Shown here: piece after piece, positions 1 to 64,000 of the stretch
Position numbering within the stretch: the first letter of the stretch is position 1
Layout of the letters: every line of letters begins with the position of its first letter
Source of the DNA: Dehalococcoidia bacterium
GTDB taxonomy: Bacteria > Chloroflexota > Dehalococcoidia > Lucifugimonadales > UBA1123
Direction: 5' to 3'
NCBI GenBank assembly: GCA_965242675.1
Contig: CBDESW010000004.1
Location: 301,862-365,861, forward strand
Length of the DNA stretch: 64,000 bases
Notes under the pieces: model-generated
Databases searched by the model: none
Told to the model about the DNA's origin: nothing
Seen by the model: the letters and a program-made list of their open reading frames with translations, nothing else
Translations under genes and position numbers: made by a program

Positions 1-1
1 C

Positions 2-829
2 CCGGCGCGCTTCGGCGACCTGCTCACCATGAACATGCGGGGATTCGTCGAGGGAGACGACCGGCAAATGTGGGGCGCGGGGCCCCAATCGTTCTACCTG
101 GCGGAGGACGGCGCGTCGCCCCTTCCCGGATTCTCCGCCGAGATTGTCGACGCGTCCGCGGGGGAAACCGTTGAGTTCGAGCTGGCGATTCCGGATGACT
201 TCCAACTAGAGGACATGGCGGGCAAGCCTGCGAGCTTCTCGGTCGACGTTATGGACGTGTACGAGCGCACCCTGCCGGAGCTGGATGACGAATTCGCCCG
301 CGGCCTGCCGGACGGCTTCGAGAGCTTGGAAGCGTTGCGCGCCGAAGTCCGAGACGCCCTGACGCAGGCGGCGGACAACCAAGCCAACTCGAATTACGAA
401 GAGCTGGTCATCGCCGCCCTGCTCAAGGACACCGAGCTGACCCCGCCGCCGATGATGGTCGAGCGCGAAGCCGAGCGGCTGGTGAGCCAGCAGTTCAGCT
501 TTCTCGAAAGCAACAACATACGCAAAGAAGACTATCTGGCGTCCATCGGCAAGACGGAGGACGAGTTGCGCCAAGAGGCGGCGGGGGAGGCGACGCGGCG
601 CGTCGCCCAAAGCCTGATGCTGAACCACTTGGCGGAAGTCGAGAAGTTCAAGGCGACGGATTCCGAGATAACCGAGCGCTTCAACCAAGTGTACGCGGGC
701 GTCCGCATGAAGCGGCGCGAGCGGCGCGGCGCGCGGGAGACGGTGGACAGGATGCTCCGGGCCGAAAAGGCGGTCCAAATGCTGGTGTCCATCGCCAAAG
801 GCGAAGCGGACGGCGCGGAAGACGGCTAA
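2..829 (+). CDS. tig: Trigger factor, C-terminal part (5' end outside window)
   Basis: The frame is open to the window edge. A PPIase-like segment ([14 protein letters not shown]...[11 protein letters not shown]) is followed by a long helical C-terminal arm. It lies directly upstream of clpP-clpX, the canonical tig-clpP-clpX order. Confidence 0.8.
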
Positions 830-902
830 GGGCGGCGAAAGCGCCCGCCGAACCGCGCGTCCGCATAAAAGAAAAAGAAAATCCGAGAGGAGAATTGAGA
901 AG

Positions 903-1508
903 ATGGAAAACGTTATCCCAATGGTTGTGGAGTCCGGTTCCCGGGGGGAACGGGCTTACGACATCTACTCGCTGCTCCTCAAGGAGCGCATCGTCTTCCT
1001 GAACTCCGAGATATACGACCAGATGGCGAACAACGTGATCGCCCAGCTGCTCTATCTGGACAGGGAAGACCCGGAGCGGGACATCAGCCTGTACATCAGC
1101 TCGCCCGGCGGCTCCATCACGGCGGGGCTGGCGATATACGACACGATGCAGCTGATTCGCCCCGACGTCTCCACGATATGCGTCGGCATGGCGGCGAGCA
1201 TGGCGACGGTGTTGCTGTGCGCCGGCGCGCGCGGCAAGCGCTTCGCGCTTCCGAACTCCACCGTCCACATGCACCAGGCGCAGAGCGGCGCTCGCGGCGA
1301 CGCCACCAGCATCGAGATAGCGGCGCGCGAAGTCTTGCGCGAGCAGGACATCATCCGCAGGATAATCTCCGAGCGCACCGGACAGCCCTACGACAAGATA
1401 GCCACCGATTCCGACCGAGACTTCTACCTGAGCGCCGAAGACGCCAAGGAGTACGGCTTGGTGGATGAGGTTCTGAACGCGACCATCGCGGCGGCGGCGG
1501 CGGACTAG
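903..1508 (+). CDS. clpP: ATP-dependent Clp protease proteolytic subunit
   Basis: 201 aa, full-length similarity to ClpP. Motifs seen: [19 protein letters not shown], catalytic-Ser context GMAASMA, His context VHMHQ, Asp context DSDRDFY. A purine-rich SD (gagaggag) lies upstream. Confidence 0.95.
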
Positions 1509-1582
1509 GCGGCGGCGGCGTCCCCCCAACCCACCGAAACGCGCGCGCGCATCCCCGAATCGCGCGCCCCGGAGGCGAACCA

Positions 1583-2929
1583 TTGACGACTAATCGCGGC
1601 GGAGCGGCCAGAGGCGGACGCTCGGACTACCACTGCTCTTTTTGCGGCAAACCCCAGTCGCAGGTCAAGCGGCTCATCGCCGGGCCTGACCAGGTGTTCA
1701 TCTGCGACGAGTGCGTGAACCTCTGCGACCAGATAATCGCGGAAGACGCGCCCAAACGCGGGGGGGCCGGCGCGCAAAGCCGCGCCGGCGCCGCGCCCAA
1801 AACCCTCAGCCCCAAGCTGATCTACGCCAAACTCGAAGAGTACGTCGTGGGCCAGGAGCAGGCGAAGAAGGTGATGAGCGTCGCCGTTTACAACCACTAC
1901 AAGCGCATCAAGTCCTCCCAGCGGCGCGAAGACGAGGACGGCGTGGAGCTGCAGAAGGCGAACATGCTCATGGTCGGCCCCTCCGGCTCCGGCAAGACGC
2001 ACCTGGCGCAGAACCTCGCGCACATCCTCGAAGTGCCGTTCGCCATCGCGGACGCCACCACGCTCACCGAAGCGGGCTACGTCGGCGAGGACGTCGAGAA
2101 CATCCTGCTGGGGCTGATACAGGCGGCGGATTTCGACATCGCGCGCGCCGAGCGCGGCATCATCTACATAGACGAAATAGACAAAATCGCCCGCAAGAGC
2201 GCCAACCGCTCCATAACCCGCGACGTGTCCGGCGAGGGCGTCCAGCAGGCGCTGCTCAAAATCATCGAAGGCTGCGTCGCCAACGTCCCCCCGCAGGGCG
2301 GGCGCAAGCACCCGCATCAGGAATTCCTGCAGATACGCACCGACAACATCCTCTTCATGTGCGGCGGCGCGTTCGAGGGGATGAACGAAATCATCGAAAA
2401 GCGCGCCTTCAAAGACCGCAAGCGCATCGGCTTCAAATCCAACGTGGTCACGACCGAAGAGTGGGGCGAGCGGACGGCGGACGAGATACGCGGCCACATC
2501 AACGGCGACGACCTCATGGAGTACGGCTTCATCCCGGAGTTCGTCGGACGCCTGCCCGTCGTCGTCGCGCTCAACGCCCTGCACAAGGACGACCTCGTCC
2601 GCGTCCTCACCGAACCCCGAAACGCCTTCGTCCGGCAGTATCAGTCGCTTTTCAGAATGGACGGCGTGGAGCTGGTCTTCACGGACGGCGCGCTGGAGGC
2701 GGCGGCGGAGAACGCCATCAAGCAAAAGACCGGCGCGCGCGGACTGCGAACCATCCTGGAGCGAACCCTGCTGGACGTCATGTACGAGCTCCCAAGCTCC
2801 AAAGACGTCGTGAAGTGCGTGGTCAACTCGGACGTGATAAACGGCTTGGCGCCGGTGACGCTGGTGAGAAGCGACGGCTCGCAAATCCCGCTCATAACGG
2901 AGGACTTCGCCGCCCGCAAGACGGCTTGA
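1583..2929 (+). CDS. clpX: ATP-dependent Clp protease ATP-binding subunit ClpX
   Basis: TTG start 7 nt after GGAGG. N-terminal zinc ribbon CSFCGK...FICDECV, Walker A GPSGSGKT, Walker [10 protein letters not shown], and the ClpX GYVGEDVE pore-loop region. Confidence 0.95.
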
Positions 2930-2950
2930 CGGGGCGCGGAGCGCCGCCGC

Positions 2951-4003
2951 CTATCGCCCCGCCGCGCCGCCGCCGTTGATTTGGACTAGAAGGCGCAGCG
3001 CCTCTTCCCGCTGGGCGTCGTTGGCGGCGTAGCGCAGCGCCCTGCCCAAATCGGACAGCGCCAAGTCGCGCCTGCCGATGGCGGCGAGCGCCTCCGCCCG
3101 CGCCATGTAGGCGGGCGCGTAGTCGGGGGCTATTTCAAGCGCCCTTTCCAGCGCGGCGAGCGCCTGGTCGAACTCGCCGTCCGCGATATGCCGCTCCGCC
3201 TGCCGCGCGTGCGCCAGCGGCGACTCGCCGACGTTGCGGTTGCCCCAGAGCGTCCCCGCGAATATGGCGAGCGCCGCCAGGGGCAGAACCCAGAGCCGCC
3301 TGACGAACGAATTGGCGTCGTACAGCCGCCCGATTCGCCCGAAGGCGTCGCGCTCAAGGCGGTAGCCCGGCGCGAACGCCAGCCCGATGAGCGCGCCGGA
3401 CGCGAAGCCGCCGGCGTGGGCGTAGTTGTCTATGCCGGGAACCGCCAGCCCGAAGGCGAGGTTGATTCCGGCGAGTATGAGAAGCGCCGTCAGGCTGCTC
3501 CGCCCCATCGCGCCCAACTTGTCGCGGTTGATGAGGAAGAACGCCGCCAGCCCGCCCAGCAGCCCGAAAATCGCCCCGCTCGCGCCCACCCCGACGGCGT
3601 TTTCGAGACGGCTCAGATTCAGCGCGTAGCTCAGCGCGCTCGCGCCGAGACCGGACAGCAGATAGAGCGCGGCGAAGCGGGCGTGTCCAAACACCTTCTC
3701 CGCCTGCGTCCCCAAAATGAACAGGCTGACGCAGTTCAAGCCGAGATGCCACAAGCCGGCGTGCAGGAATATGGCGGTGAAAAGCCGCCAGTAGTCGCCC
3801 GCCGCCACCGCGCCCGCCTCCATCGCGCCGAACGCGATTAGAGTGGCGGAATCGGCGGAGCCGCCCGCCAGCTCCGCCAGCGCCCACGTCAAGACAATCG
3901 CGCCCAGCAACGCCCAGGCGACGAACGGCTTTCTATCCGCCCCGGGAACGGGGAAGCGCGTCTCGTCGTCCGGTTCGTCCGGGTATCGGTTTGGGGGGAA
4001 CAT
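2951..4003 (-). CDS. Rhomboid-family intramembrane serine protease with C-terminal TPR region
   Basis: Multi-TM protein with rhomboid motifs: WRLFTAIFLHAGLWHLGLN, the GxSG catalytic motif GASGAIFGLLGG, and downstream HAGGFASG (His). The C-terminus has TPR-like repeats (ALAALERALEIAPDYAPAYMARAEALAAIG). Confidence 0.8.
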   Translation of the reverse strand: MFPPNRYPDEPDDETRFPVPGADRKPFVAWALLGAIVLTWALAELAGGSADSATLIAFGAMEAGAVAAGDYWRLFTAIFLHAGLWHLGLNCVSLFILGTQAEKVFGHARFAALYLLSGLGASALSYALNLSRLENAVGVGASGAIFGLLGGLAAFFLINRDKLGAMGRSSLTALLILAGINLAFGLAVPGIDNYAHAGGFASGALIGLAFAPGYRLERDAFGRIGRLYDANSFVRRLWVLPLAALAIFAGTLWGNRNVGESPLAHARQAERHIADGEFDQALAALERALEIAPDYAPAYMARAEALAAIGRRDLALSDLGRALRYAANDAQREEALRLLVQINGGGAAGR

Positions 4004-4039
4004 GCGGGGGAAGCCGTCGGTTTCGCGGGGGGATTGGGC

Positions 4040-4549
4040 TTAGCCGGAGCGTGCCGGCGGTCGGCGGCGCATCTGGGCGACGCGCCTTATCGCGGCGGCG
4101 AGCTCGCGCGGGTCGGAATCCTTGACGATATAGCCGTCCGCGCCCGCCTCGATGGCGTCGTCTATGCAGTCGGGATGCACCGCCATCAGCAGGACGCCGA
4201 TTTGGGGCGTCCGCGCCTTGATTTCGCGTATGACGCTCGCGGCGTCGCGCGCCGGCATCTGCGAATCGAGCAACGCCACATCCGGCGGGCAGTCGCGGAT
4301 GCGCTCCGCGGCGTCCGCGCCGTCGGTCAGCAGAGCCGAGACGCGAATGTCCGCCGCGCCGAGCAGAATCGCCGCGATTCCGTCCAAAACGGCTTCGCTG
4401 TCGTCTATCACCAGAACTCCGATAGGCTCCGAGCGTCCCATGTCGCCACCCCGCGCGCAGGCTATATAATCATCATTACAGCCAATCGGCGCGTTCGCAA
4501 TGGCAATTTCGCCCCAATTCGGCGATTCGGCGAAAATCGCAGCCTTCAC
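4040..4549 (-). CDS. Stand-alone response-regulator receiver (CheY-like) protein
   Basis: REC motifs VLVIDDSE, DVALLDSQMP (phospho-acceptor Asp context) and GADGYIVKD. The GTG at 4549 overlaps the upstream stop (GTGA). An internal ATG at 4441 (MGRSEPIGVLVIDD) is an equally plausible start. Confidence 0.7.
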   Translation of the reverse strand: MKAAIFAESPNWGEIAIANAPIGCNDDYIACARGGDMGRSEPIGVLVIDDSEAVLDGIAAILLGAADIRVSALLTDGADAAERIRDCPPDVALLDSQMPARDAASVIREIKARTPQIGVLLMAVHPDCIDDAIEAGADGYIVKDSDPRELAAAIRRVAQMRRRPPARSG

Positions 4550-5187
4550 AGCCTGATGATTCCGCGCTGAAGCCCCTGCGTCACCGCTTCCGTCCGGTGG
4601 CTCACGCCCATCTTCTGGAAAATGTTGGCGACATGCGTCTTGACCGTGCTTTCGCGGATGAAAAGCTCGGACGCGATTTCGCGGTTGGACGACCCGCGCG
4701 CTATCAGCTGCAGCACCTCCACCTCGCGCTCCGAAAGCGCGTCGGCGGGGTTCGCGCGGGACATTTGCTTGAACCGGTCAAGCAACTTGGCGGCGACGCC
4801 CGGCTCGATCTGGGACTCGCCGCGATAGACCGTCCGCACCGCGCTGAACAGCTCTTCGCGCGAGGCGTCCTTGAGCAGATAGCCCTTCGCGCCGGCTTCG
4901 ATGGCGTCGAAAATGTACTCGTCCGTGTCGAACGTGGTCAGCACGATGGTTTTGATGTTCGGGTTCTCCGCGCCGATGGCGCGCATCGCCTCGACGCCGG
5001 ACATTTCGGGCATCCGAAGGTCCATGAGAATCACGTCGGGCGCCAGCCGCCGCGCCAGCCGCGCCGCTTCCTTCCCGTCCCCCGCCTCGCCCACGACGGC
5101 GAAATCGTCCTGCCGGTCGAGCATCGTGTTCAAGCCGTCCCGGACGATGGTGTGGTCGTCCACTATGAGAATTTTGATTGGGGGCAT
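4546..5187 (-). CDS. NarL/FixJ-family response regulator (REC + LuxR-type HTH)
   Basis: Start moved to the ATG at 5187 (MPPIKILIVDDH), which is preceded by GGAGAGGAA. REC motif DVILMDLRMPEMSG. C-terminal HTH LSEREVEVLQLIARGSSNREIASELFIRESTVKTHV. Confidence 0.85.
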   Translation of the reverse strand: MPPIKILIVDDHTIVRDGLNTMLDRQDDFAVVGEAGDGKEAARLARRLAPDVILMDLRMPEMSGVEAMRAIGAENPNIKTIVLTTFDTDEYIFDAIEAGAKGYLLKDASREELFSAVRTVYRGESQIEPGVAAKLLDRFKQMSRANPADALSEREVEVLQLIARGSSNREIASELFIRESTVKTHVANIFQKMGVSHRTEAVTQGLQRGIIRL

Positions 5188-5315
5188 GGTTAGGGATTCC
5201 TCTCCGCCGCTGATATGCGCGCGCGCGAAACGCCGCGCCTGTATTGTCAACGCAAGCGCGCGGAATGTCAACTTTCGGCGTCCAACCGAAATGCAAGCCC
5301 GAATCGCGAGCGCTG

Positions 5316-5721
5316 AATCCCCTCTCCCTTGATGGGCTTGCAAGGGTATGTTTGACGGATTTAGGCGCGAATTGGACTATTTCCGCCACTTCCCCGGCGT
5401 CCCGCCCCGTCATTCCCGCGAAGGCGGGAATCCAGAGTGGAGCGACCAACTTGGCAACTGGAAATCAAGCCCGAATCGCGAGCGGCAAATCCCCTCTCCC
5501 TTGATGGGCTTGCAAGGGTATGTTTACGGAAAACAAGCGTCGCGCGCAACCAACGTATCCCCTCTCCCATATGTTCCCCCCGTCATTCCCGCGAAAGCGG
5601 GAATCCAGATGGGCGCGACCAGCCTAGATGCCGGAGACCAAGCCCGAATTGAAGCCAAGAAATCCCCTCTCCCTTGATGGGAGAGGGCTAGGGTGAGGGT
5701 GAGCCGCGCCCTAGCGCGGCT
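5316..5721 (+). repeat. Mosaic array of dispersed intergenic repeat modules (about 172-nt period, about 2.3 units)
   Basis: AATCCCCTCTCCCTTGATGGG starts at 5316, 5488 and 5661. The hairpin CCCCGTCATTCCCGCGAA(G/A)GCGGGAATCCAG is at 5405-5435 and 5576-5607. The last unit ends in GGGAGAGGGCTAGGGTGAGGGTG plus the hairpin AGCCGCGC-CCTA-GCGCGGCT. Confidence 0.85.
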
Positions 5722-5829
5722 TTGCGCGGGCGTTTGCGAATTCCCCGCCCGTCCCAATCCTGTATAATATATGAACGCCAAACAACAACCCCCCGCCGAA
5801 CGGCGCGGACAACTTGGAGAGAAAAACCC

Positions 5830-6357
5830 ATGCTGGCAGACCGGATTCAGGAAGCCTTCAACGTCCAGATAAACAACGAGTTCTACTCCGCCCACCTCTA
5901 CCTGTCCATGGCGGCGTACTTCGAGAGCGTCAGCCTGCCGGGCTTCGCCCACTGGATGCGCCTGCAGTTCGAGGAAGAGACCAGCCACGCCCTCAAGTTG
6001 TTCGACTACGTCAACGACCGCGACGGGCGCGTGACGCTCCGCGCCATCGAGCAGCCGCCCATCGAGTTCGAGTCCCCCCGCAGCGTCATGCGAATGGCGC
6101 TCGAGCACGAGAAGTCCGTCACGGAGATGATCAACAACCTCTACGCCCTAGCCGTAGCCGAGCGCGACCACGCCTCCCACGTCCTGCTGGAGTGGTTCAT
6201 CACCGAGCAGGTCGAGGAAGAGAAGACGCTGGACGACATAGTCGACCACATGACCCTGATAGGCGACGACGGCACGGGGTTGCTGATACTGGACGGACGC
6301 CTAGCCGCCCGAACGGCGGATGAGGGGGCGGACGCCGGCGGCGAAGGGGGCGCGTAG
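5830..6357 (+). CDS. ftn: Ferritin (non-haem, Ftn-type)
   Basis: ATG at 5830, 10 nt after GGAGAG. Ferroxidase-centre context QINNEFYSAHLYLSMAAYF...FAHWMRLQFEEETSHALKLFDYV...ALEHEKSVT. TATAAT at 5763-5768 may be its -10 box. Confidence 0.85.
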   Translation: MLADRIQEAFNVQINNEFYSAHLYLSMAAYFESVSLPGFAHWMRLQFEEETSHALKLFDYVNDRDGRVTLRAIEQPPIEFESPRSVMRMALEHEKSVTEMINNLYALAVAERDHASHVLLEWFITEQVEEEKTLDDIVDHMTLIGDDGTGLLILDGRLAARTADEGADAGGEGGA

Positions 6358-6389
6358 CGCGGGGGGCGGACGGTCGAGGAGATGACGCT

Positions 6390-7427
6390 GTGAAAATCGG
6401 CACGGCATCGCTAATCATGGCGATGATTCTTTTGGCGCTTGCGGCGGTTGCGTGCGGCGAAGCCTTGCAAAGCGAGCGCATGGTGTTCGTATCCGAACGG
6501 GACAACAATCTGGACATATACGCGATGAACCCGGACGGGTCCGCGATAACCAGGCTTACCAATCACAACGCCGACGATTGGAATCCTGACATGTCGTCTG
6601 ACGGACGACATGTCGCGTTTATCTCCAACCGAGACGGAAATGCGGAGATATACGCGATGGACTCGGACGGGTCAGACGTGATTCGGCTTACCAATAATGA
6701 CGCCGGCGATTGGGGACCTGTCTGGTCGCCAGACAGACGCCGCATCGCGTTCATATCCGACCGAGACGAAAACTCGGAGATATACGCCGTGAACGCCGAC
6801 GGAACCGAGATAACCCGACTTACCAATCACAACGCCGGCGTTTGGGACATCGTCTGGTCTCCGGACAGCCAGCGCATTGCGTTCGTATCCAACCGATCCA
6901 ACCCAGACGTCGATTCGGACATATACGCGGTGAACGCCGACGGAACCGAGATAACCCGACTCACCGATAACGCCGGCGCTTGGGGCATCGCTTGGTCGCC
7001 GGACGGCCAGCGCATCGCTTTCGCATCCAAGCGAAACCTAGAGGGCTACGATGACATATACTCGGTGAACGCCGACGGAACCGAGATGACTCGGCTTACT
7101 AGGCATAACTACGACTATTGGAACCCAGTCTGGTCGCCGGACGGACAGCGCATCGCTTTCGTCGCGTCGCCGCCCGGACACGGCGACGGCGTTTCAATAT
7201 ACGTGATGAACGCCGACGGATCCGAGAGAACTCAGCTTTGGTCGGGCAGCGGCCCCGTTTGGTCGCCGGACGGGCGCCGCATCGCTTTCACCTACTACGG
7301 GCACTTTGTTCATCAGGGGGGCGCGGAGATATATGTGATGACCGTGGGCGGATACGGAGTCGCGGTAACTCAACTTACCGATAACGATGTTGATGACTGG
7401 ATCATGTCTTGGGAAAGCGCAGACTAG
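6390..7427 (+). CDS. PD40/TolB-like beta-propeller lipoprotein, paralogue 1
   Basis: GTG start after AGGAG. Signal peptide with lipobox LAAVAC. Repeated blades of the form DIYAMNxDGSxxTRLTNxxAxDWxPxWSPDGxRIAF(V/I)SxRDGNxEIY. Confidence 0.85.
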   Translation: MKIGTASLIMAMILLALAAVACGEALQSERMVFVSERDNNLDIYAMNPDGSAITRLTNHNADDWNPDMSSDGRHVAFISNRDGNAEIYAMDSDGSDVIRLTNNDAGDWGPVWSPDRRRIAFISDRDENSEIYAVNADGTEITRLTNHNAGVWDIVWSPDSQRIAFVSNRSNPDVDSDIYAVNADGTEITRLTDNAGAWGIAWSPDGQRIAFASKRNLEGYDDIYSVNADGTEMTRLTRHNYDYWNPVWSPDGQRIAFVASPPGHGDGVSIYVMNADGSERTQLWSGSGPVWSPDGRRIAFTYYGHFVHQGGAEIYVMTVGGYGVAVTQLTDNDVDDWIMSWESAD

Positions 7428-7465
7428 CCCCCTGCTGAACACTCCCGCAAACTGGAGACGCCATT

Positions 7466-8566
7466 ATGAAACCCCGCGCGCCATTCCTAGCCATAGCCAT
7501 AGCCATAACCCTCATGGCGCTGGCGGCGGCGGCTTGCGGCGAAGCCTTGCAAGGCGAGCGCATCGCGTTTGTATCCTACAGGGATGGCGACTCTGAGATA
7601 TACGCGATGAACCCGGACGGGAGCGCTGTGAGGCGTCTTACCAAGAATGACGCCGGCGACAGGAACCCCGTCTGGTCGCCGGACGGACGCCGCATCGCTT
7701 TCATATCCAACCGAGACGGCAACCGGGAGATATACGCGATGAACGGCTACGGGTCAGATGTGATTCGTCTTACCAATAATGACGCCGGCGATTGGAGCCC
7801 CGTCTGGTCTCCGGACGGACGCCGCGTCGCTTTCGTATCCAACCGAGACAGCGACGGCCCTCCGTTCCCAGGGCATATGCCGCAGATAAACGATGAGATA
7901 TACGCGGTGAACGCCGACGGAACCGGGACGATTAGGCTCACCGACAACGATTTTGAAGACAGCGCGCCCGCTTGCTCTCCGGACGGACGCCGCATCGCCT
8001 TCGTATCCGAACGGGACGGCAACGCGGACATATACGCCATGAACGCCGACGGAACCGATATAACTCGACTTGCCGGCAACGACTATGACGATTACGCCCC
8101 CGTTTGGTCGCCGGACGGACGCCGCATCGCCTTCGTATCCCACCTTCTCACCCCCTTCCCAACCGGCGACGGCGGCAAGTTGCATTTTCTCTCATCGGAA
8201 ATATACGCGATGAACGCGGACGGCTCCGACCTGACTCGGCTTACCAACAACGATTTGGAGGACAGAAACCCCGCTTGGTCGCCGGACGGACATCGCATCG
8301 CTTTCGTATCTTCCCCCGGACATGCCCACGCATGGGTATCCGTGATGAACGCGGACGGAAGTTCCGTAACCCCGCTTGTCAGTGGACACGAATTCGCATG
8401 GTCGGCGGACGGACAACGCATCGCCGTCGGCGACTACCCAGGCGATGGCGACATAGTAAACGGCGACAACGAGATATACATGGCGACAATCGACGGCTCC
8501 GAAATAACGCAACTTACCGACAATGACCATTACGACGGCGCGCCGTCCTGGCGCCCCGCGCCCTAA
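7466..8566 (+). CDS. PD40/TolB-like beta-propeller lipoprotein, paralogue 2
   Basis: Signal peptide and lipobox (LAAAAC). Same blade consensus as paralogue 1. Conserved leader GGAGACGCCATTATGAAA. Ends in SWRPAP. Confidence 0.85.
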
Positions 8567-8592
8567 CCCGCCCGCGAACCGGAGACGCCATT

Positions 8593-9819
8593 ATGAAAAC
8601 CCGCGCGACATTCCTAGCCGCTGCCATAGCCATAACCCTCATGGCGCTGGCGGCGGCTTGCGGCGGGCAGTCCGTTGCGGACGCGACGCCAATCGCTTTG
8701 CAACGCGCCACGCCGAAGCCCGCGCCCACCACTGCGCCGTCGACAGCGCCGCCCGCGCCCGCCGCCGCGCCAACTTCGACGCCCGCGCCCACGCCCACCG
8801 CCATGCCGCCAACCCCTGCGCCAACAGCCACGCCAAGCGTCTCGCAAGGCGAGCGCATCGCTTTCGCATCCGAACGCGACGGCAATTTGGAGATATACGC
8901 GATGAACCCCGACGGCTCCGCGACGACTAGACTTACCGACAACGACGCCAAAGACTGGAACCCCGTATGGTCGCCGGACGGACGCCGCATCGCTTTCGTA
9001 TCCAACCGGGAAGGCAATTTGGAGATATACGCGATGAACGCCGACGGCTCCGATATGACTCGCCTCACCAATAGCGACGCCGGCGATTGGCAGCCCGTTT
9101 GGTCGCCGGACGGACAGCGCATCGCCTTCGTATCCGAACGCTACGACGGTCTGGTCAGGGCGGCGTCTGATATATACGCGGTGAACGCCGACGGCTCAGC
9201 GACAACTCGAATTGTCGACAATGTCGCCATGCAACCGTCCCCGGCTTGGTCGCCGGATGGAGAACGCATCGCCTTCGTATCCGACCAAAACGGTAATTGG
9301 GAGATATATACGGTGAACGCGGACGATTCCGAGATAACCAGGCTTACCAATAATAACGCTTGGGATGGAATTCCAACTTGGTCTCCGGACGGACGCCGCA
9401 TCGCCTTTGTATCAGACAGAGACGCCGACCCGGACTCTCCCCCATCGGAGGATATATATTCAATGAACGCGGACGGCTCCGACCTGACTCGGCTTACCTA
9501 TAGTGAATTGGTGTACGGGAAACCCGTCTGGTCGCCGGACGGACGACGCATCGCGTTCGGCGCTTCTCCCCCACTCGCCCACTCGTTCATATACCTGATG
9601 AACGCGGACGGCTCCCTGTCGTTTGGGTTTTCTCGCGGCCACAGCCCCGTCTGGTCGCCAGACGGACAACGCATCGCTTTTAGCGACTACCCAGGCGATG
9701 GCGATATAATAGAAGGCGACACGGAAATATACGTAGTGGACGTCGACGATTTTGTGATAACGCAACTTACCGACAATGACCATTACGACGGGGAGCCATC
9801 CTGGCGCCCCGCGCCCTAA
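8593..9819 (+). CDS. PD40/TolB-like beta-propeller lipoprotein, paralogue 3 (with Pro/Ala/Thr linker)
   Basis: Lipobox LAAAC, then a low-complexity [40 protein letters not shown] linker, then PD40 blades. Ends in SWRPAP. Confidence 0.85.
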
Positions 9820-9845
9820 CCCGCCCCCACACAGGAGACGCCGTT

Positions 9846-10946
9846 ATGAAAACCCGCGCGCCATTCCTAGCCCTAGCCGCTGCCGCAGCCATAACCCTCA
9901 TGGCGCTGGCGGCGGTTGCTTGCGGCGAAGCCTTGCAAGGCGAGCGCATAGCGTTCACTGTGTCCGGCGCGCCGTCCAGAGACACAGCGCTTGGCATGGG
10001 CGGCAATGTGGATATATACGCGATGAACCCGGACGGATCCGGTGTGAGACGTCTTACCAAAAATCGCGCTTACGACTGGAACCCCGTCTGGTCGCCTGAC
10101 GGACAGCGCATCGCTTTCGTATCCGAACGGGACGGCAATTTGGAGATATACGTGATGAACGCCGACGGCTCAGGCGTGACTAGGCTTACCAATAATGATG
10201 TCTCCGACCTAAACCCGGTGTGGTCGCCTGACGGACAGCGCATCGCTTTCATCTCTGAATACTACGACGACATAGGTCGGGTGGCGGCGTCGGAGATATA
10301 TGCAATGAACGCGGACGGCTCCGGGATAACGCGACTGGTCAACGACGTAGCTAGGCGAACTACCCCCGCTTGGTCGCCTGACGGACGCCGCATCGCTTTC
10401 GCCTCCATCCGAGACGGCAACGGGGACATATACTTGGTGAATACGGACGGAACCGAGATAACGCGACTCACCCATCACGAAGCTGGCGATGCGCAACCCG
10501 CTTGGTCGCCTGACGGACGCCGCATTGCCTTCGTATCCGACCGAGACGTCGTCCGTCCGGCGACTCCCTCGGCATCGGAGATATACTCAATGAACGCGGA
10601 CGGCTCCGGCCTGACTCGGCTTACCAACAATGACTTGGTGGACTGGAACCCCGTCTGGTCGCCGGACGGGCAACGCATCGCGTTCAGTTCTTCTCACGGA
10701 CACGGACACTCGTCCATATGGACGATGAACGCGGACGGTTCTGAGACAACTCAGTTCTTCGGCGGACACAATCCGGTTTGGTCGCCGGACGGCCAGCGCA
10801 TCGCTTTCATTGACTACCCAGGCTATGGCGACATAATAAAGGGCGATTACGAGATATACGTGATGAACGCCGACGGCTCAGGCGCAACGCAACTTACCGA
10901 TAACGACGTTAACGATTTTTACATGTCCTGGCGCCCCGCGCCCTAA
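9846..10946 (+). CDS. PD40/TolB-like beta-propeller lipoprotein, paralogue 4
   Basis: Lipobox AAVAC, PD40 blade consensus, conserved leader, ends in SWRPAP. Confidence 0.85.
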   Translation: MKTRAPFLALAAAAAITLMALAAVACGEALQGERIAFTVSGAPSRDTALGMGGNVDIYAMNPDGSGVRRLTKNRAYDWNPVWSPDGQRIAFVSERDGNLEIYVMNADGSGVTRLTNNDVSDLNPVWSPDGQRIAFISEYYDDIGRVAASEIYAMNADGSGITRLVNDVARRTTPAWSPDGRRIAFASIRDGNGDIYLVNTDGTEITRLTHHEAGDAQPAWSPDGRRIAFVSDRDVVRPATPSASEIYSMNADGSGLTRLTNNDLVDWNPVWSPDGQRIAFSSSHGHGHSSIWTMNADGSETTQFFGGHNPVWSPDGQRIAFIDYPGYGDIIKGDYEIYVMNADGSGATQLTDNDVNDFYMSWRPAP

Positions 10947-10973
10947 CCCGCCCGCGAACCGGAGAACGCCATT

Positions 10974-12152
10974 ATGAAAACCCGCGCGCCATTCCTAGCC
11001 CTAGCCGCAGCCATAGCCATAACCCTCATGGCGCTGGTGGCTTGCGGCGGGCAGTCCGTTGCGGACGCCACGCCAATCGCCTCGCAGCGAGCGACGCCGA
11101 CAGCGACGCCCGCGCCCACAGTCGCTCCCACTTCGACGCCCTCGCCCACCGCAACCCCAAGCGCCGCGCAAGGCGAGCGCATCGCGTTCGCATCAGAACG
11201 GGATGGCAATTGGGAGATTTACTCGATGAACCCGGACGGAAGCGCGGCGCGGCGGCTCACCGAGCATGACGCTATTGACCGGGAACCCGTCTGGTCGCCG
11301 GACGGACAGCGCATCGCGTTCGTATCCAATAGAGACGGCAAGTGGGGGATATACGCGATGCTCCCGGACGGAAGCGCGGCGAGCCGCATTGCTAAACATG
11401 ACGCTCACGACTGGAACCCCGTCTGGTCGCCGGATGGACAGCGCATCGCTTTCATCTCCGACCGAGACGCCGACCAGTCGCATTCCCCTGCGACGAGGGA
11501 GATATATTCAATGAACGCCGACGGAACCGAGATAATTAGGCTTACCGACAACGACTTTGAAGATGACGCCCCCGCTTGGTCGCCGGACGGACAACGCATC
11601 GCTTTCGTATCCAAACGAGACGGCAACGCGGACATATACGCGGTGAACGCCGACGGAACCGGGATAACGCGGCTTACCACTCACGCCTCCGCTGATTGGC
11701 AACCCGCTTGGTCGCCGGACGGGAGCCGCATCGCCTTTGTATCACTGCGAGACGCCGACATGTCGTATTTTCCTCCCGCGACGGAAATATATTCAATGAA
11801 CGCGGACGGCTCCGACCTGACTCGTCTTACCAACAACGACTTGGTGGACTGGGATCCCGTCTGGTCGCCTGACGGGCGCCGCATCGCTTTCAACGCTTCT
11901 AGCGGACACGCCCACTCGTTCATATGGACGATGAACGCGGACGGTTCCGGGGCAGTCACACTTTCTCGCGGTCACAGCCAGGTTTGGTCGCCGGACGGAC
12001 TTCGCATCGCTTTAGTCGACTACCCAGGTAATGGCGATATAATAAGGGGCGACACGGAACTATACGCGGTGGACGTCGACGGCTCCGAGATAACGCAACT
12101 TACCGACAACGACGTTGACGATTTGCGCCCATCCTGGCGTCCCGCGCCTTAG
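10974..12152 (+). CDS. PD40/TolB-like beta-propeller lipoprotein, paralogue 5 (with Pro/Thr linker)
   Basis: Lipobox LVAC, a TPTATPAPTVAPTSTPSPTATPS linker, PD40 blades, ends in SWRPAP. Its stop overlaps the convergent gene by 4 nt. Confidence 0.85.
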   Translation: MKTRAPFLALAAAIAITLMALVACGGQSVADATPIASQRATPTATPAPTVAPTSTPSPTATPSAAQGERIAFASERDGNWEIYSMNPDGSAARRLTEHDAIDREPVWSPDGQRIAFVSNRDGKWGIYAMLPDGSAASRIAKHDAHDWNPVWSPDGQRIAFISDRDADQSHSPATREIYSMNADGTEIIRLTDNDFEDDAPAWSPDGQRIAFVSKRDGNADIYAVNADGTGITRLTTHASADWQPAWSPDGSRIAFVSLRDADMSYFPPATEIYSMNADGSDLTRLTNNDLVDWDPVWSPDGRRIAFNASSGHAHSFIWTMNADGSGAVTLSRGHSQVWSPDGLRIALVDYPGNGDIIRGDTELYAVDVDGSEITQLTDNDVDDLRPSWRPAP

Positions 12153-13036
12153 CCTGCCTCCGCCGCGCTTTCCAGCGGACTGTCATCAGCGCACTCGCGC
12201 TCGGCGATGGCGCGGCTGCGCTGGTAGTGCATCAAGCCGAGCGCGACGCTGGCGCTGGATAGCAGAACCGCCGAGCCGAGTATGAATCTGAACGGTCCGG
12301 GGTCGAAACTCTCCAGTAGCGCGAACAGCGTCAGCGCGAAGCCGGTGAGTCCGGCGGCGGCGTAAACTGTCAGCGACATGCGCTCGCCCAGTTTGCCCGA
12401 TATTCGGCTGAGCAGCGCGGCGAGCGCGGCGTACACCGCCATGTTCGCGCCCACGGCTATCCCCACCTCCGCGAAATCCCCGCCGGTGGACGCGGCGGTT
12501 ATCGCGCCGTGAAACCACAGCCCCTCTATGATTTCCGCCCCCACGATGGCGGTCAGAATGTAGATGGCGGTCTTCAGATGCGCGTATTCCCTATCCGTGA
12601 CCGCCAGCGAAACCAGCCCGGCGTATGTGCCGCACAGCCCCACGCCGAGCAGCGAGAACATCGCCTTGAGCGCCGCGTTGGCGCTGTTGAACTCCACCCA
12701 CACCTGCCACACCAGCATGAGAAGCCCGGCGATTGTGACGGACGCCCAGAGCGCGGGCGCGCAAACGCCTATCCGACGCGGAATCGCGCCGCCGCTCCGC
12801 GCGCCGAATCCGCCCCTGCCGGCGACAATGGCGTTCAGCGCGCCCGCCAGCGTCACCCCGCCGATGATTAGCTGGCTGTAGAGCAGCTTGGCGAAGCTGC
12901 CCGATATGTCGAACCGCAGCGACACCAGCGCCAGCGCCAGCCACATCCCCACAGACAGCACGACGACCCACGCGAACAGCTTGAGCGCGATGGTCGCGAG
13001 GTCGCTGGAAGTGTCTATCCGAAGCGCGTCTTTCAT
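12149..13036 (-). CDS. Polytopic membrane protein, function unknown
   Basis: 295 aa, hydrophobic throughout with about 8 predicted TM segments. No recognisable motif. The reading frame is supported only by length and hydrophobic periodicity. Confidence 0.5.
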   Translation of the reverse strand: MKDALRIDTSSDLATIALKLFAWVVVLSVGMWLALALVSLRFDISGSFAKLLYSQLIIGGVTLAGALNAIVAGRGGFGARSGGAIPRRIGVCAPALWASVTIAGLLMLVWQVWVEFNSANAALKAMFSLLGVGLCGTYAGLVSLAVTDREYAHLKTAIYILTAIVGAEIIEGLWFHGAITAASTGGDFAEVGIAVGANMAVYAALAALLSRISGKLGERMSLTVYAAAGLTGFALTLFALLESFDPGPFRFILGSAVLLSSASVALGLMHYQRSRAIAERECADDSPLESAAEAG

Positions 13037-13110
13037 GGCGATGCTCCTGATTTTCCGATTTCTGAAGGGCGGCTTGCATGCATCTTAGCGCAAAACGCGG
13101 CGCGGCGCTT

Positions 13111-13292
13111 TTGTCAGAATCAGGTTTCATAGGATTAGGGATTCGCGGGATTTCGTTTCGCGCAACCCGCGTTTTTTGGGTTCGCCGTTGGCGTCCGCAA
13201 CCCTCTGGATTCCCGCTTTCGCGGGAATGACGGGGTGGAAATCCGGGCGAATCCTGAAAATCCCATAATCCCGCAAATCCTGATTCTCACAA
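13111..13292. mobile_element. MITE-like element, copy 1 (TIR TTGTCAGAATCAGG / CCTGATTCTCACAA)
   Basis: Inverted termini at 13111-13124 and 13279-13292 with GGATT-rich subterminal repeats. It carries a nested copy of the GGATTCCCGCTTTCGCGGGAATGACGGGG hairpin (13205-13235). No ORF. Confidence 0.7.
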
Positions 13293-13303
13293 AACGCGCG
13301 CGC

Positions 13304-14638
13304 CTACAAACCGCCGCCGTCCCCATCCCCGCCGTGATGCCGCGCCACGTGGCGGTAAGTCGCCGACACCAGATAGCCGCCCAGCGCCGTCGCTATGTAC
13401 GCGATGACCGCCGTCGCCATCAGCGCCAAGCCGAGGCGGTAGCGCTCCAGCGTTTCCTCCGGCGGGTAGCCTATCCGCGCGTAATCGACCTCCCACTCCA
13501 TAAACAGGTTGTGGTCGGGGAACGCCAGCGGGCTGGGGGACAGATAGGCGACTATCCCGCCCGCCGAGCCGACTAGGCACAGCGCCGCGATGACGGCGAC
13601 CGCCGCGATTAGGCTCATCTTCGCCTCCCACTCCGAGAGCGTCACGGCGTCGTCTTGGAAGGCGAGAATGGCGGTGAACGCGCCGAAAGTCACGCCCAGC
13701 GCGACCAGGTGGAAGAACCAGCCGCCTTCGTTGACGAACACCAGCATGTTGCCGAAGACGAACAGGCAGGGCGGCAGCGCCGTCCACATCGCGCGGGCGA
13801 AGGCGGAGCGAGGGCCATTGACCGAATACATCCTGATGCGCAGCGCGTCGAAGGCGAGCGACGCCGCCAGCGCCAGCGCGAGATGGGCGAAGAACGTCAG
13901 CAGAAGAAAAGTCCACTCGCCGCCCCAAGGGACGAGCGCGAAGAAGCCGAAATGATCCATCCGCGTGATGGAGAACATGAGCAACGAGGCGTTCAGCACG
14001 AAGAACAGCGATATGAAGAACAGCTCGCTGGTGGCGTCCGCGCGCCGCCAGCGCAGGACGCCCTGCCCGCCGACTATGGCGAGCGCCGCCGCCGAGTACG
14101 ACGCCTGAACCACGGCGCCGTCCAGCCCCATCGCATTGAGTCCGTAAGCCACCGCGCTGGCGTAGATTCCCGGCCCGGCGGCTCGGCGGAACGTCTCTTT
14201 GGCGAGCGTCCCCGCGTCCATCGCCGCGCGCCGCTCCGCCCTTGTGGGCGAATCCGCCGCCGTCGCGGTTTCGGACTGCGGACGCGCCCTTTGCGCTTGG
14301 GCATAGACTCCGTGCGCCAGCGCCAGCAACTCGGCGGCTTCCGTGTCCGGCTCCGGCGGCGCGTAGCCGGCGAGCGCCATCAGCGCGTCCGTCTCCGGGC
14401 GCGACAGGCGGAGCGCCCCCGCGAAATCCGCCAGAAACCCGCGCGGCGGACGGCGCTCGCCATTCTCCCAACGCCGCAGCGAGGATTCGTCGAGATTGGC
14501 GTAAAGCGGGTCGCCGTCCTTTGACAGCGCCTCAAGCAACGCGCCCCGCGACATGTTGCCGCCGAAGCCGCGCCGATAGAGCGCCAGCAACCCGCCGAGC
14601 CGCTTGAGGTCGGCTTTGTCGCCGTTAGGAATTGTCAT
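13304..14638 (-). CDS. XRE-type HTH domain fused to a polytopic membrane domain, paralogue A
   Basis: Start set at the ATG at 14638 (MTIPNGDKADLKRLGG) by analogy with paralogue B. N-terminal HTH-like region LGGLLALYRRGFGGNMSRGALLEAL...SSLRRWENGERRPPRGFLADFAGALRLSRPETDALMALAGY, followed by about 8 TM segments. Confidence 0.7.
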   Translation of the reverse strand: MTIPNGDKADLKRLGGLLALYRRGFGGNMSRGALLEALSKDGDPLYANLDESSLRRWENGERRPPRGFLADFAGALRLSRPETDALMALAGYAPPEPDTEAAELLALAHGVYAQAQRARPQSETATAADSPTRAERRAAMDAGTLAKETFRRAAGPGIYASAVAYGLNAMGLDGAVVQASYSAAALAIVGGQGVLRWRRADATSELFFISLFFVLNASLLMFSITRMDHFGFFALVPWGGEWTFLLLTFFAHLALALAASLAFDALRIRMYSVNGPRSAFARAMWTALPPCLFVFGNMLVFVNEGGWFFHLVALGVTFGAFTAILAFQDDAVTLSEWEAKMSLIAAVAVIAALCLVGSAGGIVAYLSPSPLAFPDHNLFMEWEVDYARIGYPPEETLERYRLGLALMATAVIAYIATALGGYLVSATYRHVARHHGGDGDGGGL

Positions 14639-14778
14639 AGCCCCGCGCCCCCGCGCATATCGCATCGCCCGAACGCGCGCCGCGCCCGCCGAAGACATGG
14701 GCGCGACGGCGCATTGTTGCCACTATACACGCGAAGGCGGGCGCCCGCAATCGCGCCGCGCCCGTTTTCGCGGTTGAA

Positions 14779-16116
14779 TCAGCCCTCGCTTTCGCCGCTC
14801 GCGCCGCGATGGGCGGCGGCTTGCCGCCGTATCGAGACCACCAGATAGCCGCCCAGCGCAGTCGCCAAATACGCGATTGCGGAGACCGCCATCCACAAAA
14901 ACCCCAGCCGCGCCCGCTCTATCCACTCGCTTTGCGGGTAGCCCAGCCGCTCCCAATTTATCTCCCAAGACCAGAGCAGATTGTGGTCGGGAATGGCTAT
15001 CGGGCTGGGGTCTATGTAGGTGACCAGCGTTCCCGCCGCGCCGACCGCGCACAGCAGGATGATGACGGCGACCGCCGCGACCAGCGCCATTTTCGCCTCC
15101 CAATCCGACAGCGCAACGCGGCGGTCGCCGAACGCGAGGATGGCGGTGAACGCGCCGAATATGACGCCGAGCGTTATCAGAAAGAATATCCACGCGCCGA
15201 CATTGGCGAAAAGCAGAATGTTGGCATAGACGAACAGGCACGGCGGCAGAGTCGTCCACGCGGCGCGGGCGAAGGCTCCGCCCGCGCCATCGCGCCCGTA
15301 CCGCCGGCTCCGCAACGCCCCGAAGGCGACGGACGCCGCCAAAGCGAGCGCCAGATTCGCCATGAGCGCCATGAGCAGGGGAATCGACGTGTCCGCCCAG
15401 TCCCAAAGCGCGAAGAATCCGTATGTGTCCAAGCCCGTGACCGCGGTTTGGAGCAGCGGCGCGCCAAGCGCGAAGAATACGGACACGAAGAACAGCTCGC
15501 CCGCGTCGTCCGCGCGCCGCCGCCTCAAGACGCCCTGCCCGACGACTATGGCGAGCGCGACGGCGACGTACGCCATGAGCGCCCACGTCCCGTTCTGCCC
15601 CAGCGCGTTCAGAACCCAGCCGACGGCGGCGGCGTAGATTCCGGGCGGAGCCGCCCTGCGGAGCGCGTCTTTGGCGAGCGCGGCGGCGTCCATTGGCGGC
15701 TCCGCCGCCGCCGAATCCACCAGAAACCGAACGCCGCGCCTGATGTCGTCTGTCTTTCGGTCTATGCCGTCCGTCTTTGCCGCTATGCCGCGGACGCCGC
15801 TCAGGGTCTCGGCGCGCTCGGCGGCGGCGGACTCGGCGTAGCCCGCCAGATTCATCAGCGCGTCCAACTCCGCGCGGGACAGGCGAAGCGACTGCGCGAA
15901 GTCCGCCAGAAAATCACGCGGCGGACGCCGAGCGCCGTTCTCCCATCGGCTGATCGCCGAGCGGTCGAGCGCGGCGTACTCGGCTTTCCGCTCCGCCATC
16001 AGCGCGAGCAGGCCGTTCTGCGACAGCCCGCGCCCGCCGCCGAAATCCGTCCGATAAAACCTGAGCAAGCCGCCGAGCCGCTCAAGGTCGCCGCCGTTCC
16101 CCGCTGAATTCGTCAT
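14779..16116 (-). CDS. XRE-type HTH domain fused to a polytopic membrane domain, paralogue B
   Basis: ATG at 16116 (MTNSAGNGGDLERLGG). The architecture and many conserved stretches match paralogue A (RWENGARRPPRDFLADFAQSLRLSRAELDALMNLAGY; C-terminal PDHNLLWSWEINWERLGYP). Confidence 0.7.
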   Translation of the reverse strand: MTNSAGNGGDLERLGGLLRFYRTDFGGGRGLSQNGLLALMAERKAEYAALDRSAISRWENGARRPPRDFLADFAQSLRLSRAELDALMNLAGYAESAAAERAETLSGVRGIAAKTDGIDRKTDDIRRGVRFLVDSAAAEPPMDAAALAKDALRRAAPPGIYAAAVGWVLNALGQNGTWALMAYVAVALAIVVGQGVLRRRRADDAGELFFVSVFFALGAPLLQTAVTGLDTYGFFALWDWADTSIPLLMALMANLALALAASVAFGALRSRRYGRDGAGGAFARAAWTTLPPCLFVYANILLFANVGAWIFFLITLGVIFGAFTAILAFGDRRVALSDWEAKMALVAAVAVIILLCAVGAAGTLVTYIDPSPIAIPDHNLLWSWEINWERLGYPQSEWIERARLGFLWMAVSAIAYLATALGGYLVVSIRRQAAAHRGASGESEG

Positions 16117-16284
16117 ATTCGGATGCCTTTGCACATGCCAAACCGAAAGAGCGCCGCGCTTGTCACAGACGCGGGCGGCGTTTTCCGATACCCATGAAGG
16201 CGCAGACGCGACCTCCCATATCGTAACCGAAGCGCCGCGCCGCCGGCATAGGGGCTGCTCACAAAATTCATAGTCGCAAAACCC

Positions 16285-16764
16285 ATGACAAACCATTTCA
16301 AGACGGTAAAAATCCACCCTAGCGAGCAGCCCAGCCGGCGCCGGACGGCGAAACCGCTGAATTGGGGCGGCGGCGGACGCCGTTCGCTCGGCGCAGGAAC
16401 GGTTTTTGGCGTGGAAACTTCAAACGACCCCAAGCGCGACGAGGAAATCAGGGAAGCGATTGGCATGATCCAGTCGGGGCTGGAAATCCTGTTGAAACGC
16501 CTCGGCGAAGGCGGCGCCCCCATTCCGCTCGCGGCTCTGATCGAAAGCAGGGCGGAGCGGTTCGGAGGACGCCTCACCGACGCCGAACTGGAAGTCCTGA
16601 CGCGCTACGCGGAGGGCGAAACCGTCGCCAGCATAGCCGAATCCCGCCGCATCTCCAAGCGAACGGTCCATAACCAGCTCGGCGCGGCGACCCGCAAACT
16701 CGGCTTCGCCGACAGACGCGAACTGACCGGCTACATAAAAGGCGCCGGCGAATGGCGGCTGTGA
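16285..16764 (+). CDS. Small LuxR/GerE-type HTH transcription regulator
   Basis: C-terminal LTDAELEVLTRYAEGETVASIAESRRISKRTVHNQLGAATRKLGF is a LuxR-type HTH. The start is uncertain. The ATG at 16465, preceded by GGGAAG, would give a 99-aa protein. Confidence 0.6.
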   Translation: MTNHFKTVKIHPSEQPSRRRTAKPLNWGGGGRRSLGAGTVFGVETSNDPKRDEEIREAIGMIQSGLEILLKRLGEGGAPIPLAALIESRAERFGGRLTDAELEVLTRYAEGETVASIAESRRISKRTVHNQLGAATRKLGFADRRELTGYIKGAGEWRL

Positions 16765-16834
16765 GGCGGGCGGCGCCGAACGGCGAAAGCGGCTCGCGCA
16801 AATCGCAAATCATAATCATAAAAGGAGAAGCAAA

Positions 16835-16996
16835 ATGCCTGACATAGCGGCGATCTCATCCCTAGTAGTCTCTGTGGGCGTCCTCGTGGTGTCCGTGGGG
16901 GTGTTCTACCTCGTCACCAAACTCGGCAGCGCGATAGAGCGCCTCGCCGACAACGGCGGCAGGCGGGACGACCGCGACCGGGACGACCGACAGTAG
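16835..16996 (+). CDS. 53-aa single-TM microprotein (below the ORF-track cutoff)
   Basis: AAAGGAGAAG SD ends 5 nt before the ATG at 16835 (core GGAG 7 nt before). Translation: MPDIAAISSLVVSVGVLVVSVGVFYLVTKLGSAIERLADNGGRRDDRDRDDRQ, one hydrophobic helix plus a charged R/D tail. It lies between the LuxR gene and the PD40-chimera gene on the same strand. Confidence 0.45.
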   Translation: MPDIAAISSLVVSVGVLVVSVGVFYLVTKLGSAIERLADNGGRRDDRDRDDRQ

Positions 16997-17085
16997 AACC
17001 CGCCCCAACGCGGCGGCGAACGGCGGGGCGCTCCGGGCGCGCGAGCGTCCGGGACGCCCCGTCCATCAAAGAGGAATGACGCCAA

Positions 17086-19032
17086 TTGAGCGGAATCATA
17101 TCCGGCGAAATCCGTCTCGCGGCGCTGGCGATTGCGCTCGCGCTGGCGGCGGCGGTCGCCTGCGGCGGCGCGCCCGTCGGACGGGAAGCCTTCAGGCACG
17201 ACTTCAACGGCGAGATATACGTCTTCGTGGAGTACGAGGACGAACTCGCCGTATTCGCCGAATCAGGACGCCCCGTATCCTCGAAACGGAACGCGGACGC
17301 CGCGCTGCGCTCATACGTCTGGACGCGGGCGTTCGACGACGCGGACATGTCCGGACTGGCGCAAGCCGCCGACAATGTGGGCGAACTGGATTCGGACATC
17401 GCCAACGCCAGAAGCGCATCCAACGCCGTCGTAGAGGTTTTGGACGAGCTGGACGGCATCGGCGCGTCCATTCCCCTGATGGGGCGCGTGTCCGCCATGG
17501 ACTTGGTCGAATCGGCGTATCCGGGCGTGGACGCCCTGGGCGGCGCGATGCGCGGTCTGGATTCAAGGCTGAACGACTGGGGCGCGGATTCCGAAAACCT
17601 GTCGAACGCGGCGGCGAGCCTGCAGTCGCTGTCCCATTCCCAGCATCTGGACGCGGACGCGGTCGAGAGCGCCTTCAAGAGCGCGGATTCGGCGGCGCGC
17701 GGGCTCGCGGACGCGATTGGCGAGATGGAATCCGCGCTCGACAACGCGATGGACAACGTCTCGCGCCTGGAGCGCGCGTTGCGGAGCGCGTCCGATACGC
17801 CAGTCATCGGCGGCGGACTCGAATCGCTGGCGGACGAAATAGGCGGATCGGCGGGCGGCGCGCTGTCCGACCTCGCCGCGAACCTGAGCGACCTGAAGGG
17901 AGACCTGAACTCCGTCTCAAGGAACTTCGGGCGGGGAACGTCGCAAGCCGAGAGGCGGCACAGAGGCTACGCCGCCAGGTGGACGGGAGACCCGCCGGAC
18001 GCCAGATGGCCTCCGTCCAACCGCGCGAGAAGAAGCCCGCCGCGTCCGGACCCGACGCCCCGCCCGCTCGCCGGCGGGGAATCGACCTCCGCGCCCGATG
18101 GCGTTGCGCCGTCCGCGACCGCCCCGGTGAGAAGAAGCCCGCCGCGTCCGGAGCCGACGCCCCCCGCGCTCGCCGGCGGGGAATCGGCCTCCGCGTCCGC
18201 CGGCTCCGCGCCGTCCGCGCCCGACGCCCAAGCGCCGGCTCCGCTGTCCGCAACGGACAGCCGCCGCGAAGGGCGAATCGCGTTCAACTCCGGGAACCCA
18301 TCCGAGATATACACGATAAACGCCGACGGATCCGGCTTGACGCGCCTCACCGACAACTCCGCCGGCGACTGGCTCCCCGATTGGTCTCCCGACGGACGCA
18401 AGATAGCGTTCGCGTCCAACCGAGACGGCGGCAACGAGATATACGCGATGAACGCCGACGGATCCGGCGTCGCGCGCCTCACCAACACGTCCGGCGGCGG
18501 GTCGGGGTCGCCTTCTTGGTCTCCCGACGGGCGCAAGATAGCGTTCGTATCCGACCGCAACGGGAGCAGCGAGATATACGTGATGGACGCCGACGGCTCC
18601 AACATCGCGCGCGTCACCAACAACTCCATAAATGAGGGCAAACCGTCTTGGTCGCGGGATGGCCGCCGCCTAACCTTCGACGCCTACCCGCAGGGGCTAA
18701 TCTACGCGGCGGACGCCGACGGCTCCAACTTTGAGTCCATAAGGTCGGGCTGGAATCCTGCGTTCTCGCCCGCTAACAACTCGCTCATAGCGTTCGGCGT
18801 CGGCGGACTCGGCGGGATACACGTGACGAACGCCGACGGCTCCAACGTCGCGCGGCTAACCTCGCATGGCGGCGGGGCGGCGTGGTCGCCCGACGGACGG
18901 AGCGTATCGTTCACATCCCGGCGAGACGGCAATGAAAACATCTGCGTGGCGGACGCGGACGGCTCCAACGCCGCATGCCTAACCAGCCACTCCGCCAAGG
19001 ATGAATATCCGTCTTGGGGGCCGGCCCCCTGA
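17086..19032 (+). CDS. Chimeric lipoprotein: Asp/Ser/Ala-rich helical N-domain + Pro-rich repeat linker + PD40 beta-propeller
   Basis: TTG start after AGAGGA. Lipobox AAVAC. About 280 aa of helical low-complexity sequence (ADNVGELDSDIANARSASNAVVEVLDELDG...). A duplicated RRSPPRP(D/E)PTP..LAGGES unit. Then PD40 blades (EIYTINADGSGLTRLTDNSAGDWLPDWSPDGRKIAFASNRDGGNEIY). Ends in SWGPAP. Confidence 0.8.
   Translation: MSGIISGEIRLAALAIALALAAAVACGGAPVGREAFRHDFNGEIYVFVEYEDELAVFAESGRPVSSKRNADAALRSYVWTRAFDDADMSGLAQAADNVGELDSDIANARSASNAVVEVLDELDGIGASIPLMGRVSAMDLVESAYPGVDALGGAMRGLDSRLNDWGADSENLSNAAASLQSLSHSQHLDADAVESAFKSADSAARGLADAIGEMESALDNAMDNVSRLERALRSASDTPVIGGGLESLADEIGGSAGGALSDLAANLSDLKGDLNSVSRNFGRGTSQAERRHRGYAARWTGDPPDARWPPSNRARRSPPRPDPTPRPLAGGESTSAPDGVAPSATAPVRRSPPRPEPTPPALAGGESASASAGSAPSAPDAQAPAPLSATDSRREGRIAFNSGNPSEIYTINADGSGLTRLTDNSAGDWLPDWSPDGRKIAFASNRDGGNEIYAMNADGSGVARLTNTSGGGSGSPSWSPDGRKIAFVSDRNGSSEIYVMDADGSNIARVTNNSINEGKPSWSRDGRRLTFDAYPQGLIYAADADGSNFESIRSGWNPAFSPANNSLIAFGVGGLGGIHVTNADGSNVARLTSHGGGAAWSPDGRSVSFTSRRDGNENICVADADGSNAACLTSHSAKDEYPSWGPAP
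18027..18195 (+). repeat. 102-nt tandem duplication inside the Pro-rich linker
   Basis: GAGAAGAAGCCCGCCGCGTCCGGA(C/G)CCGACGCCCC...CTCGCCGGCGGGGAATCG(A/G)CCTCCGCG occurs at 18027 and again at 18129, a period of 102 nt (34 aa). Confidence 0.85.
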
Positions 19033-19143
19033 TTGGGGACTGACTAACCGGCGTCCGCCGAAAGCGGGCGCTCGCAAGCATCTTGGGCGTCTTCGCCTCA
19101 TCCGCGACGGCGCCGCCTAAACTAGGGAGGACGCGGGAGAAAA

Positions 19144-21852
19144 ATGTTCAAAGACAGAGCGTTGATTCTGGGTTTGGCGGTCGCCGCGCTCGGCGTCGTC
19201 TTCAGCGTGTCCGTGTACCTGCTCGCCTCCATCTTCCTGTCGGTAAGGCAGGAAGTTCGGCTGGCGGGCTTGGACGTGTCTCCGCGCAGCATCTTGTTCG
19301 CGAACATTGGGGACTCAGACTCCCTGTCCGCTCGCGGCTACTACTCCGACCGCTCCTTCGGCGAGTGGGAGGACGAAGTTTCCTACACATCGACAAACCC
19401 GTCTGTCGCGTCCGTGAACGCGCGCGGAGTCGTCACCGCCCAGGCGACGGGCGCGGCGGACATCGTGGCGAGCCACGGCGGCTTCAGCGTCGACATTCCC
19501 GTCATCGTGTACGGCGAAGTCAGGGTGGCGCCGCCGGTCGACCCCGCCATGGTCGGCGTCGTCCCCGCGATAGACCCGGAAATCCCCGTCGTGCGAAACC
19601 GCGTCATGGTGGAGCTGATACCCGGCTACGGCTTGCCGGACGCGCAGGCGCTGGCGGCGACCATCGGCGGCGGCGTGGCGTTTTCATACCGGACGTTTCC
19701 CGGACACATCATCGAATTCGACCCGTTCACCCTGGATTTGGAGACGGCGCTGACCGCGATGGAGTCCAACCCGATTGTGGAAGCCGCGTACCCGGACATC
19801 GTAATGGAGATTAGCGACCACCCCACGGATACGTTCATAAACAACCCTGCAGGCTCATCAAGCAGTCTGCCATATGAAGAAGCGGGTTTCGATAGGGCTT
19901 GGCAGATGATGGAGCGGATTGACGACCTCGCTCCCGTCAACATAGCCGTGATTGACGACGGCTTTTACGTCCCGCCGTTGCCCGCGTCCATCCGGCGCGA
20001 GTTCGACCCAAGCAGAATCATCGTGATTCCCCAAAAACAGCAGCAAACGACCGACCCGGATTTCCTATTCCACGGAACCGCGGTGTCATCCGTGATGGTC
20101 GCGGTCAACAACGAAGCGGAAGGCGATGGTCCTTCCGACCTTAGCGGCGTTGTCTCTAGCGTTCCCGGACTAGAGCACAACCTCCATGTATTCGCCACTG
20201 GCACAGGCGGCGGCGGAATAGCGCGCTCTGCCTCGACCGCGGCTTTGGAAACAATCGAGTTGATGCAGGACAGCGTTGACGCGGTGAATATGAGTTATGA
20301 ACGCAGGTTGTCCTCCGACTTCATTGAGAGATGGAAATTCTATCTTAGGGATAGGCGAGACGACCTTGCGGAGGACATGCCCATGGTGACGTTTGTAGCG
20401 GCGGCGGGCAACTGCGAATGGGACGCTTCGACGACAGAGCCGGCGAGATGGTCGCTCAACCTTCCGAACGCCATCACCGTCGGCGGCACTGACAACGGTC
20501 ACGCCGAACGTTGGGATACGAACTACATGCCGTCAAATTGCGGAACTCATTTCGCAGGTTCCGCGTTTGGCCCCCCAATCAGCGTAGCGGCGCCGGCGGA
20601 GGGAGTGTTGGTGTTAAGCGCCGGGGCGTCCAGCCGTCAACAACCAAGCGCCGGGGACGCCTATCAATCTAACGGCACATCCTTCGCCGCGCCGATGGTG
20701 ACCGGAACCGCCGCGTTGCTTCGCGCCATTTCGCCCGACATTTCGCCTAGCGAGATACGCCGAATCCTGCGCGACTCGGCGGATATGAAATGGATATGCG
20801 CGTCCAACAACCCCATAAGCGCATGCCCGCCCTCGGATCAGGAAGAGTGGCCGTTCCTGCGGGCGGATAGGGCGGTTGACATGCTGCTGTCGCGGCTCGT
20901 GGACGCCGAGATAGACCCGCCGCCGCCGCTCGTGCGAGCGTCGACGACCGGATACGCGGAAATCGAGGCGACTGTCCGCAACGCCGGAACAAGAACTTGG
21001 CCCTTCCATGTCGAGGCGTGGGCGCGGTCTCCCGCCGGCGATGAATTCTCGCTCGGCGCGGTCGAACCGGCGATTGCGCCCGGGGAATCCCACCCGGTCA
21101 GATGGGCGTTCGCGTTTCGCGACCCCGGCGTATGGGACCTGAGCATACTCGTCAGCAGGGACGACACCCGCGACACGCCGCTTGCGCTGTCGGACTGGGG
21201 GGAAGCGCGGATAGAAGTTCCGCCGTCCGCCGTAGGCGCGACGCCCGCCGCGCAACCCAGCGCGCCCGCCGCGCCGCCGCCGTCCACTCCGGGAGGCGCG
21301 ACGCAGCAAGACGCCAACGTGATTTTGCTGGCGGACACCAGCGGCAGCATGGAAGGTCCCAAAATCCAGGCGTTGCGGGAGTCCGTCGCGCAGTTCATCG
21401 CGAGGGTGGACGACCCCGGCGAGTTCGTGGGGCTTGTGGACTTCGACAGCGGCTTCAGCGAAGCCGTGCCGCTCGCCCCGCTGGGCGACGACCTCAGCGC
21501 CTGGGAATACGCCGTCGCCACGCTGGACGGCGAAGGCGGCACGGCGTTTTACGACGCCGTCATAAGCGCCGCGTCGGTTCTGGAATCGCGCGGCGCGCCC
21601 GGACGGGTCAACATAATGATAGCCCTGACCGACGGCATGGACCAAGACAGCGCCGCGTCCCTAGACGACGCGATACGGGCGCTCGAGCGGTCGTCCGTCC
21701 CCATACTCATGTACGCCGTCGCCTACGGGGAGCCGGGCGATTACGACCTGGACGCGCTGGAGCGCCTCGCGGAAGCGACGGGCGGCGCGGCGTACACCGC
21801 CGACCCGGTGAACCTGGATCGGCTGTACACCCTGCTGACCACACTGTTCTAA
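19144..21852 (+). CDS. Membrane-anchored multidomain S8 subtilisin-like protease with Big_2-like, propeptide-like and CARDB-like segments and a C-terminal vWA domain
   Basis: N-terminal TM anchor. Big_2-like STNPSVASVNARGVVTAQATGAADIVA. S8 triad contexts IAVIDDGF (Asp), FHGTAVSSVM (His), NGTSFAAPMVTGTAALL (Ser). C-terminal vWA with MIDAS DTSGS (nt 21334-21348) and ...ALTDGMDQDS. Confidence 0.85.
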   Translation: MFKDRALILGLAVAALGVVFSVSVYLLASIFLSVRQEVRLAGLDVSPRSILFANIGDSDSLSARGYYSDRSFGEWEDEVSYTSTNPSVASVNARGVVTAQATGAADIVASHGGFSVDIPVIVYGEVRVAPPVDPAMVGVVPAIDPEIPVVRNRVMVELIPGYGLPDAQALAATIGGGVAFSYRTFPGHIIEFDPFTLDLETALTAMESNPIVEAAYPDIVMEISDHPTDTFINNPAGSSSSLPYEEAGFDRAWQMMERIDDLAPVNIAVIDDGFYVPPLPASIRREFDPSRIIVIPQKQQQTTDPDFLFHGTAVSSVMVAVNNEAEGDGPSDLSGVVSSVPGLEHNLHVFATGTGGGGIARSASTAALETIELMQDSVDAVNMSYERRLSSDFIERWKFYLRDRRDDLAEDMPMVTFVAAAGNCEWDASTTEPARWSLNLPNAITVGGTDNGHAERWDTNYMPSNCGTHFAGSAFGPPISVAAPAEGVLVLSAGASSRQQPSAGDAYQSNGTSFAAPMVTGTAALLRAISPDISPSEIRRILRDSADMKWICASNNPISACPPSDQEEWPFLRADRAVDMLLSRLVDAEIDPPPPLVRASTTGYAEIEATVRNAGTRTWPFHVEAWARSPAGDEFSLGAVEPAIAPGESHPVRWAFAFRDPGVWDLSILVSRDDTRDTPLALSDWGEARIEVPPSAVGATPAAQPSAPAAPPPSTPGGATQQDANVILLADTSGSMEGPKIQALRESVAQFIARVDDPGEFVGLVDFDSGFSEAVPLAPLGDDLSAWEYAVATLDGEGGTAFYDAVISAASVLESRGAPGRVNIMIALTDGMDQDSAASLDDAIRALERSSVPILMYAVAYGEPGDYDLDALERLAEATGGAAYTADPVNLDRLYTLLTTLF

Positions 21853-21924
21853 AGCCGGCGCCCGCAACGGCGCGAACCCAGACGCGGACGGCGGCGAATC
21901 GGACCAACCGAAAGGAGCGATGAA

Positions 21925-22917
21925 ATGAGAGAGAAGATAGAAGCCCTGCCAATCGGAAGGCGCTCGCTTAACGCGGCGGTCATCGCCGTCGCTCTGCTGG
22001 CGTTGCTTGGCGCGACCGCCCTGCTGTTCGGGGCGTGTCGGGGGGACCAGTCGGCGAGGACGACCATCAGCGCCGGCTGGGAGCATACCTGCGCGTTGCG
22101 GGAAGACGGCTCCGCGCGATGCTGGGGCGCCGATGACGTCGGTCAGTCGTCGCCGCCCAGAAACGATGTATTCACAACCATCAGCGCCGGCGGCCCGCAC
22201 GCCTGCGGGTTGCTGGAAGACGGCTCGGCGCGATGCTGGGGAGCGGAATCCAGCGACAGCGACTACGGCCAAGCGTCCCCGCCCAGAAACGAGACGTTCA
22301 AAGCCATCAGCGCCGGCAACGTTCACACCTGCGCGTTGCGGGAAGACGGCTCGGCGCGGTGCTGGGGAGCGGAATCCAACGACGGCGACGTTGGCCAGGC
22401 GTCCCCGCCCAGAAACGAGACGTTCAAAGCCATCAGCGCCGGCAGTTTGCACACCTGCGCGCTGCGGGAAGACGGCGCGGCGCTGTGCTGGGGAGTGGAG
22501 GACGACGATTTCGACTACGGCCAGGCGTCCCCGCCTAGAAATGAGACGTTCAAAGCCATCAGCGCCGGCGGGGCTCACACTTGCGGATTGCGGGAAGACG
22601 GCACGGCGCGATGCTGGGGCGCGGAGTCCAACCGAGTCGACTACGGCCAAGCGTCCCCGCCCAGAGATGAGACGTTCACAGCCATAAGCGCCGGCAGTTA
22701 TCACACCTGCGGGTTGCGGGCGGACCGCACGGCGCTGTGCTGGGGAAGAAATAATGACGAGCAAGCGTCCCCGCCCAGAAATGACGAGTTCATAGCCATC
22801 ACCGCCGGCGTCGAGCATACCTGCGCGCTGCGTTCGGACGGCACGGCGCGATGCTGGGGCGGCGACCGTTACGGTCAGGCGTCCCCGCGCAGAATCGACA
22901 CATTCGCCCTGCCCTGA
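21925..22917 (+). CDS. RCC1-repeat beta-propeller protein (about 6-7 blades), secreted or lipoprotein
   Basis: AAAGGAG SD 7 nt upstream. Signal peptide ending FGAC. Repeats of ISAGxxHTC(A/G)LREDGSARCWGAExxxxDYGQASPPRNETFKA. Confidence 0.85.
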   Translation: MREKIEALPIGRRSLNAAVIAVALLALLGATALLFGACRGDQSARTTISAGWEHTCALREDGSARCWGADDVGQSSPPRNDVFTTISAGGPHACGLLEDGSARCWGAESSDSDYGQASPPRNETFKAISAGNVHTCALREDGSARCWGAESNDGDVGQASPPRNETFKAISAGSLHTCALREDGAALCWGVEDDDFDYGQASPPRNETFKAISAGGAHTCGLREDGTARCWGAESNRVDYGQASPPRDETFTAISAGSYHTCGLRADRTALCWGRNNDEQASPPRNDEFIAITAGVEHTCALRSDGTARCWGGDRYGQASPRRIDTFALP

Positions 22918-22991
22918 TTCGGTCGCGCTCAGCCAACAGACCATCCGCGCGAGCGTTCAACAAGCCAACATGAGAGAGAGAGAGCCGCAAA

Positions 22992-25835
22992 ATGAAGTTC
23001 GGAGCGTCAACCCTAGCCCTAGCCATCATCATCCTCGCGTCGGCGCTTGCCTCGGCGTGCGGCGACCAGCGCCCGCCGCGCCCGCCCCGCCCGCCGCGCA
23101 TAGCGGTGGTCGACGCGCCGACGGCGACTCCCGCCCCCGAATCCGCGCGCTCGGCTCCAGCCGAAAGACCGCCCGCGCAAGCGCAAGCGTCGCCCGCATC
23201 CACGCAGACGCCTGCAATCCCGGCTACTCCCGCGCCGGAAATCCCGCCTGCGCCCGCGCCGCCCAAACTGACGCTCCAACCGACAAAGCAAACCATCAGC
23301 GCCGGCGGCGACGGGACCTGCGCGTTGCGCGATAATGGAACGGCGGTGTGCTGGGGGGATGCTTCGTCCCCCATTGGCGAGACTTTCACAACCATCAGCG
23401 CCGGCGATGATTCTAGTTATTCTGAAATCTGCGCGTTGCGCGCGGACGGCACAGCGTGGTGTGACGACTTGTCCCCGCCTATAGGCGAGACGTTCACAAC
23501 CGTCAGCGTCGGATATGACTACGCTTGCGCGTTGCGGGAAGACGGCTCGGCGGTATGCTGGGGAAGTGATAAAGCAGGGCGGTTGTCCCCGCCCGACGGC
23601 GAGACATTCGCGGCAATCAGCGCCGGCAATTCTCATACCTGCGCGTTGCGAGCGGACGGAACGGCGGTATGCTGGGGCGCGGAAGGCGACGAGTACGACA
23701 TTGGTCAGGCGTCCCCGCCCAGCGGCGAGACATTCGCCGCCATCAGCGCCGGCTACCGCCACACCTGCGCGTTGCGAGCGGACGGAACGGCGGTATGCTG
23801 GGGCGCGGAATCCAATCGAGTCGACTTCCGAGTCGACTACGGCCAAGCGTCCCCGCCCGACGGCGAGACATTCGTAGCCATCGGCGCCGGAGAACAACAC
23901 ACCTGCGCGTTGCGCGCGGACGGTTCAGCAAGATGCTGGGGGGATGGAAGAGGAGGTGTAACGTCCCCGCCCAGAGACGAGACCTTCGTTGCCATTGGCG
24001 TCGGCGGTCATCACACCTGCGCGTTGCGCGCGGATGGCGCGGCGGTATGCTGGGGGGATAGCCAATACGGTCGAACGGCCTCGCCCAGAGGCGAGACATT
24101 CGCGACGTCGTCGGCGAAAATTAAAATCGCGCCAGTCGAGCCGCCCGCGCCGGTCAATCTGACGGTCCATCCAACATCTAAAACCATCAGCTCCGGCAGC
24201 CGGCATACCTGCGGTTTGCGCGAGGATGGCGAGGCGATATGCTGGGGGGATAACGAAGATGATCAGTCGTCCCCGCCCAGCGGTGAGACATTCACATCCA
24301 TCAGCGCCGGCGTTCGGCACACCTGCGCGTTGCGCACGGACGGAACGGCGATATGCTGGGGGGATAACGAAGCCGGTCAGTCGTCCCCGCCGAGCGGCGA
24401 GACATTCGTTGCCATCAGCGCCGGCGATTGGCATACCTGCGGGTTGCGCGCGGACGGAACGGCGATATGCTGGGGGTGGAATGGTGAAGGTCAGGCGTCC
24501 CCTCCGAGCGGCGAGACATTCGCGGCGATCAGCGCCGGCGATTGGCACACCTGCGCGTTGCGCGCGGACGGAACGGCGATATGCTGGGGGAACAACTATC
24601 TCGGCCAGGCGTCACCGCCGAGCGGCGAGACATTCACAACCATCAGCGCCGGCGATTGGCACACCTGCGCGTTGCGCGCGGACGGAACGGCGATATGCTG
24701 GGGGAACAACGAAGACGGTGAGGCGTCCCCTCCGAGCGGCGAGACATTCGCGGCCATCAGCGCCGGCGATAAACACACCTGCGCGTTTAGAAAAGACGGC
24801 TCGGCGGTATGCTGGGGGGACAACGAAGACGGTCAGTCGTCCCCGCCCGACGGAGAGACGTTCGTAGCCATCAGCGCAGGCTCCGGGCATACCTGCGCGT
24901 TGCGCCTGGACGGCGTGGCGAGATGCTGGGGCCAGAACTATATTAGTCAGGCGTCCCTATCAAGCGGCGTGAAGATTGCGTCAGCAACGCCGTCCGAGCC
25001 GGTCAATTTGACGGTCCAACCGACAGTTAAAACCATCAGCGCCGGCGCTTGGCATACCTGCGGGTTGCGCGCGGACGGAACGGCGATATGCTGGGGGTGG
25101 AATGGTGAAGGTCAGGCGTCCCCGCCCAGCGGCGAGACTTTCGCAACCATCAGCGCCGGCTCTTACCACACCTGCGGGTTGCGCGCGGACGGAACGGCGG
25201 TATGCTGGGGAGGGGAAGGCGACGATAACATTGGTCAGTTGTCCTTGTCCCCGCCGAGCGGCGAGACATTCGCGGCCATCAGCGCCGGATTTGGGCATAC
25301 TTGCGGGTTGCGCGCGGACGGCGCGGCGATATGCTGGGGGTGGAACGAAGACGGTCAGTCGTCCCCTCCGAGCGGCGAGACTTTCGCGACTATCAGCGCT
25401 GGCTATCGGCATACCTGCGCGTTGCGCGCGGATGGAACGGCGCGATGCTGGGGGAGTGGCCAGACGTCCCCGCTGAGCGGCGAGACATTCATAGCCATCA
25501 GCGCTGAATTTGGGCATACCTGCGGGTTGCGCGCGGACGGAACGGCGCGATGCTGGTGGAGAGGCCAGTCGTCCCCGCTGAGCGGCGAGACATTCATAGC
25601 CATCAGCGCCGGATTTGGGCATACCTGCGCGTTGCGCCCGGACGGAACGGCGCGATGCTGGGGAGCGGAAGGCGGCGATTCTGATTATGGCCAGTCGTCC
25701 CCGCCGAGCGGCGAGACATTCGTAGCCATCAGCGCCGGATTTGGGCATACCTGCGCGTTGCGAGCGAACGGAACTGCGACATGCTGGGGGCGTAACGGAT
25801 CCCCGCCCGACGGCGTGACGTTCGCTCTGCCCTGA
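22992..25835 (+). CDS. Large RCC1-repeat protein (three propeller-sized blocks), lipoprotein
   Basis: Lipobox LASAC and a Pro/Ala linker. About 17 RCC1 repeats (ISAGDWHTCALRADGTAICWGxNxxGQ(A/S)SPPSGETF) fall in three blocks separated by KIAPVEPPAPVNLTVHPTSKTIS-type and KIASATPSEPVNLTVQPTVKTIS-type linkers. Confidence 0.85.
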   Translation: MKFGASTLALAIIILASALASACGDQRPPRPPRPPRIAVVDAPTATPAPESARSAPAERPPAQAQASPASTQTPAIPATPAPEIPPAPAPPKLTLQPTKQTISAGGDGTCALRDNGTAVCWGDASSPIGETFTTISAGDDSSYSEICALRADGTAWCDDLSPPIGETFTTVSVGYDYACALREDGSAVCWGSDKAGRLSPPDGETFAAISAGNSHTCALRADGTAVCWGAEGDEYDIGQASPPSGETFAAISAGYRHTCALRADGTAVCWGAESNRVDFRVDYGQASPPDGETFVAIGAGEQHTCALRADGSARCWGDGRGGVTSPPRDETFVAIGVGGHHTCALRADGAAVCWGDSQYGRTASPRGETFATSSAKIKIAPVEPPAPVNLTVHPTSKTISSGSRHTCGLREDGEAICWGDNEDDQSSPPSGETFTSISAGVRHTCALRTDGTAICWGDNEAGQSSPPSGETFVAISAGDWHTCGLRADGTAICWGWNGEGQASPPSGETFAAISAGDWHTCALRADGTAICWGNNYLGQASPPSGETFTTISAGDWHTCALRADGTAICWGNNEDGEASPPSGETFAAISAGDKHTCAFRKDGSAVCWGDNEDGQSSPPDGETFVAISAGSGHTCALRLDGVARCWGQNYISQASLSSGVKIASATPSEPVNLTVQPTVKTISAGAWHTCGLRADGTAICWGWNGEGQASPPSGETFATISAGSYHTCGLRADGTAVCWGGEGDDNIGQLSLSPPSGETFAAISAGFGHTCGLRADGAAICWGWNEDGQSSPPSGETFATISAGYRHTCALRADGTARCWGSGQTSPLSGETFIAISAEFGHTCGLRADGTARCWWRGQSSPLSGETFIAISAGFGHTCALRPDGTARCWGAEGGDSDYGQSSPPSGETFVAISAGFGHTCALRANGTATCWGRNGSPPDGVTFALP

Positions 25836-25907
25836 TTATCGGTCGCGTCCAGCCAACAATCCGTCAAGCGCGTTAGCCAAGCCAGCATGAGCGAGAAGAG
25901 CCGCAAA

Positions 25908-26939
25908 ATGAAGTTCGGAGCGTCAACCCTAGCCATAGCCATCATCATACTCGCGTCGGCGCTGGTTGCGGCATGCGCCGACCAGCCCGCGCCGCGACCG
26001 CCGCGACCGCCGCGCATAACGGTGGTCGAGCCGCCGACGGCGACTCCCGCGACCGAATCCGCGCGTTCGGCTCCAGCCGAAAAGCCGCCCGCGCAAGCGC
26101 CGGCTAAACTGACGCTCCAACCAACAAAGCAAGCCATCAGCGCCGGGTGGGAACACACCTGCGCGTTGCGCGAGGATGGAACGGCGACATGCTGGGGGGA
26201 TAACGAGGACGGTCAGTCGTCCCCGCCCAGCGGCGAGACGTTTGTAGCCATCAGCGCCGGCGGCGACCACACCTGCGCGTTGCGTGCAGACGGCGCGGCG
26301 ATATGCTGGGGGGATAACGGGGACGGTCAGTCGTCCCCGCCCAGCGGCGAGACGTTCGTTGCCATCAGCGCTGGCGCTTGGCATACCTGCGCTCTGCGCG
26401 CGGACGGCGCGGCGATATGCTGGGGGTGGAATGAATACAGTCAGTCGTCCCCGCCCAGTGGCGAGACGTTCGTTGCCATCAGTGCCCGCTGGTATCACAC
26501 CTGCGCGTTGCGCGAAGACGGCGCGGCGATATGCTGGGGGTGGAATGATGAAGGTCAGTCGTCCCCGCCCAGCGGCGAGACGTTCGTAGCCATCAGCACC
26601 GGCGACCACCACACTTGCGGGTTGCGCGCAGACGGCGAAGCGGTATGCTGGGGGCGTAACGATTACGGTCCGGCGTCCCCGCCGAGCGACGAGACGTTCG
26701 CCGCCATCAGCGCCGGCAACGCGCACACCTGCGCGTTGCGCGAGAACGGAACGGCGATATGCTGGGGAAACGACTCTTACGGCCAGTCGTCCCCGCTGAG
26801 CGACGATACGTTCGTAGCCATCAGCACCGGCGGCCACCACACTTGCGGGTTGCGCGCAGACGGCGAAGCGGTATGCTGGGGGCGTAACGACTACCGCCAG
26901 GCGTCCCCGCCCGGCGGCGTGACGTTCGCTCTGCCCTGA
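25908..26939 (+). CDS. RCC1-repeat beta-propeller lipoprotein
   Basis: Start set at the ATG at 25908 (MKFGASTLAIAIIILASALVAAC), which is homologous to the start of the 22992 gene. Seven RCC1 repeats. Ends in VTFALP like its paralogues. Confidence 0.85.
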   Translation: MKFGASTLAIAIIILASALVAACADQPAPRPPRPPRITVVEPPTATPATESARSAPAEKPPAQAPAKLTLQPTKQAISAGWEHTCALREDGTATCWGDNEDGQSSPPSGETFVAISAGGDHTCALRADGAAICWGDNGDGQSSPPSGETFVAISAGAWHTCALRADGAAICWGWNEYSQSSPPSGETFVAISARWYHTCALREDGAAICWGWNDEGQSSPPSGETFVAISTGDHHTCGLRADGEAVCWGRNDYGPASPPSDETFAAISAGNAHTCALRENGTAICWGNDSYGQSSPLSDDTFVAISTGGHHTCGLRADGEAVCWGRNDYRQASPPGGVTFALP

Positions 26940-27022
26940 TTCGGGCGCGTTCGACAAGCCAGCGTGAGAAAGCCGCCGAATGACATGAGCGGCGAATCGG
27001 CTCAACCGAAAGGAGCGATGAA

Positions 27023-27436
27023 ATGAGAATAACAATGAGGTTCTTTGGACTGGCGCTCAAGGCGCTGGTCTTCACCTTCTTGCTCTACATAGTGTGGGGC
27101 GCGGTCATTGGGGTCGGCGTCGCGATGATAGTGGTCGCCCTCCCCGGCGTATCCGTCCTGGCGCTGATAGGCGCGCTGATCGCGATTTTCGGAGCGGCGA
27201 TGGCGTTGCTGTCTTTGTCCGCCGTCCTAATCAAAATCTCCGTTGAGGAGGCGACGCATCAGACGACGAGACAGGCGGAGCGGCGTATGGACGCGGAGAT
27301 GTGGCGCGTCCGGCAGTCGTCAAGGCGGGCGTCGAGGCCGAACAGCCGCGCCGAGAGGCCCATAAGCGAAAGGCCCGGACCGCTTTCGGAAGCGGCGCGC
27401 CGCCGCCGAGACGCCAACCGGTCCGACCGAAACTGA
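27023..27436 (+). CDS. Small membrane protein, one copy of a 2-TM + basic-tail module
   Basis: FFGLALKALVFTFLLYIVWGAVIGVG... has two hydrophobic helices, then a basic tail containing GPLSEA. The SD and first codons are identical to those of the 21925 gene. Confidence 0.55.
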   Translation: MRITMRFFGLALKALVFTFLLYIVWGAVIGVGVAMIVVALPGVSVLALIGALIAIFGAAMALLSLSAVLIKISVEEATHQTTRQAERRMDAEMWRVRQSSRRASRPNSRAERPISERPGPLSEAARRRRDANRSDRN

Positions 27437-27460
27437 AACTGATGGGAAAGGAACGCTGAA

Positions 27461-28711
27461 ATGACACTGCGGGAAGCGTATGGGGCGGCGCTTAAGGCGG
27501 CGCTCGGCATCATCGGATTCTACATAGTGTTCGGCATCGTCACATTGCTCGGCGTTGTCATGTCGCTCGGCTCGTTCTTGGCTGGCGGGGCGGGCGCGTT
27601 GGCGAGCGCGTCGCTCGACTCATTCTGGGCCGGCGGGGCGGGCGCGTTGGCGGGCGCGGCGCTCGCGCTCTTTGGGATAATCGCGGCGTGGCTCTCCGCG
27701 TTCGCCGTCATAATCAAAACCTCGTTCGACGAGGCGATGCGCCGCTCGCGGCGGCGGATTGACGACAGGGCGCTGAGCATTGCGAACCAGATTGAAGGGC
27801 GAAGCGCAAGCCGCGGACCGCTTTCGGAAGCGGACAGCGTCAGAATGAGCTGGCGAGGGGCGTTCGGCACCGCGCTTAAGGCGGTGTTCTTCATCATCAT
27901 ATCCTATATCGCCTTCGGCTTCTTGACTGGAGTCGGGGCGGCGCTCACAATAGGCGGAGCCGTGCTCTTCGTCGCAGGCGACGTTGGGGTCGTTGTTGGG
28001 GCATTTGCGATGATTGTAGGTGCGCCGCTTGCGGTCTGCGCAGCTGTCGCGTGGATTCTCTCCCCGTTCGCCAACCTAATCGCAATCCCAGTCAGGGAGA
28101 CGGTGAAACGGTCGGAGTCGCGGATAGCCGCCGCCGTGAGATTCATAACGGACAGCGTCGACGAACGGTCGGCGGAGCCGAGCCATGCGCGGGAAGCGGA
28201 ACGCGAATCGCCTCGGCAGGGGGGACAAAGCGCTTCTCCCAAAAGGGCGGCGCCGGCGCGGCATGCGCGAGAAGCCAATGTGAATCGCGGCGGCGCGCGC
28301 GGCGATGTGTTCCTCTCAAAAGAGGGAGTCACGGTTACGCGAACCCGGTTCGAATCGCGGGGCGCCGCCTACGGGATGAGCGCCGTGTCCTCGTGCAGAG
28401 TCCTGTACCTCAACGAAAACCAGAGCGGAGGCAAGAAAGCCCTGCGGGCGCTCTCCATGATGGCTAGCCTAGCGGGAAGCGTCGCCGTAGGGTTCATGCT
28501 GGAACAGCCGATCATCGGCGCGGTCATCGGAATAACGCTCGCGGTCGCGTTCTCCCTCATAAAAATACCGCAGTACCGCTTGTACGAGCTTTACTTGTAC
28601 GCCAACTCAGGGGAAGAATTGCGCGCCTTGACTTCGCGCGACGGGGATTTCATCCGCGAAGTCGAGCGCGCCGTCAACGACGCGATTGCGGCGAGGGGCA
28701 ACGCCGAATAG
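27461..28711 (+). CDS. Membrane protein with two copies of the same 2-TM module plus a distinct C-terminal membrane-associated domain
   Basis: Module starts REAYGAALKAALGIIGFYIVFG and RGAFGTALKAVFFIIISYIAFG, with GPLSEA after the first. The C-terminus (VFLSKEGVTVTRTRFESRGAAYGMSAVSSCRV...2 TM...YELYLYANSGEELRALTSRD) loosely resembles bPH or DUF6232-type domains. That similarity is from memory and weak. Confidence 0.55.
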   Translation: MTLREAYGAALKAALGIIGFYIVFGIVTLLGVVMSLGSFLAGGAGALASASLDSFWAGGAGALAGAALALFGIIAAWLSAFAVIIKTSFDEAMRRSRRRIDDRALSIANQIEGRSASRGPLSEADSVRMSWRGAFGTALKAVFFIIISYIAFGFLTGVGAALTIGGAVLFVAGDVGVVVGAFAMIVGAPLAVCAAVAWILSPFANLIAIPVRETVKRSESRIAAAVRFITDSVDERSAEPSHAREAERESPRQGGQSASPKRAAPARHAREANVNRGGARGDVFLSKEGVTVTRTRFESRGAAYGMSAVSSCRVLYLNENQSGGKKALRALSMMASLAGSVAVGFMLEQPIIGAVIGITLAVAFSLIKIPQYRLYELYLYANSGEELRALTSRDGDFIREVERAVNDAIAARGNAE

Positions 28712-28774
28712 CGGAAGCGCCGCCGCCGAATCGTCCCGCTTCCCAATCCCGAATCGTGCGACGGGGCGGCGCGC

Positions 28775-30037
28775 TCACAGCAGCCGCCGACCGCTCCCTT
28801 CCGCCCCGTCGCGCCAGATTTTGACCGTCCCATACAGCCCGTCGTAGCCCGGCTCCACATGAATATCCCCGGCGCGTACTTTGGCGACGCCTTCCGCCAG
28901 GCGCTCGCCATGCGCGGGCAGGGCGGCGGCTAGGTCGGGGATGGGCGCGTCTAGCAGGACGGTTAGCTCGTTGCCGAAGGCGTCGGTCAGCGCCTTGTAC
29001 GCCGTTCGGACGCGCTTGGTTTTGACGCCGACGCCCAGCGTTTCGGATAAGACCTGTTCCAGCGATACAAGCGATCTGTACGGCGGGCGGGCGTTGTTGG
29101 GGTGTTCCATCATGCCGTCCGCGCGCCGGGTTGCCGCCGCGTCGCGTTGGGCGAGGGCGTCCACGCGCGCCGTGACGCCCAGCGTTAGGGGGCGTCCGCA
29201 TTTCGGGCAGCGGTCGCCGCCGTTCGCCGCCAATTCGCGCGGGGACAGGCTGACGCCGCAAGCGCGATGCCCCGAATTGTGATACTTGCCCTCTTCGGGG
29301 AAGAACTCCAGCGTGTGGGAGATTCGCCGGTTTCGCAGGGCGTCCATCAAGCCGCCGTAGCTCGGTTCGCCCTCGAAGGCGGTCAGCTCGCGCGCCAGTT
29401 TGGGCAGCGAGTGGGCGTCCGAGAACGATACGATTGCCTTGTCGTCAAGGTCTGGCACGCGCCAGCACATGGCGGGGTCGGCGGATAATCCGGTTTCGAC
29501 GGCGGGGATGAGCGGCGTCAAGTCGCCGAAAGCGCTTTCAAGCGAGTCAAAGCCGGATTTCGCGCCGAATATCCCGTACCAGGGCGTCCACGCATGCGCC
29601 GGGATGACGAAGCATCGCGGGTCGGCGTCCAGCATGAGCGCGAGCAGGTCGCGGGGCGGCATTGTGAGCGTGGGGCGTCCGTCGCCGTTCAGTTTCGCGC
29701 CGCGCGAGCGGAGCGCATTGTTTATCGCGCCGACCGCCGCCAGCGAGGGCGCGAACGCCAGCAGATGAACCCGCCGCCCGCGCCCGCCGACCCGCGCGAC
29801 GCAGCTCACTTCCGTCCCCAAGACGAACTTGACGCCGCCATGTTCGTAAACCCCATCGCCCGCTTCCGTCAACTTGCCGCGAGACTCCGCGAACCAGGCG
29901 GGATGCGTGAAATCGGCGGACGCCAGCATGTCCACGCCCTTGCGCCGCGCCCAGCGCGCCAGATTCTCGAAAGTCAATTCGCGGCTGGTGGCGTAGGCGT
30001 ATGATGAATGAATGTGCAAATCGGCGTAATAAGCCAT
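28775..30037 (-). CDS. Endonuclease Q-like PHP-domain nuclease (TIGR00375-type)
   Basis: Collinear with archaeal EndoQ as I remember it: YADLHIHSSY, GVKFVLGTEV, RVHLLAFAPSL, GDGRPTL, IPAHAWTPW, VETGLSADP, SFSDAHS, GKYHNSGHRAC, the zinc ribbon CPKCGRPLTLGVTARV, RPPYRSLVSLEQV, and a C-terminal GYDGLYG. Confidence 0.75.
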   Translation of the reverse strand: MAYYADLHIHSSYAYATSRELTFENLARWARRKGVDMLASADFTHPAWFAESRGKLTEAGDGVYEHGGVKFVLGTEVSCVARVGGRGRRVHLLAFAPSLAAVGAINNALRSRGAKLNGDGRPTLTMPPRDLLALMLDADPRCFVIPAHAWTPWYGIFGAKSGFDSLESAFGDLTPLIPAVETGLSADPAMCWRVPDLDDKAIVSFSDAHSLPKLARELTAFEGEPSYGGLMDALRNRRISHTLEFFPEEGKYHNSGHRACGVSLSPRELAANGGDRCPKCGRPLTLGVTARVDALAQRDAAATRRADGMMEHPNNARPPYRSLVSLEQVLSETLGVGVKTKRVRTAYKALTDAFGNELTVLLDAPIPDLAAALPAHGERLAEGVAKVRAGDIHVEPGYDGLYGTVKIWRDGAEGSGRRLL

Positions 30038-30438
30038 GCGGCGGGCGTCCTCCGCTCTGTCGCTGGGTTCGCCGGCGATTTTAGCGCAAATCCCTCTCTA
30101 GCGGCGTCCAACCGAAACAAGCGCCGAGCGCAACCAACGCATCCCTTCCCCATACTCTATCCAGTCATTCCCGCGAACGCGCCGGAGGCTGACCATGCGC
30201 TCCCCGTCCGAATGTTGCCGGATCGAACGCGAGCTGCGACAGCGCATGCCGCAGCTCGCAAAGGCGCAGACGCGGGGGCGCGCCCAACGGACCTACGGAA
30301 CCATAGCCGCCTGCAACGGACGCCTGACCGCCGCCGCCAACAACCCCCCATTGCGCCATCGCGTTAAAAAACTCCCTCTCAAACCCTCCGCGTTTTCTCT
30401 GCGCCCCCGCGCCTCCGCGTCAAAAATCGCGCAGCCAA

Positions 30439-31170
30439 CTACGGAACATCCATCCCCTTCAGCCGGCGAACCGTCAGCGCGTAGAACAAGACGCATACCA
30501 GCGCCGCGCCCAGCATCGCGGCGGGCGGCTCTATGGCGCGGTCGGATAGGGCGGACAGATGCGCGGACGCATCCAACCAGTCCATCATGCCCAGCGCGTA
30601 GCCGCGAACGCTTAGGTAGCGCGCGCCGCCGATGAATGTCGCAACCGCCGCTTCCCACAAGAATACATAGACCAGCGCCAGCGCCAACGCGCGATTCGTG
30701 ACTAGCCCCAGCCAGGTGAATACGGAGCAGTAGGCGAACGACCCGATTGCCACCGAGAGGGCGATTGCGAGCGCCGTCCGCTCCGCGCCCGCGATTCCGC
30801 TCAGCTCGGCGTAAGCCGCCGCCCCCGCGCCCGCCGCCGTGAGCGGAACGGCTATCAGAGCCGGCGCGATGAGTTTGGCGAGCGCCGTCTTCCACCGCGC
30901 TATCGGCTGGAGCGCGATGAAACTGAGCGTCCGGTCTTCCATTTCGTTGCCGAGCGACGCCGTCGCCAGCGCCATGGCGACGATGGGCATGACTAGCCTT
31001 AGCACAAGCGCGTCCACCGTCATGTTGGCGAAGTCCTCATAACTCGCGTCGCCGGCGGCTTGGCGCGAGTAGATGGCGAGCGCGGCGGGCAGAAGCGCGA
31101 CCGCCCCTACTATGATGAGACGCCGCGCGCCCGCGAGCTGCCGCAATGTGAGCAAGATTATCTGCGCCAT
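30439..31170 (-). CDS. ABC-2-type transporter permease (module 2)
   Basis: 243 aa with about 6 TM segments. It starts 5 nt downstream of its cognate ATPase gene, on the same strand. Confidence 0.65.
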   Translation of the reverse strand: MAQIILLTLRQLAGARRLIIVGAVALLPAALAIYSRQAAGDASYEDFANMTVDALVLRLVMPIVAMALATASLGNEMEDRTLSFIALQPIARWKTALAKLIAPALIAVPLTAAGAGAAAYAELSGIAGAERTALAIALSVAIGSFAYCSVFTWLGLVTNRALALALVYVFLWEAAVATFIGGARYLSVRGYALGMMDWLDASAHLSALSDRAIEPPAAMLGAALVCVLFYALTVRRLKGMDVP

Positions 31171-31175
31171 TGCCC

Positions 31176-32114
31176 CTAGCGCTCCACTATATATTCAAAG
31201 AGGCTTTCAAGCGATTCGTCCATCGGCTCCACCCGCGTCAGGCGGACGCCGGCGGCGCGCGACAGTCTTGGGAGCGCCGTCTGCAGCTCCGACACATTGC
31301 GGCTGTAGATGGTCAGCGCGCCGTCCCGCGCGACGCTCACGGAGTCCACCGAGTCCATCGCCACGACCGCCGCCGCCAGCGTTCGGGGCGCGTCCGCGAC
31401 CACGCGAACCTGATAGGCGCGCTCGTCCAGCGCCGCGCGTATCTCGCGGAAGCCGCCCTCCGCCGCCAGCTTGCCGCCCAGCATCAGCAGGATGCGCCCC
31501 GCCAGCGTCTCCACTTCCTCCAAAATGTGGGACGAAATGAGAATCGTCTTGCCGTCCGCCGCCAGCCGCTCCATGGCGTCCTGGAACTCGATGCGCTGCC
31601 GCGGGTCGGTGCCGTTCAGCGGCTCGTCCAGCATCACCACCTCCGGGTCGCCGACCAGGGCGGCGGCTAGTCGGATACGCTGGCGCATCCCCCGCGAGTA
31701 GCCGCCGACGCGCCTTTCTTGGGCGTCCGCCATGCCGACGTCGGCGATTGCGCGCGCCGCCCGCTCCGCCGCGTCCGGCAACCCGCGCATCTTGGCGGAC
31801 ATCTCGACAAGTCGACGCCCGGACAAAAACGGATACACAGTCTCGCGCTCCGGCATGAACGCCATTCGGCGGTACAGTTCCGGATTGTCGCGGACGGGCT
31901 CCCCCAAGACGCGCGCATCCCCCCGCGAGCAGGACGCCAGCCCCGCAATCATGTACAGCAAAGTAGTCTTGCCCGCGCCGTTCGGTCCGAGAAGCCCGGT
32001 GATTCCCGCGCGCGCCTCGAACGAAACGTCGTTCACCGCGACCACGTCGCCGTACCACTTGGACGCGCCGGAGACGGATATGGGGGCGGTCGCCCGCCCG
32101 CCGTTCGCGTTCAT
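31176..32114 (-). CDS. ABC transporter ATP-binding protein (module 2)
   Basis: Walker A GLLGPNGAGKTT, signature-like YSRGMRQR, Walker B VVMLDEPLNGTDP, H-loop SSHIL. Confidence 0.9.
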   Translation of the reverse strand: MNANGGRATAPISVSGASKWYGDVVAVNDVSFEARAGITGLLGPNGAGKTTLLYMIAGLASCSRGDARVLGEPVRDNPELYRRMAFMPERETVYPFLSGRRLVEMSAKMRGLPDAAERAARAIADVGMADAQERRVGGYSRGMRQRIRLAAALVGDPEVVMLDEPLNGTDPRQRIEFQDAMERLAADGKTILISSHILEEVETLAGRILLMLGGKLAAEGGFREIRAALDERAYQVRVVADAPRTLAAAVVAMDSVDSVSVARDGALTIYSRNVSELQTALPRLSRAAGVRLTRVEPMDESLESLFEYIVER

Positions 32115-32128
32115 TCCGCAATCCTCCG

Positions 32129-32246
32129 CAGGGGTATGTTCACCGAAATCATGCTTGAACTGAAGCCGACGTATCCCCTCTCCCTTGATGGGAGAGGGCT
32201 AGGGTGAGGGTGTTTGCGCCGCAAGGCGCAGTCCCGCGCGGATTGT
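32129..32246 (-). repeat. 118-nt two-hairpin repeat insertion flanked by a 31-bp direct duplication of the gene junction
   Basis: CCGCCGTTCGCGTTCATTC(C/G)GCAATCCTCCG occurs at 32098-32128 and again at 32247-32277 (30/31 identical). The insert contains CCCCTCTCCCTTGATGGGAGAGGGCTAGGGTGAGGGTG and TGCGCCGCAAGGCGCA. Confidence 0.85.
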
Positions 32247-32259
32247 CCGCCGTTCGCGT

Positions 32260-33159
32260 TCATTCGGCAATCCTCCGATAGCGATTCCACAGCAACGCGG
32301 CGGGGACGACCGCGACGACGGTGTACCACCCAATCGCCGCCGCCGTCGGCAGGTTGCCGTCTAGCGAATCGTCGTAAGTTCCGAAAATTATGTCGTTCAC
32401 ACTGACCTGCGCGCTGCCCGCGTCTATCAGCGTCGCCCACGCCCCGACGCTTTCGGCGAGTACGGCGGCGGCTATGCCGGTGAAAACAAACGCGCCGATT
32501 ACGGCGACGGAGGCGTAAGCGCGGCGCGGCGTGAAGGCGGCGACGGCGAGCGGGATGGTCGTGGTGACGACCGCGACCGCCGCCCCAGCGCCCAGCGAGC
32601 GGGGGAAGTCCAGCCAGTTGTCGCGCAGATACTCCAGCGGCTCCGGCGCCGCCATCGTCAAGCCCGCCAAAAGCAGCGCCTGGCCGGAGTATATCAGCGC
32701 CAGGCTGACCGCGAAGAACGCCGTCCACCGCCCGATTACGTAATCGGCGGCGGTGAGAGGGCGCGCGAAGTACAGATGAATCACGCCGTCGCGCCTGTCG
32801 GGGCAAAGCAGCTCCGGCGCGATTATCGCGGCGAAGACGAGCAGAACGGGCGAGACGTTGCGATAGTACTCGTCCGCGCCCGGCAGGTCGATGATGTCCG
32901 GGACGCCGCCGAAGTCCGAGAAAAGCCCGTTGACGATTATCAGAAACGCCGCCGGCGCCATCGCCGCGCCGAAGAACAGAATCATCAGCGCCTTCTGCCA
33001 CGCGCCGCGCCCCAGTCCGAAGCAGGTTCGGACGCCGTTGGCGAACAGCGCCCGCCGCGCCCGCGCCCGTCCCTCGCGCGCGCCCGCGTAACGGCGATAG
33101 CCGAGATCGAACACCCGCCCGCCGCCGCCTTCCCGCGCGCCCGCGCCGCCGCCGTTCAC
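32260..33159 (-). CDS. ABC transporter permease (module 1)
   Basis: GTG at 33159 overlaps the ATPase stop (GTGA). The N-terminus RVFDLGYRRYAGAREGR is typical of this permease class, followed by about 6 TM segments. The longer ORF-track N-terminus overlaps the ATPase gene and is rejected. Confidence 0.7.
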   Translation of the reverse strand: MNGGGAGAREGGGGRVFDLGYRRYAGAREGRARARRALFANGVRTCFGLGRGAWQKALMILFFGAAMAPAAFLIIVNGLFSDFGGVPDIIDLPGADEYYRNVSPVLLVFAAIIAPELLCPDRRDGVIHLYFARPLTAADYVIGRWTAFFAVSLALIYSGQALLLAGLTMAAPEPLEYLRDNWLDFPRSLGAGAAVAVVTTTIPLAVAAFTPRRAYASVAVIGAFVFTGIAAAVLAESVGAWATLIDAGSAQVSVNDIIFGTYDDSLDGNLPTAAAIGWYTVVAVVPAALLWNRYRRIAE

Positions 33160-34064
33160 GCCCGCCCCCGCCTGAAAATCTCGGCGAGCCGCCGCCGCCG
33201 CGGACCGAGACGCCGCAACCGAGCGCCGGCGTCCACTAGGGCGTCGCGGATATGGTCGTACTCGGCGTCGCCCACACCCTGCACGGCGACGGAGCCGCCG
33301 TCCATCGCCGCCGCCAATCCGCGCGCGGACAGCGCCGCGATTAGGTCGTCCGCGCCGCCGTCGACGTCGATGAACACGGTTTCGCTCTCCGCCGTGAACC
33401 CGGCGACTTCGCCCGATTCCGAAACGCGCCCGCCTTCCAAAACGATGATGCGGTCGCAAGTCGTCTCCACGTCGCCCATGAGATGGGTTGAAAGCACGAC
33501 GCTGACGCCGAACTCGCGCCCCGCCCGCCGTATCAGCGCCAGCATCTCATCGCGCCCGACGGGGTCTAGCCCGGCGGTCGGCTCGTCGAGAAAGACCACC
33601 GCCGGGTCGTGAACCAGCGCCTGCGCCAGCTTGACGCGCTGAATCATGCCGGTGGAGTACTCGCCGATGGGACGGTAGCGCTCTTCGTCGAGCGCGACGT
33701 GCCGCAGGGTGTCCGCCGCCCGCGACCGCGCCGCGTCCGGCGGCAAGCCGCTAATCTGCGCCATGTGCGTGAGGAATTCGGACGCGCTCACGCCGGACGG
33801 CAGGCAATCGTGTTCCGGCATATACCCCATCCGCGCGCGAACCTCCACATTCCCGCCCGCGCTCTCGCCCAAAACCAGCGCCTCGCCGCTCGTGGGAGCC
33901 AGCAACCCCAGAAACAGCTTGATGGCGGTGCTTTTCCCCGCGCCGTTGGGTCCCAGCAAGCCGGTAATCCCGCGCTCCACCGTGAAACTGACGCCGTCCA
34001 GCGCGGCGACATTGCGGTAATTCTTGCGAAGCTCGCGGGCTTCCAGCAGGGGCGGGGAAGACAT
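33156..34064 (-). CDS. ABC transporter ATP-binding protein (module 1)
   Basis: Walker A GLLGPNGAGKST, signature-like YSTGMIQR, Walker B VVFLDEPTAGLDP, H-loop STHLM. Confidence 0.9.
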   Translation of the reverse strand: MSSPPLLEARELRKNYRNVAALDGVSFTVERGITGLLGPNGAGKSTAIKLFLGLLAPTSGEALVLGESAGGNVEVRARMGYMPEHDCLPSGVSASEFLTHMAQISGLPPDAARSRAADTLRHVALDEERYRPIGEYSTGMIQRVKLAQALVHDPAVVFLDEPTAGLDPVGRDEMLALIRRAGREFGVSVVLSTHLMGDVETTCDRIIVLEGGRVSESGEVAGFTAESETVFIDVDGGADDLIAALSARGLAAAMDGGSVAVQGVGDAEYDHIRDALVDAGARLRRLGPRRRRLAEIFRRGRA

Positions 34065-34164
34065 GGGGGAAGTATATCACAAAGAGGCGCGGCTGGCGCT
34101 GTCGGCTCCAGCCGAAATAAGGATTGATGCTTGATAAGTTTTGGGCTACAATATGCCCGATTCC

Positions 34165-34196
34165 CCCCCGTCATTCCCGCGAAAGCGGGAATCCAG
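34165..34196 (+). repeat. 27-nt hairpin repeat copy
   Basis: CCCCCGTCATTCCCGCGAAAGCGGGAATCCAG, stem ATTCCCGC/GCGGGAAT with a GAAA loop. Confidence 0.85.
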
Positions 34197-34210
34197 TCGT
34201 TCACGCGCAT

Positions 34211-34385
34211 TTGTCAGAATCAGGATTAAAGGATTTATAGGATTTCGCATCGTTGACCCCTCGCTCTTCGCCGTAACCGTAAATCCCGCCAAGCCGAATA
34301 TGGACGAGCGCCTGCCTATCTGGCAAAGACGCGCGCCAGGCGAATCCTGAAAATCCTTTAATCCTGAAAATCCTGATTCTGACAA
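34211..34385. mobile_element. MITE-like element, copy 2
   Basis: TIRs TTGTCAGAATCAGGATT (34211-) and AATCCTGATTCTGACAA (-34385). The subterminal regions contain several GGATT/AATCC motifs. No ORF. Confidence 0.75.
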
Positions 34386-34444
34386 GATGCATGCCCTTGC
34401 AAATCCTTGATTTCTCAGGTTGAACAGAGAAGGACGTCGAAATT

Positions 34445-35059
34445 ATGAAAAGAGGAATGAAACTGCCGCACCCCGGCGCGTCCATACTGCACTTCTGCCT
34501 AGAGCCGCTCGGATTGAGCGTCGCCCAAGGCGCGGACGCGCTCGGCGTGAGCGTAGAGAGTCTGTCGGACGTCATCTACGGGCGCGCCGGCATATCGCCT
34601 GAGATGGCGATTCGCCTCGACAAGGCGTTCGGCGGCAACTCGGAGACTTGGCACAAGGTCCAAGCCGCCTACGACATGGACAAGGCGCTTGAAAGGACGG
34701 GCAGCGTACAAGCGGACTGCGCGGCGGCGGATTATGGCGAAAGGAACGGCAAAATGATGAAAAGAGGAATGAAACTCCCCCATCCCGGCGAATCCATACT
34801 ACTCGACTGCCTAGAGCCGCTCGGCTTGAGCGTCGACAAGGGCGCGGACGCGCTCGGCGTAAGCGTCAAGCATCTGTCGGACGTCATCGACGGGCGCGCC
34901 GGCATATCGCCGGAGATGGCGATTCGTCTCGACAAAGCCTTCGGCGGCGGCGCGGAGACTTGGCACAGGATCCAAGCCGCCTACGACATGGACAAAGCGC
35001 TTGAGAGGGCGGACGACATACAGGTGGCGCGCGTAGCGGCGGCTGGGGCAGCGGACTAA
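34445..35059 (+). CDS. Fused tandem HigA-family antitoxin-like HTH protein (two XRE HTH domains)
   Basis: Two near-identical halves, each [11 protein letters not shown](A/E)[61 protein letters not shown]. The second half begins at ATG 34757 and keeps its own SD-like leader. Confidence 0.8.
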
Positions 35060-35187
35060 GCGCGATTCGCCCCCTTATCCATTACCCCTCGAAAAGTGGT
35101 AACATGCCATTGGCGAATCCGCCGACCGCGAAACGGCGGCGGCGCTCGCATTTCGACAGCGACGCACGCATCCATGGAGGCGCCTGC

Positions 35188-37455
35188 ATGACAACCGCGA
35201 CTCGCGAGTACAAAGTAGTTGGAACCCGCCCCGTTCGGCACGACGGGGCGGACAAAGTGACCGGACGCGCCGTTTACGGGGCGGACTTGAATCTGCCGGG
35301 GATGCTCTTCGGCAAGGTCTTGCGCTCCCCATACGCGCATGCCCGAATCAAGAAGCTGGACATGTCGGCGGCGGCGGCGCACCCCGACTGCCGCGCCGTC
35401 GTGACGGCGGCGGACTTCGCCCCGTCCGACCCCGTCGGCCCCGTCGCAGTTCTGGGGCAGATGCCCGCCGACAACGTTCTGGCGCGCGACAAGGCTATGT
35501 ATCGGGGACACGCCATAGCCGCCGTCGCCGCCTCCAACCCCCACGCGGCGGAGGAGCTGCTGGCGCTCATCGACGTCGAGTACGAAGAGCTGCCCGCCTA
35601 CACCAACGTCGAGGACGCCATGGCGGAGGACGCCGCGTCCATACACGACTCTTGGGCGAACAACCCCGACCTGCCCGGCGGCGTCAACGTCGCGGCGCAA
35701 GACCTTTACAAGTTCGGCGACCCCGAAGCCGGATTCGCCCAAGCCGACCGCGTCTTCGAGCGCGAATACCGAACCAAGACCGTCCATCAGGGCTACATCG
35801 AGCCGCAGAACGCCACCGCCTGGTGGTCGCCGGACGGACGGCTTACGGTATGGTGCTCCAGCCAGGGGCATTTCGGCGTCCGCGACAACACGGCGCGGAT
35901 TCTCGGCTTGCCGGTCTCGCAGGTGAAAGTCGTCCCCCTTGAGATAGGCGGCGGGTTCGGCGGCAAGATACCGCCCTATCTGGAGCCGGTGGCGGCGTTG
36001 CTGTCGAAGAAGAGCGGGCATCCCGTCAAGATGGTCATGGACCGCGCCGAGGTTCTGCAGGCGACGGGCCCTACTTCCGGCAGCCTCGTGAAACTGAAAG
36101 TGGGCGTCACCAACGAAGGGCGCATCACCGCCGCCCACTGCTGGATGGCGCTGGAAGCCGGCGCCTTCCCCGGCGCTCCCCTGGCGGGCGCGGCGTCCGC
36201 CGTGTTCTCGCCGTATCTCATCGAAAACGTCCAGATAGACGGCTACGACGTGGTCTCCAACAAGCCTCGCACGCAGGCGTACCGCGCCCCCGGCGCCCCC
36301 ATCGTAATGTACTGCGCCGAGACGCTCATGGACGAGATAGCCGAGTCGCTGGGCATGGATTCGGTGGAGTTCCGCCTGCTGAATGTCGCGCGCCAAGGCG
36401 ACCGGCGCGCGGACGGCGTGATGAACGGGCGCATCGGCGCGGAAGAGACCATGCGCGCGGTGGGCGAGCATCCCCACATGTCCGACCCGCTGGATAAGGC
36501 GAACGGCGAAAACGGCAAGCTGCGGGGGCGCGGCTGGAGCATGGGATTCTGCCGCAACAACACCGGGCCCGCCTGCGTCATCGCCAACGTTCTCGACAAC
36601 GGCAGAGTCAGCCTAGTGGAAGGCTCCGTCGACATCGGCGGCTCGCGGACGGCGATAGCCCAGCAGTTCGCGGAAGTTCTGGGAATCCCCGTCGAGGACG
36701 TCAACCCCAGCATCGGCGACACTGACTCCATCGGCTACACTTCCGTCACCGGCGGCTCCGGCGTGGCGTTCAAGTCCGGCTGGGCGGCGCACGAGGCGGC
36801 GATGGACATCCGCCAGCAGCTCATCGTCCGCGCTTCCCTGCTGTGGGACGCCGACCCGGACGACATCGAGTACGCGGACGGCGGGTTGCGCCACAAGTCC
36901 GACACCGAGTTGCGAATCAGCTTCCGCGACATAGCCGGGCGGCTTCAGGAAACGGGCGGGCCCGTGGTCGGGCGCGCGAACATGAACCCCGGCGGCTCCG
37001 GCGGCTCCTACGCCGCGAACATCGTGGACGTGGAAGTGGACGCGGACACCGGCAAGGTGGACATTCTGCGCTACACCGCCATCCAAGACGCCGGCTTCGC
37101 CATCCACCCGTCCTATGTCGAGGGGCAGATACAGGGCGGCGCGGCGCAGGGCATCGGCTGGGCGCTCAACGAAGAGTACTACATGGGCGAGGACGGCGCG
37201 ATGATGAACACGTCGCTGCTCGACTACCGCATGCCGACCAGCCTAGACCTGCCGATGATAGACGCGGTGATAGTGGAAGTGGAGAATCCGGGGCACCCGT
37301 TCGGCGTGCGCGGCGTGGGCGAGGCGAACATCGCCCCCCCGCTGGCGGCAATCGCCAACGCCATACACGACGCCACCGGCGTCCGCATGCGAAGCCTGCC
37401 CATGAACCCGCAATCGGTCGCGGCGGCGGTAAGCGCGGGCAAAAACGGCGGATAG
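35188..37455 (+). CDS. Xanthine dehydrogenase / aldehyde oxidase family molybdopterin-binding (large) subunit
   Basis: ATG at 35188 after GGAGG. N-terminus KVVGTRPVRHDGADKVTGRAVYGADLNLPGMLFGKVLRSPYAHARI. Also GGGFGGK, AYRAPG and a C-terminal GVGE motif (FGVRGVGEANIAP). Confidence 0.85.
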   Translation: MTTATREYKVVGTRPVRHDGADKVTGRAVYGADLNLPGMLFGKVLRSPYAHARIKKLDMSAAAAHPDCRAVVTAADFAPSDPVGPVAVLGQMPADNVLARDKAMYRGHAIAAVAASNPHAAEELLALIDVEYEELPAYTNVEDAMAEDAASIHDSWANNPDLPGGVNVAAQDLYKFGDPEAGFAQADRVFEREYRTKTVHQGYIEPQNATAWWSPDGRLTVWCSSQGHFGVRDNTARILGLPVSQVKVVPLEIGGGFGGKIPPYLEPVAALLSKKSGHPVKMVMDRAEVLQATGPTSGSLVKLKVGVTNEGRITAAHCWMALEAGAFPGAPLAGAASAVFSPYLIENVQIDGYDVVSNKPRTQAYRAPGAPIVMYCAETLMDEIAESLGMDSVEFRLLNVARQGDRRADGVMNGRIGAEETMRAVGEHPHMSDPLDKANGENGKLRGRGWSMGFCRNNTGPACVIANVLDNGRVSLVEGSVDIGGSRTAIAQQFAEVLGIPVEDVNPSIGDTDSIGYTSVTGGSGVAFKSGWAAHEAAMDIRQQLIVRASLLWDADPDDIEYADGGLRHKSDTELRISFRDIAGRLQETGGPVVGRANMNPGGSGGSYAANIVDVEVDADTGKVDILRYTAIQDAGFAIHPSYVEGQIQGGAAQGIGWALNEEYYMGEDGAMMNTSLLDYRMPTSLDLPMIDAVIVEVENPGHPFGVRGVGEANIAPPLAAIANAIHDATGVRMRSLPMNPQSVAAAVSAGKNGG

Positions 37456-37601
37456 AGCGAAACGACCAACGCGAAAACAGGCGCGGCGCAAGCGGACTCC
37501 ACGCCCCGAACACGGGGAAGCGTCCGCGAGCGCCGCGCCTTGGAATGTGGAATCCGCCGCGAAGAAATTTGCGAAGGGCGCGGGACGCCATCATCCCCAT
37601 C

Positions 37602-37832
37602 CTAGGCAGTGTTGACATAAGGATAGTTTGGAAGATTCTCGCGCCAAAATCTCCAATTCCCTCCCTTGCAAAGGTATGTTCATGGAAAACAAGCCCGAAT
37701 CGCGAGCGATGAATCCCCTCTCCCTTGATGGGAGAGGGCTAGGGTGAGGGTGTCTGCGCCGCTAGGCGCAGTCCCGCGTGGGTTTGCCCGCCGCCCTCGC
37801 TCACTCTTCTCTCTAATGTCAACACAGCCTAG
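37602..37832. repeat. 231-bp segment bounded by 18-19-bp inverted repeats
   Basis: CTAGGCAGTGTTGACATA (37602-37619) versus TAATGTCAACACAGCCTAG (37814-37832). It encloses a copy of the two-hairpin repeat (37711-37781). Single copy in this window. Confidence 0.5.
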
Positions 37833-37851
37833 CCTTGCAGGGGCGTGTTTA

Positions 37852-37973
37852 TTGCCAGAATCAGGATTTGCGGGATTATACGATTCTCAGAATTCTCCCG
37901 GCGCGCGTTTTCGACTGGCAAGCGCAAGTTTGGCGAACGAAATCCCGCCCGCCCCGCAATCCTGATTCCAACA
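37852..37973. mobile_element. MITE-like element, copy 3 (degenerate)
   Basis: TTGCCAGAATCAGGATT (37852-) and AATCCTGATTCCAACAC (-37973). Shorter than copies 1 and 2, with mismatched termini. Confidence 0.55.
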
Positions 37974-38243
37974 CAGGCGCGCGTCCGCTGAAACTGCGAA
38001 AAGCGAAACGCGCCCCCTGCAATCCCATCATGGGAGAAGGGGTTTGTTGACTGCGATTCGCTCTTGGCGTCGGTTAGACGCCGCCGGCGAGGGGGCTTTC
38101 GCAAATCGCTTCTCTGAAAATCGCGGTTGACAACGCCCGCGATATATGATTGACTCTTCCTGAAATTCCCGTCCGCCGCGGAAACCGATACCGAAACGGC
38201 GCGGCGGCGCGATAATCAACTCAGCGAAAGGATTGGATTTTCC

Positions 38244-40169
38244 ATGTCGAAAGTTGCGAATTGGACAGCGGTTTCAGTCTTGGCGGCGCTTCTGCTGGCG
38301 CTGGCGGCGGCTTGCCAGAGTAGCGAGCCGGCGGCTCCGGCGGGCGCGTCGGCGGCGGACGTGACAGCCGCAATCGAGCAGGCGATGGCGTCCCAGCAGC
38401 AGGGGGCGTCCGCCGACGAAGTGGCGGCGGCGGTGCAGGCGGCTATGGCTGAACAGCCCGGCGTCACGGAGGAGGACATTCAGGCGGCGGTCGAGGCGGC
38501 AGTCGAGGAAGCGGTCGAAGCCGCCGTCGCGCGGGCCGTCCCAGCCGCCCCCGCCCCGATGATGGGCGGCGACATGGACAGATACGGCGGCACCCTGCTC
38601 TACGGCATGGGCCCCAACGTCGAGCATCTCTTCCATCTCACCTACAGCGGCGGCGCCTGCGCGGCGTGGTGCATGACCGTCGGCGACCCGCTCACCGCAT
38701 ACGGGCCCGACTCCGAGCATGTGCCGGAGAAATCCATCGCCGAATCGTTCACCATGAGCGACGACAGCAAGACGATAACCTTCAGCCTCAAGTCCGGCGT
38801 GAAGTTCCACGACGGCACGGACGTGACGGCGGACGCCGTGAAGTTCAGCCTCGAGTTCGTGCTGGACAAGAACAACGGCGCGGTGACGCGCCCCGCCATC
38901 GAAGCGATTAGCCAAGTGGACGCGGTGGACAACCTCACCGTCGCCATAACCACCTCCGAAGTGTTCGCGCCCATCATCACCAACTTGGGGATGACCGCCG
39001 GCATGCCGGTGTCGCCGACCGCCTTCGAAGAGCGCGGCAAGGACGGCCTGGAAGCGGACGGAACGGTCTCGACCGGCCCGTTCATGATCGAGGAATGGGT
39101 GTCCGGCAGCCACATAGACTACGTGAAGTTCGAGGATTACCACCGCGACGGCATGCCGTATCTGGACGGCTGGCGCTGGGTGGTGATACCGGACGACCAG
39201 GTCCGCGCCGCCGCGCTTCAGGCGGACAACATACACGCCGCCGGCATCGCCCACTCGGCGCTGGACGCCATAGCCGCGTCCCGCGACGTGATGGGGATAC
39301 AGGAATTCAAAGGCTTCGCCGGCCCCCGCATGGACCACTTCAACGCCGCCCGCGCGCCGTTCGACGACATCCGCGTCCGCCAAGCGGCGCAGATGGCGAT
39401 GGACCGCCACGCCTGGAATCAGGCGATGACCGGCGGGGAAGGCTTCGTCTATCGCGGCTCGCTCGTCCCGCCCAACCACGCCGCCAGCTTCCAGGTGCCG
39501 GAGGACGAATACCCATACGCCTACAACCCGGAGCGCGCCCGCGAGCTGCTGGAAGAGTACGCGAGCGACATGGGAATCTCCCTTCCGATAAGCGAAATGG
39601 CGGCGTTCACCTGTTCGGCGGAGCAGAAAGAGCAGGGCTGCATAGACCTGCCGGCGCGCCCGATAACCATTACGACCTCGTCCAGCGCCAACAACATACG
39701 CCGCGCCGAAATCTCCAAGGCGTACTACGACGCGGTCGGCTTCGAGGTCGAAATGGACATCGGCTCCGGGGACGAAGCCAAGCGGACGTTCGTGACCAAA
39801 GAGGCGAGCTTCTCGCTGAGGGGCTTCGGACTGCGCCCGCATCCGTCGGGGACGTTCAACTCCTATCTCGGCATGGGCGGCTACTGGAACAACGGCGGCT
39901 GGGGAACCAGCGAAGCGCAGATCGAAATCGACCGCCTAGTGCGAAAGGCGGCGCAGACGTTCGACCCCGCCGATCAGAACTACCTCTACCAGCAGGCGCA
40001 GCGCCTCTACATGGAGAACGCGCTGGGCGGAGTCCGCACCTCCGCCAACCCGTCCTACCACTTCATGCAGTCGTCGGTGAGATGGGCGGAATACCCCGAC
40101 CCCAAGTGGGTCAAGTACCCGTCCGACGCCTCGCTGAAGATTCACGACGTGTGGCTGGAGGATAACTAG
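38244..40169 (+). CDS. ABC transporter substrate-binding lipoprotein, family 5 (peptide/nickel type), locus 1
   Basis: Lipobox LAAAC with an Ala-rich linker. Family-5 SBP length and layout, with motifs such as ITFSLKSGVKFHDGTDVTADAVKFSLE and PFMIEEWVSGSHIDYVKFEDY. Confidence 0.85.
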   Translation: MSKVANWTAVSVLAALLLALAAACQSSEPAAPAGASAADVTAAIEQAMASQQQGASADEVAAAVQAAMAEQPGVTEEDIQAAVEAAVEEAVEAAVARAVPAAPAPMMGGDMDRYGGTLLYGMGPNVEHLFHLTYSGGACAAWCMTVGDPLTAYGPDSEHVPEKSIAESFTMSDDSKTITFSLKSGVKFHDGTDVTADAVKFSLEFVLDKNNGAVTRPAIEAISQVDAVDNLTVAITTSEVFAPIITNLGMTAGMPVSPTAFEERGKDGLEADGTVSTGPFMIEEWVSGSHIDYVKFEDYHRDGMPYLDGWRWVVIPDDQVRAAALQADNIHAAGIAHSALDAIAASRDVMGIQEFKGFAGPRMDHFNAARAPFDDIRVRQAAQMAMDRHAWNQAMTGGEGFVYRGSLVPPNHAASFQVPEDEYPYAYNPERARELLEEYASDMGISLPISEMAAFTCSAEQKEQGCIDLPARPITITTSSSANNIRRAEISKAYYDAVGFEVEMDIGSGDEAKRTFVTKEASFSLRGFGLRPHPSGTFNSYLGMGGYWNNGGWGTSEAQIEIDRLVRKAAQTFDPADQNYLYQQAQRLYMENALGGVRTSANPSYHFMQSSVRWAEYPDPKWVKYPSDASLKIHDVWLEDN

Positions 40170-40289
40170 GGGGCTAACCATTGGCGGCGGTTCGCGCTTC
40201 CCCGGTTCGCCGGGGGCGGTCCGCCGCCTTGCCGCCTCGCGCCGGCATGCCGACGCTAGCCAAGCGCGGATTGGACGTTCCGCGTGCCG

Positions 40290-40892
40290 CCCCCGTCATT
40301 CCCGCGAAAGCGGGAATCCAGAGTCCACCAACAACGTCATCCTCGCGAAAGCGGGGACAAGATAGCCATCCGAAATCAACCTTGAATCGCAATCAACAAA
40401 TCCCTTCGCCCTTGATGGGCTTGCAGGGGTATGTTTGGCGGATTTAGGCGCGAATTGGGCGCTTTTCGCCGCTTTCGCGCCCCCTCCGCCCGTCATTCCC
40501 GCGAAGGCGGGAATCCAGAAAGACCAACCAAGACCGCCACTTGAAATCAGGCTTGAACTGAAGCCGACGTATCCCTTCTCCCTTGATGGGAGAAGGTTAG
40601 GATGAGGGTGTGTCCGCGCCGCTAGGCGCAGGTTCGCCGCCGCCCGCATTTGTCAGAATCAGGATTTTCGGGATTAAAGGATTTTCAGGATTCCCCAACG
40701 CGCGTTTTCTCAGGGAAAGCGCTTGTCGGGCGAATCGAAATCCTGCAAATCCCCAAATCCTGAAAATCCTGATTCTGACAAACCGCGCTCAACCGATAAC
40801 CAACAACCGCAAACCAGCCGCGCGGCGCTTTTCGATTCATCGTTGGCGTCCGCGACCTTCTGGATTCCCGCTTTCGCGGGAATGACGGGGGG
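40290..40892. repeat. About 600-bp patchwork of all three repeat families between the SBP and permease genes
   Basis: Hairpin copies at 40290-40321, 40488-40518 and 40860-40892 (reverse), plus a variant at about 40334-40362. AATCCCTTCGCCCTTGATGGGCTTGCAGGGGTATGTTT at 40399-40436. Two-hairpin unit at 40571-40630. MITE-like copy 4 at 40649-40781. Confidence 0.85.
40649..40781. mobile_element. MITE-like element, copy 4
   Basis: TTGTCAGAATCAGGATTTTCGGG (40649-) and CCTGAAAATCCTGATTCTGACAA (-40781), giving TIRs of at least 22 bp with 1 mismatch. Confidence 0.75.
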
Positions 40893-40939
40893 ATAAAAAG
40901 CAACCAATAACTAGCCACTGGACACCACCCCCAAACGCC

Positions 40940-41893
40940 ATGAAACGCTACATTGCCGCCCGAATCTTCCAAATGATTCCGGTGCTCTTCATCATCAGCG
41001 TGATGATTTTCCTGCTGATGCGCGTGCTGCCCAACGACCCCATCTACGCGATGCAGGGCGAGGACGGCGAGGCGCTCACGCCCGAAGTGCGCGAGGCGAT
41101 CATGCGCGATTTGGGGCTTGACCGTCCGCTGCCCATCCAGTATCTGCGCTGGCTGGGCGGGATGCTCACGGGCGACTGGGGGCAGTCGTTCCAAAACAAG
41201 CGTCCGGTGACGTCCGAGCTCGGCGCGCGGTTGCCGCACACCCTTCAGCTGGCGGCGGCGGGCTTCATCGTCTCGCTGGCGCTCGGCGTGGCGGCGGGCG
41301 TCGTAGCCGCGCTGAAGCGCAACTCCATCACCGACATGTTCGCCACAACCGGCGCGATGTTCGGCATCGCCATGCCGGATTTCTGGTTCGCCCTGATGCT
41401 CATTCTGCTGTTCGGGGTGACGCTCGGCATCCTGCCGGTGTTCGGATCGGAATTGGTTTGGCAGAACCCGGCGGAGGGGCTGAGGCACATGGCGCTGCCC
41501 GCGCTGGCGCTGGGGCTGAACGGCGCGGCGACCATCATGCGGCAGACGCGGTCGTCGCTGCTGGAAGTGATGGGCGAGGACTACATAAGAACCGCCCGCG
41601 CCAAAGGCTTGTTCGAGCGCCGCGTCATCTGGCTGCACGCGCTCCGCAACTCGCTCTTGCCGGTGGTGACGATTCTCGGAATCCGGCTAGGCAACATACT
41701 CGGCGGCTCTGTGATAATCGAGACCATGTTCAGCTGGCCCGGCGTCGGTCGCCTGGCGGTGTTCGCCCTGCAGCGCTCCGACTATCCGGTAATCCAGGCA
41801 ATCGTGATGATGTCCGCAATCGCCATTCTGGTGGCGAACCTGCTGACCGACATAGCATACGCCTATCTCGACCCCAGGATAAGGTACGACTGA
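40940..41893 (+). CDS. ABC peptide/nickel transporter permease (DppB/OppB-like), locus 1
   Basis: 317 aa. N-terminus MKRYIAARIFQMIPVLFIISVMIFLLMRVLPNDP and the EAA-region sequence YIRTARAKGL. Confidence 0.9.
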   Translation: MKRYIAARIFQMIPVLFIISVMIFLLMRVLPNDPIYAMQGEDGEALTPEVREAIMRDLGLDRPLPIQYLRWLGGMLTGDWGQSFQNKRPVTSELGARLPHTLQLAAAGFIVSLALGVAAGVVAALKRNSITDMFATTGAMFGIAMPDFWFALMLILLFGVTLGILPVFGSELVWQNPAEGLRHMALPALALGLNGAATIMRQTRSSLLEVMGEDYIRTARAKGLFERRVIWLHALRNSLLPVVTILGIRLGNILGGSVIIETMFSWPGVGRLAVFALQRSDYPVIQAIVMMSAIAILVANLLTDIAYAYLDPRIRYD

Positions 41894-42798
41894 TGAACCA
41901 AACGGAAACCGCGGCGGACGAACGGCGGCGCGGCGCGTTGCGGCGCGCGGCGGGCTTCTTCGCGTCCGACGGCGTCCGCCAGCTGCTCAAGCACCGGCTG
42001 TCGGTCATCGGCATGACCTATATCGGAATCATCCTCATCGTGGGCGTCTTCGCGCCTTGGATAGCCCCCGCCGACCCGCTGGCGATAGACCCGATAAACT
42101 CCCTCCAGCCGCCCTCGCTGGAGCATCCGCTGGGGCTAGACCACGTGGGGCGCGACCAGCTGTCGCGCCTGATATACGGCGCGCGGGTGTCGCTCATCGT
42201 CGGCTTGCTGTCGGTCGGAGTCGCCATCCTCATCGGCGCGCCGCTGGGAATCGTGGCGGCTTACGCCGGCGGATGGGTCGACCACGCCATCATGCGGATG
42301 ATAGACGCCATGATAGCCATTCCGGGGCTGCTGTTCGCCATGCTGCTGCTGCTGGTTCTGGGCGGCAGCGTGTTCACTGTGAGCCTGGCGCTGGGGATAA
42401 ACCTGTTCACGACCCAAGCGCGGCTAGTCCGCAGCCAGGCGCTTTCGGTGAAAGAGCGCGAGTACTTCATGGCGGCGCGGATGATAGGCGCGCCCCCGTG
42501 GCGGATGCTGCTGTTCCACATGACGCCCAACTCCATCCAGCCGGTGATAGTGCAGGCGACTCTCGGCATGGGCTTCGCCATACTCGGCGAGGCGGGGCTG
42601 AGCTTCATCGGCGTGGGCGTGGAGCCGCCGACGGCGACTTGGGGAAGCATGCTCAACCTGGCGTTCGTGAACCTGCGAAGCGCCCCCTGGCTATCGTTCG
42701 CGCCGGGAATCGCCATATTCCTGCTGGTGCTGTCGTTCAACTTCGTGGGCGACGGCCTGCGGGACGTCCTAGACCCCAGACTGCGCGGGCGGTTTTAG
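41893..42798 (+). CDS. ABC peptide/nickel transporter permease (DppC/OppC-like), locus 1
   Basis: ATG at 41893 shares its A with the upstream TGA. Motifs PLGLDHVGRDQLSRLIYGARVSL and YFMAARMIGA. The longer ORF-track N-terminus overlaps the previous gene and is rejected. Confidence 0.9.
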   Translation: MNQTETAADERRRGALRRAAGFFASDGVRQLLKHRLSVIGMTYIGIILIVGVFAPWIAPADPLAIDPINSLQPPSLEHPLGLDHVGRDQLSRLIYGARVSLIVGLLSVGVAILIGAPLGIVAAYAGGWVDHAIMRMIDAMIAIPGLLFAMLLLLVLGGSVFTVSLALGINLFTTQARLVRSQALSVKEREYFMAARMIGAPPWRMLLFHMTPNSIQPVIVQATLGMGFAILGEAGLSFIGVGVEPPTATWGSMLNLAFVNLRSAPWLSFAPGIAIFLLVLSFNFVGDGLRDVLDPRLRGRF

Positions 42799-42823
42799 GG
42801 AGGATTTCGGTTTTGTTCTACTC

Positions 42824-42971
42824 CGTTATTTCCGCGAAGGCGGGAATCCAGAGAAGACAACCAACCCAACGACCGGAAATCAAGCGCGAATAACAACCAA
42901 CAAATCCCCTCTCCCTTGATGGGAGAGGGCTAGGGTGAGGGTGCCTGCGCCGTAAGGCGCAGTCCCGCGCG
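42824..42971 (+). repeat. Hairpin variant plus two-hairpin repeat copy
   Basis: CCGTTATTTCCGCGAAGGCGGGAATCCAG at 42824-42851. AATCCCCTCTCCCTTGATGGGAGAGGGCTAGGGTGAGGGTGCCTGCGCCGTAAGGCGCAGTCCCGCGCG at 42903-42971. Confidence 0.85.
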
Positions 42972-43014
42972 ACAAAGGCGAACGGACGAATTTCCCCAAA
43001 TTCGCCCCAAACGC

Positions 43015-43057
43015 TTGACAAACCGCGATTTCAGGAATAGTATTGCCGAAATCGCGG
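43015..43057 (+). promoter_or_regulatory. Sigma70-type promoter with an overlapping 10-bp inverted repeat (candidate operator) for SBP locus 2
   Basis: TTGACA (43015-43020), a 17-nt spacer, then TAGTAT (43038-43043). CCGCGATTTC (43023-43032) and GAAATCGCGG (43048-43057) bracket the -10 box. Confidence 0.55.
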
Positions 43058-43125
43058 AGAGCGCGGGCATTTCAGACGATGCGCGCGCGACGCGAGACGT
43101 TCGACTGACTAAAGGAGGTTGGCTG

Positions 43126-45309
43126 ATGAGTTTCAAGAGATTTGGGAGGATAGCGCTCCCGCTCGCGCTAGTGACGGCGCTGTTCGTCGCGGCGGCATGC
43201 GGCGGCGCGACGCAGGAGGGAGAAGCCGCTCCGACGGCGGCCCCGTCCCAGCCGGCCCCCGCGCCGACGACGGCCCCTGCGATGCCGGCTCCCACAACCG
43301 CGCCCGCCGCGCCCGCGATGGCGGAGGAACCCGCCATCGGCTCAGCGCTCATCGGGACGCTTGAAGGACCCAAAGTCATAGACGACGAGAGCATGTGGCC
43401 TACCTCGTTCAACGAAGCTCCGCAGTTCGCGGACCTCGTAGCCGCCGGCGAGTTGCCCCCCGTGGCGGAGAGAATCGGCGAAGACCCGCTCGTCATCGAA
43501 CCCGTACACGAAATAGGGCAGTACGGCGGCGTCTGGCGCAGAGGGTTCAGCGGACCCGCCGACAAGTGGAACGGATACCGCTGCTGCACCGGCACAGACC
43601 ACGTCCTCTATTGGGACTACACGGGGGCGACGCCGAGGCCGAACATCGTCAAGGATTGGGAAGCCGGCGCGGACGGCATGGAATTCACTCTGCACCTTCG
43701 CGAGGGCATGAAGTGGTCGGACGGCGAGCCGTTCACGGCGGACGACTTCGTCTTCTGGTACGAATACATGCACAACAACGAAGAGCTGATACCCGTGAAA
43801 TCGTCTTACTTCCAGACGGACAGCGGGGCGGGAACGCTGGAGAAGGTCGACGACTACACGGTCAAAGTAACCTTCCCGGATCCGTACTACCTGTTCATAG
43901 ACGTTCTCGCGGGGTCGACGCATCTGGGCGGACACGCCTATCAGGGGCTGAACGCGCGCGGCATGTTCGCCCCGGCGCACTACATGCAGCAGTTTCACCC
44001 GGACTTCGTCGGCGAGGATGAGCTGAACCAGATGGTGGCGGACGAAGACTTGGACAACTGGGTGACGCTGTTCAAGCAGAAGAACGACTGGGCGATCAAC
44101 CCGGAGCTGCCCGTAGTCACGCCCTGGAAGACGGTGATTCCCATAACCGAGCCGACTTGGGTGCTGGAGCGCAACCCGTACAGCATCTGGGTGGACACGG
44201 AAGGCAACCAGTTGCCCTACATAGACAAGGTGATCTTCACCGTGTTCGAGAACTTGGAGGTTCACAACCTGCGAGCGGTGGCGGGCGAATACGACATGCA
44301 GGCGCGCCACGTCGACATCCAGAAGGTGCCGGTGTTCTTGGAGAACGAGGAAGCGGGGCAGTACAAGCTCTACCTCGACCCCGGCGACTACGGCTCCGAC
44401 ATGCAGGTGAAAATCAACAAGAGTTACGAGGACGACCCGGAGGTCGGCGGCCTTCTGCGGAACGTGGACTTTCGGCGCGCGCTTTCCATGGGCGTCGACC
44501 GCGACCAGATCAGCGAGACGTTCTTCCTCGGCATAGCGCCCCCCCGAAGCGTCGCTCCGGTGGAATCCAACGAGTGCTACCCCGGCAAGGAATACGAGCT
44601 CAAGTGGCACACATTCGACCCCGACCAAGCCAACGCGCTGCTGGACGGGCTTGGATACACGGACAAAAACGCCAACGGAATCCGCATGCGGAAAGACGGC
44701 AACGGACCCCTGACGATTGAAGTCACCACGCTGGGCGGCCAGTTCGTTCAGTACACCCAGATCATGGAAGCGATCAAGGGGCAGTGGGAGGACATCGGGG
44801 TAGGTCTGGACGTCAAAGAGGTCGAGCGCAGCCTGGCGGCTCAGATATACAGGGCGAATCAGCATCAGCTCGCCGCTTGGAACAACGACGGCAGCGAGCA
44901 TCTGTTCACCTTCCCGGGCCACGTCTTCCCGTTCGCTCAGGGAAGCTCCGGCGGCACGTTGCTGGGGCTGTGGTTCCAGTCCAACGGCGAGGACGGCATG
45001 GAGCCTCAGCCGTACCTGAAGAAGATAATGGAGAACTGGCGCAGGGGCTTCGGCGTGCCTAAGGATGAGCGCGTCGCGCTCTGCAAGGAAGTCTGGGAAC
45101 TGGCGGTCGACAACGTCAACAACATCGGCATAGTCGGCCCCGGTCCGGCCTCGATGGGCGTGAGAATCGTCAAGACCGACATGGGCAACATCCCGTCGCG
45201 CCACTACAACAGCCCGGACGGCAAAACGCCCGGCATCTCCCGCCCGGTGACGTTCTTCTGGAAGAGCGCGGAAAACGCCGCGCGCCAGCAGCTCGAAATC
45301 GAGAAGTAG
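43126..45309 (+). CDS. ABC transporter substrate-binding lipoprotein, family 5, locus 2
   Basis: ATG at 43126 after AAAGGAGG. Lipobox VAAAC and a Pro/Ala linker. Large family-5 SBP (MEFTLHLREGMKWSDGEPFTADDFVFWYEYM). Confidence 0.85.
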   Translation: MSFKRFGRIALPLALVTALFVAAACGGATQEGEAAPTAAPSQPAPAPTTAPAMPAPTTAPAAPAMAEEPAIGSALIGTLEGPKVIDDESMWPTSFNEAPQFADLVAAGELPPVAERIGEDPLVIEPVHEIGQYGGVWRRGFSGPADKWNGYRCCTGTDHVLYWDYTGATPRPNIVKDWEAGADGMEFTLHLREGMKWSDGEPFTADDFVFWYEYMHNNEELIPVKSSYFQTDSGAGTLEKVDDYTVKVTFPDPYYLFIDVLAGSTHLGGHAYQGLNARGMFAPAHYMQQFHPDFVGEDELNQMVADEDLDNWVTLFKQKNDWAINPELPVVTPWKTVIPITEPTWVLERNPYSIWVDTEGNQLPYIDKVIFTVFENLEVHNLRAVAGEYDMQARHVDIQKVPVFLENEEAGQYKLYLDPGDYGSDMQVKINKSYEDDPEVGGLLRNVDFRRALSMGVDRDQISETFFLGIAPPRSVAPVESNECYPGKEYELKWHTFDPDQANALLDGLGYTDKNANGIRMRKDGNGPLTIEVTTLGGQFVQYTQIMEAIKGQWEDIGVGLDVKEVERSLAAQIYRANQHQLAAWNNDGSEHLFTFPGHVFPFAQGSSGGTLLGLWFQSNGEDGMEPQPYLKKIMENWRRGFGVPKDERVALCKEVWELAVDNVNNIGIVGPGPASMGVRIVKTDMGNIPSRHYNSPDGKTPGISRPVTFFWKSAENAARQQLEIEK

Positions 45310-45439
45310 CGGACGCACAACCGAAACCGGCAAGACAAACCGACAATCGGGGACGCGGGGGCGCGTTCGATGACGAGCGCGCGCCCCGTTTCCCCACTCG
45401 CTCAACCATCGCAACCATTGAATCGCAGGAGCAATTCGC

Positions 45440-46429
45440 GTGCTGGCATTTCTCGCGCGCCGCCTCGTTCTAGCCCTGATCACAGTCTGGGCCATATCGC
45501 TGATTACCTTCGCGATAATACAGTTGCCGCCCGGCGACTATGTGACCGCGTACATAGCGCAACTCGAGACGCAGGGCGACGTGGTGTCCGAAGAGGAAGC
45601 TATCGCCATACGCGCCGAGTACGGTTTGGAATCGCCCATCCCCGTGCAGTATGTGAAGTGGATGCAGCAGGCGTTCAGGGGCAACTTCGGCGTCGCGATG
45701 GAGTATCGGCAACCTGTTTTGGAAGTCATCGGAGACAGGCTCGCGCTGACGGCGGCTCTCACTTTCACTTCAATAATTTTCACTTGGGTGCTCGCCATAC
45801 CAATCGGCATATACTCCGCCGTGCGGCAGTATTCCGTTGGGGACTACACATTCACGTTTATAGGTTTCTTGGGGCTTGGAATTCCGAATTTCCTGCTCGC
45901 CTTGGTGGTTCTGTACGCGGGGTTCGTGTGGTTCGGGGCGAGCGTCGGCGGGCTGTTTTCGCCTGAAATGGTGGACGCCCCGTACAGTTTCGCCAAGATA
46001 ATCGACCTGATGAATCACCTCTGGATGCCCTCGCTGATTCTGGCGGTGGCGGGAACGGCTCAGCTAATCAGAGTGCTTAGGGCGAATCTGCTGGACGAGC
46101 TTCGCAAGCCATACGTCATCACGGCGCGCGCCAAGGGGCTGTCCGAGTGGCGCGTTGTGATGAAATATCCGTTCCGCGTGGCGCTGAATCCGCTAATCAG
46201 CACTATCGGCTACCTGTTGCCCCTCATCGTGTCGGGCAGCATCATCGTGTCGGTGGTGATGAGCCTGCCGACCGTCGGTCCGCTTCTGCTCAAGGCGCTG
46301 ATAGCGCAAGACATGTTCCTGGCGGGAACCATCATCCTGCTGATAGGCGTGATGACGGTGGTGGGGACTTTCATCTCAGACCTGTTGCTGGCGTGGACGG
46401 ACCCGCGCATCCGATTGGAGAGTACTTAA
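45440..46429 (+). CDS. ABC peptide transporter permease (DppB/OppB-like), locus 2
   Basis: GTG start. N-terminus LAFLARRLVLALITVWAISLITFAIIQLPPGD and the EAA-region sequence YVITARAKGLSE. Confidence 0.9.
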   Translation: MLAFLARRLVLALITVWAISLITFAIIQLPPGDYVTAYIAQLETQGDVVSEEEAIAIRAEYGLESPIPVQYVKWMQQAFRGNFGVAMEYRQPVLEVIGDRLALTAALTFTSIIFTWVLAIPIGIYSAVRQYSVGDYTFTFIGFLGLGIPNFLLALVVLYAGFVWFGASVGGLFSPEMVDAPYSFAKIIDLMNHLWMPSLILAVAGTAQLIRVLRANLLDELRKPYVITARAKGLSEWRVVMKYPFRVALNPLISTIGYLLPLIVSGSIIVSVVMSLPTVGPLLLKALIAQDMFLAGTIILLIGVMTVVGTFISDLLLAWTDPRIRLEST

Positions 46430-47575
46430 ATGGCGCGAGAAACAACCATAGAAGGCGCTCTTGCGGACTCCGCGCGGGCGGACCGCGCGGAGGAGCGCAT
46501 TTACGCGGCTTCGCAATGGCAGCTAATGTGGTGGCGTCTGCGCCGCCACAAGTTGGCGATGATCGCCGGCGTCGTGCTTATCCTGTTCTACCTGGTCTCC
46601 GCCGGCGCGGAGTTCCTGGCGACGTCCGACCCCACGGAGTCGGAGGCGCAGCGGGGGCTAATGCCGCCGCAGCGCATCCACCTCTTCGACGGGTGGAGGT
46701 TCAGCCCGCACGTACTCGCCATAACCGGCAAGCGCGACCCCCAAACGTTCCAGCGCGTTTACGTCACTGACCCCGACAACAAAATACCCCTAAGGCTGTT
46801 CGCCAGAGGGTTCGAGTACAGGTTCCTAGGGCTGATACCCACCGACCGCCACCTGATAGGCGTGTCCGAAGGGCGCGCGGAAGATACGATATTCATTCTG
46901 GGGACGGACTTGCAGGGGCGCGACCTCTGGTCTCGCCTGCTCATGGCGACGCGCATCTCCATGACCATCGGATTGGCGAGCGTCGCCATAACGCTGATTC
47001 TGGGCGTGTTGCTCGGCGGCATATCCGGCTACTACGGCGGCTGGGTGGACATCGTAATTCAGCGCGTAATCGAAATTCTGCGCTCCATTCCCACAATACC
47101 GCTTTGGATGGGCATAGCCGCGAGCGTGCCTAGGGAATGGTCTATCCTGAGAGTCTATTTCGCAATCACGATAATCATAGCGATAATAGGCTGGACGGAA
47201 GTGGCGCGCGTCGTGCGCGGGCGCTTCCTGTCGTTGCGCGAGGAAGATTTCGTCACCGCCGCCGAGCTCGCCGGCGCGAACCAGATGCGAATTATCTTCC
47301 GGCACATGGCGCCGTCGTTCCTAAGCCACATAATCGCGGCGACTACGCTGGCGTTCCCCGCCATCATCATCGCGGAGACGTCGCTCAGCTTCCTCGGTCT
47401 GGGCTTGCGCCCGCCGGCGATAAGTTGGGGCGTGCTTCTGCAGGCGGCGCAGCAAGTCCAGGCGGTGGCGCTCACGCCTTGGCTGCTCATCCCCGCCGTG
47501 CCGGTGATTGTGGCGGTGCTGGCGTTCAACTTCCTCGGAGACGGTCTAAGAGACGCGGCGGACCCCTATGGCTAA
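46430..47575 (+). CDS. ABC peptide transporter permease (DppC/OppC-like, long N-terminus), locus 2
   Basis: ATG immediately follows the upstream TAA. Motifs ILGTDLQGRDLWSRLLMATRISM and FVTAAELAGA. Confidence 0.9.
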   Translation: MARETTIEGALADSARADRAEERIYAASQWQLMWWRLRRHKLAMIAGVVLILFYLVSAGAEFLATSDPTESEAQRGLMPPQRIHLFDGWRFSPHVLAITGKRDPQTFQRVYVTDPDNKIPLRLFARGFEYRFLGLIPTDRHLIGVSEGRAEDTIFILGTDLQGRDLWSRLLMATRISMTIGLASVAITLILGVLLGGISGYYGGWVDIVIQRVIEILRSIPTIPLWMGIAASVPREWSILRVYFAITIIIAIIGWTEVARVVRGRFLSLREEDFVTAAELAGANQMRIIFRHMAPSFLSHIIAATTLAFPAIIIAETSLSFLGLGLRPPAISWGVLLQAAQQVQAVALTPWLLIPAVPVIVAVLAFNFLGDGLRDAADPYG

Positions 47576-48614
47576 TCAGAAGCAACCCACGCAAAACGGC
47601 GGCGAGCCGCTACTTTCGGTTCGCAACCTCAGCACGCATTTCCCGCTCGACGAAGGCACAGTCATCGCGGTGGACGGCGCGAGCTTCGACCTGCGCGAAG
47701 GGCAGACGCTCGGCATCGTCGGCGAAAGCGGCTGCGGCAAGAGCGTCACGGCGCGCTCCATTCTGGGCATACTCGACAAGCCCGGACTGGTTGTGGACGG
47801 CGAAATCATCTTCCGCCGGCGCGCGCGGGACGGCGGCGAAGAGACGCTCGACCTCACCGAGTTCGACGCCGACAGCGCCGAGATGCGCTCCATCCGCGGC
47901 GGCGAAATCGCCTACGTCTTCCAAGAGCCGATGACTTCCTTCAGCCCCGTCCACACCATCGGCAACCAGCTGATGGAAGCCATCATGCTGCATCAGGACG
48001 TCGACAAGACGCGGGCGCGCGAGATGGGCGCGGAGCTGCTCCGGCGCGTGGGCATCCCCCTGCCCGACCAGCGCATGAACGAGTATTCGTTCCAACTAAG
48101 CGGCGGCTTGCGCCAGCGCGCGATGATAGCCATGGCGCTCTCGTGCAACCCGCGCATCCTAATCGCCGACGAGCCGACCACAGCGCTCGACGTCACAACG
48201 CAGGCGCAGATACTCGACCTGATGAGCGCCCTCCAGCAGGATCAGGAGATGGCGATAATGCTCATCACCCACGATCTGGGCGTGATAGCGGAGATGGCGG
48301 ATTACGTCGTCGTCATGTACTTGGGGCAGGTAGTAGAAAGCGCGCCGGTGGACGACATTTTCCACAACCCGCAGCACCCGTACACGCAGGCGCTCTTGCA
48401 ATCCATCCCGCGCCTGCAGTCGGACGGCGGCGAGCGTCTGGCGTCCATAACCGGCTCCGTGCCGCATCCCTACGCGCGCCCGTCCGGCTGCCCGTTCAAC
48501 CCGCGTTGCCCGGCGTTCATGGCGGGGACTTGCGACGAGAACGAGCCGCGCCTGCAGCCCATCGGACCAAGCCACGAAGTCAGCTGTTTTCTCCACCACG
48601 GAGCCGAGCGATGA
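47568..48614 (+). CDS. ABC peptide transporter ATP-binding protein (DppD/OppD-like)
   Basis: 8-nt overlap with the permease gene. Walker A GESGCGKS, signature LSGGLRQR, Walker [13 protein letters not shown], and a C-terminal oligopeptide-type extension with a Cys cluster. Confidence 0.92.
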
Positions 48615-49663
48615 ACGACGACCGCGCCCAAAACGGAAATAACGGAAGCGACGACCGGCTTTTGGAGGTGAACAACCTGCGAAAGCACTTCCCCATCCAG
48701 CGGGGGATTTTGCGGCGCGAAGTCGGCAGAATCCGCGCGGTGGACGACGTGAGCTTCTACATAGACGAGGGCGAGACGCTGGGGCTTGTCGGCGAGAGCG
48801 GCTGCGGCAAGACGACCACGGCGCGCTGCATCCTGCGGGCGGTCGACCCGACGAGCGGCGAGATACTCTTCCGCGCCGCCGACGGCTCCACGACGGACGT
48901 CGCCGCCGCGTCCCTGGCGCAGATGCGCGGCTTGCGCCACGAGATGCAGATGATCTTCCAAGACCCGTTCTCGTCGCTCAACCCGCGCATGACGTTGCTG
49001 GACATAGTGGGCGAGCCGCTGGTGATAAGCGGCTACCCGCGCGCCGACCGCGAAGACCGCGTCGCGGAGCTGTTGCGCCTAGTGGGGTTGCGCCCGGAGT
49101 TCATGCGGCGATTCCCCCACGCCTTCAGCGGGGGGCAGCGCCAGCGAATCGGCATAGCGCGCGCCCTCGCGCTCAACCCCCGCCTGATAGTGGCGGACGA
49201 GCCGGTGTCCGCGCTCGACGTATCCGTCCAAGCCCAAGTGCTGAACCTGATGATGGATTTGCAGCGCGAGCTGGGGCTGACCTATCTGTTCGTGGCGCAC
49301 GACCTGAGCGTGGTCAAGCACATAAGCGACCGAATCGCGGTGATGTACGTAGGGAAGATGGTCGAGATGGCGCCCGCCGATTCGCTCTTCGCAACGCCGC
49401 GCCACCCGTACACGGAGGCGCTGCTGTCGTCCGTCCCCGAACCCGACCCCCGCGCCCGCCGCGAGCGCGTCCCCCTGCAGGGCGAAGTGGCGAACCCGGC
49501 GAACCCGCCGCAAGGATGCTACTTCAACCCCAGATGCCAATACGCGACGGACATATGCCGAACTGAGACGCCGGAGCTGCGCGAGATAGCCCCCAACCAC
49601 TTCGCCAGCTGCCACCGCGCCGACGAGCTGGCGCTGGACGGGGTGATAGAGTTGGCGGGGTAG
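48611..49663 (+). CDS. ABC peptide transporter ATP-binding protein (DppF/OppF-like)
   Basis: ATGA overlap with the upstream gene. Walker [10 protein letters not shown], signature FSGGQRQR, Walker [13 protein letters not shown]. Confidence 0.92.
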
Positions 49664-49742
49664 TAGAAACGGCGCGGCGGACTGCATATCGCGCCGCTAC
49701 CGATTTCCGCCCGCCGCCATTCCCGCGAAATAAGGGGGAATG

Positions 49743-50132
49743 CTAATCGTTGGAGCGGGCGTCCGAGCGCTCGACGTTTCCGATTCTTGCCTCGATATTC
49801 TCGACCTTGGTCTCGATGTTCGCGACCCTTGCTTCGATATTCTCGACCCTGCCCTTTATTTGGACAACTTCGATTCTCAGCGCGACGACTTCGGCGCTTA
49901 GAGCGTCGAAGCGCTCATTGAGCGCGCGAAAGTCCGCGCGGGACTCGGATCTGAGCGCGTTCATCTCAGACCTGAGCGCGAGCATCATGGACACCATCAC
50001 CGCGAATATGGCGATGAGAACCGCCAGGATTGTCACCCCCAGCCCCATTAGGGGGATTTGGGATGCCGCTATCCCCAGAAACGTCGCCTCTTCCATGTCG
50101 TTAGCCATCCTTATGGCGGCAAGCGCCTTCAA
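49743..50132 (-). CDS. Small membrane-anchored coiled-coil protein
   Basis: One TM segment (LMGLGVTILAVLIAIFAVMVSMMLAL), then a coiled coil with the repeated unit VENIEARVANIETKVENIEARIGNVE. The start is uncertain: TTG 50132, ATG 50108 or ATG 50096. Confidence 0.45.
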   Translation of the reverse strand: MKALAAIRMANDMEEATFLGIAASQIPLMGLGVTILAVLIAIFAVMVSMMLALRSEMNALRSESRADFRALNERFDALSAEVVALRIEVVQIKGRVENIEARVANIETKVENIEARIGNVERSDARSND

Positions 50133-50328
50133 CGAAACGGGGACAGCGAAACGAAAGCCGCCGTCCGTCGGAAGGTCTGAAAACGATAGATGGCTTTGAG
50201 TTTACTCCAAATCGCCCGAAGGCGCAACCGCGTTGCGTTGCGAGAGACGCGGCGGATAAAGAGATAAGGGCTTTGTTGACCGCGATTCGCGCTAGATTCC
50301 CGCTATCCCCCGAATCCCAGCGGGCGAT

Positions 50329-51057
50329 ATGCTATCCTTATATAACACCCGCCAACCAACAGCCGCCAACCGCCAAGCCCGCCCATTGCGCTCCCCGACC
50401 ACGCTCCGCAAACTCCCCCCGTCCGCCCCGCGCGAGGTTTCGCCGGCGGAGCGGGCGCGGCTTGTGCTTTGCCTCGCCATCTACGGCGGCGCGCTGGGCG
50501 CGGGCGCCGTCATCGTCAACCTCATCTCGCGGACGCCCTACCCGCAAGTCCCCCAGCACATGGCGCCGCCCGCCACCGCCATCTTCTCCGTCTGGGCGTT
50601 TTTCGCCTGCGGATTTCTGGGCGCGATGTTCGCGCGCTGGCTCGCGGGCGCGTTGGAAGACTCGCTCATCCTGCGTCTGCTCAAGTGGCTGTTCGGCGTC
50701 GGGTTCCTATTCGGAATCCTCTCGCCGGTGATTACCGGCGCGTTCATCCCGATGAGCCAGGTGTTCATAGACGCCTACTACGGCGCGCGGGCGCCTTTGG
50801 AAATCCCCGCCTACGCGCTCGGCGCGCTGTTCCGGGCGCCGGGGTTCGCGCTCTCGCACGGCGTGCTGGGGCTTTTCACGGGGATGACGGCGGGGGCGCT
50901 GTTCGGCGCGGGCGCGTGGGCGGTGAACGAGCTGAACAGATCGCGCTCGGAGGCGCTCGCCAAATACGGCGCGCTCGCGCTCGCCCTGTCGCTGTCCGCG
51001 CTCTTCTACGGCGTATCGGTTCTGGCGCCGGCGACCGCGCTGGAGCGCTGGGGGTGA
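50329..51057 (+). CDS. Polytopic membrane protein, function unknown
   Basis: Hydrophobic ORF with about 6 TM segments. There is no SD and the start is uncertain. Confidence 0.4.
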   Translation: MLSLYNTRQPTAANRQARPLRSPTTLRKLPPSAPREVSPAERARLVLCLAIYGGALGAGAVIVNLISRTPYPQVPQHMAPPATAIFSVWAFFACGFLGAMFARWLAGALEDSLILRLLKWLFGVGFLFGILSPVITGAFIPMSQVFIDAYYGARAPLEIPAYALGALFRAPGFALSHGVLGLFTGMTAGALFGAGAWAVNELNRSRSEALAKYGALALALSLSALFYGVSVLAPATALERWG

Positions 51058-51321
51058 CGGCGGCGCGGAATCTTGAAAAGCCGCGCCCGCCCCGACGGAT
51101 TCGGCTTATGCGGGTCGCGCTTCCGCCGCCCCGGCGTTTGCGGCGGGCGGCGAATCGTGATAGAATGGTTTACGCAAAGCGCAAATGTTCTTTCTCGCGG
51201 CTTCGCGTTTCGCGCGGGCGCTTTTCGGGGAATCCAAGACCGGAGCGGGGAGCGCCCAAACGCCGCCGAACGTGGTACACTGTGAGAAAGCCGCAGGCGG
51301 GAGCAGGATGTTCGATACGTT

Positions 51322-52218
51322 ATGGATGGACTGATAGAGCGCGAACCGGACGAACGCAAGTTGCCGACGATGATAGTCGCCTTCGGCGGCTGGCCCGACG
51401 CGGCGGAGGCGGCGACTAGGGCGGTTCGCTATCTGGCGCGAAAACTGCCGGCGCGGAAGTTCGCCGAAATAGACCCGGAGGAGTTTTACGACTTCACTGT
51501 GGCGCGCCCGCACACGCGGGTCGACCGCCGCGGGCGGCGCGCGATACGCTGGCCCAGAAACGACTTCTACCGCTACGTGCACGAAAGCGACGAGAGCGCG
51601 AATCTGTTGCTTTTCATAGGCACGGAGCCCAATCTGCGCTGGCGGACATACTCGAACATAGTGGCGGACGTGGCGGCGCGGAGCGGCGTGGAGATGGTCG
51701 TCTCGCTGGGCGCGTTGCTGGACGCCGTTCCGCACACCCGCGAGCCGCGCGTCACCGGGCGCGCGAGCTCCGGCGCGCTCACCGACAAAGTGAAATGGCT
51801 CGGAATCCAAAACTCCGGTTATCAGGGACCAACCGGCATCCACACCGCCTTCACCGACGCCTGCAACCGGCTCGGATTGGAACACGCCAGCATCTGGGGG
51901 CATAGCCCGCATTACGTCCAGACCTCGCCGAATCCGCGCGTCAGCCACGCCCTGCTCGCCAAACTCAACAACCTCATCGAGTTCAGCGTGGACTTGACCG
52001 AGTTGCGTCTCGCCGGAGAGTCGTTCGTGGAGGACGTGTCCAAAGCGACGGCGAATCAGGCGAAAGTAAGCGCCTATGTAGAGAAGCTGGAGCGCCGCTA
52101 CGACGAATCCCACGGACCAGAAGACGACGGGGAGATTCCCGACCCGGATGAGATGGTGCGCGAGCTGGAGGAATTCCTCCGCAGCCAGCGGCGCCCGGAA
52201 GAGGACGGCGAACGATGA
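51322..52218 (+). CDS. PAC2 (proteasome assembly chaperone 2-like) family protein
   Basis: LPTMIVAFGGWPDAAEAATRAVRYL...FIGTEPNLRWRTY...VSLGALLDAVPHTREPRVTG...GYQGPTGIHTAF...IWGHSPHYV matches my recollection of bacterial PAC2-family proteins. Confidence 0.7.
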   Translation: MDGLIEREPDERKLPTMIVAFGGWPDAAEAATRAVRYLARKLPARKFAEIDPEEFYDFTVARPHTRVDRRGRRAIRWPRNDFYRYVHESDESANLLLFIGTEPNLRWRTYSNIVADVAARSGVEMVVSLGALLDAVPHTREPRVTGRASSGALTDKVKWLGIQNSGYQGPTGIHTAFTDACNRLGLEHASIWGHSPHYVQTSPNPRVSHALLAKLNNLIEFSVDLTELRLAGESFVEDVSKATANQAKVSAYVEKLERRYDESHGPEDDGEIPDPDEMVRELEEFLRSQRRPEEDGER

Positions 52219-53093
52219 GCGACCGCCCAACGGAAGCCTTCGCCAAAGTCGGCGGCGGCGAGATTCATTATCGCGACTGGGGCGGCGGCGGGCAGGCGGT
52301 GATGCTCGTTCACGGCTTGGCGTCCAACTGCCGCATCTGGGACTTCGTCGCGCCGATTCTGAGCCGCCGCTTCCGCGTTTTCGCGCTCGACCAGCGCGGA
52401 CACGGGCGCTCGTTCAAGCCGGACGGCGGCTACGACTTCGCCGGCGTCGTCGCGGACCTGGACGAATTCGCCGACGCCGTCGGCGCGAATCGCCCCGTCA
52501 TCGTCGGACATTCCTGGGGCGGCGACGTGGCGCTGGAGTACGCCGTCGCGCATCCGGACAAGACGGGCGGCTTGGTTTTCGTGGACGGCGGCACAATCGA
52601 AATCTCGCGCCGGAGCGATTGGACTTTGGAAGACGCCAAGCGCGAGATGGCGCCGCCCGTCTGGACGGGCGTATCCGAAACCGCCTTCCGCGAGCGCGTC
52701 CGAACCCGCTGGCTATCGATGGTCGCCAACCCCGCCGTCGCGGATATAGTCATGGCGAACTTCCGAACGCTCGCGGACGGAACCATAGCGTCCCGCCTAA
52801 GCCGCGCCAACCATCTGAGAATCATCGAGGCGCTGTGGGACCATAAGCCGTCCGAGCTGTATCCGCGCGTCCAATGCCCAGTCCTTCTCATGCCCGCCCG
52901 TCGGCGCGGAGACGAGGATACGCCGCAATCGCGCCGCTTCAGGCGGGAAGAATCCATAGCCCGCGCCGAATCGCTCCTGCCCGCGAGCGAGACGGTTTGG
53001 ATGGAAGACAGCGTCCACGACGTCCCGCTCCAGCGCCCGGAGCTGGTGGCGGCGACCATAGGCGACCGCATCGCGGCGGGCTTTTTCGGGTGA
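52215..53093 (+). CDS. Alpha/beta-fold hydrolase
   Basis: ATGA overlap with the PAC2 gene. Motifs VMLVHGLASNCRIWD, the nucleophile elbow VGHSWGG, and a C-terminal SVHDVPLQRP (His). Confidence 0.8.
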   Translation: MSDRPTEAFAKVGGGEIHYRDWGGGGQAVMLVHGLASNCRIWDFVAPILSRRFRVFALDQRGHGRSFKPDGGYDFAGVVADLDEFADAVGANRPVIVGHSWGGDVALEYAVAHPDKTGGLVFVDGGTIEISRRSDWTLEDAKREMAPPVWTGVSETAFRERVRTRWLSMVANPAVADIVMANFRTLADGTIASRLSRANHLRIIEALWDHKPSELYPRVQCPVLLMPARRRGDEDTPQSRRFRREESIARAESLLPASETVWMEDSVHDVPLQRPELVAATIGDRIAAGFFG

Positions 53094-53193
53094 GATTCGG
53101 CGGGGATTGGGGCGGGTTCACGGTGAACCCGGTGATGGATGATTCGGCGGAGCGCGCGACATTCCCGATTTCCCCATCATTCCCAACTTTCCG

Positions 53194-53224
53194 CCCCGTC
53201 ATTCCCGCGAAAGCGGGAAGCCGG
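53194..53224 (+). repeat. 27-nt hairpin repeat copy (3' arm diverged)
   Basis: CCCCGTCATTCCCGCGAAAGCGGGAAGCCGG. Confidence 0.7.
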
Positions 53225-53242
53225 AAGGCCGTTGCCCTGTCG

Positions 53243-54478
53243 TCATGACTTTCCATGAGTCCGCTTGCAACTTCGGCAGAGTATGGCTAGGTTGCCCACC
53301 TCCGACTCCTCCCACGATACCGGAAACTTGCGGATAACCACGCCGCGCCGTCCGCCGACGTCCCGACTGCAGTAGAGGCATAGCCAGTCTTGCGAATCGC
53401 CGGCAGCCTGGCGGTCTTCCTTAGCAACGCGCCTGTTTTTGAAGGCGAGATACTCTTCCGGCGTCAGGTCGTGTTTGGACGTGTTGCAACTTCGGCAGAG
53501 TACGGCGAGGTTGTCCAGCTCCGACGTCCCGCCGCGCGACACGGGGATTTTGTGGTCAATCGCGCCGTTCCGTCCGCTGACGTCCCGACCGCAGTAGGGG
53601 CATATCCAGCCTTGCGCGTCGCCGACCGCCTGCTTGTGCTTCCGGGCGGCGTATCTCACGCGCTTTATCTCAGACGCCTCGATCTTGCTCGCCAGCCGCC
53701 GAAAGAACAGGTTGTCTTGGGAGACTCCCATCTCCCACAGCGACCGCGCGACCCAGGAGTGGAATACATCCCATCCGCTAATAGCCATCCCATCGCCGTC
53801 AAGCGGCTCGCCGCGCTCTCTCGCCCGCTGCTCTTCTTCTTGCAGGCGACGCACTATCAATTCCGCTTTCTTTCTGCAGGGTTCGCAGGTGCGCCCATCA
53901 TAGGTATTCACTCTCATGCGGTCTTTGCGCCGGCTTTCGACGATGTAAAACTCAATTCCGGCTTTTCTATACAGCGCCCTTCCCCGGCGCGTAGGCCACC
54001 ACCCTCCAATCTTAATCCCCATCCGCGCTCGCGCGCGCCAAAAAACGACATCAGGCCGCACCAATCCGTAATTGTAATTCGCGAGGATGTCGCCCCAGAA
54101 GGCGGCATAGGATTGCGTTCCCTCAACTAGCTCGCGCTCTTCGTCCGCATGGTCAAAGTCTGTCGCGTCCAGCAAACGCACATCCGTCTGGCAATTCTCG
54201 CACGGCGTCGCAATCGGATATTCGCGCCCGTCCGCTTTCGCCGCCCGCCAGTCGGCGATCATCGCCAGTTTCGGCATCCGGTAACTCACTAGCATCGGCG
54301 AGCAGTTCGCGCTGTCCCCCGCCGCGTAGTGGCGGAAGTGGGGCGAGCGCTTGCCTCCCAAGACCGCGACCATTTGCTTACCGCATCCGGCGCAAGTGTA
54401 TTGCCCGCCCCGCTCGGCGTCCGCGATATGGATAAGCATGCCATCCGCGTTCAGGCTGTGTTCGTAAGCTACTCTCAT
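53243..54478 (-). CDS. CoiA-like nuclease N-terminal region fused to tandem HNH modules (second one degenerate)
   Basis: N-terminal zinc ribbon plus YTCAGCGKQMVAVLGGKRSPHFRH (CoiA-like). HNH 1: CPYCGRDVSGRNGAIDHKIPVSRGGTSELDNLAVLCRSCNTSKH (nt 53444-53632). Copy 2: CLYCSRDVGGRRGVVIRKFPVSWEESEVGNLAILCRSCKRTH (nt 53246-53410) lacks the DH catalytic pair. Confidence 0.7.
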   Translation of the reverse strand: MRVAYEHSLNADGMLIHIADAERGGQYTCAGCGKQMVAVLGGKRSPHFRHYAAGDSANCSPMLVSYRMPKLAMIADWRAAKADGREYPIATPCENCQTDVRLLDATDFDHADEERELVEGTQSYAAFWGDILANYNYGLVRPDVVFWRARARMGIKIGGWWPTRRGRALYRKAGIEFYIVESRRKDRMRVNTYDGRTCEPCRKKAELIVRRLQEEEQRARERGEPLDGDGMAISGWDVFHSWVARSLWEMGVSQDNLFFRRLASKIEASEIKRVRYAARKHKQAVGDAQGWICPYCGRDVSGRNGAIDHKIPVSRGGTSELDNLAVLCRSCNTSKHDLTPEEYLAFKNRRVAKEDRQAAGDSQDWLCLYCSRDVGGRRGVVIRKFPVSWEESEVGNLAILCRSCKRTHGKS

Positions 54479-54538
54479 CTTTCGCTCTTTTTACGCTGTT
54501 TTGGATTGCGAGAATTCGTGCGCGGCGCTGATTTTGTC

Positions 54539-55654
54539 TCAACTCAGCGCCATTTCCTTCTGGCTATGCCCGTTCACCGACGCGCGGCTCATCGCGGGGG
54601 CGGCGGGTTGCGGATGGGCGGACGGCAGGGGGCCTATCTCCGCTAGGCGCTCCGGCTCGTCCGCCGGACGCGGACGGCGTTGGCGGTCTATGCCGGTGGC
54701 TATCAGGGTGACGCTCACGCTCTTTTTCATGCGCTTGTCTTGGACTACGCCGAATATGACGTTGGCGTCGGGGTTCGCGGCGCGGCGGATTACTTCGGAC
54801 ACTTCGTGAACTTGCCCAAGCGCCAAGTCGGGGCCGCCCGTCACGTTGAACAGAACGCCGGACGCGCCTTCCAGCGGGGCGTCGAAGAGCGGGTTGGCGA
54901 GGGCGGACTTGGCGGCGTCTGTCGCCGCGTTTCGTCCGCGCCCTTCGCCGACCGCCATGAACGCCGGCCCGCCGCCTTCCATGACCGCTTTGACGTCCGC
55001 GAAGTCCACGTTGATCATGCCGTTGACGGTCACTATGTCGGAGATGCCCTGAACGCCTTGCCGCAGAGCTTCGTCCGCCAGGCGGAAGGCGCGCTCCAGC
55101 TCGACTTTTCCGTCTAGGGCGGCGAGCAGGCGGTCGTTTTCGACGGTTATGAGGGTGTCGGCTTTCTGTCGCAGCTGCCGCAATCCGAGCTCGGCGTTCT
55201 CGCGCCGGGCGGGCCCTTCGAACCCGAACGGCAGGGTGGCGACGCCGACGACCAGCGCGCCGCGTTTGCGGGCGATGTCCGCGACCAGCGCCGCCGCGCC
55301 GGTGCCGGTGCCGCCGCCCATGCCCGCCGCGATGAAAACCATGTCCGCGCCGTCCATCAGGCGCGCGACCTGCGCCTGGCTTTCGCGCATCGCCTTGCGC
55401 CCGATTTCGGGGCGTCCGCCCGACCCCATGCCGCCCGTCGCCTCCGGGCCTATGGCGAACGACGGGATTTCCCGGAACTGCGCGAGCGCCTGAATGTCGG
55501 TGTTGAGCGCGAGATAGCGGACGCCTTCGAGTTTCGCGCGCGTCATTCGGCGGATGGCGTTGCCGCCTCCGCCGCCCACGCCCACGACCCGGATATCCAC
55601 CGTCGACGTCCGTTTGGGCGCGGACGGCGCGCGTTTTCGCCACGGAAAGAACAT
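54539..55654 (-). CDS. ftsZ: Cell division protein FtsZ
   Basis: IRVVGVGGGGGNAIRRM, the tubulin signature GMGGGTGTGAA, NTDIQAL, and a T7-loop region VNVDFADV. Confidence 0.95.
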   Translation of the reverse strand: MFFPWRKRAPSAPKRTSTVDIRVVGVGGGGGNAIRRMTRAKLEGVRYLALNTDIQALAQFREIPSFAIGPEATGGMGSGGRPEIGRKAMRESQAQVARLMDGADMVFIAAGMGGGTGTGAAALVADIARKRGALVVGVATLPFGFEGPARRENAELGLRQLRQKADTLITVENDRLLAALDGKVELERAFRLADEALRQGVQGISDIVTVNGMINVDFADVKAVMEGGGPAFMAVGEGRGRNAATDAAKSALANPLFDAPLEGASGVLFNVTGGPDLALGQVHEVSEVIRRAANPDANVIFGVVQDKRMKKSVSVTLIATGIDRQRRPRPADEPERLAEIGPLPSAHPQPAAPAMSRASVNGHSQKEMALS

Positions 55655-55720
55655 GTTTGACGCTCCCGCTTTCTTTCGGTTGAAATTTCGTTAGCCCGCG
55701 CTCCGCCGCCGGGCGGGCCT

Positions 55721-55990
55721 TTAGGCGGCTTGCGGCGGAACGGCGAGCATGTAGTAAGGTATGTGCCACGTCCCGTTCGTCCCCATGTCCACGACGGCTT
55801 GTCGCGGGCGCGCTTCCATCACGCGCCCATGCAGTCCGAACTTCGGACCGCCTCGGATTCTGCCGCAGTACTGGACGACCTGCCCCGGACGCGCGTTGAG
55901 GGGCCCCAGCCTGACGCTGGCTTCCCTTCGGCGCGCGAACCCCGGCATGGGCATCTGCGGGTTGGCGAAATCGGCGATTTGGGTTGTCAT
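55721..55990 (-). CDS. Small hypothetical protein upstream of ftsZ
   Basis: About 89 aa from the ATG at 55990 (MTTQIADFANPQ...). No recognisable motif. Same strand as ftsZ, 66 nt upstream of it. Coding status is unproven. Confidence 0.35.
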   Translation of the reverse strand: MTTQIADFANPQMPMPGFARRREASVRLGPLNARPGQVVQYCGRIRGGPKFGLHGRVMEARPRQAVVDMGTNGTWHIPYYMLAVPPQAA

Positions 55991-56075
55991 GGGCGTCACC
56001 AAAATCCAAAACTCTTGTTCGTAAGAACAGTTTAGAACATGGTTGGAGGCTTGTCAAGGGGAAATTTCGGGAAAT

Positions 56076-56104
56076 TTGACATTGGCTAATCCGCTGGCTA
56101 TACT
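56076..56104 (+). promoter_or_regulatory. Near-consensus sigma70 promoter for the 5S rRNA gene
   Basis: TTGACA (56076-56081), an exactly 17-nt spacer, then TATACT (56099-56104). It ends 12-14 nt before the mature 5' end of the 5S rRNA. A GGGAAATTT direct repeat lies just upstream. Confidence 0.7.
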
Positions 56105-56116
56105 AATCGTTGAAAT

Positions 56117-56236
56117 CTCTTGGTGGTTTGAGCGAGGCGGACCCACCCGTTCCCATCCCGAACACGGAAGTGAAACGCTTCAGCGCCGACGATACTGCAC
56201 TTGCAAGGGTGTGGGAAAATAGGTCACTGCCAGGGG
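56117..56236 (+). rRNA. rrf: 5S ribosomal RNA
   Basis: Universal 5S blocks are present: CCCACCCGTTCCCATCCCGAACACGGAAGTGAAACGC..AGCGCCGA.GATACT...GGGAAAATAGGTCACTGCCAGG. Helix I closes between CTTGGTGG (56119-56126) and CTGCCAGG (56227-56234), using G-U pairs. Confidence 0.9.
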
Positions 56237-56483
56237 TGTTTCGCGGGCGCAGCGCCGCCGTTCCCGCATGTAGGGTCTGGCGGGGCGCGTCCGCGCCGGC
56301 GGTCGCTTTGGCGCGGCGGGGGACGCCGAAACGCGCGCAACCGGGGTTTCCATGCCACTTTCCGCGTGTTGCAATCAGCCCAATCCAAAAATCCCAAGGG
56401 ATGGTCGGCGCGGAGCCTTCAAGAACCACTCTTCCCGCCGGCATCGCCGCCCGAATCGGGCGCGCGGCGGGGCGGAATTAGGC

Positions 56484-56512
56484 TTTACCTGCCGAACTCC
56501 GCGCCATATAAT
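56484..56512 (+). promoter_or_regulatory. Possible rpsA promoter
   Basis: TTTACC (56484-56489), a 17-nt spacer, then TATAAT (56507-56512), 36 nt upstream of the rpsA ATG. Confidence 0.35.
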
Positions 56513-56548
56513 GAATCCGCCCTATCCCAACACCGGAAAGTTGAAACA

Positions 56549-57721
56549 ATGACTACTGAACTAGAACTAGAGCGAGAGCAGGCGCCCGCCGTCGAGGACA
56601 TGGGGCAGCTGCTTGAAGAAAGCGAAATCAGAAGCGTCCGCCGGAACGAAATCGTCGAAGGCGAAGTGCTGAGCGCGGACGCCTCGAACGGCTTGCTCGT
56701 GGACATCGGACAGAAATCCGAAGCCCTCGTCCCGCCGAACGAAATGAAAACGATGAACGCCGAAAGCGTGGACGCCCTCGTGGGAAGCGTCATCACCGCG
56801 ATGGTCATGCGCCCGGAATCGGGCGAAAACCCCGCCCTGCTCTCCGTCGACAAGGCGGTCGGCGAACAGGGGTGGATATTCCTCGAGAAGGCGCACGGCT
56901 CCGGCGAAACCATCGTCGGCGTCATCGCCGGCTTCAACCGGGGCGGCTCCATCGTGGAAGTCGAAGGCGTGCAGGGGTTCGTCCCCATGTCGCAGCTGGT
57001 CTCCGTTCCCAGAGAGCGCTTCCGGCTGTATCAGGACAGCGAGCAGCAGCGTCTGTCGGACGACGAGCGCCGCTCGCTCCAAGCCGCCCAGAACGAAGAG
57101 CGCGGCAAAGAGCTGACCATGAAAGTGCTGGAAGTCAACCGCCAGCGCAACCGCGCCATATTCTCCGAACGCGAAGCGGTCAAAGAGTCGCGCGAAGCGC
57201 TCAAAGCCAAACTGATCGAAGACCTCGAAGAGGGACAGATCAAGAAAGGCACCGTGACCGGCATCAGCAGCTTCGGCGCCTTCGTGGACATCGGCGGCGC
57301 GGACGGGTTGATCCACATCTCCGAACTGTCCTGGAGCATGGTGAACACGCCGGAGGAAGTGGTGCGCGTCGGGCAGGAGCTGGACGTGTACGTTCTGCGC
57401 GTGGACGCCGAGAGCAAGAAGATAGCCCTGAGCCTGCGGCGCCTCCAGCCGGAGCCGTGGGAAACCATCCACGAGCGCCACAACATCGGCGACGTGGTGC
57501 CGGCGACGGTCACGAAACTGACGAACTTCGGCGCGTTCGCGCGGGTCGAAGACTCCATAGAGGGGCTAATCCACATCTCGGAACTCTCGCCCAGGATGAT
57601 AAACCACCCGCGCGAGGTGGTCAGAGAGGGCGACCAGGTGGAAGTCAAGATTCTGCGCATTGAGCCGGAGCGCAGAAGGCTGGGGCTTAGCCTGAAACAG
57701 GCGGCGGCGGGCTACTTCTAA
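56549..57721 (+). CDS. rpsA: 30S ribosomal protein S1 (four S1 domains)
   Basis: ATG at 56549 (MTTELELE). S1-domain cores IVEGEVLSADASNGLLVDIG, IVGVIAGFNRGGSIVEVEGVQGFVPMSQL, KGTVTGISSFGAFVDIGGADGLIHISEL and PATVTKLTNFGAFARVEDSIEGLIHISEL. The ORF-track N-terminal extension overlaps the 5S gene and is rejected. Confidence 0.9.
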   Translation: MTTELELEREQAPAVEDMGQLLEESEIRSVRRNEIVEGEVLSADASNGLLVDIGQKSEALVPPNEMKTMNAESVDALVGSVITAMVMRPESGENPALLSVDKAVGEQGWIFLEKAHGSGETIVGVIAGFNRGGSIVEVEGVQGFVPMSQLVSVPRERFRLYQDSEQQRLSDDERRSLQAAQNEERGKELTMKVLEVNRQRNRAIFSEREAVKESREALKAKLIEDLEEGQIKKGTVTGISSFGAFVDIGGADGLIHISELSWSMVNTPEEVVRVGQELDVYVLRVDAESKKIALSLRRLQPEPWETIHERHNIGDVVPATVTKLTNFGAFARVEDSIEGLIHISELSPRMINHPREVVREGDQVEVKILRIEPERRRLGLSLKQAAAGYF

Positions 57722-57778
57722 ACGCTCCCGCCGAACTTCCGCTCCCCCCAACTTTGCGACCCACAGGAGAGACTTCCA

Positions 57779-60310
57779 ATGGCTAGTCGGTTCGAGAAAT
57801 TCTCCGAGAAGGCGCGCAGAGTGCTCTCTCTCGCCCAAGAAGAGGCGCAGCGCTTCAACCACACCTACATCGGCACGGAGCACATCCTGCTCGGCCTTGT
57901 CCGCGAAACGGACGGGGTAGCCGCCAAAGTGCTGGGCAATCTCGACGTGGAGCTGCCGAAAGTGCGCTCCGCCGTCGAGTTCATCATCGGCAGAGGCGAG
58001 CGCGCCGCCACCGGCGACATCGGGCTGACCCCAAGAGCCAAAAAGGTCATCGAGCTCGCCGTGGACGAAGCGCGGCGGCTCAACCACACCTACATCGGCA
58101 CCGAGCATCTGCTCATCGGGCTGATGCGCGAAGGCGAAGGCGTGCCGGCGGGCGTTCTCGAAAGCCTCGGGGTGACGCTTGACAAAGTGCGCTCCGAAAC
58201 CAGCCAGTTGCTGAGCCAAGGCGGACAGCGCTCCGAACGCGGCGGACGGACGCGCTCCAAGACGCCCACGCTGGACAATTTCGGCATCGACCTCACCAAA
58301 CTGGCGCGCGACGGCGAGCTCGACCCGACTGTGGGGCGCGACAAAGAAATCCAGCGCGTCACCCAGATACTCAGCCGCCGCCGAAAGAACAACCCCGTGC
58401 TGGTGGGCGAGCCGGGCGTGGGCAAGACAGCCATCGTCGAAGGGCTCGCCAAGCGCATCGTCGACAACGAAGTCCCCACCACGCTCACCGACAAGCGTCT
58501 GCTGACGCTCGACATGGGAGCGCTGATAGCCGGCACGAAGTATCGCGGCGAGTTCGAAGAGCGGCTCAAGAGAGTCGTGGCGGAAATCAAAGACTCCAAC
58601 TGCGTGCTGTTCATAGACGAAGTCCACACGATGATAGGCGCCGGCTCCGCCGAGGGCGCCGTGGACGCCGCCAACATCCTCAAGCCGTCCCTCGCCAGAG
58701 GCGACCTGCAGACGATAGGCGCGACCACGCTTGACGACTACCGCAAATACGTCGAGCGCGACCCGGCCCTGGAGCGCCGCTTCCAACCGGTGCGCGTGGA
58801 CGAGCCGAGCGCCGAAGAGACGGTCGAAATTCTCAGAGGCGTCAAGAAGCAGTACGAAGAGCATCACGACCTGGACATAACGGACGAGGCGATTCAGCAG
58901 GCGGCGACGCTCGCCTCGCGCTACATCGCCGACCGCTTCCTGCCCGACAAGGCGATAGACCTGATAGACGAAGCGGCGTCCCGCGTCCGCATCAACTCCA
59001 GCGCCGCCCCGGTGTCGGTGAAAGAGCTGGCGCGGATGCTCGACAGCGTCCGCAAAGAGAAAGACGAAGCCATAGCCGAGCGCGATTACGAATTCGCGGC
59101 GGAACTGCGCGACCGCGAAGCGAGCATGGCGTCAAAGCTGGAAGAGCTCGAAAAGAACTGGAAGGACGAGCGGGCGCAAGACAAGCCGCAGGTGACCGAA
59201 GAGGACATCGCCGAAGTCGTCAGCATGTGGACGTCCATCCCCGTGACGCGGCTGGCGGCCACCGAAACCGAGCGCCTCATCAACATGGAAGAATCCCTGC
59301 ACGAAAAGGTAATCGGGCAGGAAGAGCCGATAACCATGGTCTCCAAAGCCGTCCGCCGCGCGCGCTCCGGGCTGAAGAACCCGCGCCGCCCCACGGGCAT
59401 CTTCATGTTCCTCGGCCCCACCGGCGTGGGCAAAACCCTGCTGGTCCGCAAGCTGGCGGAGTTCCTGTTCGGCTCGGAGGACGCCCTGATACGCATCGAC
59501 ATGTCCGAGTTCATGGAGCGCCACTCGGTGGCGCGGCTGGTGGGAGCGCCGCCGGGCTACATCGGCTACGACGACGGCGGACAGCTCACCGAAGCGGTCA
59601 GGCGCAAGTCCTACAGCGTCATCCTGCTCGACGAGATCGAGAAGGCGCACCCCGAAGTGTTCAACATCCTGCTCCAGATATTCGACGACGGCCACTTGAC
59701 CGACTCGAAGGGGCGCAAAGTGGACTTCCGCAACACGATAGTGGTGATGACGTCCAACATCGGCTCCGACCTGATACGCCAAGACCGCTCCATCGGCTTC
59801 GCCGCCCGCTCCGGGCAGGGGCAGACGGACGACCAAGCCTACCAGCGCATGAAGACGAACGTCCTCGACGAGGTCAAGCGCTTCTTCCGCCCCGAATTCC
59901 TCAACCGCATAGACGGCAGCGTGGTGTTCCACCCGCTCAGCCGCGAGCATATGCACCGCATCATCCCCATCGAGCTGAAGGACGTCACGTCCAACCTCAT
60001 CGAAAAGGGGATCGATCTGAAGGTGACGGACGCGGCGAAGGACTGGATGGTCGACAAGGGCTACGACCCGATCTTCGGCGCCCGCCCGCTCCGCCGGGTC
60101 ATCCAAGACCACGTGGAGGACAAACTCTCCGACGCCATCCTGCGCGGCGACCTCGGACCCGCCGACACCGCCATCGTGGATATGGACGAAGAAGGCGAAG
60201 TCGTAGTCCGCTCCGAATCGCCCTTCGCCGACCTGATAGACGGCGGCGACGACGAGTCCGAAACGGAAATCGCCGAGCCGGAAGCGGAAGTCGCGGCGGC
60301 TACGACGTAG
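57779..60310 (+). CDS. clpC: ATP-dependent Clp protease ATP-binding subunit ClpC
   Basis: Duplicated Clp_N repeats ([13 protein letters not shown] and [13 protein letters not shown]). Walker A motifs GEPGVGKT and [11 protein letters not shown]-like motif [11 protein letters not shown]. ClpB/ClpC signature regions are also present. Confidence 0.93.
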
Positions 60311-60334
60311 GCGAGCGTCCGCGCAACCGATGCG

Positions 60335-60371
60335 AAAGCCCGCCGCGCGCCCGCCGGCGGGCTTTTCGTTT
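60335..60371 (+). terminator. Rho-independent terminator after clpC
   Basis: 10-bp perfect stem AAAGCCCGCC (60335-60344) / GGCGGGCTTT (60356-60365), an 11-nt loop, then TTCGTTT. Confidence 0.7.
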
Positions 60372-60471
60372 GGGGGGATATTTTCTATAATCGCAACGGC
60401 GCGTTCGGACGGGCTAACCGGCGAAACAATCCGGGCGCGGCGACGAAAGAATCTATGGGAGCGCAAACGAG

Positions 60472-62559
60472 ATGACCGTTCCGCAATTGGAATTCGGAAA
60501 CAACGCGGAGTTCGACCTGGACGACAAAACCGGGTTGCGGGTCGTCGACGCGTCGTTCCAGCGCGAAACGAAATTCGCGTGGTCGCTCTTCGACGGCTAC
60601 GATTCCATTCGGATACTCACGTACTCCGCCGGAATCGGCGCGATAGTCAGGTTGCTTGACAAGCACGAATTCGAGACTTTCGAGTGCGTCTTCGGATGCG
60701 AAACCACGCTCAACAGCCTGAAGGACATACTCGCCTTCCAGAAAGTCGCCGTCGGCGACACGCGCGCCGCCATAAAGAACCTCGCCGACCCAAGGCACGC
60801 CTTCATACTTGAACGGGTCAGGAGCGGGCAGGCGTCTTTTCGCGTTCTCAGAAAGCGGATAGCCCACTCCAAACTGTATCTGCTCGAAAACCGAGAAAGC
60901 GGCGATACGCGGGCGATAATCGGCTCGGCGAATCTTTCGGAAACCGCGTTCGGAGGCAAGCAGTCCGAGACGCTGGTCAAGTTCGACTGCGACCCCGATG
61001 CGTGGGCGCACTACTCCAACCAGTATAGAGAAGTGCGCGACAACGCTTCCGACCAAATCGAGTTGCCTCCGGAGCGCGTGGAAACCGCCGAAATCAAACT
61101 GCATGAAATCCCGGTCCTTAACCCGACGAACCACTCCACACTCGTGATAGACGGCATTTCGGGCGGCGACTCGCCAAACGGACGCCCTGTTCTCAACGTA
61201 AACGTCCCGACGCAGGCGGAACGCATAGAGAAGGTGAAAGTGGACATCATCCCGCCATCTATAAACCCCATCCTCCCGCCGTTTCGAGAGGGCGTTCAGC
61301 GCGTGACGCCGGACGCTCTCAGGAAAATCGCCAGAGAAAGCGTCCGCATCAAAGAAGTTCGCTCCGAGGAAGAAGCCGACCACCGCCGGTTTTCCATAGA
61401 CATAGGCGCGAAGAACGCGCTTTTGCTCGATAAGCCTTATTCCTTGTCGTTCGATGAGGCGAAAGCGCGTGAAGACGCCCGCTCGCTAGTGGATTACTTC
61501 GGCAACTACGAAGACGCTTTCGAGGGCGGGCTTGGGGTCGAGCGCCTGCAGCGCGACTACTTCATCCTCTGGTCGTGGCTATACTTCTCGCCGTTCATGT
61601 GCGACATGCGAAACATGGCGGGACACAGCGGGGACATCTTTCGGTATCCGTCGTTCGCCATCGTTTACGGCAAGCCGTCCTGCGGCAAATCCAGCCTCAT
61701 AGACACGCTCGTCACGTCCATGTTCGGCAAGCCGTACAACATAGACAAGCGGGACTTCACCAAAAGCAAGTTGCGCGGAATTCAGAGCGCGTTCAAGCGG
61801 TTTCCCGCCATTTTCGACGACATCGGAAAAGCCGCGATACGGAATCACGGAAGCGAAATCATAAAAGACGAAAACCCGCCGCCTGCGACGGAGTATCCCT
61901 GCTTCGCGCTCTCGATGAATCAGGAACTGAACGCATTTCCTGATGAACTGGTCAAGCGCAGTCTGATGGTCTATACGACGACGGCGCTTCCTTCCTACAA
62001 AGAAGACCGCCGCCACGAGCTCCACATGGAAATCCAGCGCGTCCGCCGTTCGCTCAGCGACAACTTCTATCGGGAATATCTGTCGCGCGCCATAGACGAG
62101 CTTGCCCTTCTAAGGGAAAGCGGAAACCCGCTGGTCGGCGACTGGCTGGAGTTTTCTTCGACCATCCTGAGCGGGATGATAGACGCCAAAACCGAAGGCG
62201 AGCCGCCGAAGTGGAGCGCGCCGGCGACTTGGAACGAATACGCCGACAAGCGGCATGACCGAGTGAAAACCCAGCTCGAAAATCTCTTGCGCCCCGCGCG
62301 GCGAATCAAAAAAGAGGGTGAGCGCGAAGAGGGTTGGATTCTCGAAGGCGACAAAGTAATCGTCATGGAGCGGACGGACGCTTTCGGGCGGCGCGGGTTC
62401 GATTGGGAGAACGTCCCGTCCACCCTGATTGACGAAAACATAAGCGTGGGAAGCCGGACGGTTCTCAACCGCCGCGAGCTAGAGGAGTTTCTCGGAGCGC
62501 GGCTTGTCGAAGGCGGCGTTTCCGGTTGGGTCGGCAAACTGTTCAGGCTTGGCGGATAG
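60472..62559 (+). CDS. PLD-like (HKD) nuclease domain fused to a P-loop NTPase (SF3/D5-like motif spacing); unnamed family
   Basis: HKD motif RIAHSKLYLLEN...RAIIGSANLSETAF (nt about 60865-60936). Walker A YGKPSCGKSS (61669-61695), Walker B-like FPAIFDD (about 61807-61821), motif-C-like FALSMN (about 61906-61920). TATAAT at 60386-60391 lies upstream. The stop is 11 nt before the radA ATG. Confidence 0.75.
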   Translation: MTVPQLEFGNNAEFDLDDKTGLRVVDASFQRETKFAWSLFDGYDSIRILTYSAGIGAIVRLLDKHEFETFECVFGCETTLNSLKDILAFQKVAVGDTRAAIKNLADPRHAFILERVRSGQASFRVLRKRIAHSKLYLLENRESGDTRAIIGSANLSETAFGGKQSETLVKFDCDPDAWAHYSNQYREVRDNASDQIELPPERVETAEIKLHEIPVLNPTNHSTLVIDGISGGDSPNGRPVLNVNVPTQAERIEKVKVDIIPPSINPILPPFREGVQRVTPDALRKIARESVRIKEVRSEEEADHRRFSIDIGAKNALLLDKPYSLSFDEAKAREDARSLVDYFGNYEDAFEGGLGVERLQRDYFILWSWLYFSPFMCDMRNMAGHSGDIFRYPSFAIVYGKPSCGKSSLIDTLVTSMFGKPYNIDKRDFTKSKLRGIQSAFKRFPAIFDDIGKAAIRNHGSEIIKDENPPPATEYPCFALSMNQELNAFPDELVKRSLMVYTTTALPSYKEDRRHELHMEIQRVRRSLSDNFYREYLSRAIDELALLRESGNPLVGDWLEFSSTILSGMIDAKTEGEPPKWSAPATWNEYADKRHDRVKTQLENLLRPARRIKKEGEREEGWILEGDKVIVMERTDAFGRRGFDWENVPSTLIDENISVGSRTVLNRRELEEFLGARLVEGGVSGWVGKLFRLGG

Positions 62560-62570
62560 GCGGCGTCATC

Positions 62571-63992
62571 ATGCCCAGAAAATCCAAAACCGTTTTCATG
62601 TGCGATTCCTGCGGCGCGGAGTCGGCGCGGTGGGAGGGGCGGTGCCGCGCTTGCGGCGAGTGGAACACGCTCGCCGAGTTCCGCGCCCCGGCGGCGTCTT
62701 CGGCGTCCGCGCGCGGCGGCGGCGGGACTTGGGCGGGGGACGCGCCGGCGGAAGCCGTCCGTCTGCGCGACGTCTCCGGCGAAGAGCGCGAGCGGATGGC
62801 GTTCAGCTCCGCCGAGCTGAACCGCGTACTCGGCGGCGGCATGGTCGCCGGGTCGGTCTCGCTGGTCGCCGGCGACCCCGGAATCGGCAAATCCACCCTG
62901 CTTCTGAGCGCGGCGGCGGACGCGGCGCGGCATGGCGCGGTCATCTACGTCAGCGGAGAAGAATCCGCCGCCCAAGTCAAGCTCCGCGCCGACCGCATGG
63001 GAATAGCCGCCGACGACCTCTATCTGCTCCCCGCTACCAATCTGTCGGACGTTCTGGCGCGGCTCGACGCGCTCTCGCCGACGCTGGCGGTGGTGGATTC
63101 CATTCAGACGCTGGCGGACGACGCGGTTTCGTCCGAAGCCGGCAGCGTGGCGCAAATCCGCGAGTGCGCGCGCCAATTGACACGCTGGGCGAAAACATCA
63201 GGCGGCTCCGTGGTCATGACCGGACACGTAACCAAAGGCGGCGACATAGCCGGACCTCGCATCCTCGAGCATGTCGTCGACGTCGTTCTGCATCTGGAAG
63301 GCGACCCTGTGAGCGCCTTCCGCCTGTTGCGCTCGGTCAAAAACCGTTTCGGCTCCACGAACGAAGTGGGCATTTACGAGATGAGCGAGCGCGGGCTGAC
63401 GGACGTCGCCGACCCGTCCGAGCGCCTCATCTCCGAGCGCGCGGACGGCGCGGTGGGCGCGATAGTCGTCCCCGCGATGGAGGGGACGCGCCCGCTGCTG
63501 GTGGAGATGCAGGCGCTGACGAACCCATCGCTGCTGCCCGCGCCGCGCCGCGTGGCGTCGGGGGTGGACTACAACCGCCTGCTGCTGGTGTGCGCCGTGC
63601 TGACACGCCGAGCGGGGCTGTCGCTGGCGAATCAGGACGTCATCGTGAACGTCGCCGGCGGCGTCCGCGTATCGGAGCCGGCGGCGGATTTGGCGATGGC
63701 GCTCGCCATCGTCTCGTCCGTCCGCGACGTGCCGATTAGGGCGGGGACGGCGGCGATAGGCGAGGTGGGATTGGGCGGCGAGACGCGCTCGGCGGCGCAG
63801 ATCGAGCGGCGCGCGAACGAAGCGGGCAGGCTGGGGCTTCGCAGATTCCTCGCGCCGGCGTCCGCCGACTTCCGCGCGCCCGAAGGCATCGAGATAGTGA
63901 AGGCGGCGTCTCTGCGGGACGCCATAGGCGCGGCGCTGGCGTCCCCAAGACGGGCGCGGGCGCGCGAAACGGCGGCGGAGTTCGCAAGTTGA
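62571..63992 (+). CDS. radA: DNA repair protein RadA (Sms)
   Basis: ATG at 62571. Zinc ribbon CDSCGAESARWEGRCRACGEW, Walker A GDPGIGKST, the KNRFG motif (VKNRFGSTNEVG), and a Lon-like C-terminal domain. Confidence 0.93.
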   Translation: MPRKSKTVFMCDSCGAESARWEGRCRACGEWNTLAEFRAPAASSASARGGGGTWAGDAPAEAVRLRDVSGEERERMAFSSAELNRVLGGGMVAGSVSLVAGDPGIGKSTLLLSAAADAARHGAVIYVSGEESAAQVKLRADRMGIAADDLYLLPATNLSDVLARLDALSPTLAVVDSIQTLADDAVSSEAGSVAQIRECARQLTRWAKTSGGSVVMTGHVTKGGDIAGPRILEHVVDVVLHLEGDPVSAFRLLRSVKNRFGSTNEVGIYEMSERGLTDVADPSERLISERADGAVGAIVVPAMEGTRPLLVEMQALTNPSLLPAPRRVASGVDYNRLLLVCAVLTRRAGLSLANQDVIVNVAGGVRVSEPAADLAMALAIVSSVRDVPIRAGTAAIGEVGLGGETRSAAQIERRANEAGRLGLRRFLAPASADFRAPEGIEIVKAASLRDAIGAALASPRRARARETAAEFAS

Positions 63993-64000
63993 AGGCGGCG

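Follow-up and report, generated by a model that had tools for sequence, protein, structure and literature searches.

A candidate surface-protein locus of Dehalococcoidia with a conserved core of a membrane microprotein and a subtilase ending in a vWA domain

Introduction

Among described systems, the cell-envelope subtilases of monoderms (lactocepin PrtP, the streptococcal C5a peptidase ScpA, Vpr of Bacillus and Tk-SP of Thermococcus), which are multi-domain proteins, resemble the protease studied here, S8-vWA, in their S8 domain, N-terminal prodomain, extra beta-sandwich domains and surface display. For a protease with co-encoded lipoproteins, the nearest functional analogy is Treponema dentilisin (prcB-prcA-prtP), a surface S8 protease from a short operon, with lipoprotein partners that are complexed with the protease. 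The fusion of an extracellular protease to a MIDAS vWA domain recalls the CLCA proteins, which combine a secreted self-cleaving metalloprotease with a vWA domain, and the vWA/MIDAS adhesins (integrin I domains, ANTXR2, ITIH); a MIDAS vWA domain binds its partner via an acidic residue. Tricorn protease, DPP-IV and prolyl oligopeptidase are comparable to paralogues of S8-vWA that join a serine peptidase to PD40/Tricorn_N-type propellers, and PD40/tricorn-type propellers gate substrates in tricorn and DPP-IV. Finally, membrane-associated vWA proteins or membrane-anchored S8 proteases are found in the MoxR-vWA/Bat (BatA-BatD) and type VII mycosin systems, and dedicated S8 maturases are known, such as lantibiotic leader peptidases and mycosins.

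We analyzed a stretch of 64,000 nt from a Dehalococcoidia bacterium (hereafter, the window), in which a previous sequence-only reading had noticed a run of nine genes. The run is real, yet it is a recently reshuffled mosaic around a conserved pair, the microprotein and S8-vWA genes. We give about an even chance to the explanation that this is a chromosomal surface-protein locus with a conserved two-gene core, in which accessories come and go. The core would comprise the microprotein gene, followed by a hairpin, and the gene for a type-II membrane-anchored pro-subtilase with a MIDAS vWA C-terminus; the accessories, accumulated via recent rearrangements, would be free RCC1/PD40 lipoproteins, 2-TM/DUF6232 proteins and an XRE-HTH/6-TM regulator.

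Gene content of the locus

Nine + strand ORFs occupy positions 16285-28711 of the window, with gaps of 70, 89, 111, 72, 74, 51, 83 and 24 nt, in this order; the coordinates and the gap range of 24-111 nt given by the sequence-only reading were thus reproduced. All its domain calls were also found (Pfam: GerE, PD40, Big_2, Peptidase_S8, VWA, RCC1_2). The proteins predicted to be exported, counted as six before, are five in our tally: four with predicted lipoboxes, and S8-vWA with an N-terminal signal-anchor helix. These signals predict the proposed location at the cell surface. The sequence-only reading could not put a name to the system, and the cluster fits no named one in the NCBIfam and PADLOC libraries. 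A known anti-phage defence system was rejected, since the PADLOC models gave no significant component matches, only weak generic ones (subtilase, 1e-7; 2TM effector, 3e-3).

The first gene (16285..16764, +) encodes a small GerE/LuxR-type HTH protein, with a Pfam match to GerE (E 4e-10) over residues 97-148 only. Its N-terminal 90 residues gave no receiver, no ligand-binding domain and no other domain, and with the GerE HTH alone it was not accepted as a LuxR quorum-sensing or two-component regulator. No Shine-Dalgarno lies upstream of the gene. It had been regarded as the dedicated regulator of the set, but it is specific to the window, with no homologue in 11 related loci.

The last two genes encode membrane proteins: one has a single 2-TM module, and its cytoplasmic tail is basic (27023..27436, +; TM prediction, module alignment A3), the other has two 2-TM modules and a C-terminal DUF6232 (27461..28711, +; Pfam E 5e-12). 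The module alignment bears out that the two proteins share the 2-TM module. Orthologues of the former adjoin the microprotein and S8-vWA genes in L001 and L004 (E 1e-25 to 1e-26).

The S8-vWA protease

The gene at 19144..21852 (+) encodes a predicted type-II membrane-anchored pro-subtilase (from Pfam, AF2 layout and Foldseek), with the domain order TM helix, Big_2, prodomain-like unit, S8 catalytic domain, Ig-like sandwich, linker and vWA. Pfam detected Big_2, Peptidase_S8 (4e-24) and VWA (5e-12), and the bit scores place the protein in the subtilase family S8 (PF00082; 85.8 against a cutoff of 21.8) and among vWA proteins (Pfam VWA; 46.7 against 23.8). The earlier description as a subtilase with a MIDAS-containing vWA domain holds, with all catalytic and MIDAS residues intact. 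The catalytic residues are the triad D271/H310/S513 and the oxyanion Asn N423. Across 13 homologues H310, N423 and S513 do not vary, and D271 gives way to Glu in the two most distant alone; in the MIDAS motif (DTSGS...GGT...TDG), D731-T-S733-G-S735, T800 and D830 are invariant in alignment A1. The prodomain-like unit is modelled by AF2 as beta-alpha-beta-beta-alpha-beta; because the confidence of the model is moderate (mean pLDDT 64), its assignment as a prodomain is provisional. Foldseek matched S8-vWA to the pro-subtilases Tk-SP, Vpr, pro-subtilisin E and PCSK9, with ScpA, Vpr and ProN-Tk-SP among the best structural matches. Its vWA domain matches ITIH4 and ANTXR2 structures and, weakly, the hCaCC model.

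Unlike the cell-envelope subtilases, S8-vWA is anchored by an N-terminal signal-anchor helix, upstream of the prodomain, and not by LPXTG and sortase; it ends in a MIDAS vWA (its paralogues in propeller, LRR or ankyrin domains), has a conserved microprotein partner at its loci, and shows sequence similarity to them limited to the S8 core. A sortase-anchored vWA adhesin or pilus tip protein was rejected, as the C-terminus (...LYTLLTTLF) has no LPXTG and no TM, and no sortase was found among the scanned neighbours. Against dentilisin, S8-vWA scores 30.8 bits on the NCBIfam model denti_PrtP (cutoff 300); its RCC1/PD40 propeller and microprotein partners are unrelated to PrcA/PrcB, and its host is monoderm-type. 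CLCA proteins carry a zinc metalloprotease in place of the serine S8 domain, and have no homology to our bacterial protein outside the vWA. The propeller-gated peptidases differ in their catalytic fold (S9 or S41, not S8), and the window propellers are separate, unfused lipoproteins. A type VII secretion mycosin was likewise rejected (59.3 bits against the TIGR03921 cutoff of 278.75; anchor N-terminal; no ecc genes), and the scanned neighbours of the locus include no MoxR ATPase, Bat or Ecc genes.

A conserved microprotein and its hairpin

The gene at 16835..16996 (+) encodes a single-pass membrane microprotein of 53 aa with one predicted TM helix. It belongs to a conserved family (94 clusters in the protein database) that has no assignment in Pfam, NCBIfam or PADLOC, and follows the pattern MPD...VSVGVFYLVxKLGxAIE; its third residue is acidic, and a positively charged stretch follows the TM helix. 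Conservation of the microprotein exceeds that of the protease: identities across loci are 54-94%, versus 38-72% for S8-vWA in those loci. What might have passed for a minor component is instead the most conserved partner of all. It lies directly upstream of S8-vWA in nine other loci (L001, L002, L004, L005, L006, L007, L008, L044 and L088/L089), and in L088/L089 the two have only metabolic genes around them. The microprotein is missing beside S8-vWA in L009, and three divergent microprotein homologues (L090, L171, L172) are solo, without a S8-vWA partner.

Directly after the microprotein gene we found a long GC-rich hairpin (17022..17063, +), a candidate attenuator or terminator. The gap in which it lies (16997-17085) folds with -49 kcal/mol (z = -2.9; as stable in 0/200 shuffles), and the seven remaining gaps fold no better than shuffled sequence. 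A strong hairpin is found 3' of the microprotein gene in 8/8 relatives examined, with a T-tail in L005. The earlier statement that no obvious terminator separates the genes was right in that no gap holds a canonical intrinsic terminator, but it passed over this one significantly stable structure.

Predicted propeller lipoproteins

The gene at 17086..19032 (+) encodes the PD40 chimera, a predicted lipoprotein (lipobox AVAC at residue 26; PD40 E 9e-35). It consists of a small beta-sheet and a long helical bundle, then a Pro-rich linker of 34 aa that is duplicated, and last the PD40 beta-propeller. Residues 25-300 (AF2, pLDDT 81) gave no match at E<1e-3 in a PDB fold search, and L002 is the sole related locus compared that shares this N-terminal domain with the window. 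Three RCC1 genes lie downstream of S8-vWA. The first (21925..22917, +) encodes a seven-bladed RCC1-type propeller, a predicted lipoprotein (RCC1_2 E 7e-68, 7 repeats; lipobox FGAC). The second (22992..25835, +) encodes a predicted lipoprotein of 947 aa that has three RCC1-type propellers in addition to a Pro-rich stalk (RCC1_2 E 1e-178; lipobox ASAC), whose 19 matched RCC1_2 stretches are read as 3 x 7 blades. The third (25887..26939, +) encodes a predicted RCC1-type propeller lipoprotein of 350 aa, and probably starts at 25908 instead of 25887; judging from a 204-nt repeat (90% identity with 22981-23184) and from blades 82-85% identical in DNA, it is a recent partial duplicate of the 947-aa gene. 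The blades are ~38 aa each by blade dissection, and both single-propeller proteins have 7 matched stretches, which assigns them to RCC1_2. A tandem array of five further genes for predicted PD40 propeller lipoproteins (6390..12152, +; PD40 E 1e-52 to 1e-61 each; lipoboxes), 5 kb upstream, is probably part of the same surface-protein neighbourhood. The PD40 proteins of the window match DPPIV_N and TolB-type propellers.

The PD40 chimera, each RCC1 protein of the three and all five PD40 proteins of the upstream array show, by motif inspection, a hydrophobic N-terminus and then a motif resembling the lipobox consensus [LVI][ASTVI][GAS]C. In every propeller protein this motif is followed by an extended Pro/Ala/Thr-rich linker, and similar linkers join the three propellers of the 947-aa protein. 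Together with the existence of dedicated S8 maturases, these features would suit a scheme in which the propeller lipoproteins are substrates, and the subtilase, as sheddase or maturase, cuts their Pro-rich stalks and frees the propellers. We consider this very unlikely: the linkers showed no conserved cleavage motif, S8-vWA often occurs without propeller genes, and the propellers fused to the C-terminus of related proteases (see below) fit targeting better than a role as substrate.

Comparison of loci

The closest relative of the locus, L002 (72-91% aa identity), has only the PD40 chimera, the microprotein and S8-vWA between the same flanking genes, so that only three of the nine are represented; it has neither the RCC1 genes nor the two membrane genes nor the LuxR gene there. 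By DNA synteny with L002, positions 21891-28805 are inserted (break at 21890/21891), and the microprotein gene and its hairpin have been transposed jointly. The three RCC1 genes and two membrane genes of the window are thus a 6.9-kb insertion. Its left edge coincides exactly with the first of two copies of a 40-nt leader (Shine-Dalgarno plus ATGAGA; 21891..21930, +). The second copy (26989..27028, +) is native to the 2-TM gene, because the motif ACCGAAAGGAGC[GA]ATGAA[AG]TG is conserved upstream of the 2-TM orthologues in L001 and L004. The leader with its start codon occurs exactly twice, with 2 mismatches (0 expected by chance), and the copies bracket the RCC1 block. The sequence-only reading had described the leader as reused verbatim and taken this as a sign that the set evolves as a unit. 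The repeat is real, but since copy 1 marks the left edge of the inserted block, it records a rearrangement; the gene content of L002 also speaks against evolution as a unit.

These data bear on the possibility that the nine genes form one co-evolving operon, encoding a fixed assembly of vWA adhesin, protease and propellers under the LuxR regulator at its head. The common strand, the short gaps, seven of eight of them without structure beyond chance, and the Shine-Dalgarno upstream of most genes are what such an operon would have. However, most of the set is missing from L002, the LuxR gene is found only in the window and lacks a ribosome-binding site, the PD40 N-terminal domain is restricted to the window and L002, the duplicated leader is an insertion footprint, and a significant hairpin parts the microprotein gene from the rest. 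We therefore regard such a fixed, LuxR-controlled assembly from one co-evolving operon as highly improbable.

Accessory genes recur in other Dehalococcoidia genomes. RCC1 or PD40 genes adjoin S8-vWA in 7/11 other loci (6/10 if L001/L004 and L088/L089 are each taken once). RCC1 genes are directly 3' of S8-vWA in L005, L007 and L008; PD40 genes immediately precede the microprotein/S8-vWA pair in L002 and S8-vWA in L009; in L001 and L004 they are three genes ahead of the pair, with nothing but 2-TM genes in the interval. The rest of these ~20-kb loci gave no RCC1/PD40 match. 2-TM genes are present in two other loci and the XRE-6TM gene in three. The association of S8-vWA with RCC1, PD40 and 2-TM proteins that had been pointed out thus extends beyond the window; the core is conserved and the accessories are recurrent, but the nine-gene set as a whole is not conserved.

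It could be argued that this is coincidence, with fast-duplicating propeller lipoprotein genes that landed by an unrelated protease gene and have no functional coupling to it. Propeller lipoprotein genes are abundant in these genomes, so some of the adjacency could be background; the window has the separate PD40 array upstream, and its RCC1 block was inserted recently and contains duplications. Moreover, S8-vWA has no propeller genes next to it in L006, L044 and L088, and hence does not need them. Nevertheless, we find coincidence unlikely: in the seven loci with propeller genes, whose proteases have 38-72% identity, every RCC1/PD40 gene lies in the same-strand run of S8-vWA, and paralogous proteases carry both RCC1 and PD40 domain types covalently fused, which constitutes domain-fusion (Rosetta-stone) evidence for functional linkage.

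Exchangeable C-termini in the protease clade

Full-length relatives of S8-vWA were found among GTDB species genomes at only five loci, all in Dehalococcoidia MAGs. There were 19 matches in a database of 5.8e9 proteins, and about a dozen 50%-identity representatives with the full architecture among 1.84e9. The clade is lineage-restricted, and combines a common chassis (TM, Big_2, prodomain, S8, Ig) with swappable C-termini: vWA, RCC1, PD40, PQQ propeller, LRR and ankyrin. P0011-15 have 53-55% identity over the first ~700 residues, but a PD40 C-terminus; other sister proteases end in RCC1 (P0128/P0129), PD40 (P0131), LRR (P0134), ankyrin (P0146) or PQQ propeller (P0153). By sequence comparison, the propeller lipoproteins of the window are of the domain types fused to the tails of sister proteases; its free RCC1 proteins share 42-44% identity with the RCC1 domains of those proteases.

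In L086 and L087, paralogous S8-PD40 proteases have a stand-alone DUF6232 gene directly upstream, and adjoin complete Opp operons. Two Opp-type sets also lie 10-20 kb downstream of the locus in the window. Considering also the gating of substrates by PD40/tricorn-type propellers in tricorn and DPP-IV, the locus might be a nutritional, extracellular protein-degradation unit that feeds oligopeptide ABC importers. Yet the Opp genes are convergent or distant, outside the transcription unit, and ankyrin, LRR and vWA tails suggest specific protein targets over bulk proteolysis; a nutritional unit seems to us an outside chance.

Proposed function

Our analysis shows which genes are present, that their domains are intact and carry export signals, that neighbourhoods recur, that domains are swapped and how the locus was rearranged; our statements on complexes, substrates, regulation and role (acquisition of peptides, or else adhesion or interaction with a host) are what we infer. 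Our preferred reading of the locus is a modular surface system for targeted proteolysis. The protease would work on macromolecular targets at the outer face of the cytoplasmic membrane, and these would be captured by its C-terminal binding domain and by the co-encoded propeller lipoproteins on their long Pro-rich stalks. As the only membrane anchor is N-terminal to the prodomain, autoprocessing would detach the S8-Ig-vWA part, which might then be retained at the surface via the vWA MIDAS or small membrane partners.

A more specific form of targeted surface proteolysis in Dehalococcoidia, which we hold to be unlikely, would join the constant chassis by domain swapping to vWA, RCC1, PD40, PQQ, LRR or ankyrin tails, and might have a small membrane tether specific to each tail type: the microprotein with the vWA form, DUF6232 with the PD40 form. 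In the vWA form, contact with the tether could run through the invariant acidic residue 3 in the short outward N-terminus of the microprotein, completing the metal site of the MIDAS in the manner of an integrin ligand, and the free propeller lipoproteins would act as adaptors that can be exchanged. The eukaryote-like character of the tails points to host or foreign proteins as possible targets.

If targeted proteolysis is correct, the locus would represent an uncharacterised, lineage-restricted family of surface proteases that appear to obtain specificity via a swapped C-terminal binding domain and recruited propeller lipoproteins, a modular design better known in polymorphic toxins and eukaryotic proprotein convertases than in bacterial subtilases. 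It would also give a concrete partner and a testable role to a highly conserved membrane protein of ~50 residues, and a genomic handle on the purpose of RCC1/PD40 lipoprotein expansions in uncultured marine Dehalococcoidia.

A candidate regulator

Upstream of the nine genes, the gene at 13304..14698 (-) encodes a protein that combines an XRE-type HTH (HTH_31; Pfam) with six predicted TM helices (six hydrophobic segments). Its orthologue in L002 is 82% identical and sits at the corresponding position, and in L006 and L007 homologues are oriented divergently to the microprotein gene, which makes the divergent XRE-HTH/6-TM protein the candidate for a recurrent regulator or sensor. A paralogue lies at 14779..16317 (-; Pfam HTH_31/HTH_3). 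Comparison with the 464-aa paralogue places its real start probably at the Met at ~16116 (MTNSAGNGG), in which case it does not overlap the LuxR gene.

Gene content of the cluster

ORF listing and translation agreed with the nine plus-strand genes that the sequence-only reading had placed at 16285-28711, with gaps of 70, 89, 111, 72, 74, 51, 83 and 24 nt, and each of its domain calls was backed by Pfam; that observation was largely correct. At a window G+C of ~65%, the genes encode a 159-aa GerE/LuxR HTH protein, a 53-aa microprotein with one TM helix and without a family, a 648-aa chimera with PD40 repeats at its C-terminal end, a 902-aa protease (Big_2, Peptidase_S8 and VWA), three RCC1_2 proteins in which 7, 19 (three propellers) and 7 repeats were matched, and two membrane proteins (137 and 416 aa) that share a repeated 2-TM module, the longer one ending in DUF6232. 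In the protease, the catalytic triad and oxyanion Asn of S8 are intact, as is the MIDAS motif of vWA. Six exported proteins had been counted; we predict five, four with lipoboxes and the protease with an N-terminal signal anchor. The chromosomal setting includes ClpX, FtsZ, ClpB-like, ferritin, rhomboid and Opp transporter genes.

Two tandem in-frame duplications were observed. In the PD40 chimera, two copies of a 102-nt unit (84% identity; region 18014-18217) encode the Pro-rich linker of 34 aa; in the 416-aa membrane protein, two copies of a 48-nt unit (90% identity; region 27562-27657) fall within the loop of its first 2-TM module.

A rare protease family with exchangeable C-terminal domains

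The window protease had 19 matches among 5.8e9 clustered proteins. An exhaustive HMMER scan of 1.84e9 representatives yielded 121 matches below 1e-30, about a dozen of which span the whole S8-vWA architecture, and full-length matches in GTDB species genomes were confined to five loci, all from Dehalococcoidia MAGs. Exact-sequence look-up gave no match for the window protease and no record for P0005, a related protein. Scanning metagenome contigs with the S8-vWA alignment returned generic vWA matches only and no further loci, because the back-translated patterns were vWA motifs. Two distant S8-vWA homologues (P0017 and P0018) have Glu in place of the catalytic Asp (IVEPG / MVEGG) and keep His, Asn, Ser and the whole MIDAS; judging from these residues, they could be altered or inactive proteases retaining the binding domain.

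The N-terminal part of the protease also occurs with other tails. The related proteins P0011-15 are 53-55% identical to the window protease across the first ~700 residues and end in a PD40 propeller instead of the vWA domain. Further representatives sharing these ~700 residues end in RCC1 propellers (P0128, P0129), PD40 (P0131), LRR (P0134), ankyrin (P0146) or a PQQ/BamB-type propeller (P0153). The free RCC1 lipoproteins of the window share 42-44% identity with the RCC1 domains that P0128/P0129 carry as fusions, so that the separate propeller genes here correspond to covalent tails of sister proteases. This domain-fusion evidence argues that the adjacency of propellers and protease is functional rather than a chance juxtaposition of genes. 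Recent rearrangements have inflated the propeller partners in this genome. The domain fusion also weighs against a second rival, in which the propellers are substrates of the protease: in the sister enzymes, equivalent propellers are part of the protease chain itself.

Conservation of the neighbourhood

We compared the window with 11 other S8-vWA loci (L001, L002, L004-L009, L044, L088 and L089), which, given the near-duplicate pairs L001/L004 and L088/L089, amount to about nine independent contexts. The microprotein gene lies directly upstream of the S8-vWA gene in 9 of the 11; in L088/L089 this pair stands alone amid metabolic genes, and in L009 the protease occurs without the microprotein. 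The microprotein sequence (MPD...VSVGVFYLVxKLGxAIE) is more strongly conserved than that of the protease, with 54-94% versus 38-72% identity. The microprotein family comprises 94 clusters, the named ones all from Chloroflexi or Dehalococcoidia; of three divergent members that occur solo, two have IS elements next to them.

RCC1 genes are found directly 3' of the protease in L005, L007 and L008, and in L002 and L009 the microprotein/protease pair is immediately preceded by PD40 genes. L001 and L004 carry a giant S8-PD40 gene three genes ahead (L001 1-8197; L004 1-8165), whose product of ~3,300 aa combines BACON, a further S8 domain and many propellers of PD40/tricorn type, and just two 2-TM genes intervene between it and the microprotein gene; tblastn searches of those ~20-kb loci gave no other RCC1 or PD40 match. 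The 2-TM orthologues of L001 and L004 sit between a PD40 gene and the microprotein gene. A profile search with the 2-TM module returned two proteins only, the word index being probably poor on hydrophobic sequence. A divergent XRE-HTH/6-TM gene is present in L002, L006 and L007, and twice in the window. The LuxR gene is confined to the window, and the PD40 chimera's helical N-terminal domain to the window and L002. Taken together, a conserved core of microprotein and S8-vWA is embedded in a polymorphic protease family, with propeller partners that are recurrent but exchangeable.

In L172, a solo microprotein homologue lies amid giant LRR, cadherin, PKD and fn3 proteins (950-6964 and 12094-16147), and in L044 an arylsulfotransferase-type beta-propeller gene (12859-13980) is convergent to the S8-vWA gene. 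Surface repeat proteins of eukaryote-like type seem abundant in the genomes of these relatives, a hint that they may live in association with a host.

Assembly of the cluster

DNA-level alignment with L002, the closest relative, matched the PD40 gene (L002 1601-3495; window 17126-19058), the microprotein gene with a hairpin (3674-3908; 16821-17061), the protease gene (3899-6736; 19066-21890) and the next gene (6829-8145; 28806-30124). From these equivalences, the microprotein gene and hairpin were relocated from their usual spot directly upstream of the protease to a position before the PD40 gene, and window 21891-28805, with the three RCC1 and both membrane genes, is missing in L002.

The left edge of this segment is exactly the first copy of a 40-nt leader, start codon included, whose reuse before the first RCC1 gene and the first membrane gene had been noted; both copies are present (21891-21930 and 26989-27028, two mismatches, none expected by chance). 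In L001 and L004, too, the leader motif is kept ahead of the 2-TM orthologues, and therefore it is native to the 2-TM gene, the first RCC1 gene having gained a copy. Since the RCC1 block is bracketed by both copies, the repeat is the record of a cassette insertion and not of evolution as a unit. The fixed operon of the sequence-only reading, a single unit under LuxR, drew on the short gaps and the reused leader; with LuxR restricted to the window and the leader recording an insertion, it is not supported. Within the block, the 350-aa RCC1 gene is a recent partial duplicate of the 947-aa one: the two have a 204-nt repeat in common (90% identity), and their blades show 82-85% DNA identity.

A (GA)6 tract (22972-22984) lies within the leader of the 947-aa RCC1 gene. 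An upstream ATG (22970) is found 22 nt ahead of the main ATG (22992) and out of frame; in the paralogue of this gene the upstream ATG (25887) is 21 nt ahead of the main ATG (25908) and in frame, the two leaders differing by a one-base repeat slip. The repeat could be a phase-variable site.

A hairpin downstream of the microprotein gene

The absence of an obvious terminator from the gaps had also been noted. We found no canonical intrinsic terminator in the cluster gaps, which upholds that part, but the gap after the microprotein gene (16997-17085) folds into a hairpin stabler than shuffled sequence (z -2.9; 0/200 shuffles); folding of the remaining seven gaps was unremarkable against shuffled sequence. 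Every locus has a strong GC-rich hairpin after its microprotein gene (for instance L001 9876-10000, L005 9832-10000, L008 9841-10000 and L044 9797-10000), with differing sequences; in L005 it is followed by ATTATTTT, resembling an intrinsic terminator. As the position is kept and the sequence is not, this suggests a functional attenuator or stabiliser.

Structure models and proposed function

Modelled with AF2 from an alignment of 13 sequences (mean pLDDT 64), the protease is predicted to comprise a TM helix (residues 2-31), Big_2 (40-122), a beta-alpha-beta-beta-alpha-beta unit (152-217), the S8 domain (about 250-585), an Ig-like sandwich (596-692), a disordered linker and the vWA domain (724-901). 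The best Foldseek matches of the catalytic part were pro-subtilases (Vpr, ProN-Tk-SP, pro-subtilisin E, PCSK9, furin, ScpA), and those of the vWA domain ITIH4 and ANTXR2. Should residues 152-217 form a true prodomain, autoprocessing would part the catalytic-vWA piece from its sole membrane anchor.

Residues 25-300 of the PD40 chimera were modelled confidently (AF2, pLDDT 81) as a three-stranded sheet with five long helices; sequence and fold searches of this domain against PDB gave no significant match, and the model points to a generic long helical bundle. The C-terminal 'FALP' of the three RCC1 proteins was rejected as a sorting signal, being absent from the RCC1 relatives in L005, L007 and L008 and forming the first strand of the propeller-closing blade. 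A weak match of the 2-TM protein to the Chlamydia Inc protein CT214 was put down to hydrophobic composition.

NCBIfam and PADLOC gave no system-level assignment: the protease scored 59 bits for mycosin/T7SS (cutoff 279) and 31 bits for dentilisin PrtP (cutoff 300), and the locus did not match PADLOC defence systems, sortase-anchored vWA adhesins or MoxR/Bat vWA systems. Points of comparison were dentilisin, CLCA, tricorn, integrin ligands and the eukaryote-like proteins of sponge symbionts. In its working, the locus would be closest to cell-envelope subtilases of multi-domain type and to the protease-lipoprotein complex of dentilisin; propeller-gated peptidases and CLCA-type protease-vWA fusions offer analogies.

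The best-supported reading is a modular surface proteolysis and binding locus. The analysis establishes its gene content, domain integrity, export signals, neighbourhood recurrence, domain swapping and rearrangement history, and infers complex formation, substrate, regulation and physiological role. The membrane-anchored subtilase would have its target picked by its own C-terminal binding domain and would be assisted by stalked propeller lipoproteins, with the microprotein, the 2-TM proteins and DUF6232 as small membrane partners and the XRE-6TM protein as the likely local regulator. A rival role is bulk nutritional proteolysis. The paralogous S8-PD40 protease genes of L086 and L087 adjoin Opp operons; each also has upstream a stand-alone gene for DUF6232, the domain that ends the window's last gene. 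More speculatively, the acidic residue at microprotein position 3, which all full-length members examined retain (leaving aside P0109 with its 41 aa), could act as a ligand of the vWA MIDAS and so tether the enzyme after processing; the microprotein N-terminus is predicted to face outward by the positive-inside rule.

Other genes in the window

Five paralogous genes for PD40 beta-propeller lipoproteins form a tandem array (6390-12152, +; 345-408 aa), with lipoboxes in all five products and Pro/Thr-rich stalks in two; between the array and the cluster lie an 8-TM gene lacking a family assignment (12149-13036, -) and two XRE-HTH/6-TM genes. The region 10-20 kb downstream of the cluster holds two sets of Opp-type peptide ABC transporter genes (38244-48614, +), with SBP_bac_5 genes at 38244-40169 and 43015-45309, permeases at 40940-41893, 45440-46429 and 46430-47575, and an ATPase at 47568-48614, all on the plus strand. 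A lone 5S rRNA gene (56119-56235, +; 86 bits), with no 23S rRNA, 16S rRNA or tRNA genes in the 64 kb, lies downstream of the minus-strand FtsZ gene (54539-55654). Adjoining FtsZ, and unrelated to the protease cluster, is a gene (53243-54478, -) whose 411-aa product combines a CoiA-like N-terminus with an HNH endonuclease domain.

Follow-up and report, generated by a model that had tools for sequence, protein, structure and literature searches.

The BoxC/PIT/TM motif has reportedly been treated by Bergler in 1992 and by Hoyne and Maher in 2000. Other short repeats of bacterial genomes, the REP elements and BIMEs, are GC-rich palindromes that are arranged in mosaics at extragenic or intercistronic sites, for example between malE and malF of E. 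coli. A likely effect of REP elements is a barrier at the mRNA 3' end or differential expression. Long target duplications, for their part, are made by insertion sequences of the IS1634/IS1549 type, and a CRISPR repeat is duplicated when a spacer is integrated.

As described by Holder et al. 2015 (PMC4666352), the BoxC/PIT/TM motif consists of three consecutive blocks with loops of 1 to 6 nt between them, and it has been linked to intergenic instability and polymerase stalling. These authors found no mobility genes near TM sites (PMC4666352). MIRUs (Supply et al. 1997, summarised in PMC12548453 and PMC3184786) are repeat units located between the genes of an operon, and they carry a small ORF, the ends of which overlap the neighbours' stop and start at a -4 spacing.

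Here, a 64,000-nt stretch of DNA from a Dehalococcoidia bacterium (the window) was analysed, in which a mosaic repeat unit splits a four-gene ABC-2 transporter operon. The unit has the same three 9-nt blocks and short loops as TMECO type A, is always intergenic, and lies in surroundings that vary between strains, as is the case for BoxC/TM sites. It differs from them in that the motif is one module of a lineage-specific mosaic unit of 118 to 122 nt, which has a second hairpin and defined ends. In addition, the junction copy interrupts an operon where two genes have a -4 overlap, and it lies between the two copies of a 25- to 31-bp duplication; no description of such a copy was found for BoxC/TM in the literature.

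The likeness to MIRUs lies in the position between operon genes and in a small relay ORF (32263-32111) with ATGA at both ends, and in both systems the ORF is thought to let the insertion be tolerated. However, the ORF is described as a feature of the MIRU units themselves, whereas here it is open in half of the copies and absent from the sister allele on metagenome contig L162. The direct repeat of MIRUs is 4 nt long, in contrast to 25 to 31 nt here, and the latter is unique to the junction copy. With REP/BIME the unit shares its mosaic build from short GC-rich palindromes in extragenic or intercistronic positions, and it may have a similar effect on mRNA 3' ends or on expression, but at its core lies a triplex motif of three blocks instead of a simple palindrome. 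The IS1634/IS1549 and CRISPR systems likewise place a segment between direct repeats of tens of base pairs; here, unlike in those systems, neither a transposase nor Cas1 nor a terminal inverted repeat is present, and the other family copies lack such duplications. The marks of a MITE or DDE-transposon derivative were not found either: no inverted repeat joins the ends of 32129-32252, and the copies share no target-site duplication of constant length.

Composition of the inserted repeat unit

The core of the repeat, at 32176-32212 on the plus strand, reads CCCTCTCCC-TTGAT-GGGAGAGGG-CTA-GGGTGAGGG-TG. It comprises a pyrimidine block, a complementary purine block and a G-rich third block that mirrors the purine block. 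All three 9-nt blocks are identical to those of E. coli TMECO no. 2, type A (PMC4666352, Table 1). When positions 32172-32214 were used as a blastn query, 5408 of 5426 E. coli genomes were matched, at a median of 17 places per genome and with identities of 80 to 99%, mostly 90 to 95%. More than 80 exact copies of the core motif were found in Dehalococcoidia and other MAGs. The sequence identifies this core as the known BoxC/PIT/TM motif of intrastrand triplexes. The third block followed the hairpin closely: T:A pairs went with A in 127 of 130 triads, and C:G pairs with G in 133 of 133. This covariation across phyla may be of wider interest as comparative evidence that the triplex-forming potential itself is conserved. 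In the text of the literature, the short motif string GGGTGAGGGTG occurred mostly in telomere-PCR primers.

The motif is embedded in a mosaic unit of 118 nt (32129-32246, plus strand), which lies between the two copies of a 31-mer and belongs to repeat family D16. This family has five copies in the window, and its 37-nt core is exact in four of them. Its parts are a T module, a spacer and the BoxC/TM triplex motif, together with a second GC hairpin and the terminus GGATTGCCCGCCG. At its left end the insert carries a truncated T module (CAGGGGTATGTT; consensus CTTGCARGGGTATGTT), where the insert of L162 has 4 more nt (CTTA). The right terminus of the family, GGATTGTCCGCCG, spans 32240-32252 and thus reaches 6 nt into the right-hand 31-mer. 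The second hairpin (TGCGCC-GCAA-GGCGCA; 32215-32230, plus strand) forms a 6-bp stem in the predicted folds, and its stem varies among copies with compensating changes (CTGCGCC/GGCGCAG, CCGCGCC/GGCGCGG and GCCGCGC/GCGCGGC in alignment A7). The folding energy of the insert was -43.8 kcal/mol (z -2.8), and in the mRNA it would place two stable hairpins between one ATPase-permease pair and the next.

Counted by module, there are nine copies of the hairpin module GTCATTCCCGCGAARGCGGGAATCC, six of the T module and five of the composite. Mosaic arrays are located at 5.28-5.74 kb and 40.29-40.89 kb of the window, and further copies lie between a solute-binding-protein (SBP) gene and permease genes (40.3-40.9 kb and 42.8-43.0 kb). 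All five window copies are found between ORFs, the junction copy between two cistrons. No terminal inverted repeats join the ends of 32129-32252 (CTTGCA... and ...GCCCGCCG), and a promoter and terminator scan of the insert found none. Rfam gave no family for the insert at gathering or permissive thresholds, with only weak chance matches. The composite unit was studied in the window and in 10 ENA/Logan contigs; the composite pattern TAGGGTGAGGGTGNNTGCGCCNNNNGGCGCAG had 0 matches in the collections of genome contigs and metagenome contigs.

Filled and empty sites at the operon junction

The host operon encodes an ABC-2 transporter in the order ATPase-permease-ATPase-permease on the minus strand. 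ATPase 1 (302 aa; 33156-34064; Pfam ABC_tran, E 8.8e-27) is the first gene. Permease 1 (299 aa; 32260-33159; Pfam ABC2_membrane_2) has a GTG start that overlaps the ATPase 1 stop (GTGA), and it ends in ...RYRRIAE-TGA, with the stop at 32262-32260; its translation is identical to collection protein P0322. ATPase 2 (312 aa; 31176-32114; start ATG 32114-32112; Pfam ABC_tran, E 2e-25) and permease 2 (243 aa; 30439-31170; Pfam ABC2_membrane_4 and ABC2_membrane_2) are both intact. Between the window and L162, the other carrier of the insertion, dN/dS was 0.09 for ATPase 2 and 0.14 for permease 2, and both genes are shown to be still under purifying selection in the carriers.

The junction of permease 1 and ATPase 2 is present twice. 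The 31-mer CCGCCGTTCGCGTTCATTC(C/G)GCAATCCTCCG occurs in the window exactly at 32098-32128 and 32247-32277, with one C/G difference, and 0 chance matches were expected from dinucleotide shuffles even with 3 mismatches allowed. Thus, the description of a 31-mer pair that flanks a 118-nt repeat copy in the earlier note was correct. In the mRNA sense, the upstream copy (32247-32277, minus strand) holds the real permease 1 stop, the Shine-Dalgarno (SD) sequence GGAGG at 32276-32272 and a remnant ATG at 32263-32261. The downstream copy (32098-32128, minus strand) holds a remnant ...RRIAE-TGA, GGAGG at 32127-32123 and the real ATPase 2 ATG. As the SD sequence lies within the 31-mer, it was duplicated too. 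The upstream copy is the GCC variant, which is also found in the empty sites of L163, L165, L166 and L167, and the downstream copy is the GCG variant, the same state as in the closest empty sites, L170 and L171. In the copies in which family right termini were compared (c37668, L168a and L168b), the repeat family's own right terminus is GGATTGCCCGCC(G), so that the right-hand 31-mer may begin with 5 to 6 bases of the element. The true duplicated target may be 25 nt rather than 31.

The prediction for relatives that lack the element held: their junction is present once, and the overlap is direct. A single copy with an NTGA-type overlap (ATGA, GTGA or TTGA) was found in seven metagenome contigs with 82 to 95% nucleotide identity (L163-L167, L170 and L171). 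Upstream of the junction, L170 and L171 share 95% identity with the window, and over the first 50 to 64 nt of ATPase 2 the identity is 100%. In more distant Dehalococcoidia (junctions inspected among 40 loci), the junctions were NTGA or similarly tight, and none contained an insertion. The single copies in the relatives bear out the view that a repeat interrupted the -4 (ATGA) overlap of an ABC-2 permease gene with the following ATPase gene and duplicated this junction.

L162, an independent assembly from another sample, contains the same insertion followed by the downstream junction copy and ATPase 2. Its insert differs from that of the window by ~12%, as expected for an orthologous neutral insert. 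Its upstream flank is unlike that of the window (FtsZ region, only 79.5% identity), and thus only the window shows the filled allele's junction on the permease side. ATPase 2 identity is 94.6 to 96.2% among the window, L162 and L165-L167, and the two carriers are not sisters. Given that both empty and filled alleles are found among the relatives, the insertion is real, and its presence differs from strain to strain. The proposal that the family is or was mobile is borne out in the sense of mobile or unstable, with filled and empty alleles in a population of ~95% identity.

These alleles at the junction site also agree with the variable surroundings of BoxC/TM. In general, the intergenic regions around these elements were very variable among the relatives examined, and in relatives of 93 to 95% identity, different mosaic content was found ahead of ATPase 1 as well as downstream of the SBP gene. 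The region upstream of ATPase 1 was too rearranged among relatives for clean filled and empty pairs. For the copy at 37.7 kb, an orthologous empty site was not found among the SBP-gene relatives L168 and L169, which have different upstream neighbours.

Origin of the insertion and of the relay frame

Taken as a whole, the locus is best explained by a one-off repeat insertion during which the junction was re-copied and the relay frame arose as a by-product, and we give this reading a probability of about 0.7. A mosaic unit of ~120 nt was inserted once, at the ATGA stop/start overlap of permease 1 and ATPase 2, and 25 to 31 nt of the junction were re-copied in the joining event. The upstream copy thus retains the permease stop, and the downstream copy the SD sequence and the ATPase start. 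The insertion was tolerated because both junction copies together keep stop, SD and start. The duplication would have come from a single template switch during replication, or from repair of a staggered break, as a by-product rather than as the footprint of a family transposase.

The joining may have been helped by an 8-nt identity between the right terminus of the element, GCCCGCCG, and the target immediately to the left of the duplicated segment. GCCCGCCG stands at 32096-32103 (plus strand) within the native coding sequence of ATPase 2, abuts the duplicated 25 nt on the left and agrees in every base with the consensus right terminus of the family. From this match we infer microhomology-guided joining, and it points to a one-off template switch or break repair of that kind. 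At the left junction, at most 1 to 2 nt of microhomology with the usual T-module context was found. TM motifs that form triplexes reportedly stall polymerases and destabilise what surrounds them, which is consistent with this mechanism. As there is one event only, sequence cannot prove how the duplication was made. An earlier tandem duplication of 31 bp, into the exact boundary of which the repeat was then inserted, was rejected as less parsimonious, since it needs a positional coincidence of ~1 in 31.

The remnant ATG (32263-32261) opens a frame of 50 codons, MNANGGQSARDCALRRKHPHPSPLPSRERGYVGFSSSMISVNIPLRRIAE (32111-32263, minus strand; stop 32113-32111), which has no Pfam match and ends on the real ATPase 2 ATGA, so that ATGA overlaps are present at both ends; frame and translation were as quoted earlier. 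This ORF is probably translated, because it inherited the same SD, ATG and -4 overlap from the original junction. Ending as it does on the ATPase 2 ATGA, it could hand ribosomes on, and ATPase 2 may also initiate directly from its own duplicated SD. For the window allele alone, relay coupling is mechanistically plausible.

For MIRUs, it has been proposed that such an ORF maintains translational coupling, and a selected adaptation of this kind could be assumed here for permease 1 and ATPase 2, which we consider unlikely. The -4 overlaps at both ends fit selection, as do the duplication of the SD together with the start and the purifying selection on the downstream genes in the carriers. There is published precedent in MIRU ORFs coupled at -4 spacing (PMC12548453, PMC3184786), and coupling weakens with distance (PMC12548453), so a relay would help over 149 nt. 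However, in L162, which is the one other carrier, stops occur in each of the three frames of the insert, and the frame in the TGA phase extends back by only 13 codons. Of the six family copies compared, among them the L162 orthologue, only three have this frame open. Moreover, the 149-nt phase (2 mod 3) depends on a window-specific loss of 4 nt from the left T module; were the T module complete, the remnant ATG and the ATPase start would share one frame. The downstream SD permits independent initiation, and the chance of phase (1/3) and openness (1/2) together is about 1 in 6.

The relay geometry thus appears to be an accident of the window allele and not a property of the family, and the relay ORF looks like a by-product; nothing shows selection. 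As a meaningful feature, which the earlier note had taken it to be, the open frame did not hold up. For the ORF as well as for a duplication habit of the family, the comparisons came out as that note had said they would if it were wrong. The idea of a relay ORF is not new in principle, given the MIRU precedent, and the comparative data do not support selection.

The duplication itself could have been made by an enzyme. In this case, the 31 bp would be a true target-site duplication left by a transposase or integrase that cuts the strands ~25 to 31 nt apart, with the known long-stagger systems as model. The clean D-X-D structure speaks for it, and so does an insert that begins at a module boundary (in L162, where the T module has its first base) and has the conserved family terminus as its end. 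We nevertheless regard it as quite improbable. The family had been thought to create or capture long flanking duplications, but this failed at the other copies: the longest shared flank word was 5 to 6 nt at six other composite copies, against a null median of 5, and the flanks of 84 other exact-core copies were like the null. Terminal inverted repeats are absent, no transposase was found among the 16 window ORFs scanned against Pfam, and no mobility genes were found near TM sites (PMC4666352). Annealing also better explains the 8-nt identity of element end and target.

It is very improbable that the duplication is the footprint of a dedicated entry route for TM-containing units, by long-stagger cutting or small-circle integration, and that the insert plus junction 31-mer was itself recopied, with 37654-37806 as its apparent circular permutation. 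If this were true, the repeat family would be able to enter overlapping gene junctions without harm to them and to carry a host SD/start module to new places.

The chances are slimmer still that the mobile unit consists of the 149-nt insert and one 31-mer, with recombination between the 31-mers freeing a circle or tandem unit that re-integrates elsewhere. We judge it just as doubtful that the copy at 37654-37806 is a circularly permuted descendant of such a unit, in which positions 22-31 of the 31-mer lie to the left and positions 1-19 to the right. This copy does resemble the 31-mer on both flanks. The left flank has CAAT..CCTCC, and the right flank matches at 8 of 13 positions in register past the family terminus (P about 0.007), with transitions at four of the five mismatches. 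A local alignment of both copies covers 32119-32265, that is, 10 nt of the left 31-mer and 19 nt of the right. However, unanchored local alignments of the flanks were not significant (P 0.28 and 0.59), CCGCCG is part of the family terminus anyway, and there is one candidate descendant only. A donor like the 37.7-kb copy, together with a target chosen by microhomology, explains the similarity equally well. A one-off insertion with re-copying of the junction does not fully account for the likeness of these flanks to the 31-mer.

A mis-assembly across the repeat, as the source of both the repeat and the second 31-mer, is next to negligible: the contigs of relatives do break at or near the junction (L170, L171 and L162) and L162 looks chimeric upstream of the repeat, but this independent assembly joins the repeat to the downstream junction copy and ATPase 2 at ~12% divergence, one base differs between the 31-mers, and the flanking genes are both complete.

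Meaning for the operon and the repeat family

The locus provides a clean natural example, dated by the empty sites in 95%-identical strains, of a -4 overlap that absorbed an insertion. Because the junction was duplicated, stop, SD and start all survive. The BoxC/TM motif, a proposed agent of instability, is tied here to a concrete rearrangement with a microhomology signature. It is also placed in sponge-associated-type Dehalococcoidia MAGs, within operon-internal mosaic repeats.

Insertion at the permease 1/ATPase 2 junction

According to ORF calls and Pfam matches, the operon comprises, all on the minus strand, ABC ATPase 1 (34064-33156), ABC-2 permease 1 (33159-32260), whose GTG start overlaps the ATPase 1 stop, ABC ATPase 2 (32114-31176), and ABC-2 permease 2 (31170-30439). 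The ORF directly downstream (28775-30037, minus strand, 420 aa) had no Pfam match at an E value of 0.01. The 31-mer CCGCCGTTCGCGTTCATTC(C/G)GCAATCCTCCG, which covers the permease 1/ATPase 2 junction, occurs exactly twice in the 64-kb window (32098-32128 and 32247-32277), with 0 matches expected by chance in shuffled sequence. The Shine-Dalgarno (SD) sequence GGAGG lies within the 31-mer, 8 nt ahead of the ATG, and is therefore present in both copies. A remnant ATG (32263-32261) overlaps the true permease 1 stop and opens a frame of 50 codons across the repeat (the relay ORF), whose stop (32113-32111) overlaps the true ATPase 2 ATG. When the sequence and ORFs were re-examined, the 31-mers, the repeat, and the 50-codon frame proved to have been described accurately. 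The insert parts the two ATPase-permease pairs and splits neither.

The four-gene operon is kept across Dehalococcoidia. In the junctions read among 40 Dehalococcoidia genome loci, the permease 1 stop and ATPase 2 start overlap or nearly touch (ATGA in L082, L084, and L104, GTGA in L083, and TTGA in L089), and none carries an insertion. Among seven close metagenomic relatives, identity to the window across ATPase 1 and permease 1 reached 95% in L170 and L171, which match it perfectly (100%) along the opening 50-64 nt of ATPase 2; identity was 91-94% for L165, L166, and L167, 88-90% for L163, and 82-85% for L164. In all seven, the junction ...CGCTATCGGAGGATTGC(C/G)GAATGAAC... or a close variant is present as a single copy, and the repeat is absent. 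The alignment of orthologous operons suggested in the earlier note thus yielded a single junction copy and no repeat in relatives without the insertion, and these empty sites bear out its reading of an insertion with duplication.

A further carrier was found in L162, a 4.3-kb metagenome scaffold in which this repeat occupies the identical site and continues into the downstream junction copy and ATPase 2 (97% protein and 95.6% DNA identity to the window). Among the window, L162, and L165-L167, ATPase 2 identity stays within 94.6-96.2%, and neither carrier has the other as its closest relative. Thus, the filled allele segregates in a population of about 95% identity, and its distribution could reflect recombination or repeated precise loss via the direct repeats. 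The dN/dS between the two carriers was low (0.09 for ATPase 2 and 0.14 for permease 2), indicating that the genes 3' of the insertion are still in use. The scaffold begins in a repeat copy 95% identical to the window insert, and 5' of the junction repeat lies an FtsZ region, only 79.5% identical to window 54.5-56.1 kb and linked across repeat elements (repeat segments 1-113 and 1792-1953) to the ATPase 2 region (93%). It is probably a chimera joined at the repeat; a real rearrangement of the upstream flank is possible.

The relay ORF

The remnant start keeps the original SD, ATG, and -4 overlap, and the relay ORF ends on the ATPase 2 ATGA. Judging from these signals, the translation of the relay ORF is expected to be roughly as efficient as that of ATPase 2 prior to the insertion, and coupling relayed through its 50 codons is mechanistically plausible. 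Coupling is known to weaken with distance (review, PMC12548453). The arrangement has a known analogue in mycobacterial interspersed repetitive units (MIRUs), which are described as inserting at start codons with an internal ORF that becomes coupled at -4 to the host gene (Supply et al. 1997, summarised in PMC12548453 and PMC3184786). The relay idea itself is not new, since MIRUs precede it.

Comparison of L162 and the family copies revealed no signs of selection on the relay ORF. The L162 insert has stops in every frame, and its TGA-ending frame extends back only 13 codons. The relay frame is open in three of six copies compared, the L162 orthologue included, and the stops that close it are TAG in the loop of hairpin 2. 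With an intact T module (the left end of the composite repeat unit), the insertion would add 153 nt, and the remnant ATG would then share its phase with the ATPase 2 start; the 149-nt phase arose because the window lost 4 nt. The prior chance of the right phase with an open frame was roughly 1/3 x 1/2, and the duplicated SD permits direct initiation at ATPase 2. On these grounds, the significance given to the open frame in the earlier note was not upheld. We speculate from the sequences that the 4-nt loss and the L162 stops may have been favoured as blocking a 51-residue N-terminal extension of ATPase 2.

The composite repeat and the origin of the duplication

The 118-nt insert between the 31-mers belongs to a repeat family with five aligned copies in the window (5617-5733, 32128-32244, 37668-37784, 40526-40642, and 42859-42975), four of which contain the 37-nt core CCCTCTCCCTTGATGGGAGAGGGCTAGGGTGAGGGTG exactly. 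No Rfam family matched the repeat. Its core is the BoxC/PIT/TM intrastrand-triplex motif. The window motif, CCCTCTCCC-TTGAT-GGGAGAGGG-CTA-GGGTGAGGG, has the same three blocks as the Escherichia coli copy TMECO no. 2, CCCTCTCCC-TTGA-GGGAGAGGG-TTA-GGGTGAGGG (Holder et al. 2015, PMC4666352, Table 1), and differs in the loops. By blastn, 32172-32214 matched 5408 of 5426 complete E. coli genomes (median, 17 places per genome), and more than 80 exact matches to the 37-mer are spread over Dehalococcoidia and a small number of other MAGs. The TM motif is reported to be always intergenic, to lack associated mobility genes, and to mark intergenic regions rearranged far more often than control regions, with polymerase stalling, slippage, and breaks discussed as the cause (PMC4666352).

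In this lineage, the triplex motif belongs to a larger modular unit, in the order left T module (CTTGCARGGGTATGTT, six window copies), spacer, triplex motif, second hairpin (CTGCGCC-GCAA-GGCGCAG, with compensating stem substitutions between copies), and conserved right terminus (GGATTGCCCGCC(G)). A third hairpin module, GTCATTCCCGCGAARGCGGGAATCC, has nine copies. The T, triplex, and hairpin modules build REP/BIME-like mosaics that differ strongly between relatives of 93-95% identity. Searches of the GTDB genome set and the JGI metagenomes did not recover the composite unit. The element is lineage-specific, and its class, the BoxC/TM-containing REP-like mosaics, is already known. A scan of the insert found no promoter- or terminator-like sites. 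On the mRNA it forms two stable hairpins (-43.8 kcal/mol, z -2.8), which, by analogy with REPs, could shield the upstream half of the transcript.

Long flanking duplications, which the earlier note had extended to the whole family, are not its habit: in six other composite copies, the words common to the two flanks reach just 5-6 nt, equal to the null median, and among 85 exact-core copies only the junction copy has a long flanking repeat. No terminal inverted repeats were found on the element. The L162 insert starts exactly where the T module does (CCTCCG/CTTATAGGGG); the window insert has lost 4 nt at this end. Window 32096-32103 reproduces the family terminus GCCCGCCG exactly; this is native ATPase 2 sequence, and it adjoins on the left the 25 nt whose duplication is unambiguous. 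We infer that the duplication is the product of a single event. A growing strand that had already copied the junction would have switched to a repeat copy elsewhere, copied it through to its end, re-annealed via GCCCGCCG upstream of the departure point, and then gone over the junction again. The same product would result if a staggered break had been repaired with a captured fragment. An event of this kind is plausible because the triplex motif is reported to stall polymerase. That the insertion is seen today reflects selection, as only an insertion restoring the stop, SD, and start could persist here.

Both flanks of the copy at 37654-37806 look like the 31-mer, with 37654-37664 and 37786-37806 corresponding to the halves of the 31-mer in permuted order. 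In register, the right-flank likeness is unlikely to be chance (P 0.007, anchored test), but unanchored alignment of the flanks was not significant. This copy could be either donor or descendant of the junction insertion; a copy resembling it may have been the donor, with homeology choosing the target. More speculatively, the 149-nt unit itself may have been recopied as a circular permutation. A 20-nt inverted repeat (37602-37621/37813-37832, 90% complementary) brackets the copy, as if it had inserted into the loop of another palindromic element.

Other repeats were observed in the window. Compared with the 93.5%-identical L168 (5864-5870), window 40420-40590 is an additional unit of 171 nt (T module, hairpin module, spacer, and half a triplex motif) inserted right after ...CCCTTGATGGG of a triplex motif, in a D-E-D' arrangement with only 74% similarity between the 62-nt flanks; a similar array with a 172-nt period lies at 5283-5733. 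In a peptide-type ABC operon, mosaics at 40290-40900 fill the space between a solute-binding-protein (SBP) gene (38244-40169) and permease genes (40940 onwards), recalling the REPs between malE and malF, and mosaics at 42820-42980 precede a second SBP gene (43015-45309). A separate family of AATCAGGATTTTCGGGATTAAAGGATTTTCAGGATT-type units, an inverted repeat with 44-nt arms, occurs at 40649-40782, 37858-37968, 34262-34385, and 13096-13300, and also in L168 and L169. In L007 (approximately 4865-4935), another Dehalococcoidia MAG, the 11-mer CTCCATAAGTC directly precedes an exact triplex motif and recurs 10 nt past it, directly before another triplex-type motif of different sequence; a triplex-motif insertion may have left a short flanking duplication here. 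Among coding repeats, a 300-nt tandem duplication (34427-35038, 84% identity) within the ORF at 34445-35059 (plus strand) gives a 204-aa protein two HTH_3 (Xre/HigA-like) domains, and L170 has the same two-domain gene. Five consecutive paralogous genes (6390-12152, 345-408 aa) and one more at 17076-18635 consist of PD40 (TolB-like beta-propeller) repeats that recur every 132 nt. Large genes of RCC1 repeats (21925-26939), including a 947-aa ORF with 19 repeats (22992-25835), show a very regular 114-nt DNA period, with neighbouring units 75-86% identical.

Triad covariation in the triplex motif

Four copies in the family alignment share three substitutions, C-to-T in block 1 and G-to-A in both block 2 and block 3, at precisely the positions that would pair up as one triad in an antiparallel purine-motif triplex (the hairpin pair of block 1 position 3 and block 2 position 7, with block 3 position 3). 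The sites compared were window 32176-32212 and 40574-40610, L163, L164, and L169, and genome loci L172-L291 and L292-L410 from two scans of the genome collection covering many phyla. Among the matches listed, in raw counts that ignore kinship, block 3 was A in 127 of 130 motifs with a T:A hairpin pair (G in 3) and G in 133 of 133 with a C:G pair (A in 0). Several untargeted variants at other triad positions among these matches follow the same mirror rule. The text of Holder et al. (PMC4666352) makes no mention of covariation. As a pattern in sequence, the three-way covariation provides comparative support for selection on DNA triplex-forming potential.

Follow-up and report, generated by a model that had tools for sequence, protein, structure and literature searches.

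The clpC-radA junction and the gene inserted in it

Between clpC and radA in the 64,000-nt stretch of DNA analysed here (the "window") lies one complete forward-strand gene for a 695-aa protein, a fusion of a PLD nuclease and an SF3/Cch-like AAA+ ATPase (Table 1). The left border is an intrinsic terminator, found by a terminator scan and by an inverted-repeat search, in which a hairpin with perfect 11-nt arms (60335–60365) is followed by a T-run. Analogous hairpins follow clpC in three relatives that have no gene at this site (L087, L088 and L090); the terminator belongs to the clpC-radA junction itself and is the left limit of the insertion. The -10-like region downstream of it (TTCTATAAT) is retained in the 84% identical orthologue in locus L001. 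No full promoter was called by a sigma-70 consensus scan of the upstream region, because there is no match to a -35 element; other sub-clades have a conserved -10 and leader of their own, maintained in differing contexts. On the right, 62559 is the last position of the TAG stop and radA starts with its ATG at 62571; the inserted gene and radA are probably co-transcribed in the window, since the gap is only 11 nt and contains no terminator. The original prediction, made from the DNA letters, had described a clean clpC terminator, a TATAAT box belonging to the gene and an 11-nt spacing to radA, and all of these are present.

Table 1. Coordinates of the inserted gene, its domains and motifs, and the neighbouring signals in the window
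Feature	Position	Strand	Basis or remark
clpC intrinsic terminator, hairpin + T-run	60335..60372	+	terminator scan, inverted-repeat search
TATAAT -10-like box of the inserted gene's transcription unit	60386..60391	+	sequence; conserved in L001
Shine-Dalgarno-like GGGAG	60457..60461	+	sequence; ATG 10 nt further on
Complete ORF, PLD nuclease + SF3/Cch-like AAA+ ATPase fusion	60472..62559	+	695 aa; architecture Pfam PF09565 + PF27394
PLD (single-HKD) nuclease domain, residues ~17-230	60520..61161	+	Pfam, Foldseek, invariant residues
Catalytic motif H132-x-K134 ... G151-S-A-N154	60865-60939	+	translation
Pre-ATPase N-domain, helices + small beta-sheet, residues ~246-355	61207..61536	+	pLDDT, secondary structure
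AAA+ ATPase core, residues ~356-530	61537..62061	+	invariant columns, Foldseek
Walker A, K406	61666-61692	+	YGKPSCGKSS; 274 aa past H132
Walker B, D449/D450	61807-61821	+	AIFDD
Sensor-1 strand, N483	61903-61920	+	FALSMN
Candidate arginine finger R496	61957-61959	+	invariant; assigned by position
C-terminal helical bundle + small beta-rich domain, residues ~531-695	62062..62556	+	pLDDT, conservation
radA, right flank of insertion	62571..63992 (to window end)	+	RadA domain matches in orthologous locus L001

In the three nearest RadA relatives, the empty-site loci named above, clpC lies directly upstream of radA with about 100–330 nt between them. These empty junctions confirm the proposed one-gene insertion, but the insertion is not recent and predates the split of the window lineage from that of L001, because L001 has its 84% orthologue at the same clpC-radA site and the gene is under purifying selection (dN/dS 0.15 between the two copies). 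Within the family, this site is common to the window and L001 alone; other family loci are elsewhere. The lower G+C content first estimated from a few hand-counted lines is real: the inserted gene has a G+C fraction of 0.577 (window 0.642, clpC 0.639, radA 0.70), and its GC3 is 0.74, against 0.83–0.86 for the neighbours S1, clpC and radA (a shortfall of about 0.09–0.12 in the window and about 0.14–0.19 in L001). Members of the family lie below their flanks in G+C in 62 of 80 loci, with a mean deficit of 3.1 points, and part of the deficit is intrinsic to the family. A pure amino-acid-composition effect is only partly true as an explanation; the deficit is family-wide, yet GC3 is low too.

Two catalytic modules in one polypeptide

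An AF2 model of the protein has a mean pLDDT of 88. The N-terminal domain has a single HxK(x)4[D/E] ... GSxN motif (H132-S-K134-LYLL-E139 ... G151-S152-A-N154, within AHSKLYLLEN...IIGSANLS of the translation). Its match to Pfam family RE_NgoFVII (PF09565) over residues 124–192 reaches 30.3 bits (E=3.1e-7), where the gathering cut-off is 23.8, and Foldseek finds the PLD fold through R.NgoAVII (4RCT_A, E=3.5e-5, probability 1.00); NucT (6EHI) was matched at 0.048 in a search with the family profile. Residues H132, K134, S152, N154 and E166 are invariant in 77 of 77 family members, some of them only 21% identical to the window protein. Judged by its sequence, the domain belongs to the restriction-type single-HKD nuclease branch NgoFVII/BfiI, and the above-threshold Pfam score and the 4RCT fold match bear out the Nuc/BfiI/NgoFVII-type PLD domain proposed from the motif.

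Low-confidence linkers at residues 231–245 and 295–302 set off the pre-ATPase N-domain, which is conserved along its whole length. The following core has the SF3/MCM-like layout, taken here as a Walker A of the form GxxxxGK[ST], a Walker B hhhhDD about 40–45 aa further on and a motif C/sensor-1 asparagine about 30 aa beyond that (G400-KPSC-G405-K406-S407, F448-D449-D450 and S481-M-N483 in the window protein). G400, G405, K406, N483 and R496 are invariant in 77/77 members and D450 is conserved in at least 90%; R496, 13 residues past N483, is a putative arginine finger by position alone. From the invariance of the catalytic residues of both domains and the dN/dS of 0.15, the PLD and ATPase activities both appear to be under selection.

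In a Foldseek search with model residues 246–695 the top match was Cch of SCCmec (5DGK, E=1e-6, 421 columns, most of the model). The matches that follow include SV40/JCV large-T, ASFV primase-helicase, vaccinia D5 and MCM (1N25 at 5.5e-4, 5J40 at 7.9e-4, 8WW8 at 1.7e-3, 8HWC at 2.7e-3 and the MCM 6WGI at 3.7e-3), with generic AAA+ proteins (proteasome, clamp loader, DnaA) scoring alike from rank 4 on and TM-scores of just ~0.2–0.3. Viral DUF927/D5 primase-helicases lead a search of BFVD. A Pfam scan gave no membership in the curated SF3 families DUF927 and D5, only RNA_helicase at E=0.12 (residues 397–424), and the family profile matches 5DGK at E=0.08 in a region confined to the P-loop. The Walker A, Walker B-like and S-x-N motifs that had been placed about 270 aa past the HKD motif are all there, at 274 aa, and the SF3/D5-type affinity suggested from their spacing agrees with the fold searches, which have Cch, large-T and D5 at the top. 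On the model, the ATPase is an SF3/MCM-like AAA+ module built of the N-domain, the core and a C-terminal helical/beta domain. This last part is conserved and has pLDDT values above 90 up to about residue 680; it found no match in a Pfam scan (residues ~531–695), and it may be a lid and a module for DNA binding or specificity. The middle and last parts of the protein, originally described as matching nothing recognisable, do lack a Pfam match at the C-terminal end, but they are conserved, fold with confidence in the model as parts of the helicase-like module, and are not spacer.

Extent, mobility and neighbours of the family

The family is abundant, its close clusters numbering more than 1000 and its representatives 770 when clustered at 50%; it is about 65–68% identical at full length over more than 100 clusters, and has a mean column identity of 80%; some members carry an N-terminal excisionase/MerR-type HTH_17 domain. 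It is catalogued solely as the uncharacterised Pfam family PF27394 ("Aq_aa27"), an assignment that full-length relatives, among them P0001 (96%) and P0002 (84%), have in precomputed annotation. A literature search on "aq_aa27" returned no relevant paper, and the window protein has no match in NCBIfam, PHROGs, a single-sequence PDB search or the GenBank phage collection. PADLOC v2 gave no full-length match; its best hit, ZacB (E=1.4e-4), covers only residues 120–174 with the HKD motif, and mad8 (0.02) and REase_II (0.058) score lower. Current defence-finding HMM sets miss the family. The statement that the protein fits no named system, including Mokosh type II with its PLD and SF1-type helicase, is upheld, with only that 1e-4 HKD-motif match from PADLOC; no named defence system accounts for the protein, although the family itself was already present in Pfam.

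Distribution is patchy; the gene occurs in Chloroflexota and Latescibacterota MAGs and is widespread in both. Copies 89% identical are found in MAGs labelled as the one phylum and as the other, and the Latescibacterota copies fall into three separate clades. An 11.4-kb serine-recombinase element carrying the gene is 99.86% identical in two genomes in which its flanks differ, and is demonstrably mobile. Other members reside on Acetobacter and Komagataeibacter plasmids amid toxin-antitoxin modules; on the Komagataeibacter plasmid the gene is about 5.6 kb from an annotated replication initiator gene. Vertical inheritance as a clade-specific housekeeping gene was rejected in view of the empty sites, the near-identity across phyla and the carriage on plasmids and integrative elements. 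An all-versus-all blastn comparison of flanks found that a promoter/leader of 50–190 nt travels with the ORF and that similarity is otherwise limited to synteny within sub-clades; it detected no transposon-like ends in 400 nt upstream and 300 nt downstream. The order PLD-ATPase, small gene, large serine recombinase recurs in 6 loci, and in 3 of these, read in detail, the small gene is RHH. The window has neither a recombinase nor a partner gene beside the ORF, and no SSB or primase partners were found.

Clustering of all ORFs in 84 loci yielded no conserved partner gene, no neighbour cluster being present in more than 12 of the 84. Nearly every lineage has its own set of neighbours, for the most part metabolic or unrelated genes (guaA/purD, purC, RtcB, Rieske, transporters, obg-proB). 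Many family loci, the window's included, are ordinary housekeeping junctions and not defence islands. In a subset of loci there are defence neighbours, namely Septu PtuA (1e-149) and PtuB (2e-56), a type I methyltransferase (2e-254), a DpdF/GajB-like 1703-aa helicase and REase-ARP. The defence role put forward in the original prediction is plausible on the grounds of domain logic, mobility and, in some genomes only, neighbours.

Relation to known systems and possible function

PLD nucleases joined to ATP-dependent motors are established restriction effectors, as in SauUSI, MtsD of MANTIS and PbeA (PMC12191111, bioRxiv 10.64898/2026.09.23.753747, PMC10853773). The Type IV enzyme SauUSI (PDB 7CLG) is, like the window protein, a single polypeptide with an N-terminal single-HKD BfiI/NgoFVII-type PLD domain, a central NTP motor, an extra C-terminal domain and no cognate methyltransferase, and Foldseek matches the window model to 7CLG_B at 1.3e-3. 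However, the SauUSI motor is a dimeric SF2 helicase, whereas that of the window protein is modelled as SF3/MCM-like AAA+, for which a ring would be expected, and, unlike in SauUSI, a Pfam scan of the window protein found no SF2, DUF3427 or SRA-like target-recognition domain. MtsD and PbeA (of PbeABCD) also couple a PLD/HKD nuclease to an ATPase motor (bioRxiv 10.64898/2026.09.23.753747; PMC10853773), but these are SF2 motors in multi-gene systems with methyltransferase or ABC-ATPase partners, and the window family has no conserved partner. In the published work on END nucleases, MANTIS and Dnd/Pbe, PLD/HKD domains are fused to other domains or to SF2 motors, and the PLD-SF3 architecture is absent. 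R.NgoAVII, NgoFVII and BfiI (4RCT, 2C1L) have the same PF09565 nuclease domain and fold, together with a B3-like DNA-binding domain and a cognate methyltransferase; in the window protein, on the other hand, the NTPase is fused and of another class, and there is no linked methyltransferase. NgoAVII and CglI require a separate NTPase N-protein for cleavage, and on that basis the coupling of PLD and NTPase would have precedent. For a restriction enzyme powered by AAA+, McrBC offers the closest functional parallel: a ring-forming AAA+ NTPase drives its nuclease, which attacks foreign, modified DNA with no methyltransferase involved. Unlike the window protein it has two subunits, a GTP-specific McrB-clade motor and a PD-(D/E)xK nuclease, and profile and fold searches of the window protein found no similarity to it.

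We favour, at a probability of roughly one half, a stand-alone ATP-driven PLD nuclease that acts in defence or in conflict between elements. The gene would have been spread by mobile elements and then retained by host genomes; in the window it would function as a single gene with its own promoter, set between the clpC terminator and radA. The ATPase would assemble as a ring, probably a hexamer as in Cch, large-T and D5, which would load on DNA or translocate along it with ATP. The N-terminal PLD domains would pair, since a single-HKD nuclease makes one active site only as a dimer, and would cut the DNA engaged by the motor. Lacking both a cognate methyltransferase and a conserved partner, the protein would need a built-in means of telling self from non-self. 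Most likely the conserved C-terminal domain would read DNA modification or structure, by a Type IV-like logic, or the ring would load solely on replication or transfer intermediates of an invader. The targets would be phages and plasmids, or competing mobile elements.

Several properties of the family sit awkwardly with defence: so high a conservation is unusual in a defence gene, the sparing of self-DNA is not accounted for by any methyltransferase or immunity partner, the ATPase is closest to helicases that replicate mobile elements and not to restriction motors, there is no full-length PADLOC, NCBIfam or PHROGs match, and many loci are at housekeeping junctions.

That relationship to replicative helicases would fit a protein for the replication or maintenance of mobile elements, a self-loading helicase like Cch or SaPI Rep. 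Its PLD domain would nick the element origin and take over the function that the HUH domain has in Rep-SF3 initiators or the primase in D5-type proteins; chromosomal copies that stand alone would then be remnants or domesticated derivatives. Cch and Cch2 are described as distant homologues of self-loading replication initiators, and their operons are followed by large serine recombinase genes (PMC7581432). The window protein has the P-loop, Walker B, sensor-1 Asn and Arg layout of Cch, SaPI Rep and D5/DUF927-type SF3 helicases, with Cch, large-T, D5-type primase-helicases and parvovirus NS1 as its best structural matches. Cch and the window family share an association with mobile elements, the serine recombinase by the gene in 6 loci recalling ccrAB near cch, and one such recombinase element moves. 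The HTH_17 N-termini and the ParA/ParB genes about 1.4 kb upstream in L170 point the same way. On the other hand, Cch has no nuclease domain, TM-scores to the Cch-type module are low (~0.3), no sequence-profile match to DUF927 or D5 was found, and most family copies lie outside any element, solitary (no recombinase, primase or SSB) yet full-length, catalytically intact and under purifying selection. No iterons or tandem repeats adjoin the gene in the window (apart from the clpC terminator) or in the L164 and L166 elements; the L164 element already encodes a Replic_Relax protein; and the carrier plasmids have replicon assignments of their own, with the gene amid toxin-antitoxin cargo and, in Komagataeibacter, well apart from the initiator. 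We consider such a role unlikely. A bolder form of it, in which the HKD-SF3 fusion is a replication or mobilisation initiator of a class not recognised before, with a PLD nickase in place of HUH, is distinctly unlikely. The covalent phosphohistidine intermediate of such a nickase could in principle be resolved by strand transfer. Having nicked the DNA, the protein would load its ring helicase there and so power the replication or transfer of small elements with serine recombinases and of plasmids or, at the extreme, promote its own single-gene spread into intergenic junctions. All of the ATPase's nearest structural relatives are self-loading replicative helicases from mobile elements, and this, the linkage to large serine recombinases in one sub-clade and the HTH_17-fused variants fit the idea.

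A host helicase-nuclease that helps RadA, UvrA or the replisome in DNA repair or replication restart would account for the close spacing to radA of 11 nt. Also in its favour are the probable co-transcription with radA in the window and L001, the start of the gene 9 nt after uvrA in L002/L006, its position upstream of dnaX in L007, and its strong purifying selection and high conservation. The radA-linked repair role raised in the original prediction nevertheless finds no support in the varied neighbours, mainly metabolic or unrelated; no conserved linkage to radA or other repair genes was found across the family loci, and the patchy distribution, cross-phylum transfer, empty junctions in the nearest relatives, carriage on plasmids and integrative elements, and composition atypical for the host make it very unlikely. 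Least probable of the readings is a selfish single-gene element of no benefit to its host, either a free-standing homing-type nuclease that brings about its own copying into junctions between genes or an addiction-type gene. Tight promoter-ORF units in many different junctions of conserved genes, the movement of the 5' region with the ORF and the evident horizontal spread are what such an element would leave, but there are no terminal repeats or conserved ends beyond promoter and leader, and there is no sign of recent bursts, since copies in different genomes are typically only ~65% identical. The insertion is stably inherited, the window and L001 having it at a single site and further syntenic sub-clades likewise, homing enzymes do not feature ATP-driven motors, and we know of no PLD-family homing endonuclease.

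The characterised PLD-motor nucleases that we found are all SF2, and the family described here uses the kind of ring helicase with which viruses, plasmids and SCCmec replicate. If it is the defence enzyme that we favour, it would represent a single-gene restriction system with a ring motor, new in its mechanism, and if it is a replication initiator, a new nuclease-helicase solution for mobile-element replication. Compact size, high conservation, a confident model and clear catalytic residues characterise the family protein.

The clpC–radA interval

The original prediction was that a single gene of lower G+C content had been inserted between clpC and radA, and comparison with the loci of the nearest three RadA relatives for which the upstream sequence can be used (L087, L088 and L090; RadA 51–58% and ClpC 70–75% identical to those of the window) bears this out. 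In all three, clpC lies directly 5' of radA with about 100–330 nt and a terminator-like hairpin between them, so the 2.26-kb interval in the window has been inserted after the native clpC terminator and before radA. The inserted gene, here called the PLD-ATPase gene, has a G+C content of 0.577 against 0.642 for the whole window, and a GC3 of 0.74 against 0.83–0.86 for S1, clpC and radA. The clean clpC terminator and the 11-nt spacing between the PLD-ATPase stop and the radA ATG are likewise as described. The TATAAT box said to belong to the gene is present, but a sigma-70 consensus scan calls no full promoter there because no -35 hexamer is matched.

The insertion is not recent. An orthologue with 84.8% identity occupies the identical clpC–radA site in locus L001, and window–L001 dN/dS is 0.15 for the PLD-ATPase gene, 0.10 for S1, 0.10 for clpC and 0.21 for radA. 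The GC3 deficit relative to the neighbours is about 0.09–0.12 in the window and about 0.14–0.19 in L001. Low G+C is in part a family trait; the gene lies below its flanks at 62 of 80 loci (mean difference 3.1 points). In the same window–L001 comparison the dS of the PLD-ATPase gene (0.61) exceeds that of S1, clpC and radA (0.30–0.44), which may reflect weaker codon bias, or recombination or replacement at the locus. The window also contains a 5S rRNA gene, which appears to be unlinked from an rRNA operon since no 16S rRNA, 23S rRNA or tRNA gene is found within the 64 kb.

Features of the window, of the PLD-ATPase protein (AlphaFold2 model) and of related loci
Feature	Location	Coordinates	Strand	Remarks
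5S rRNA gene	window	56119-56235	+	Rfam 86 bits; between ftsZ region and S1 gene
clpC	window	57779..60310		left neighbour of PLD-ATPase gene
clpC terminator hairpin	window	60335-60365		perfect 11-nt arms, then T-run
TATAAT box	window	60386-60391		upstream of PLD-ATPase ORF
PLD-ATPase ORF	window	60472..62559	+	695 aa; between clpC and radA
radA	window	ATG at 62571		right neighbour of PLD-ATPase gene
PLD domain	protein	residues ~17-230		
Small N-domain	protein	residues ~246-355		
ATPase core	protein	residues ~356-530		
Helical bundle and small beta-rich domain	protein	after ATPase core, to C-terminus		
Two short disordered linkers	protein			
PLD-ATPase orthologue	L001	8001-10088		compared with window 60472-62559 for dS
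11.4-kb integrative element	L164; L165	2657-14057; 2657-14058		
76-bp imperfect repeat	L164; L165	13982-14057; 14098-14172		recombinase end of element
107-nt stretch, 84% identity	L164; L166	12251-12357; 9717-9822		in RHH, 3' of PLD gene (L164); RHH-like, upstream of PLD gene (L166)
Septu pair	L167	16463-18345		PtuA 1e-149, PtuB 2e-56
Schlafen/AlbA_2, PLD-ATPase, HsdM	L078	4394-10135		example of Latescibacterota loci L077-L082
1703-aa double helicase	L010	478-5586		
HTH_17 variant	L168	154-2451		short contig

Architecture and fold of the protein

All the motifs named in the prediction are present: a single HKD motif (AHSKLYLLEN...IIGSANLS; H132, K134 and N154), a Walker A (YGKPSCGKSS; K406), a Walker B-like AIFDD (D449 and D450) and an S-x-N motif (FALSMN; N483). 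Pfam assigns residues 124–192 to the PLD nuclease family RE_NgoFVII (30.3 bits; gathering score 23.8), and the P-loop region has weak generic matches only, among them the SF3 family RNA_helicase (E=0.12). An alignment of 77 family members yields a confident AlphaFold2 model, with a mean pLDDT of 88 and a pTM of 0.71. A Foldseek search of the PDB with this whole model finds the SCCmec Cch "active helicase" (5DGK, 2e-6), the R.NgoAVII PLD domain (4RCT, 3.5e-5) and SauUSI (7CLG, 1.3e-3). The nuclease domain belongs to the NgoFVII/BfiI branch of PLD enzymes. Matches among viral models are mostly DUF927/D5-type primase-helicases, polyomavirus large-T and parvovirus NS1. When residues 246–695 are modelled separately (pLDDT 90.4, pTM 0.84), Cch is again the top match (1e-6, 421 columns), followed by SV40/JCV large-T, the ASFV primase-helicase, vaccinia D5 and MCM, with generic AAA+ proteins intermixed with the SF3/MCM matches from rank 4 on. 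The predicted kinship with SF3/D5-type ATPases thus holds at the level of fold (Cch, large-T, D5) but not at that of sequence profiles, where the family reaches only E=0.08 against 5DGK and the ATPase has no membership of any curated SF3 family. Judged from the models, the ATPase should resemble SF3/MCM-type helicases in working and fold, and these models show a restriction-type PLD nuclease fused to an SF3/MCM-like AAA+ module.

Ten residues (H132, K134, S152, N154, E166, G400, G405, K406, N483 and R496) are invariant in the 77 aligned members, the least similar of which is 21% identical to the window protein, and D450 is kept in at least 90% of them. This invariance of the catalytic columns indicates that nuclease and ATPase are both probably maintained as active enzymes.

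The family and its neighbourhoods

A word-indexed search returned >1000 related proteins, of which the best 120 are of full length (about 685 aa), carry the Pfam pair PF09565 and PF27394 "Aq_aa27" in precomputed annotation, and are 63–69% identical to the window protein except for two closer relatives (96% and 84%); mean column identity is 80% among 21 of the top relatives. An exhaustive HMMER search gave 770 representatives (50% clustering, E<=1e-3), 189 of them at E<=1e-30, many full-length with 25–45% identity. The whole protein is a member of the uncharacterised family PF27394, on which our literature search found no paper, and at NCBI its relatives are labelled no more specifically than "phospholipase D family protein" or "restriction endonuclease PLD domain-containing protein". 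No named defence system includes it, and the original prediction likewise could not assign it to one; the sole PADLOC match of the window protein is to the HKD motif of ZacB (1e-4), and NCBIfam and PHROGs have none. A divergent sub-family (P0153 and P0175, also P0158, P0161 and P0179; about 711–765 aa) has an extra excisionase/MerR-type HTH (HTH_17) N-terminal to the PLD domain; small genes of no assigned function surround it in the one context retrieved (L168).

Close relatives in species-representative genomes are found in Dehalococcoidia, other Chloroflexota (including SAR202 and Caldilineaceae) and Latescibacterota MAGs, the last with three separate PLD-ATPase clades. The copies in L021 (Latescibacterota) and L039 (Chloroflexota) are 89% identical, which shows, unless one of the bin labels is wrong, that the gene crossed phyla. 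Several MAGs (L041, L043, L047, L060, L063, L073 and others) are titled with bin names such as RHO1/RHO3, COS2, SB0662 and Plut, which we take to be sponge or coral holobiont metagenome labels; if so, the family may be over-represented among sponge symbionts of the Chloroflexota and Latescibacterota. Distant relatives of full length, about 24% identical, are carried by plasmids of Acetobacter and Komagataeibacter, where they lie among VapBC, BrnTA, HicAB and RelE modules; on the Komagataeibacter plasmid an annotated replication initiator gene is about 5.6 kb away. Another divergent branch occupies about 50 IMG/VR contigs, one with ParA/ParB near the gene; a search of the GenBank phage collection found none.

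All-vs-all ORF clustering of 84 loci found no conserved partner gene, the commonest neighbour cluster occurring at only 12. Many copies stand alone at junctions of housekeeping genes: 9 nt downstream of uvrA (L002/L006), between guaA and purD (L034/L049), upstream of dnaX (L007), near purC (L003 group) and, in a distant low-GC member, after obg-proB. Differing neighbourhoods share only the ORF and a 50–190-nt promoter/leader (for example "TTGCATTATACTATCGGCAC"), and no terminal repeats surround the insertions when loci with different neighbours are compared. A highly conserved promoter/leader, "CTTGCATTATACTATCGGCAC(G/A)GGAGG", lies about 60 nt upstream in L003, L008, L014, L023, L041, L010 and L037, copies whose upstream neighbours differ, and L057 has a 26-nt 96% match to it about 200 nt farther upstream; this could be a promoter with a regulator-binding site.

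A subset of the loci is clearly in mobile or defence settings. At six a large serine recombinase follows the PLD-ATPase gene, with an RHH gene between them in all three read in detail. The protein P0035 is identical in two genomes (L164 and L165), within an 11,402-bp block of 99.86% identity that has unrelated flanks and an imperfect repeat at its recombinase end. Along the block come unknown genes, then those for an 842-aa protein with a weak mad8-like P-loop match, Replic_Relax, PLD-ATPase, RHH and the large serine recombinase. A complete Septu pair stands directly past the serine recombinase in L167, where an RHH–PIN pair immediately follows the PLD gene and, upstream, there is a copy of IS21 (rve and IstB). 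L166 has REase-ARP and a CapP-like peptidase; RHH-related sequence lies on both sides of its PLD gene. In five Latescibacterota loci a type I methyltransferase is encoded downstream of the gene (2e-254 in L078), with HsdM starting at most about 200 nt away in L078, L080, L081 and L082, and in L077, L078, L080 and L081 the start of the PLD-ATPase gene has a 4-nt overlap with a Schlafen/AlbA_2 plus HATPase_c_4 gene. Within the locus no long HsdR ORF is evident farther downstream, and the layout may be a clade-specific multi-gene arrangement. In several Chloroflexota loci the gene adjoins one for a 1703-aa protein in which a DpdF-like DEAD helicase (4.9e-115) is joined to a GajB/UvrD-like helicase (L010). 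This double helicase, itself an unusual, defence-type protein, is also encoded nearby in L030, L037, L052 and L057.

Proposed role

The PLD-ATPase gene is autonomous and mobile and is kept by purifying selection, and we put the probability that it serves defence or inter-element conflict at about one half. The ATPase would form a ring and then load on or move along DNA, the PLD domains would dimerise to create one active site that cuts the engaged DNA, and a conserved C-terminal domain or a loading requirement might confine cutting to foreign DNA.

The main rival is a self-loading helicase of the Cch/SaPI-Rep kind that replicates mobile elements and whose PLD domain nicks the origin. It would explain the structural neighbours of the ATPase, the variants with an N-terminal HTH_17 domain and the serine-recombinase linkage, which parallels cch-ccrAB (PMC7581432). 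We think it unlikely, however, given that many copies are solitary, intact and under selection, that iterons are absent near the gene in the window and in the L164 and L166 elements, and that the placement on plasmids with replicon assignments of their own is cargo-like. A selfish homing-type element would be compatible with the tight single-gene insertions, but recent identical copies and defined ends are both absent and we know of no precedent for an element of such a kind; we regard it as very improbable. The DNA-repair accessory role tied to radA that had also been suggested fails because the linkage is restricted to the window and L001, and we regard it as very improbable.

Under the defence or conflict reading, the mechanism would follow the same principle as SauUSI, MtsD and PbeA, restriction effectors that couple a PLD nuclease to a motor, and is parallel to that of McrBC by analogy. 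This large and widespread family shows unusually high conservation, goes undetected by PADLOC v2, and has a function that is wholly inferred. A PLD nuclease with an ATP motor is an already known kind of system; what is new here is the predicted ring-type, SF3/Cch-like motor in a stand-alone PLD gene.
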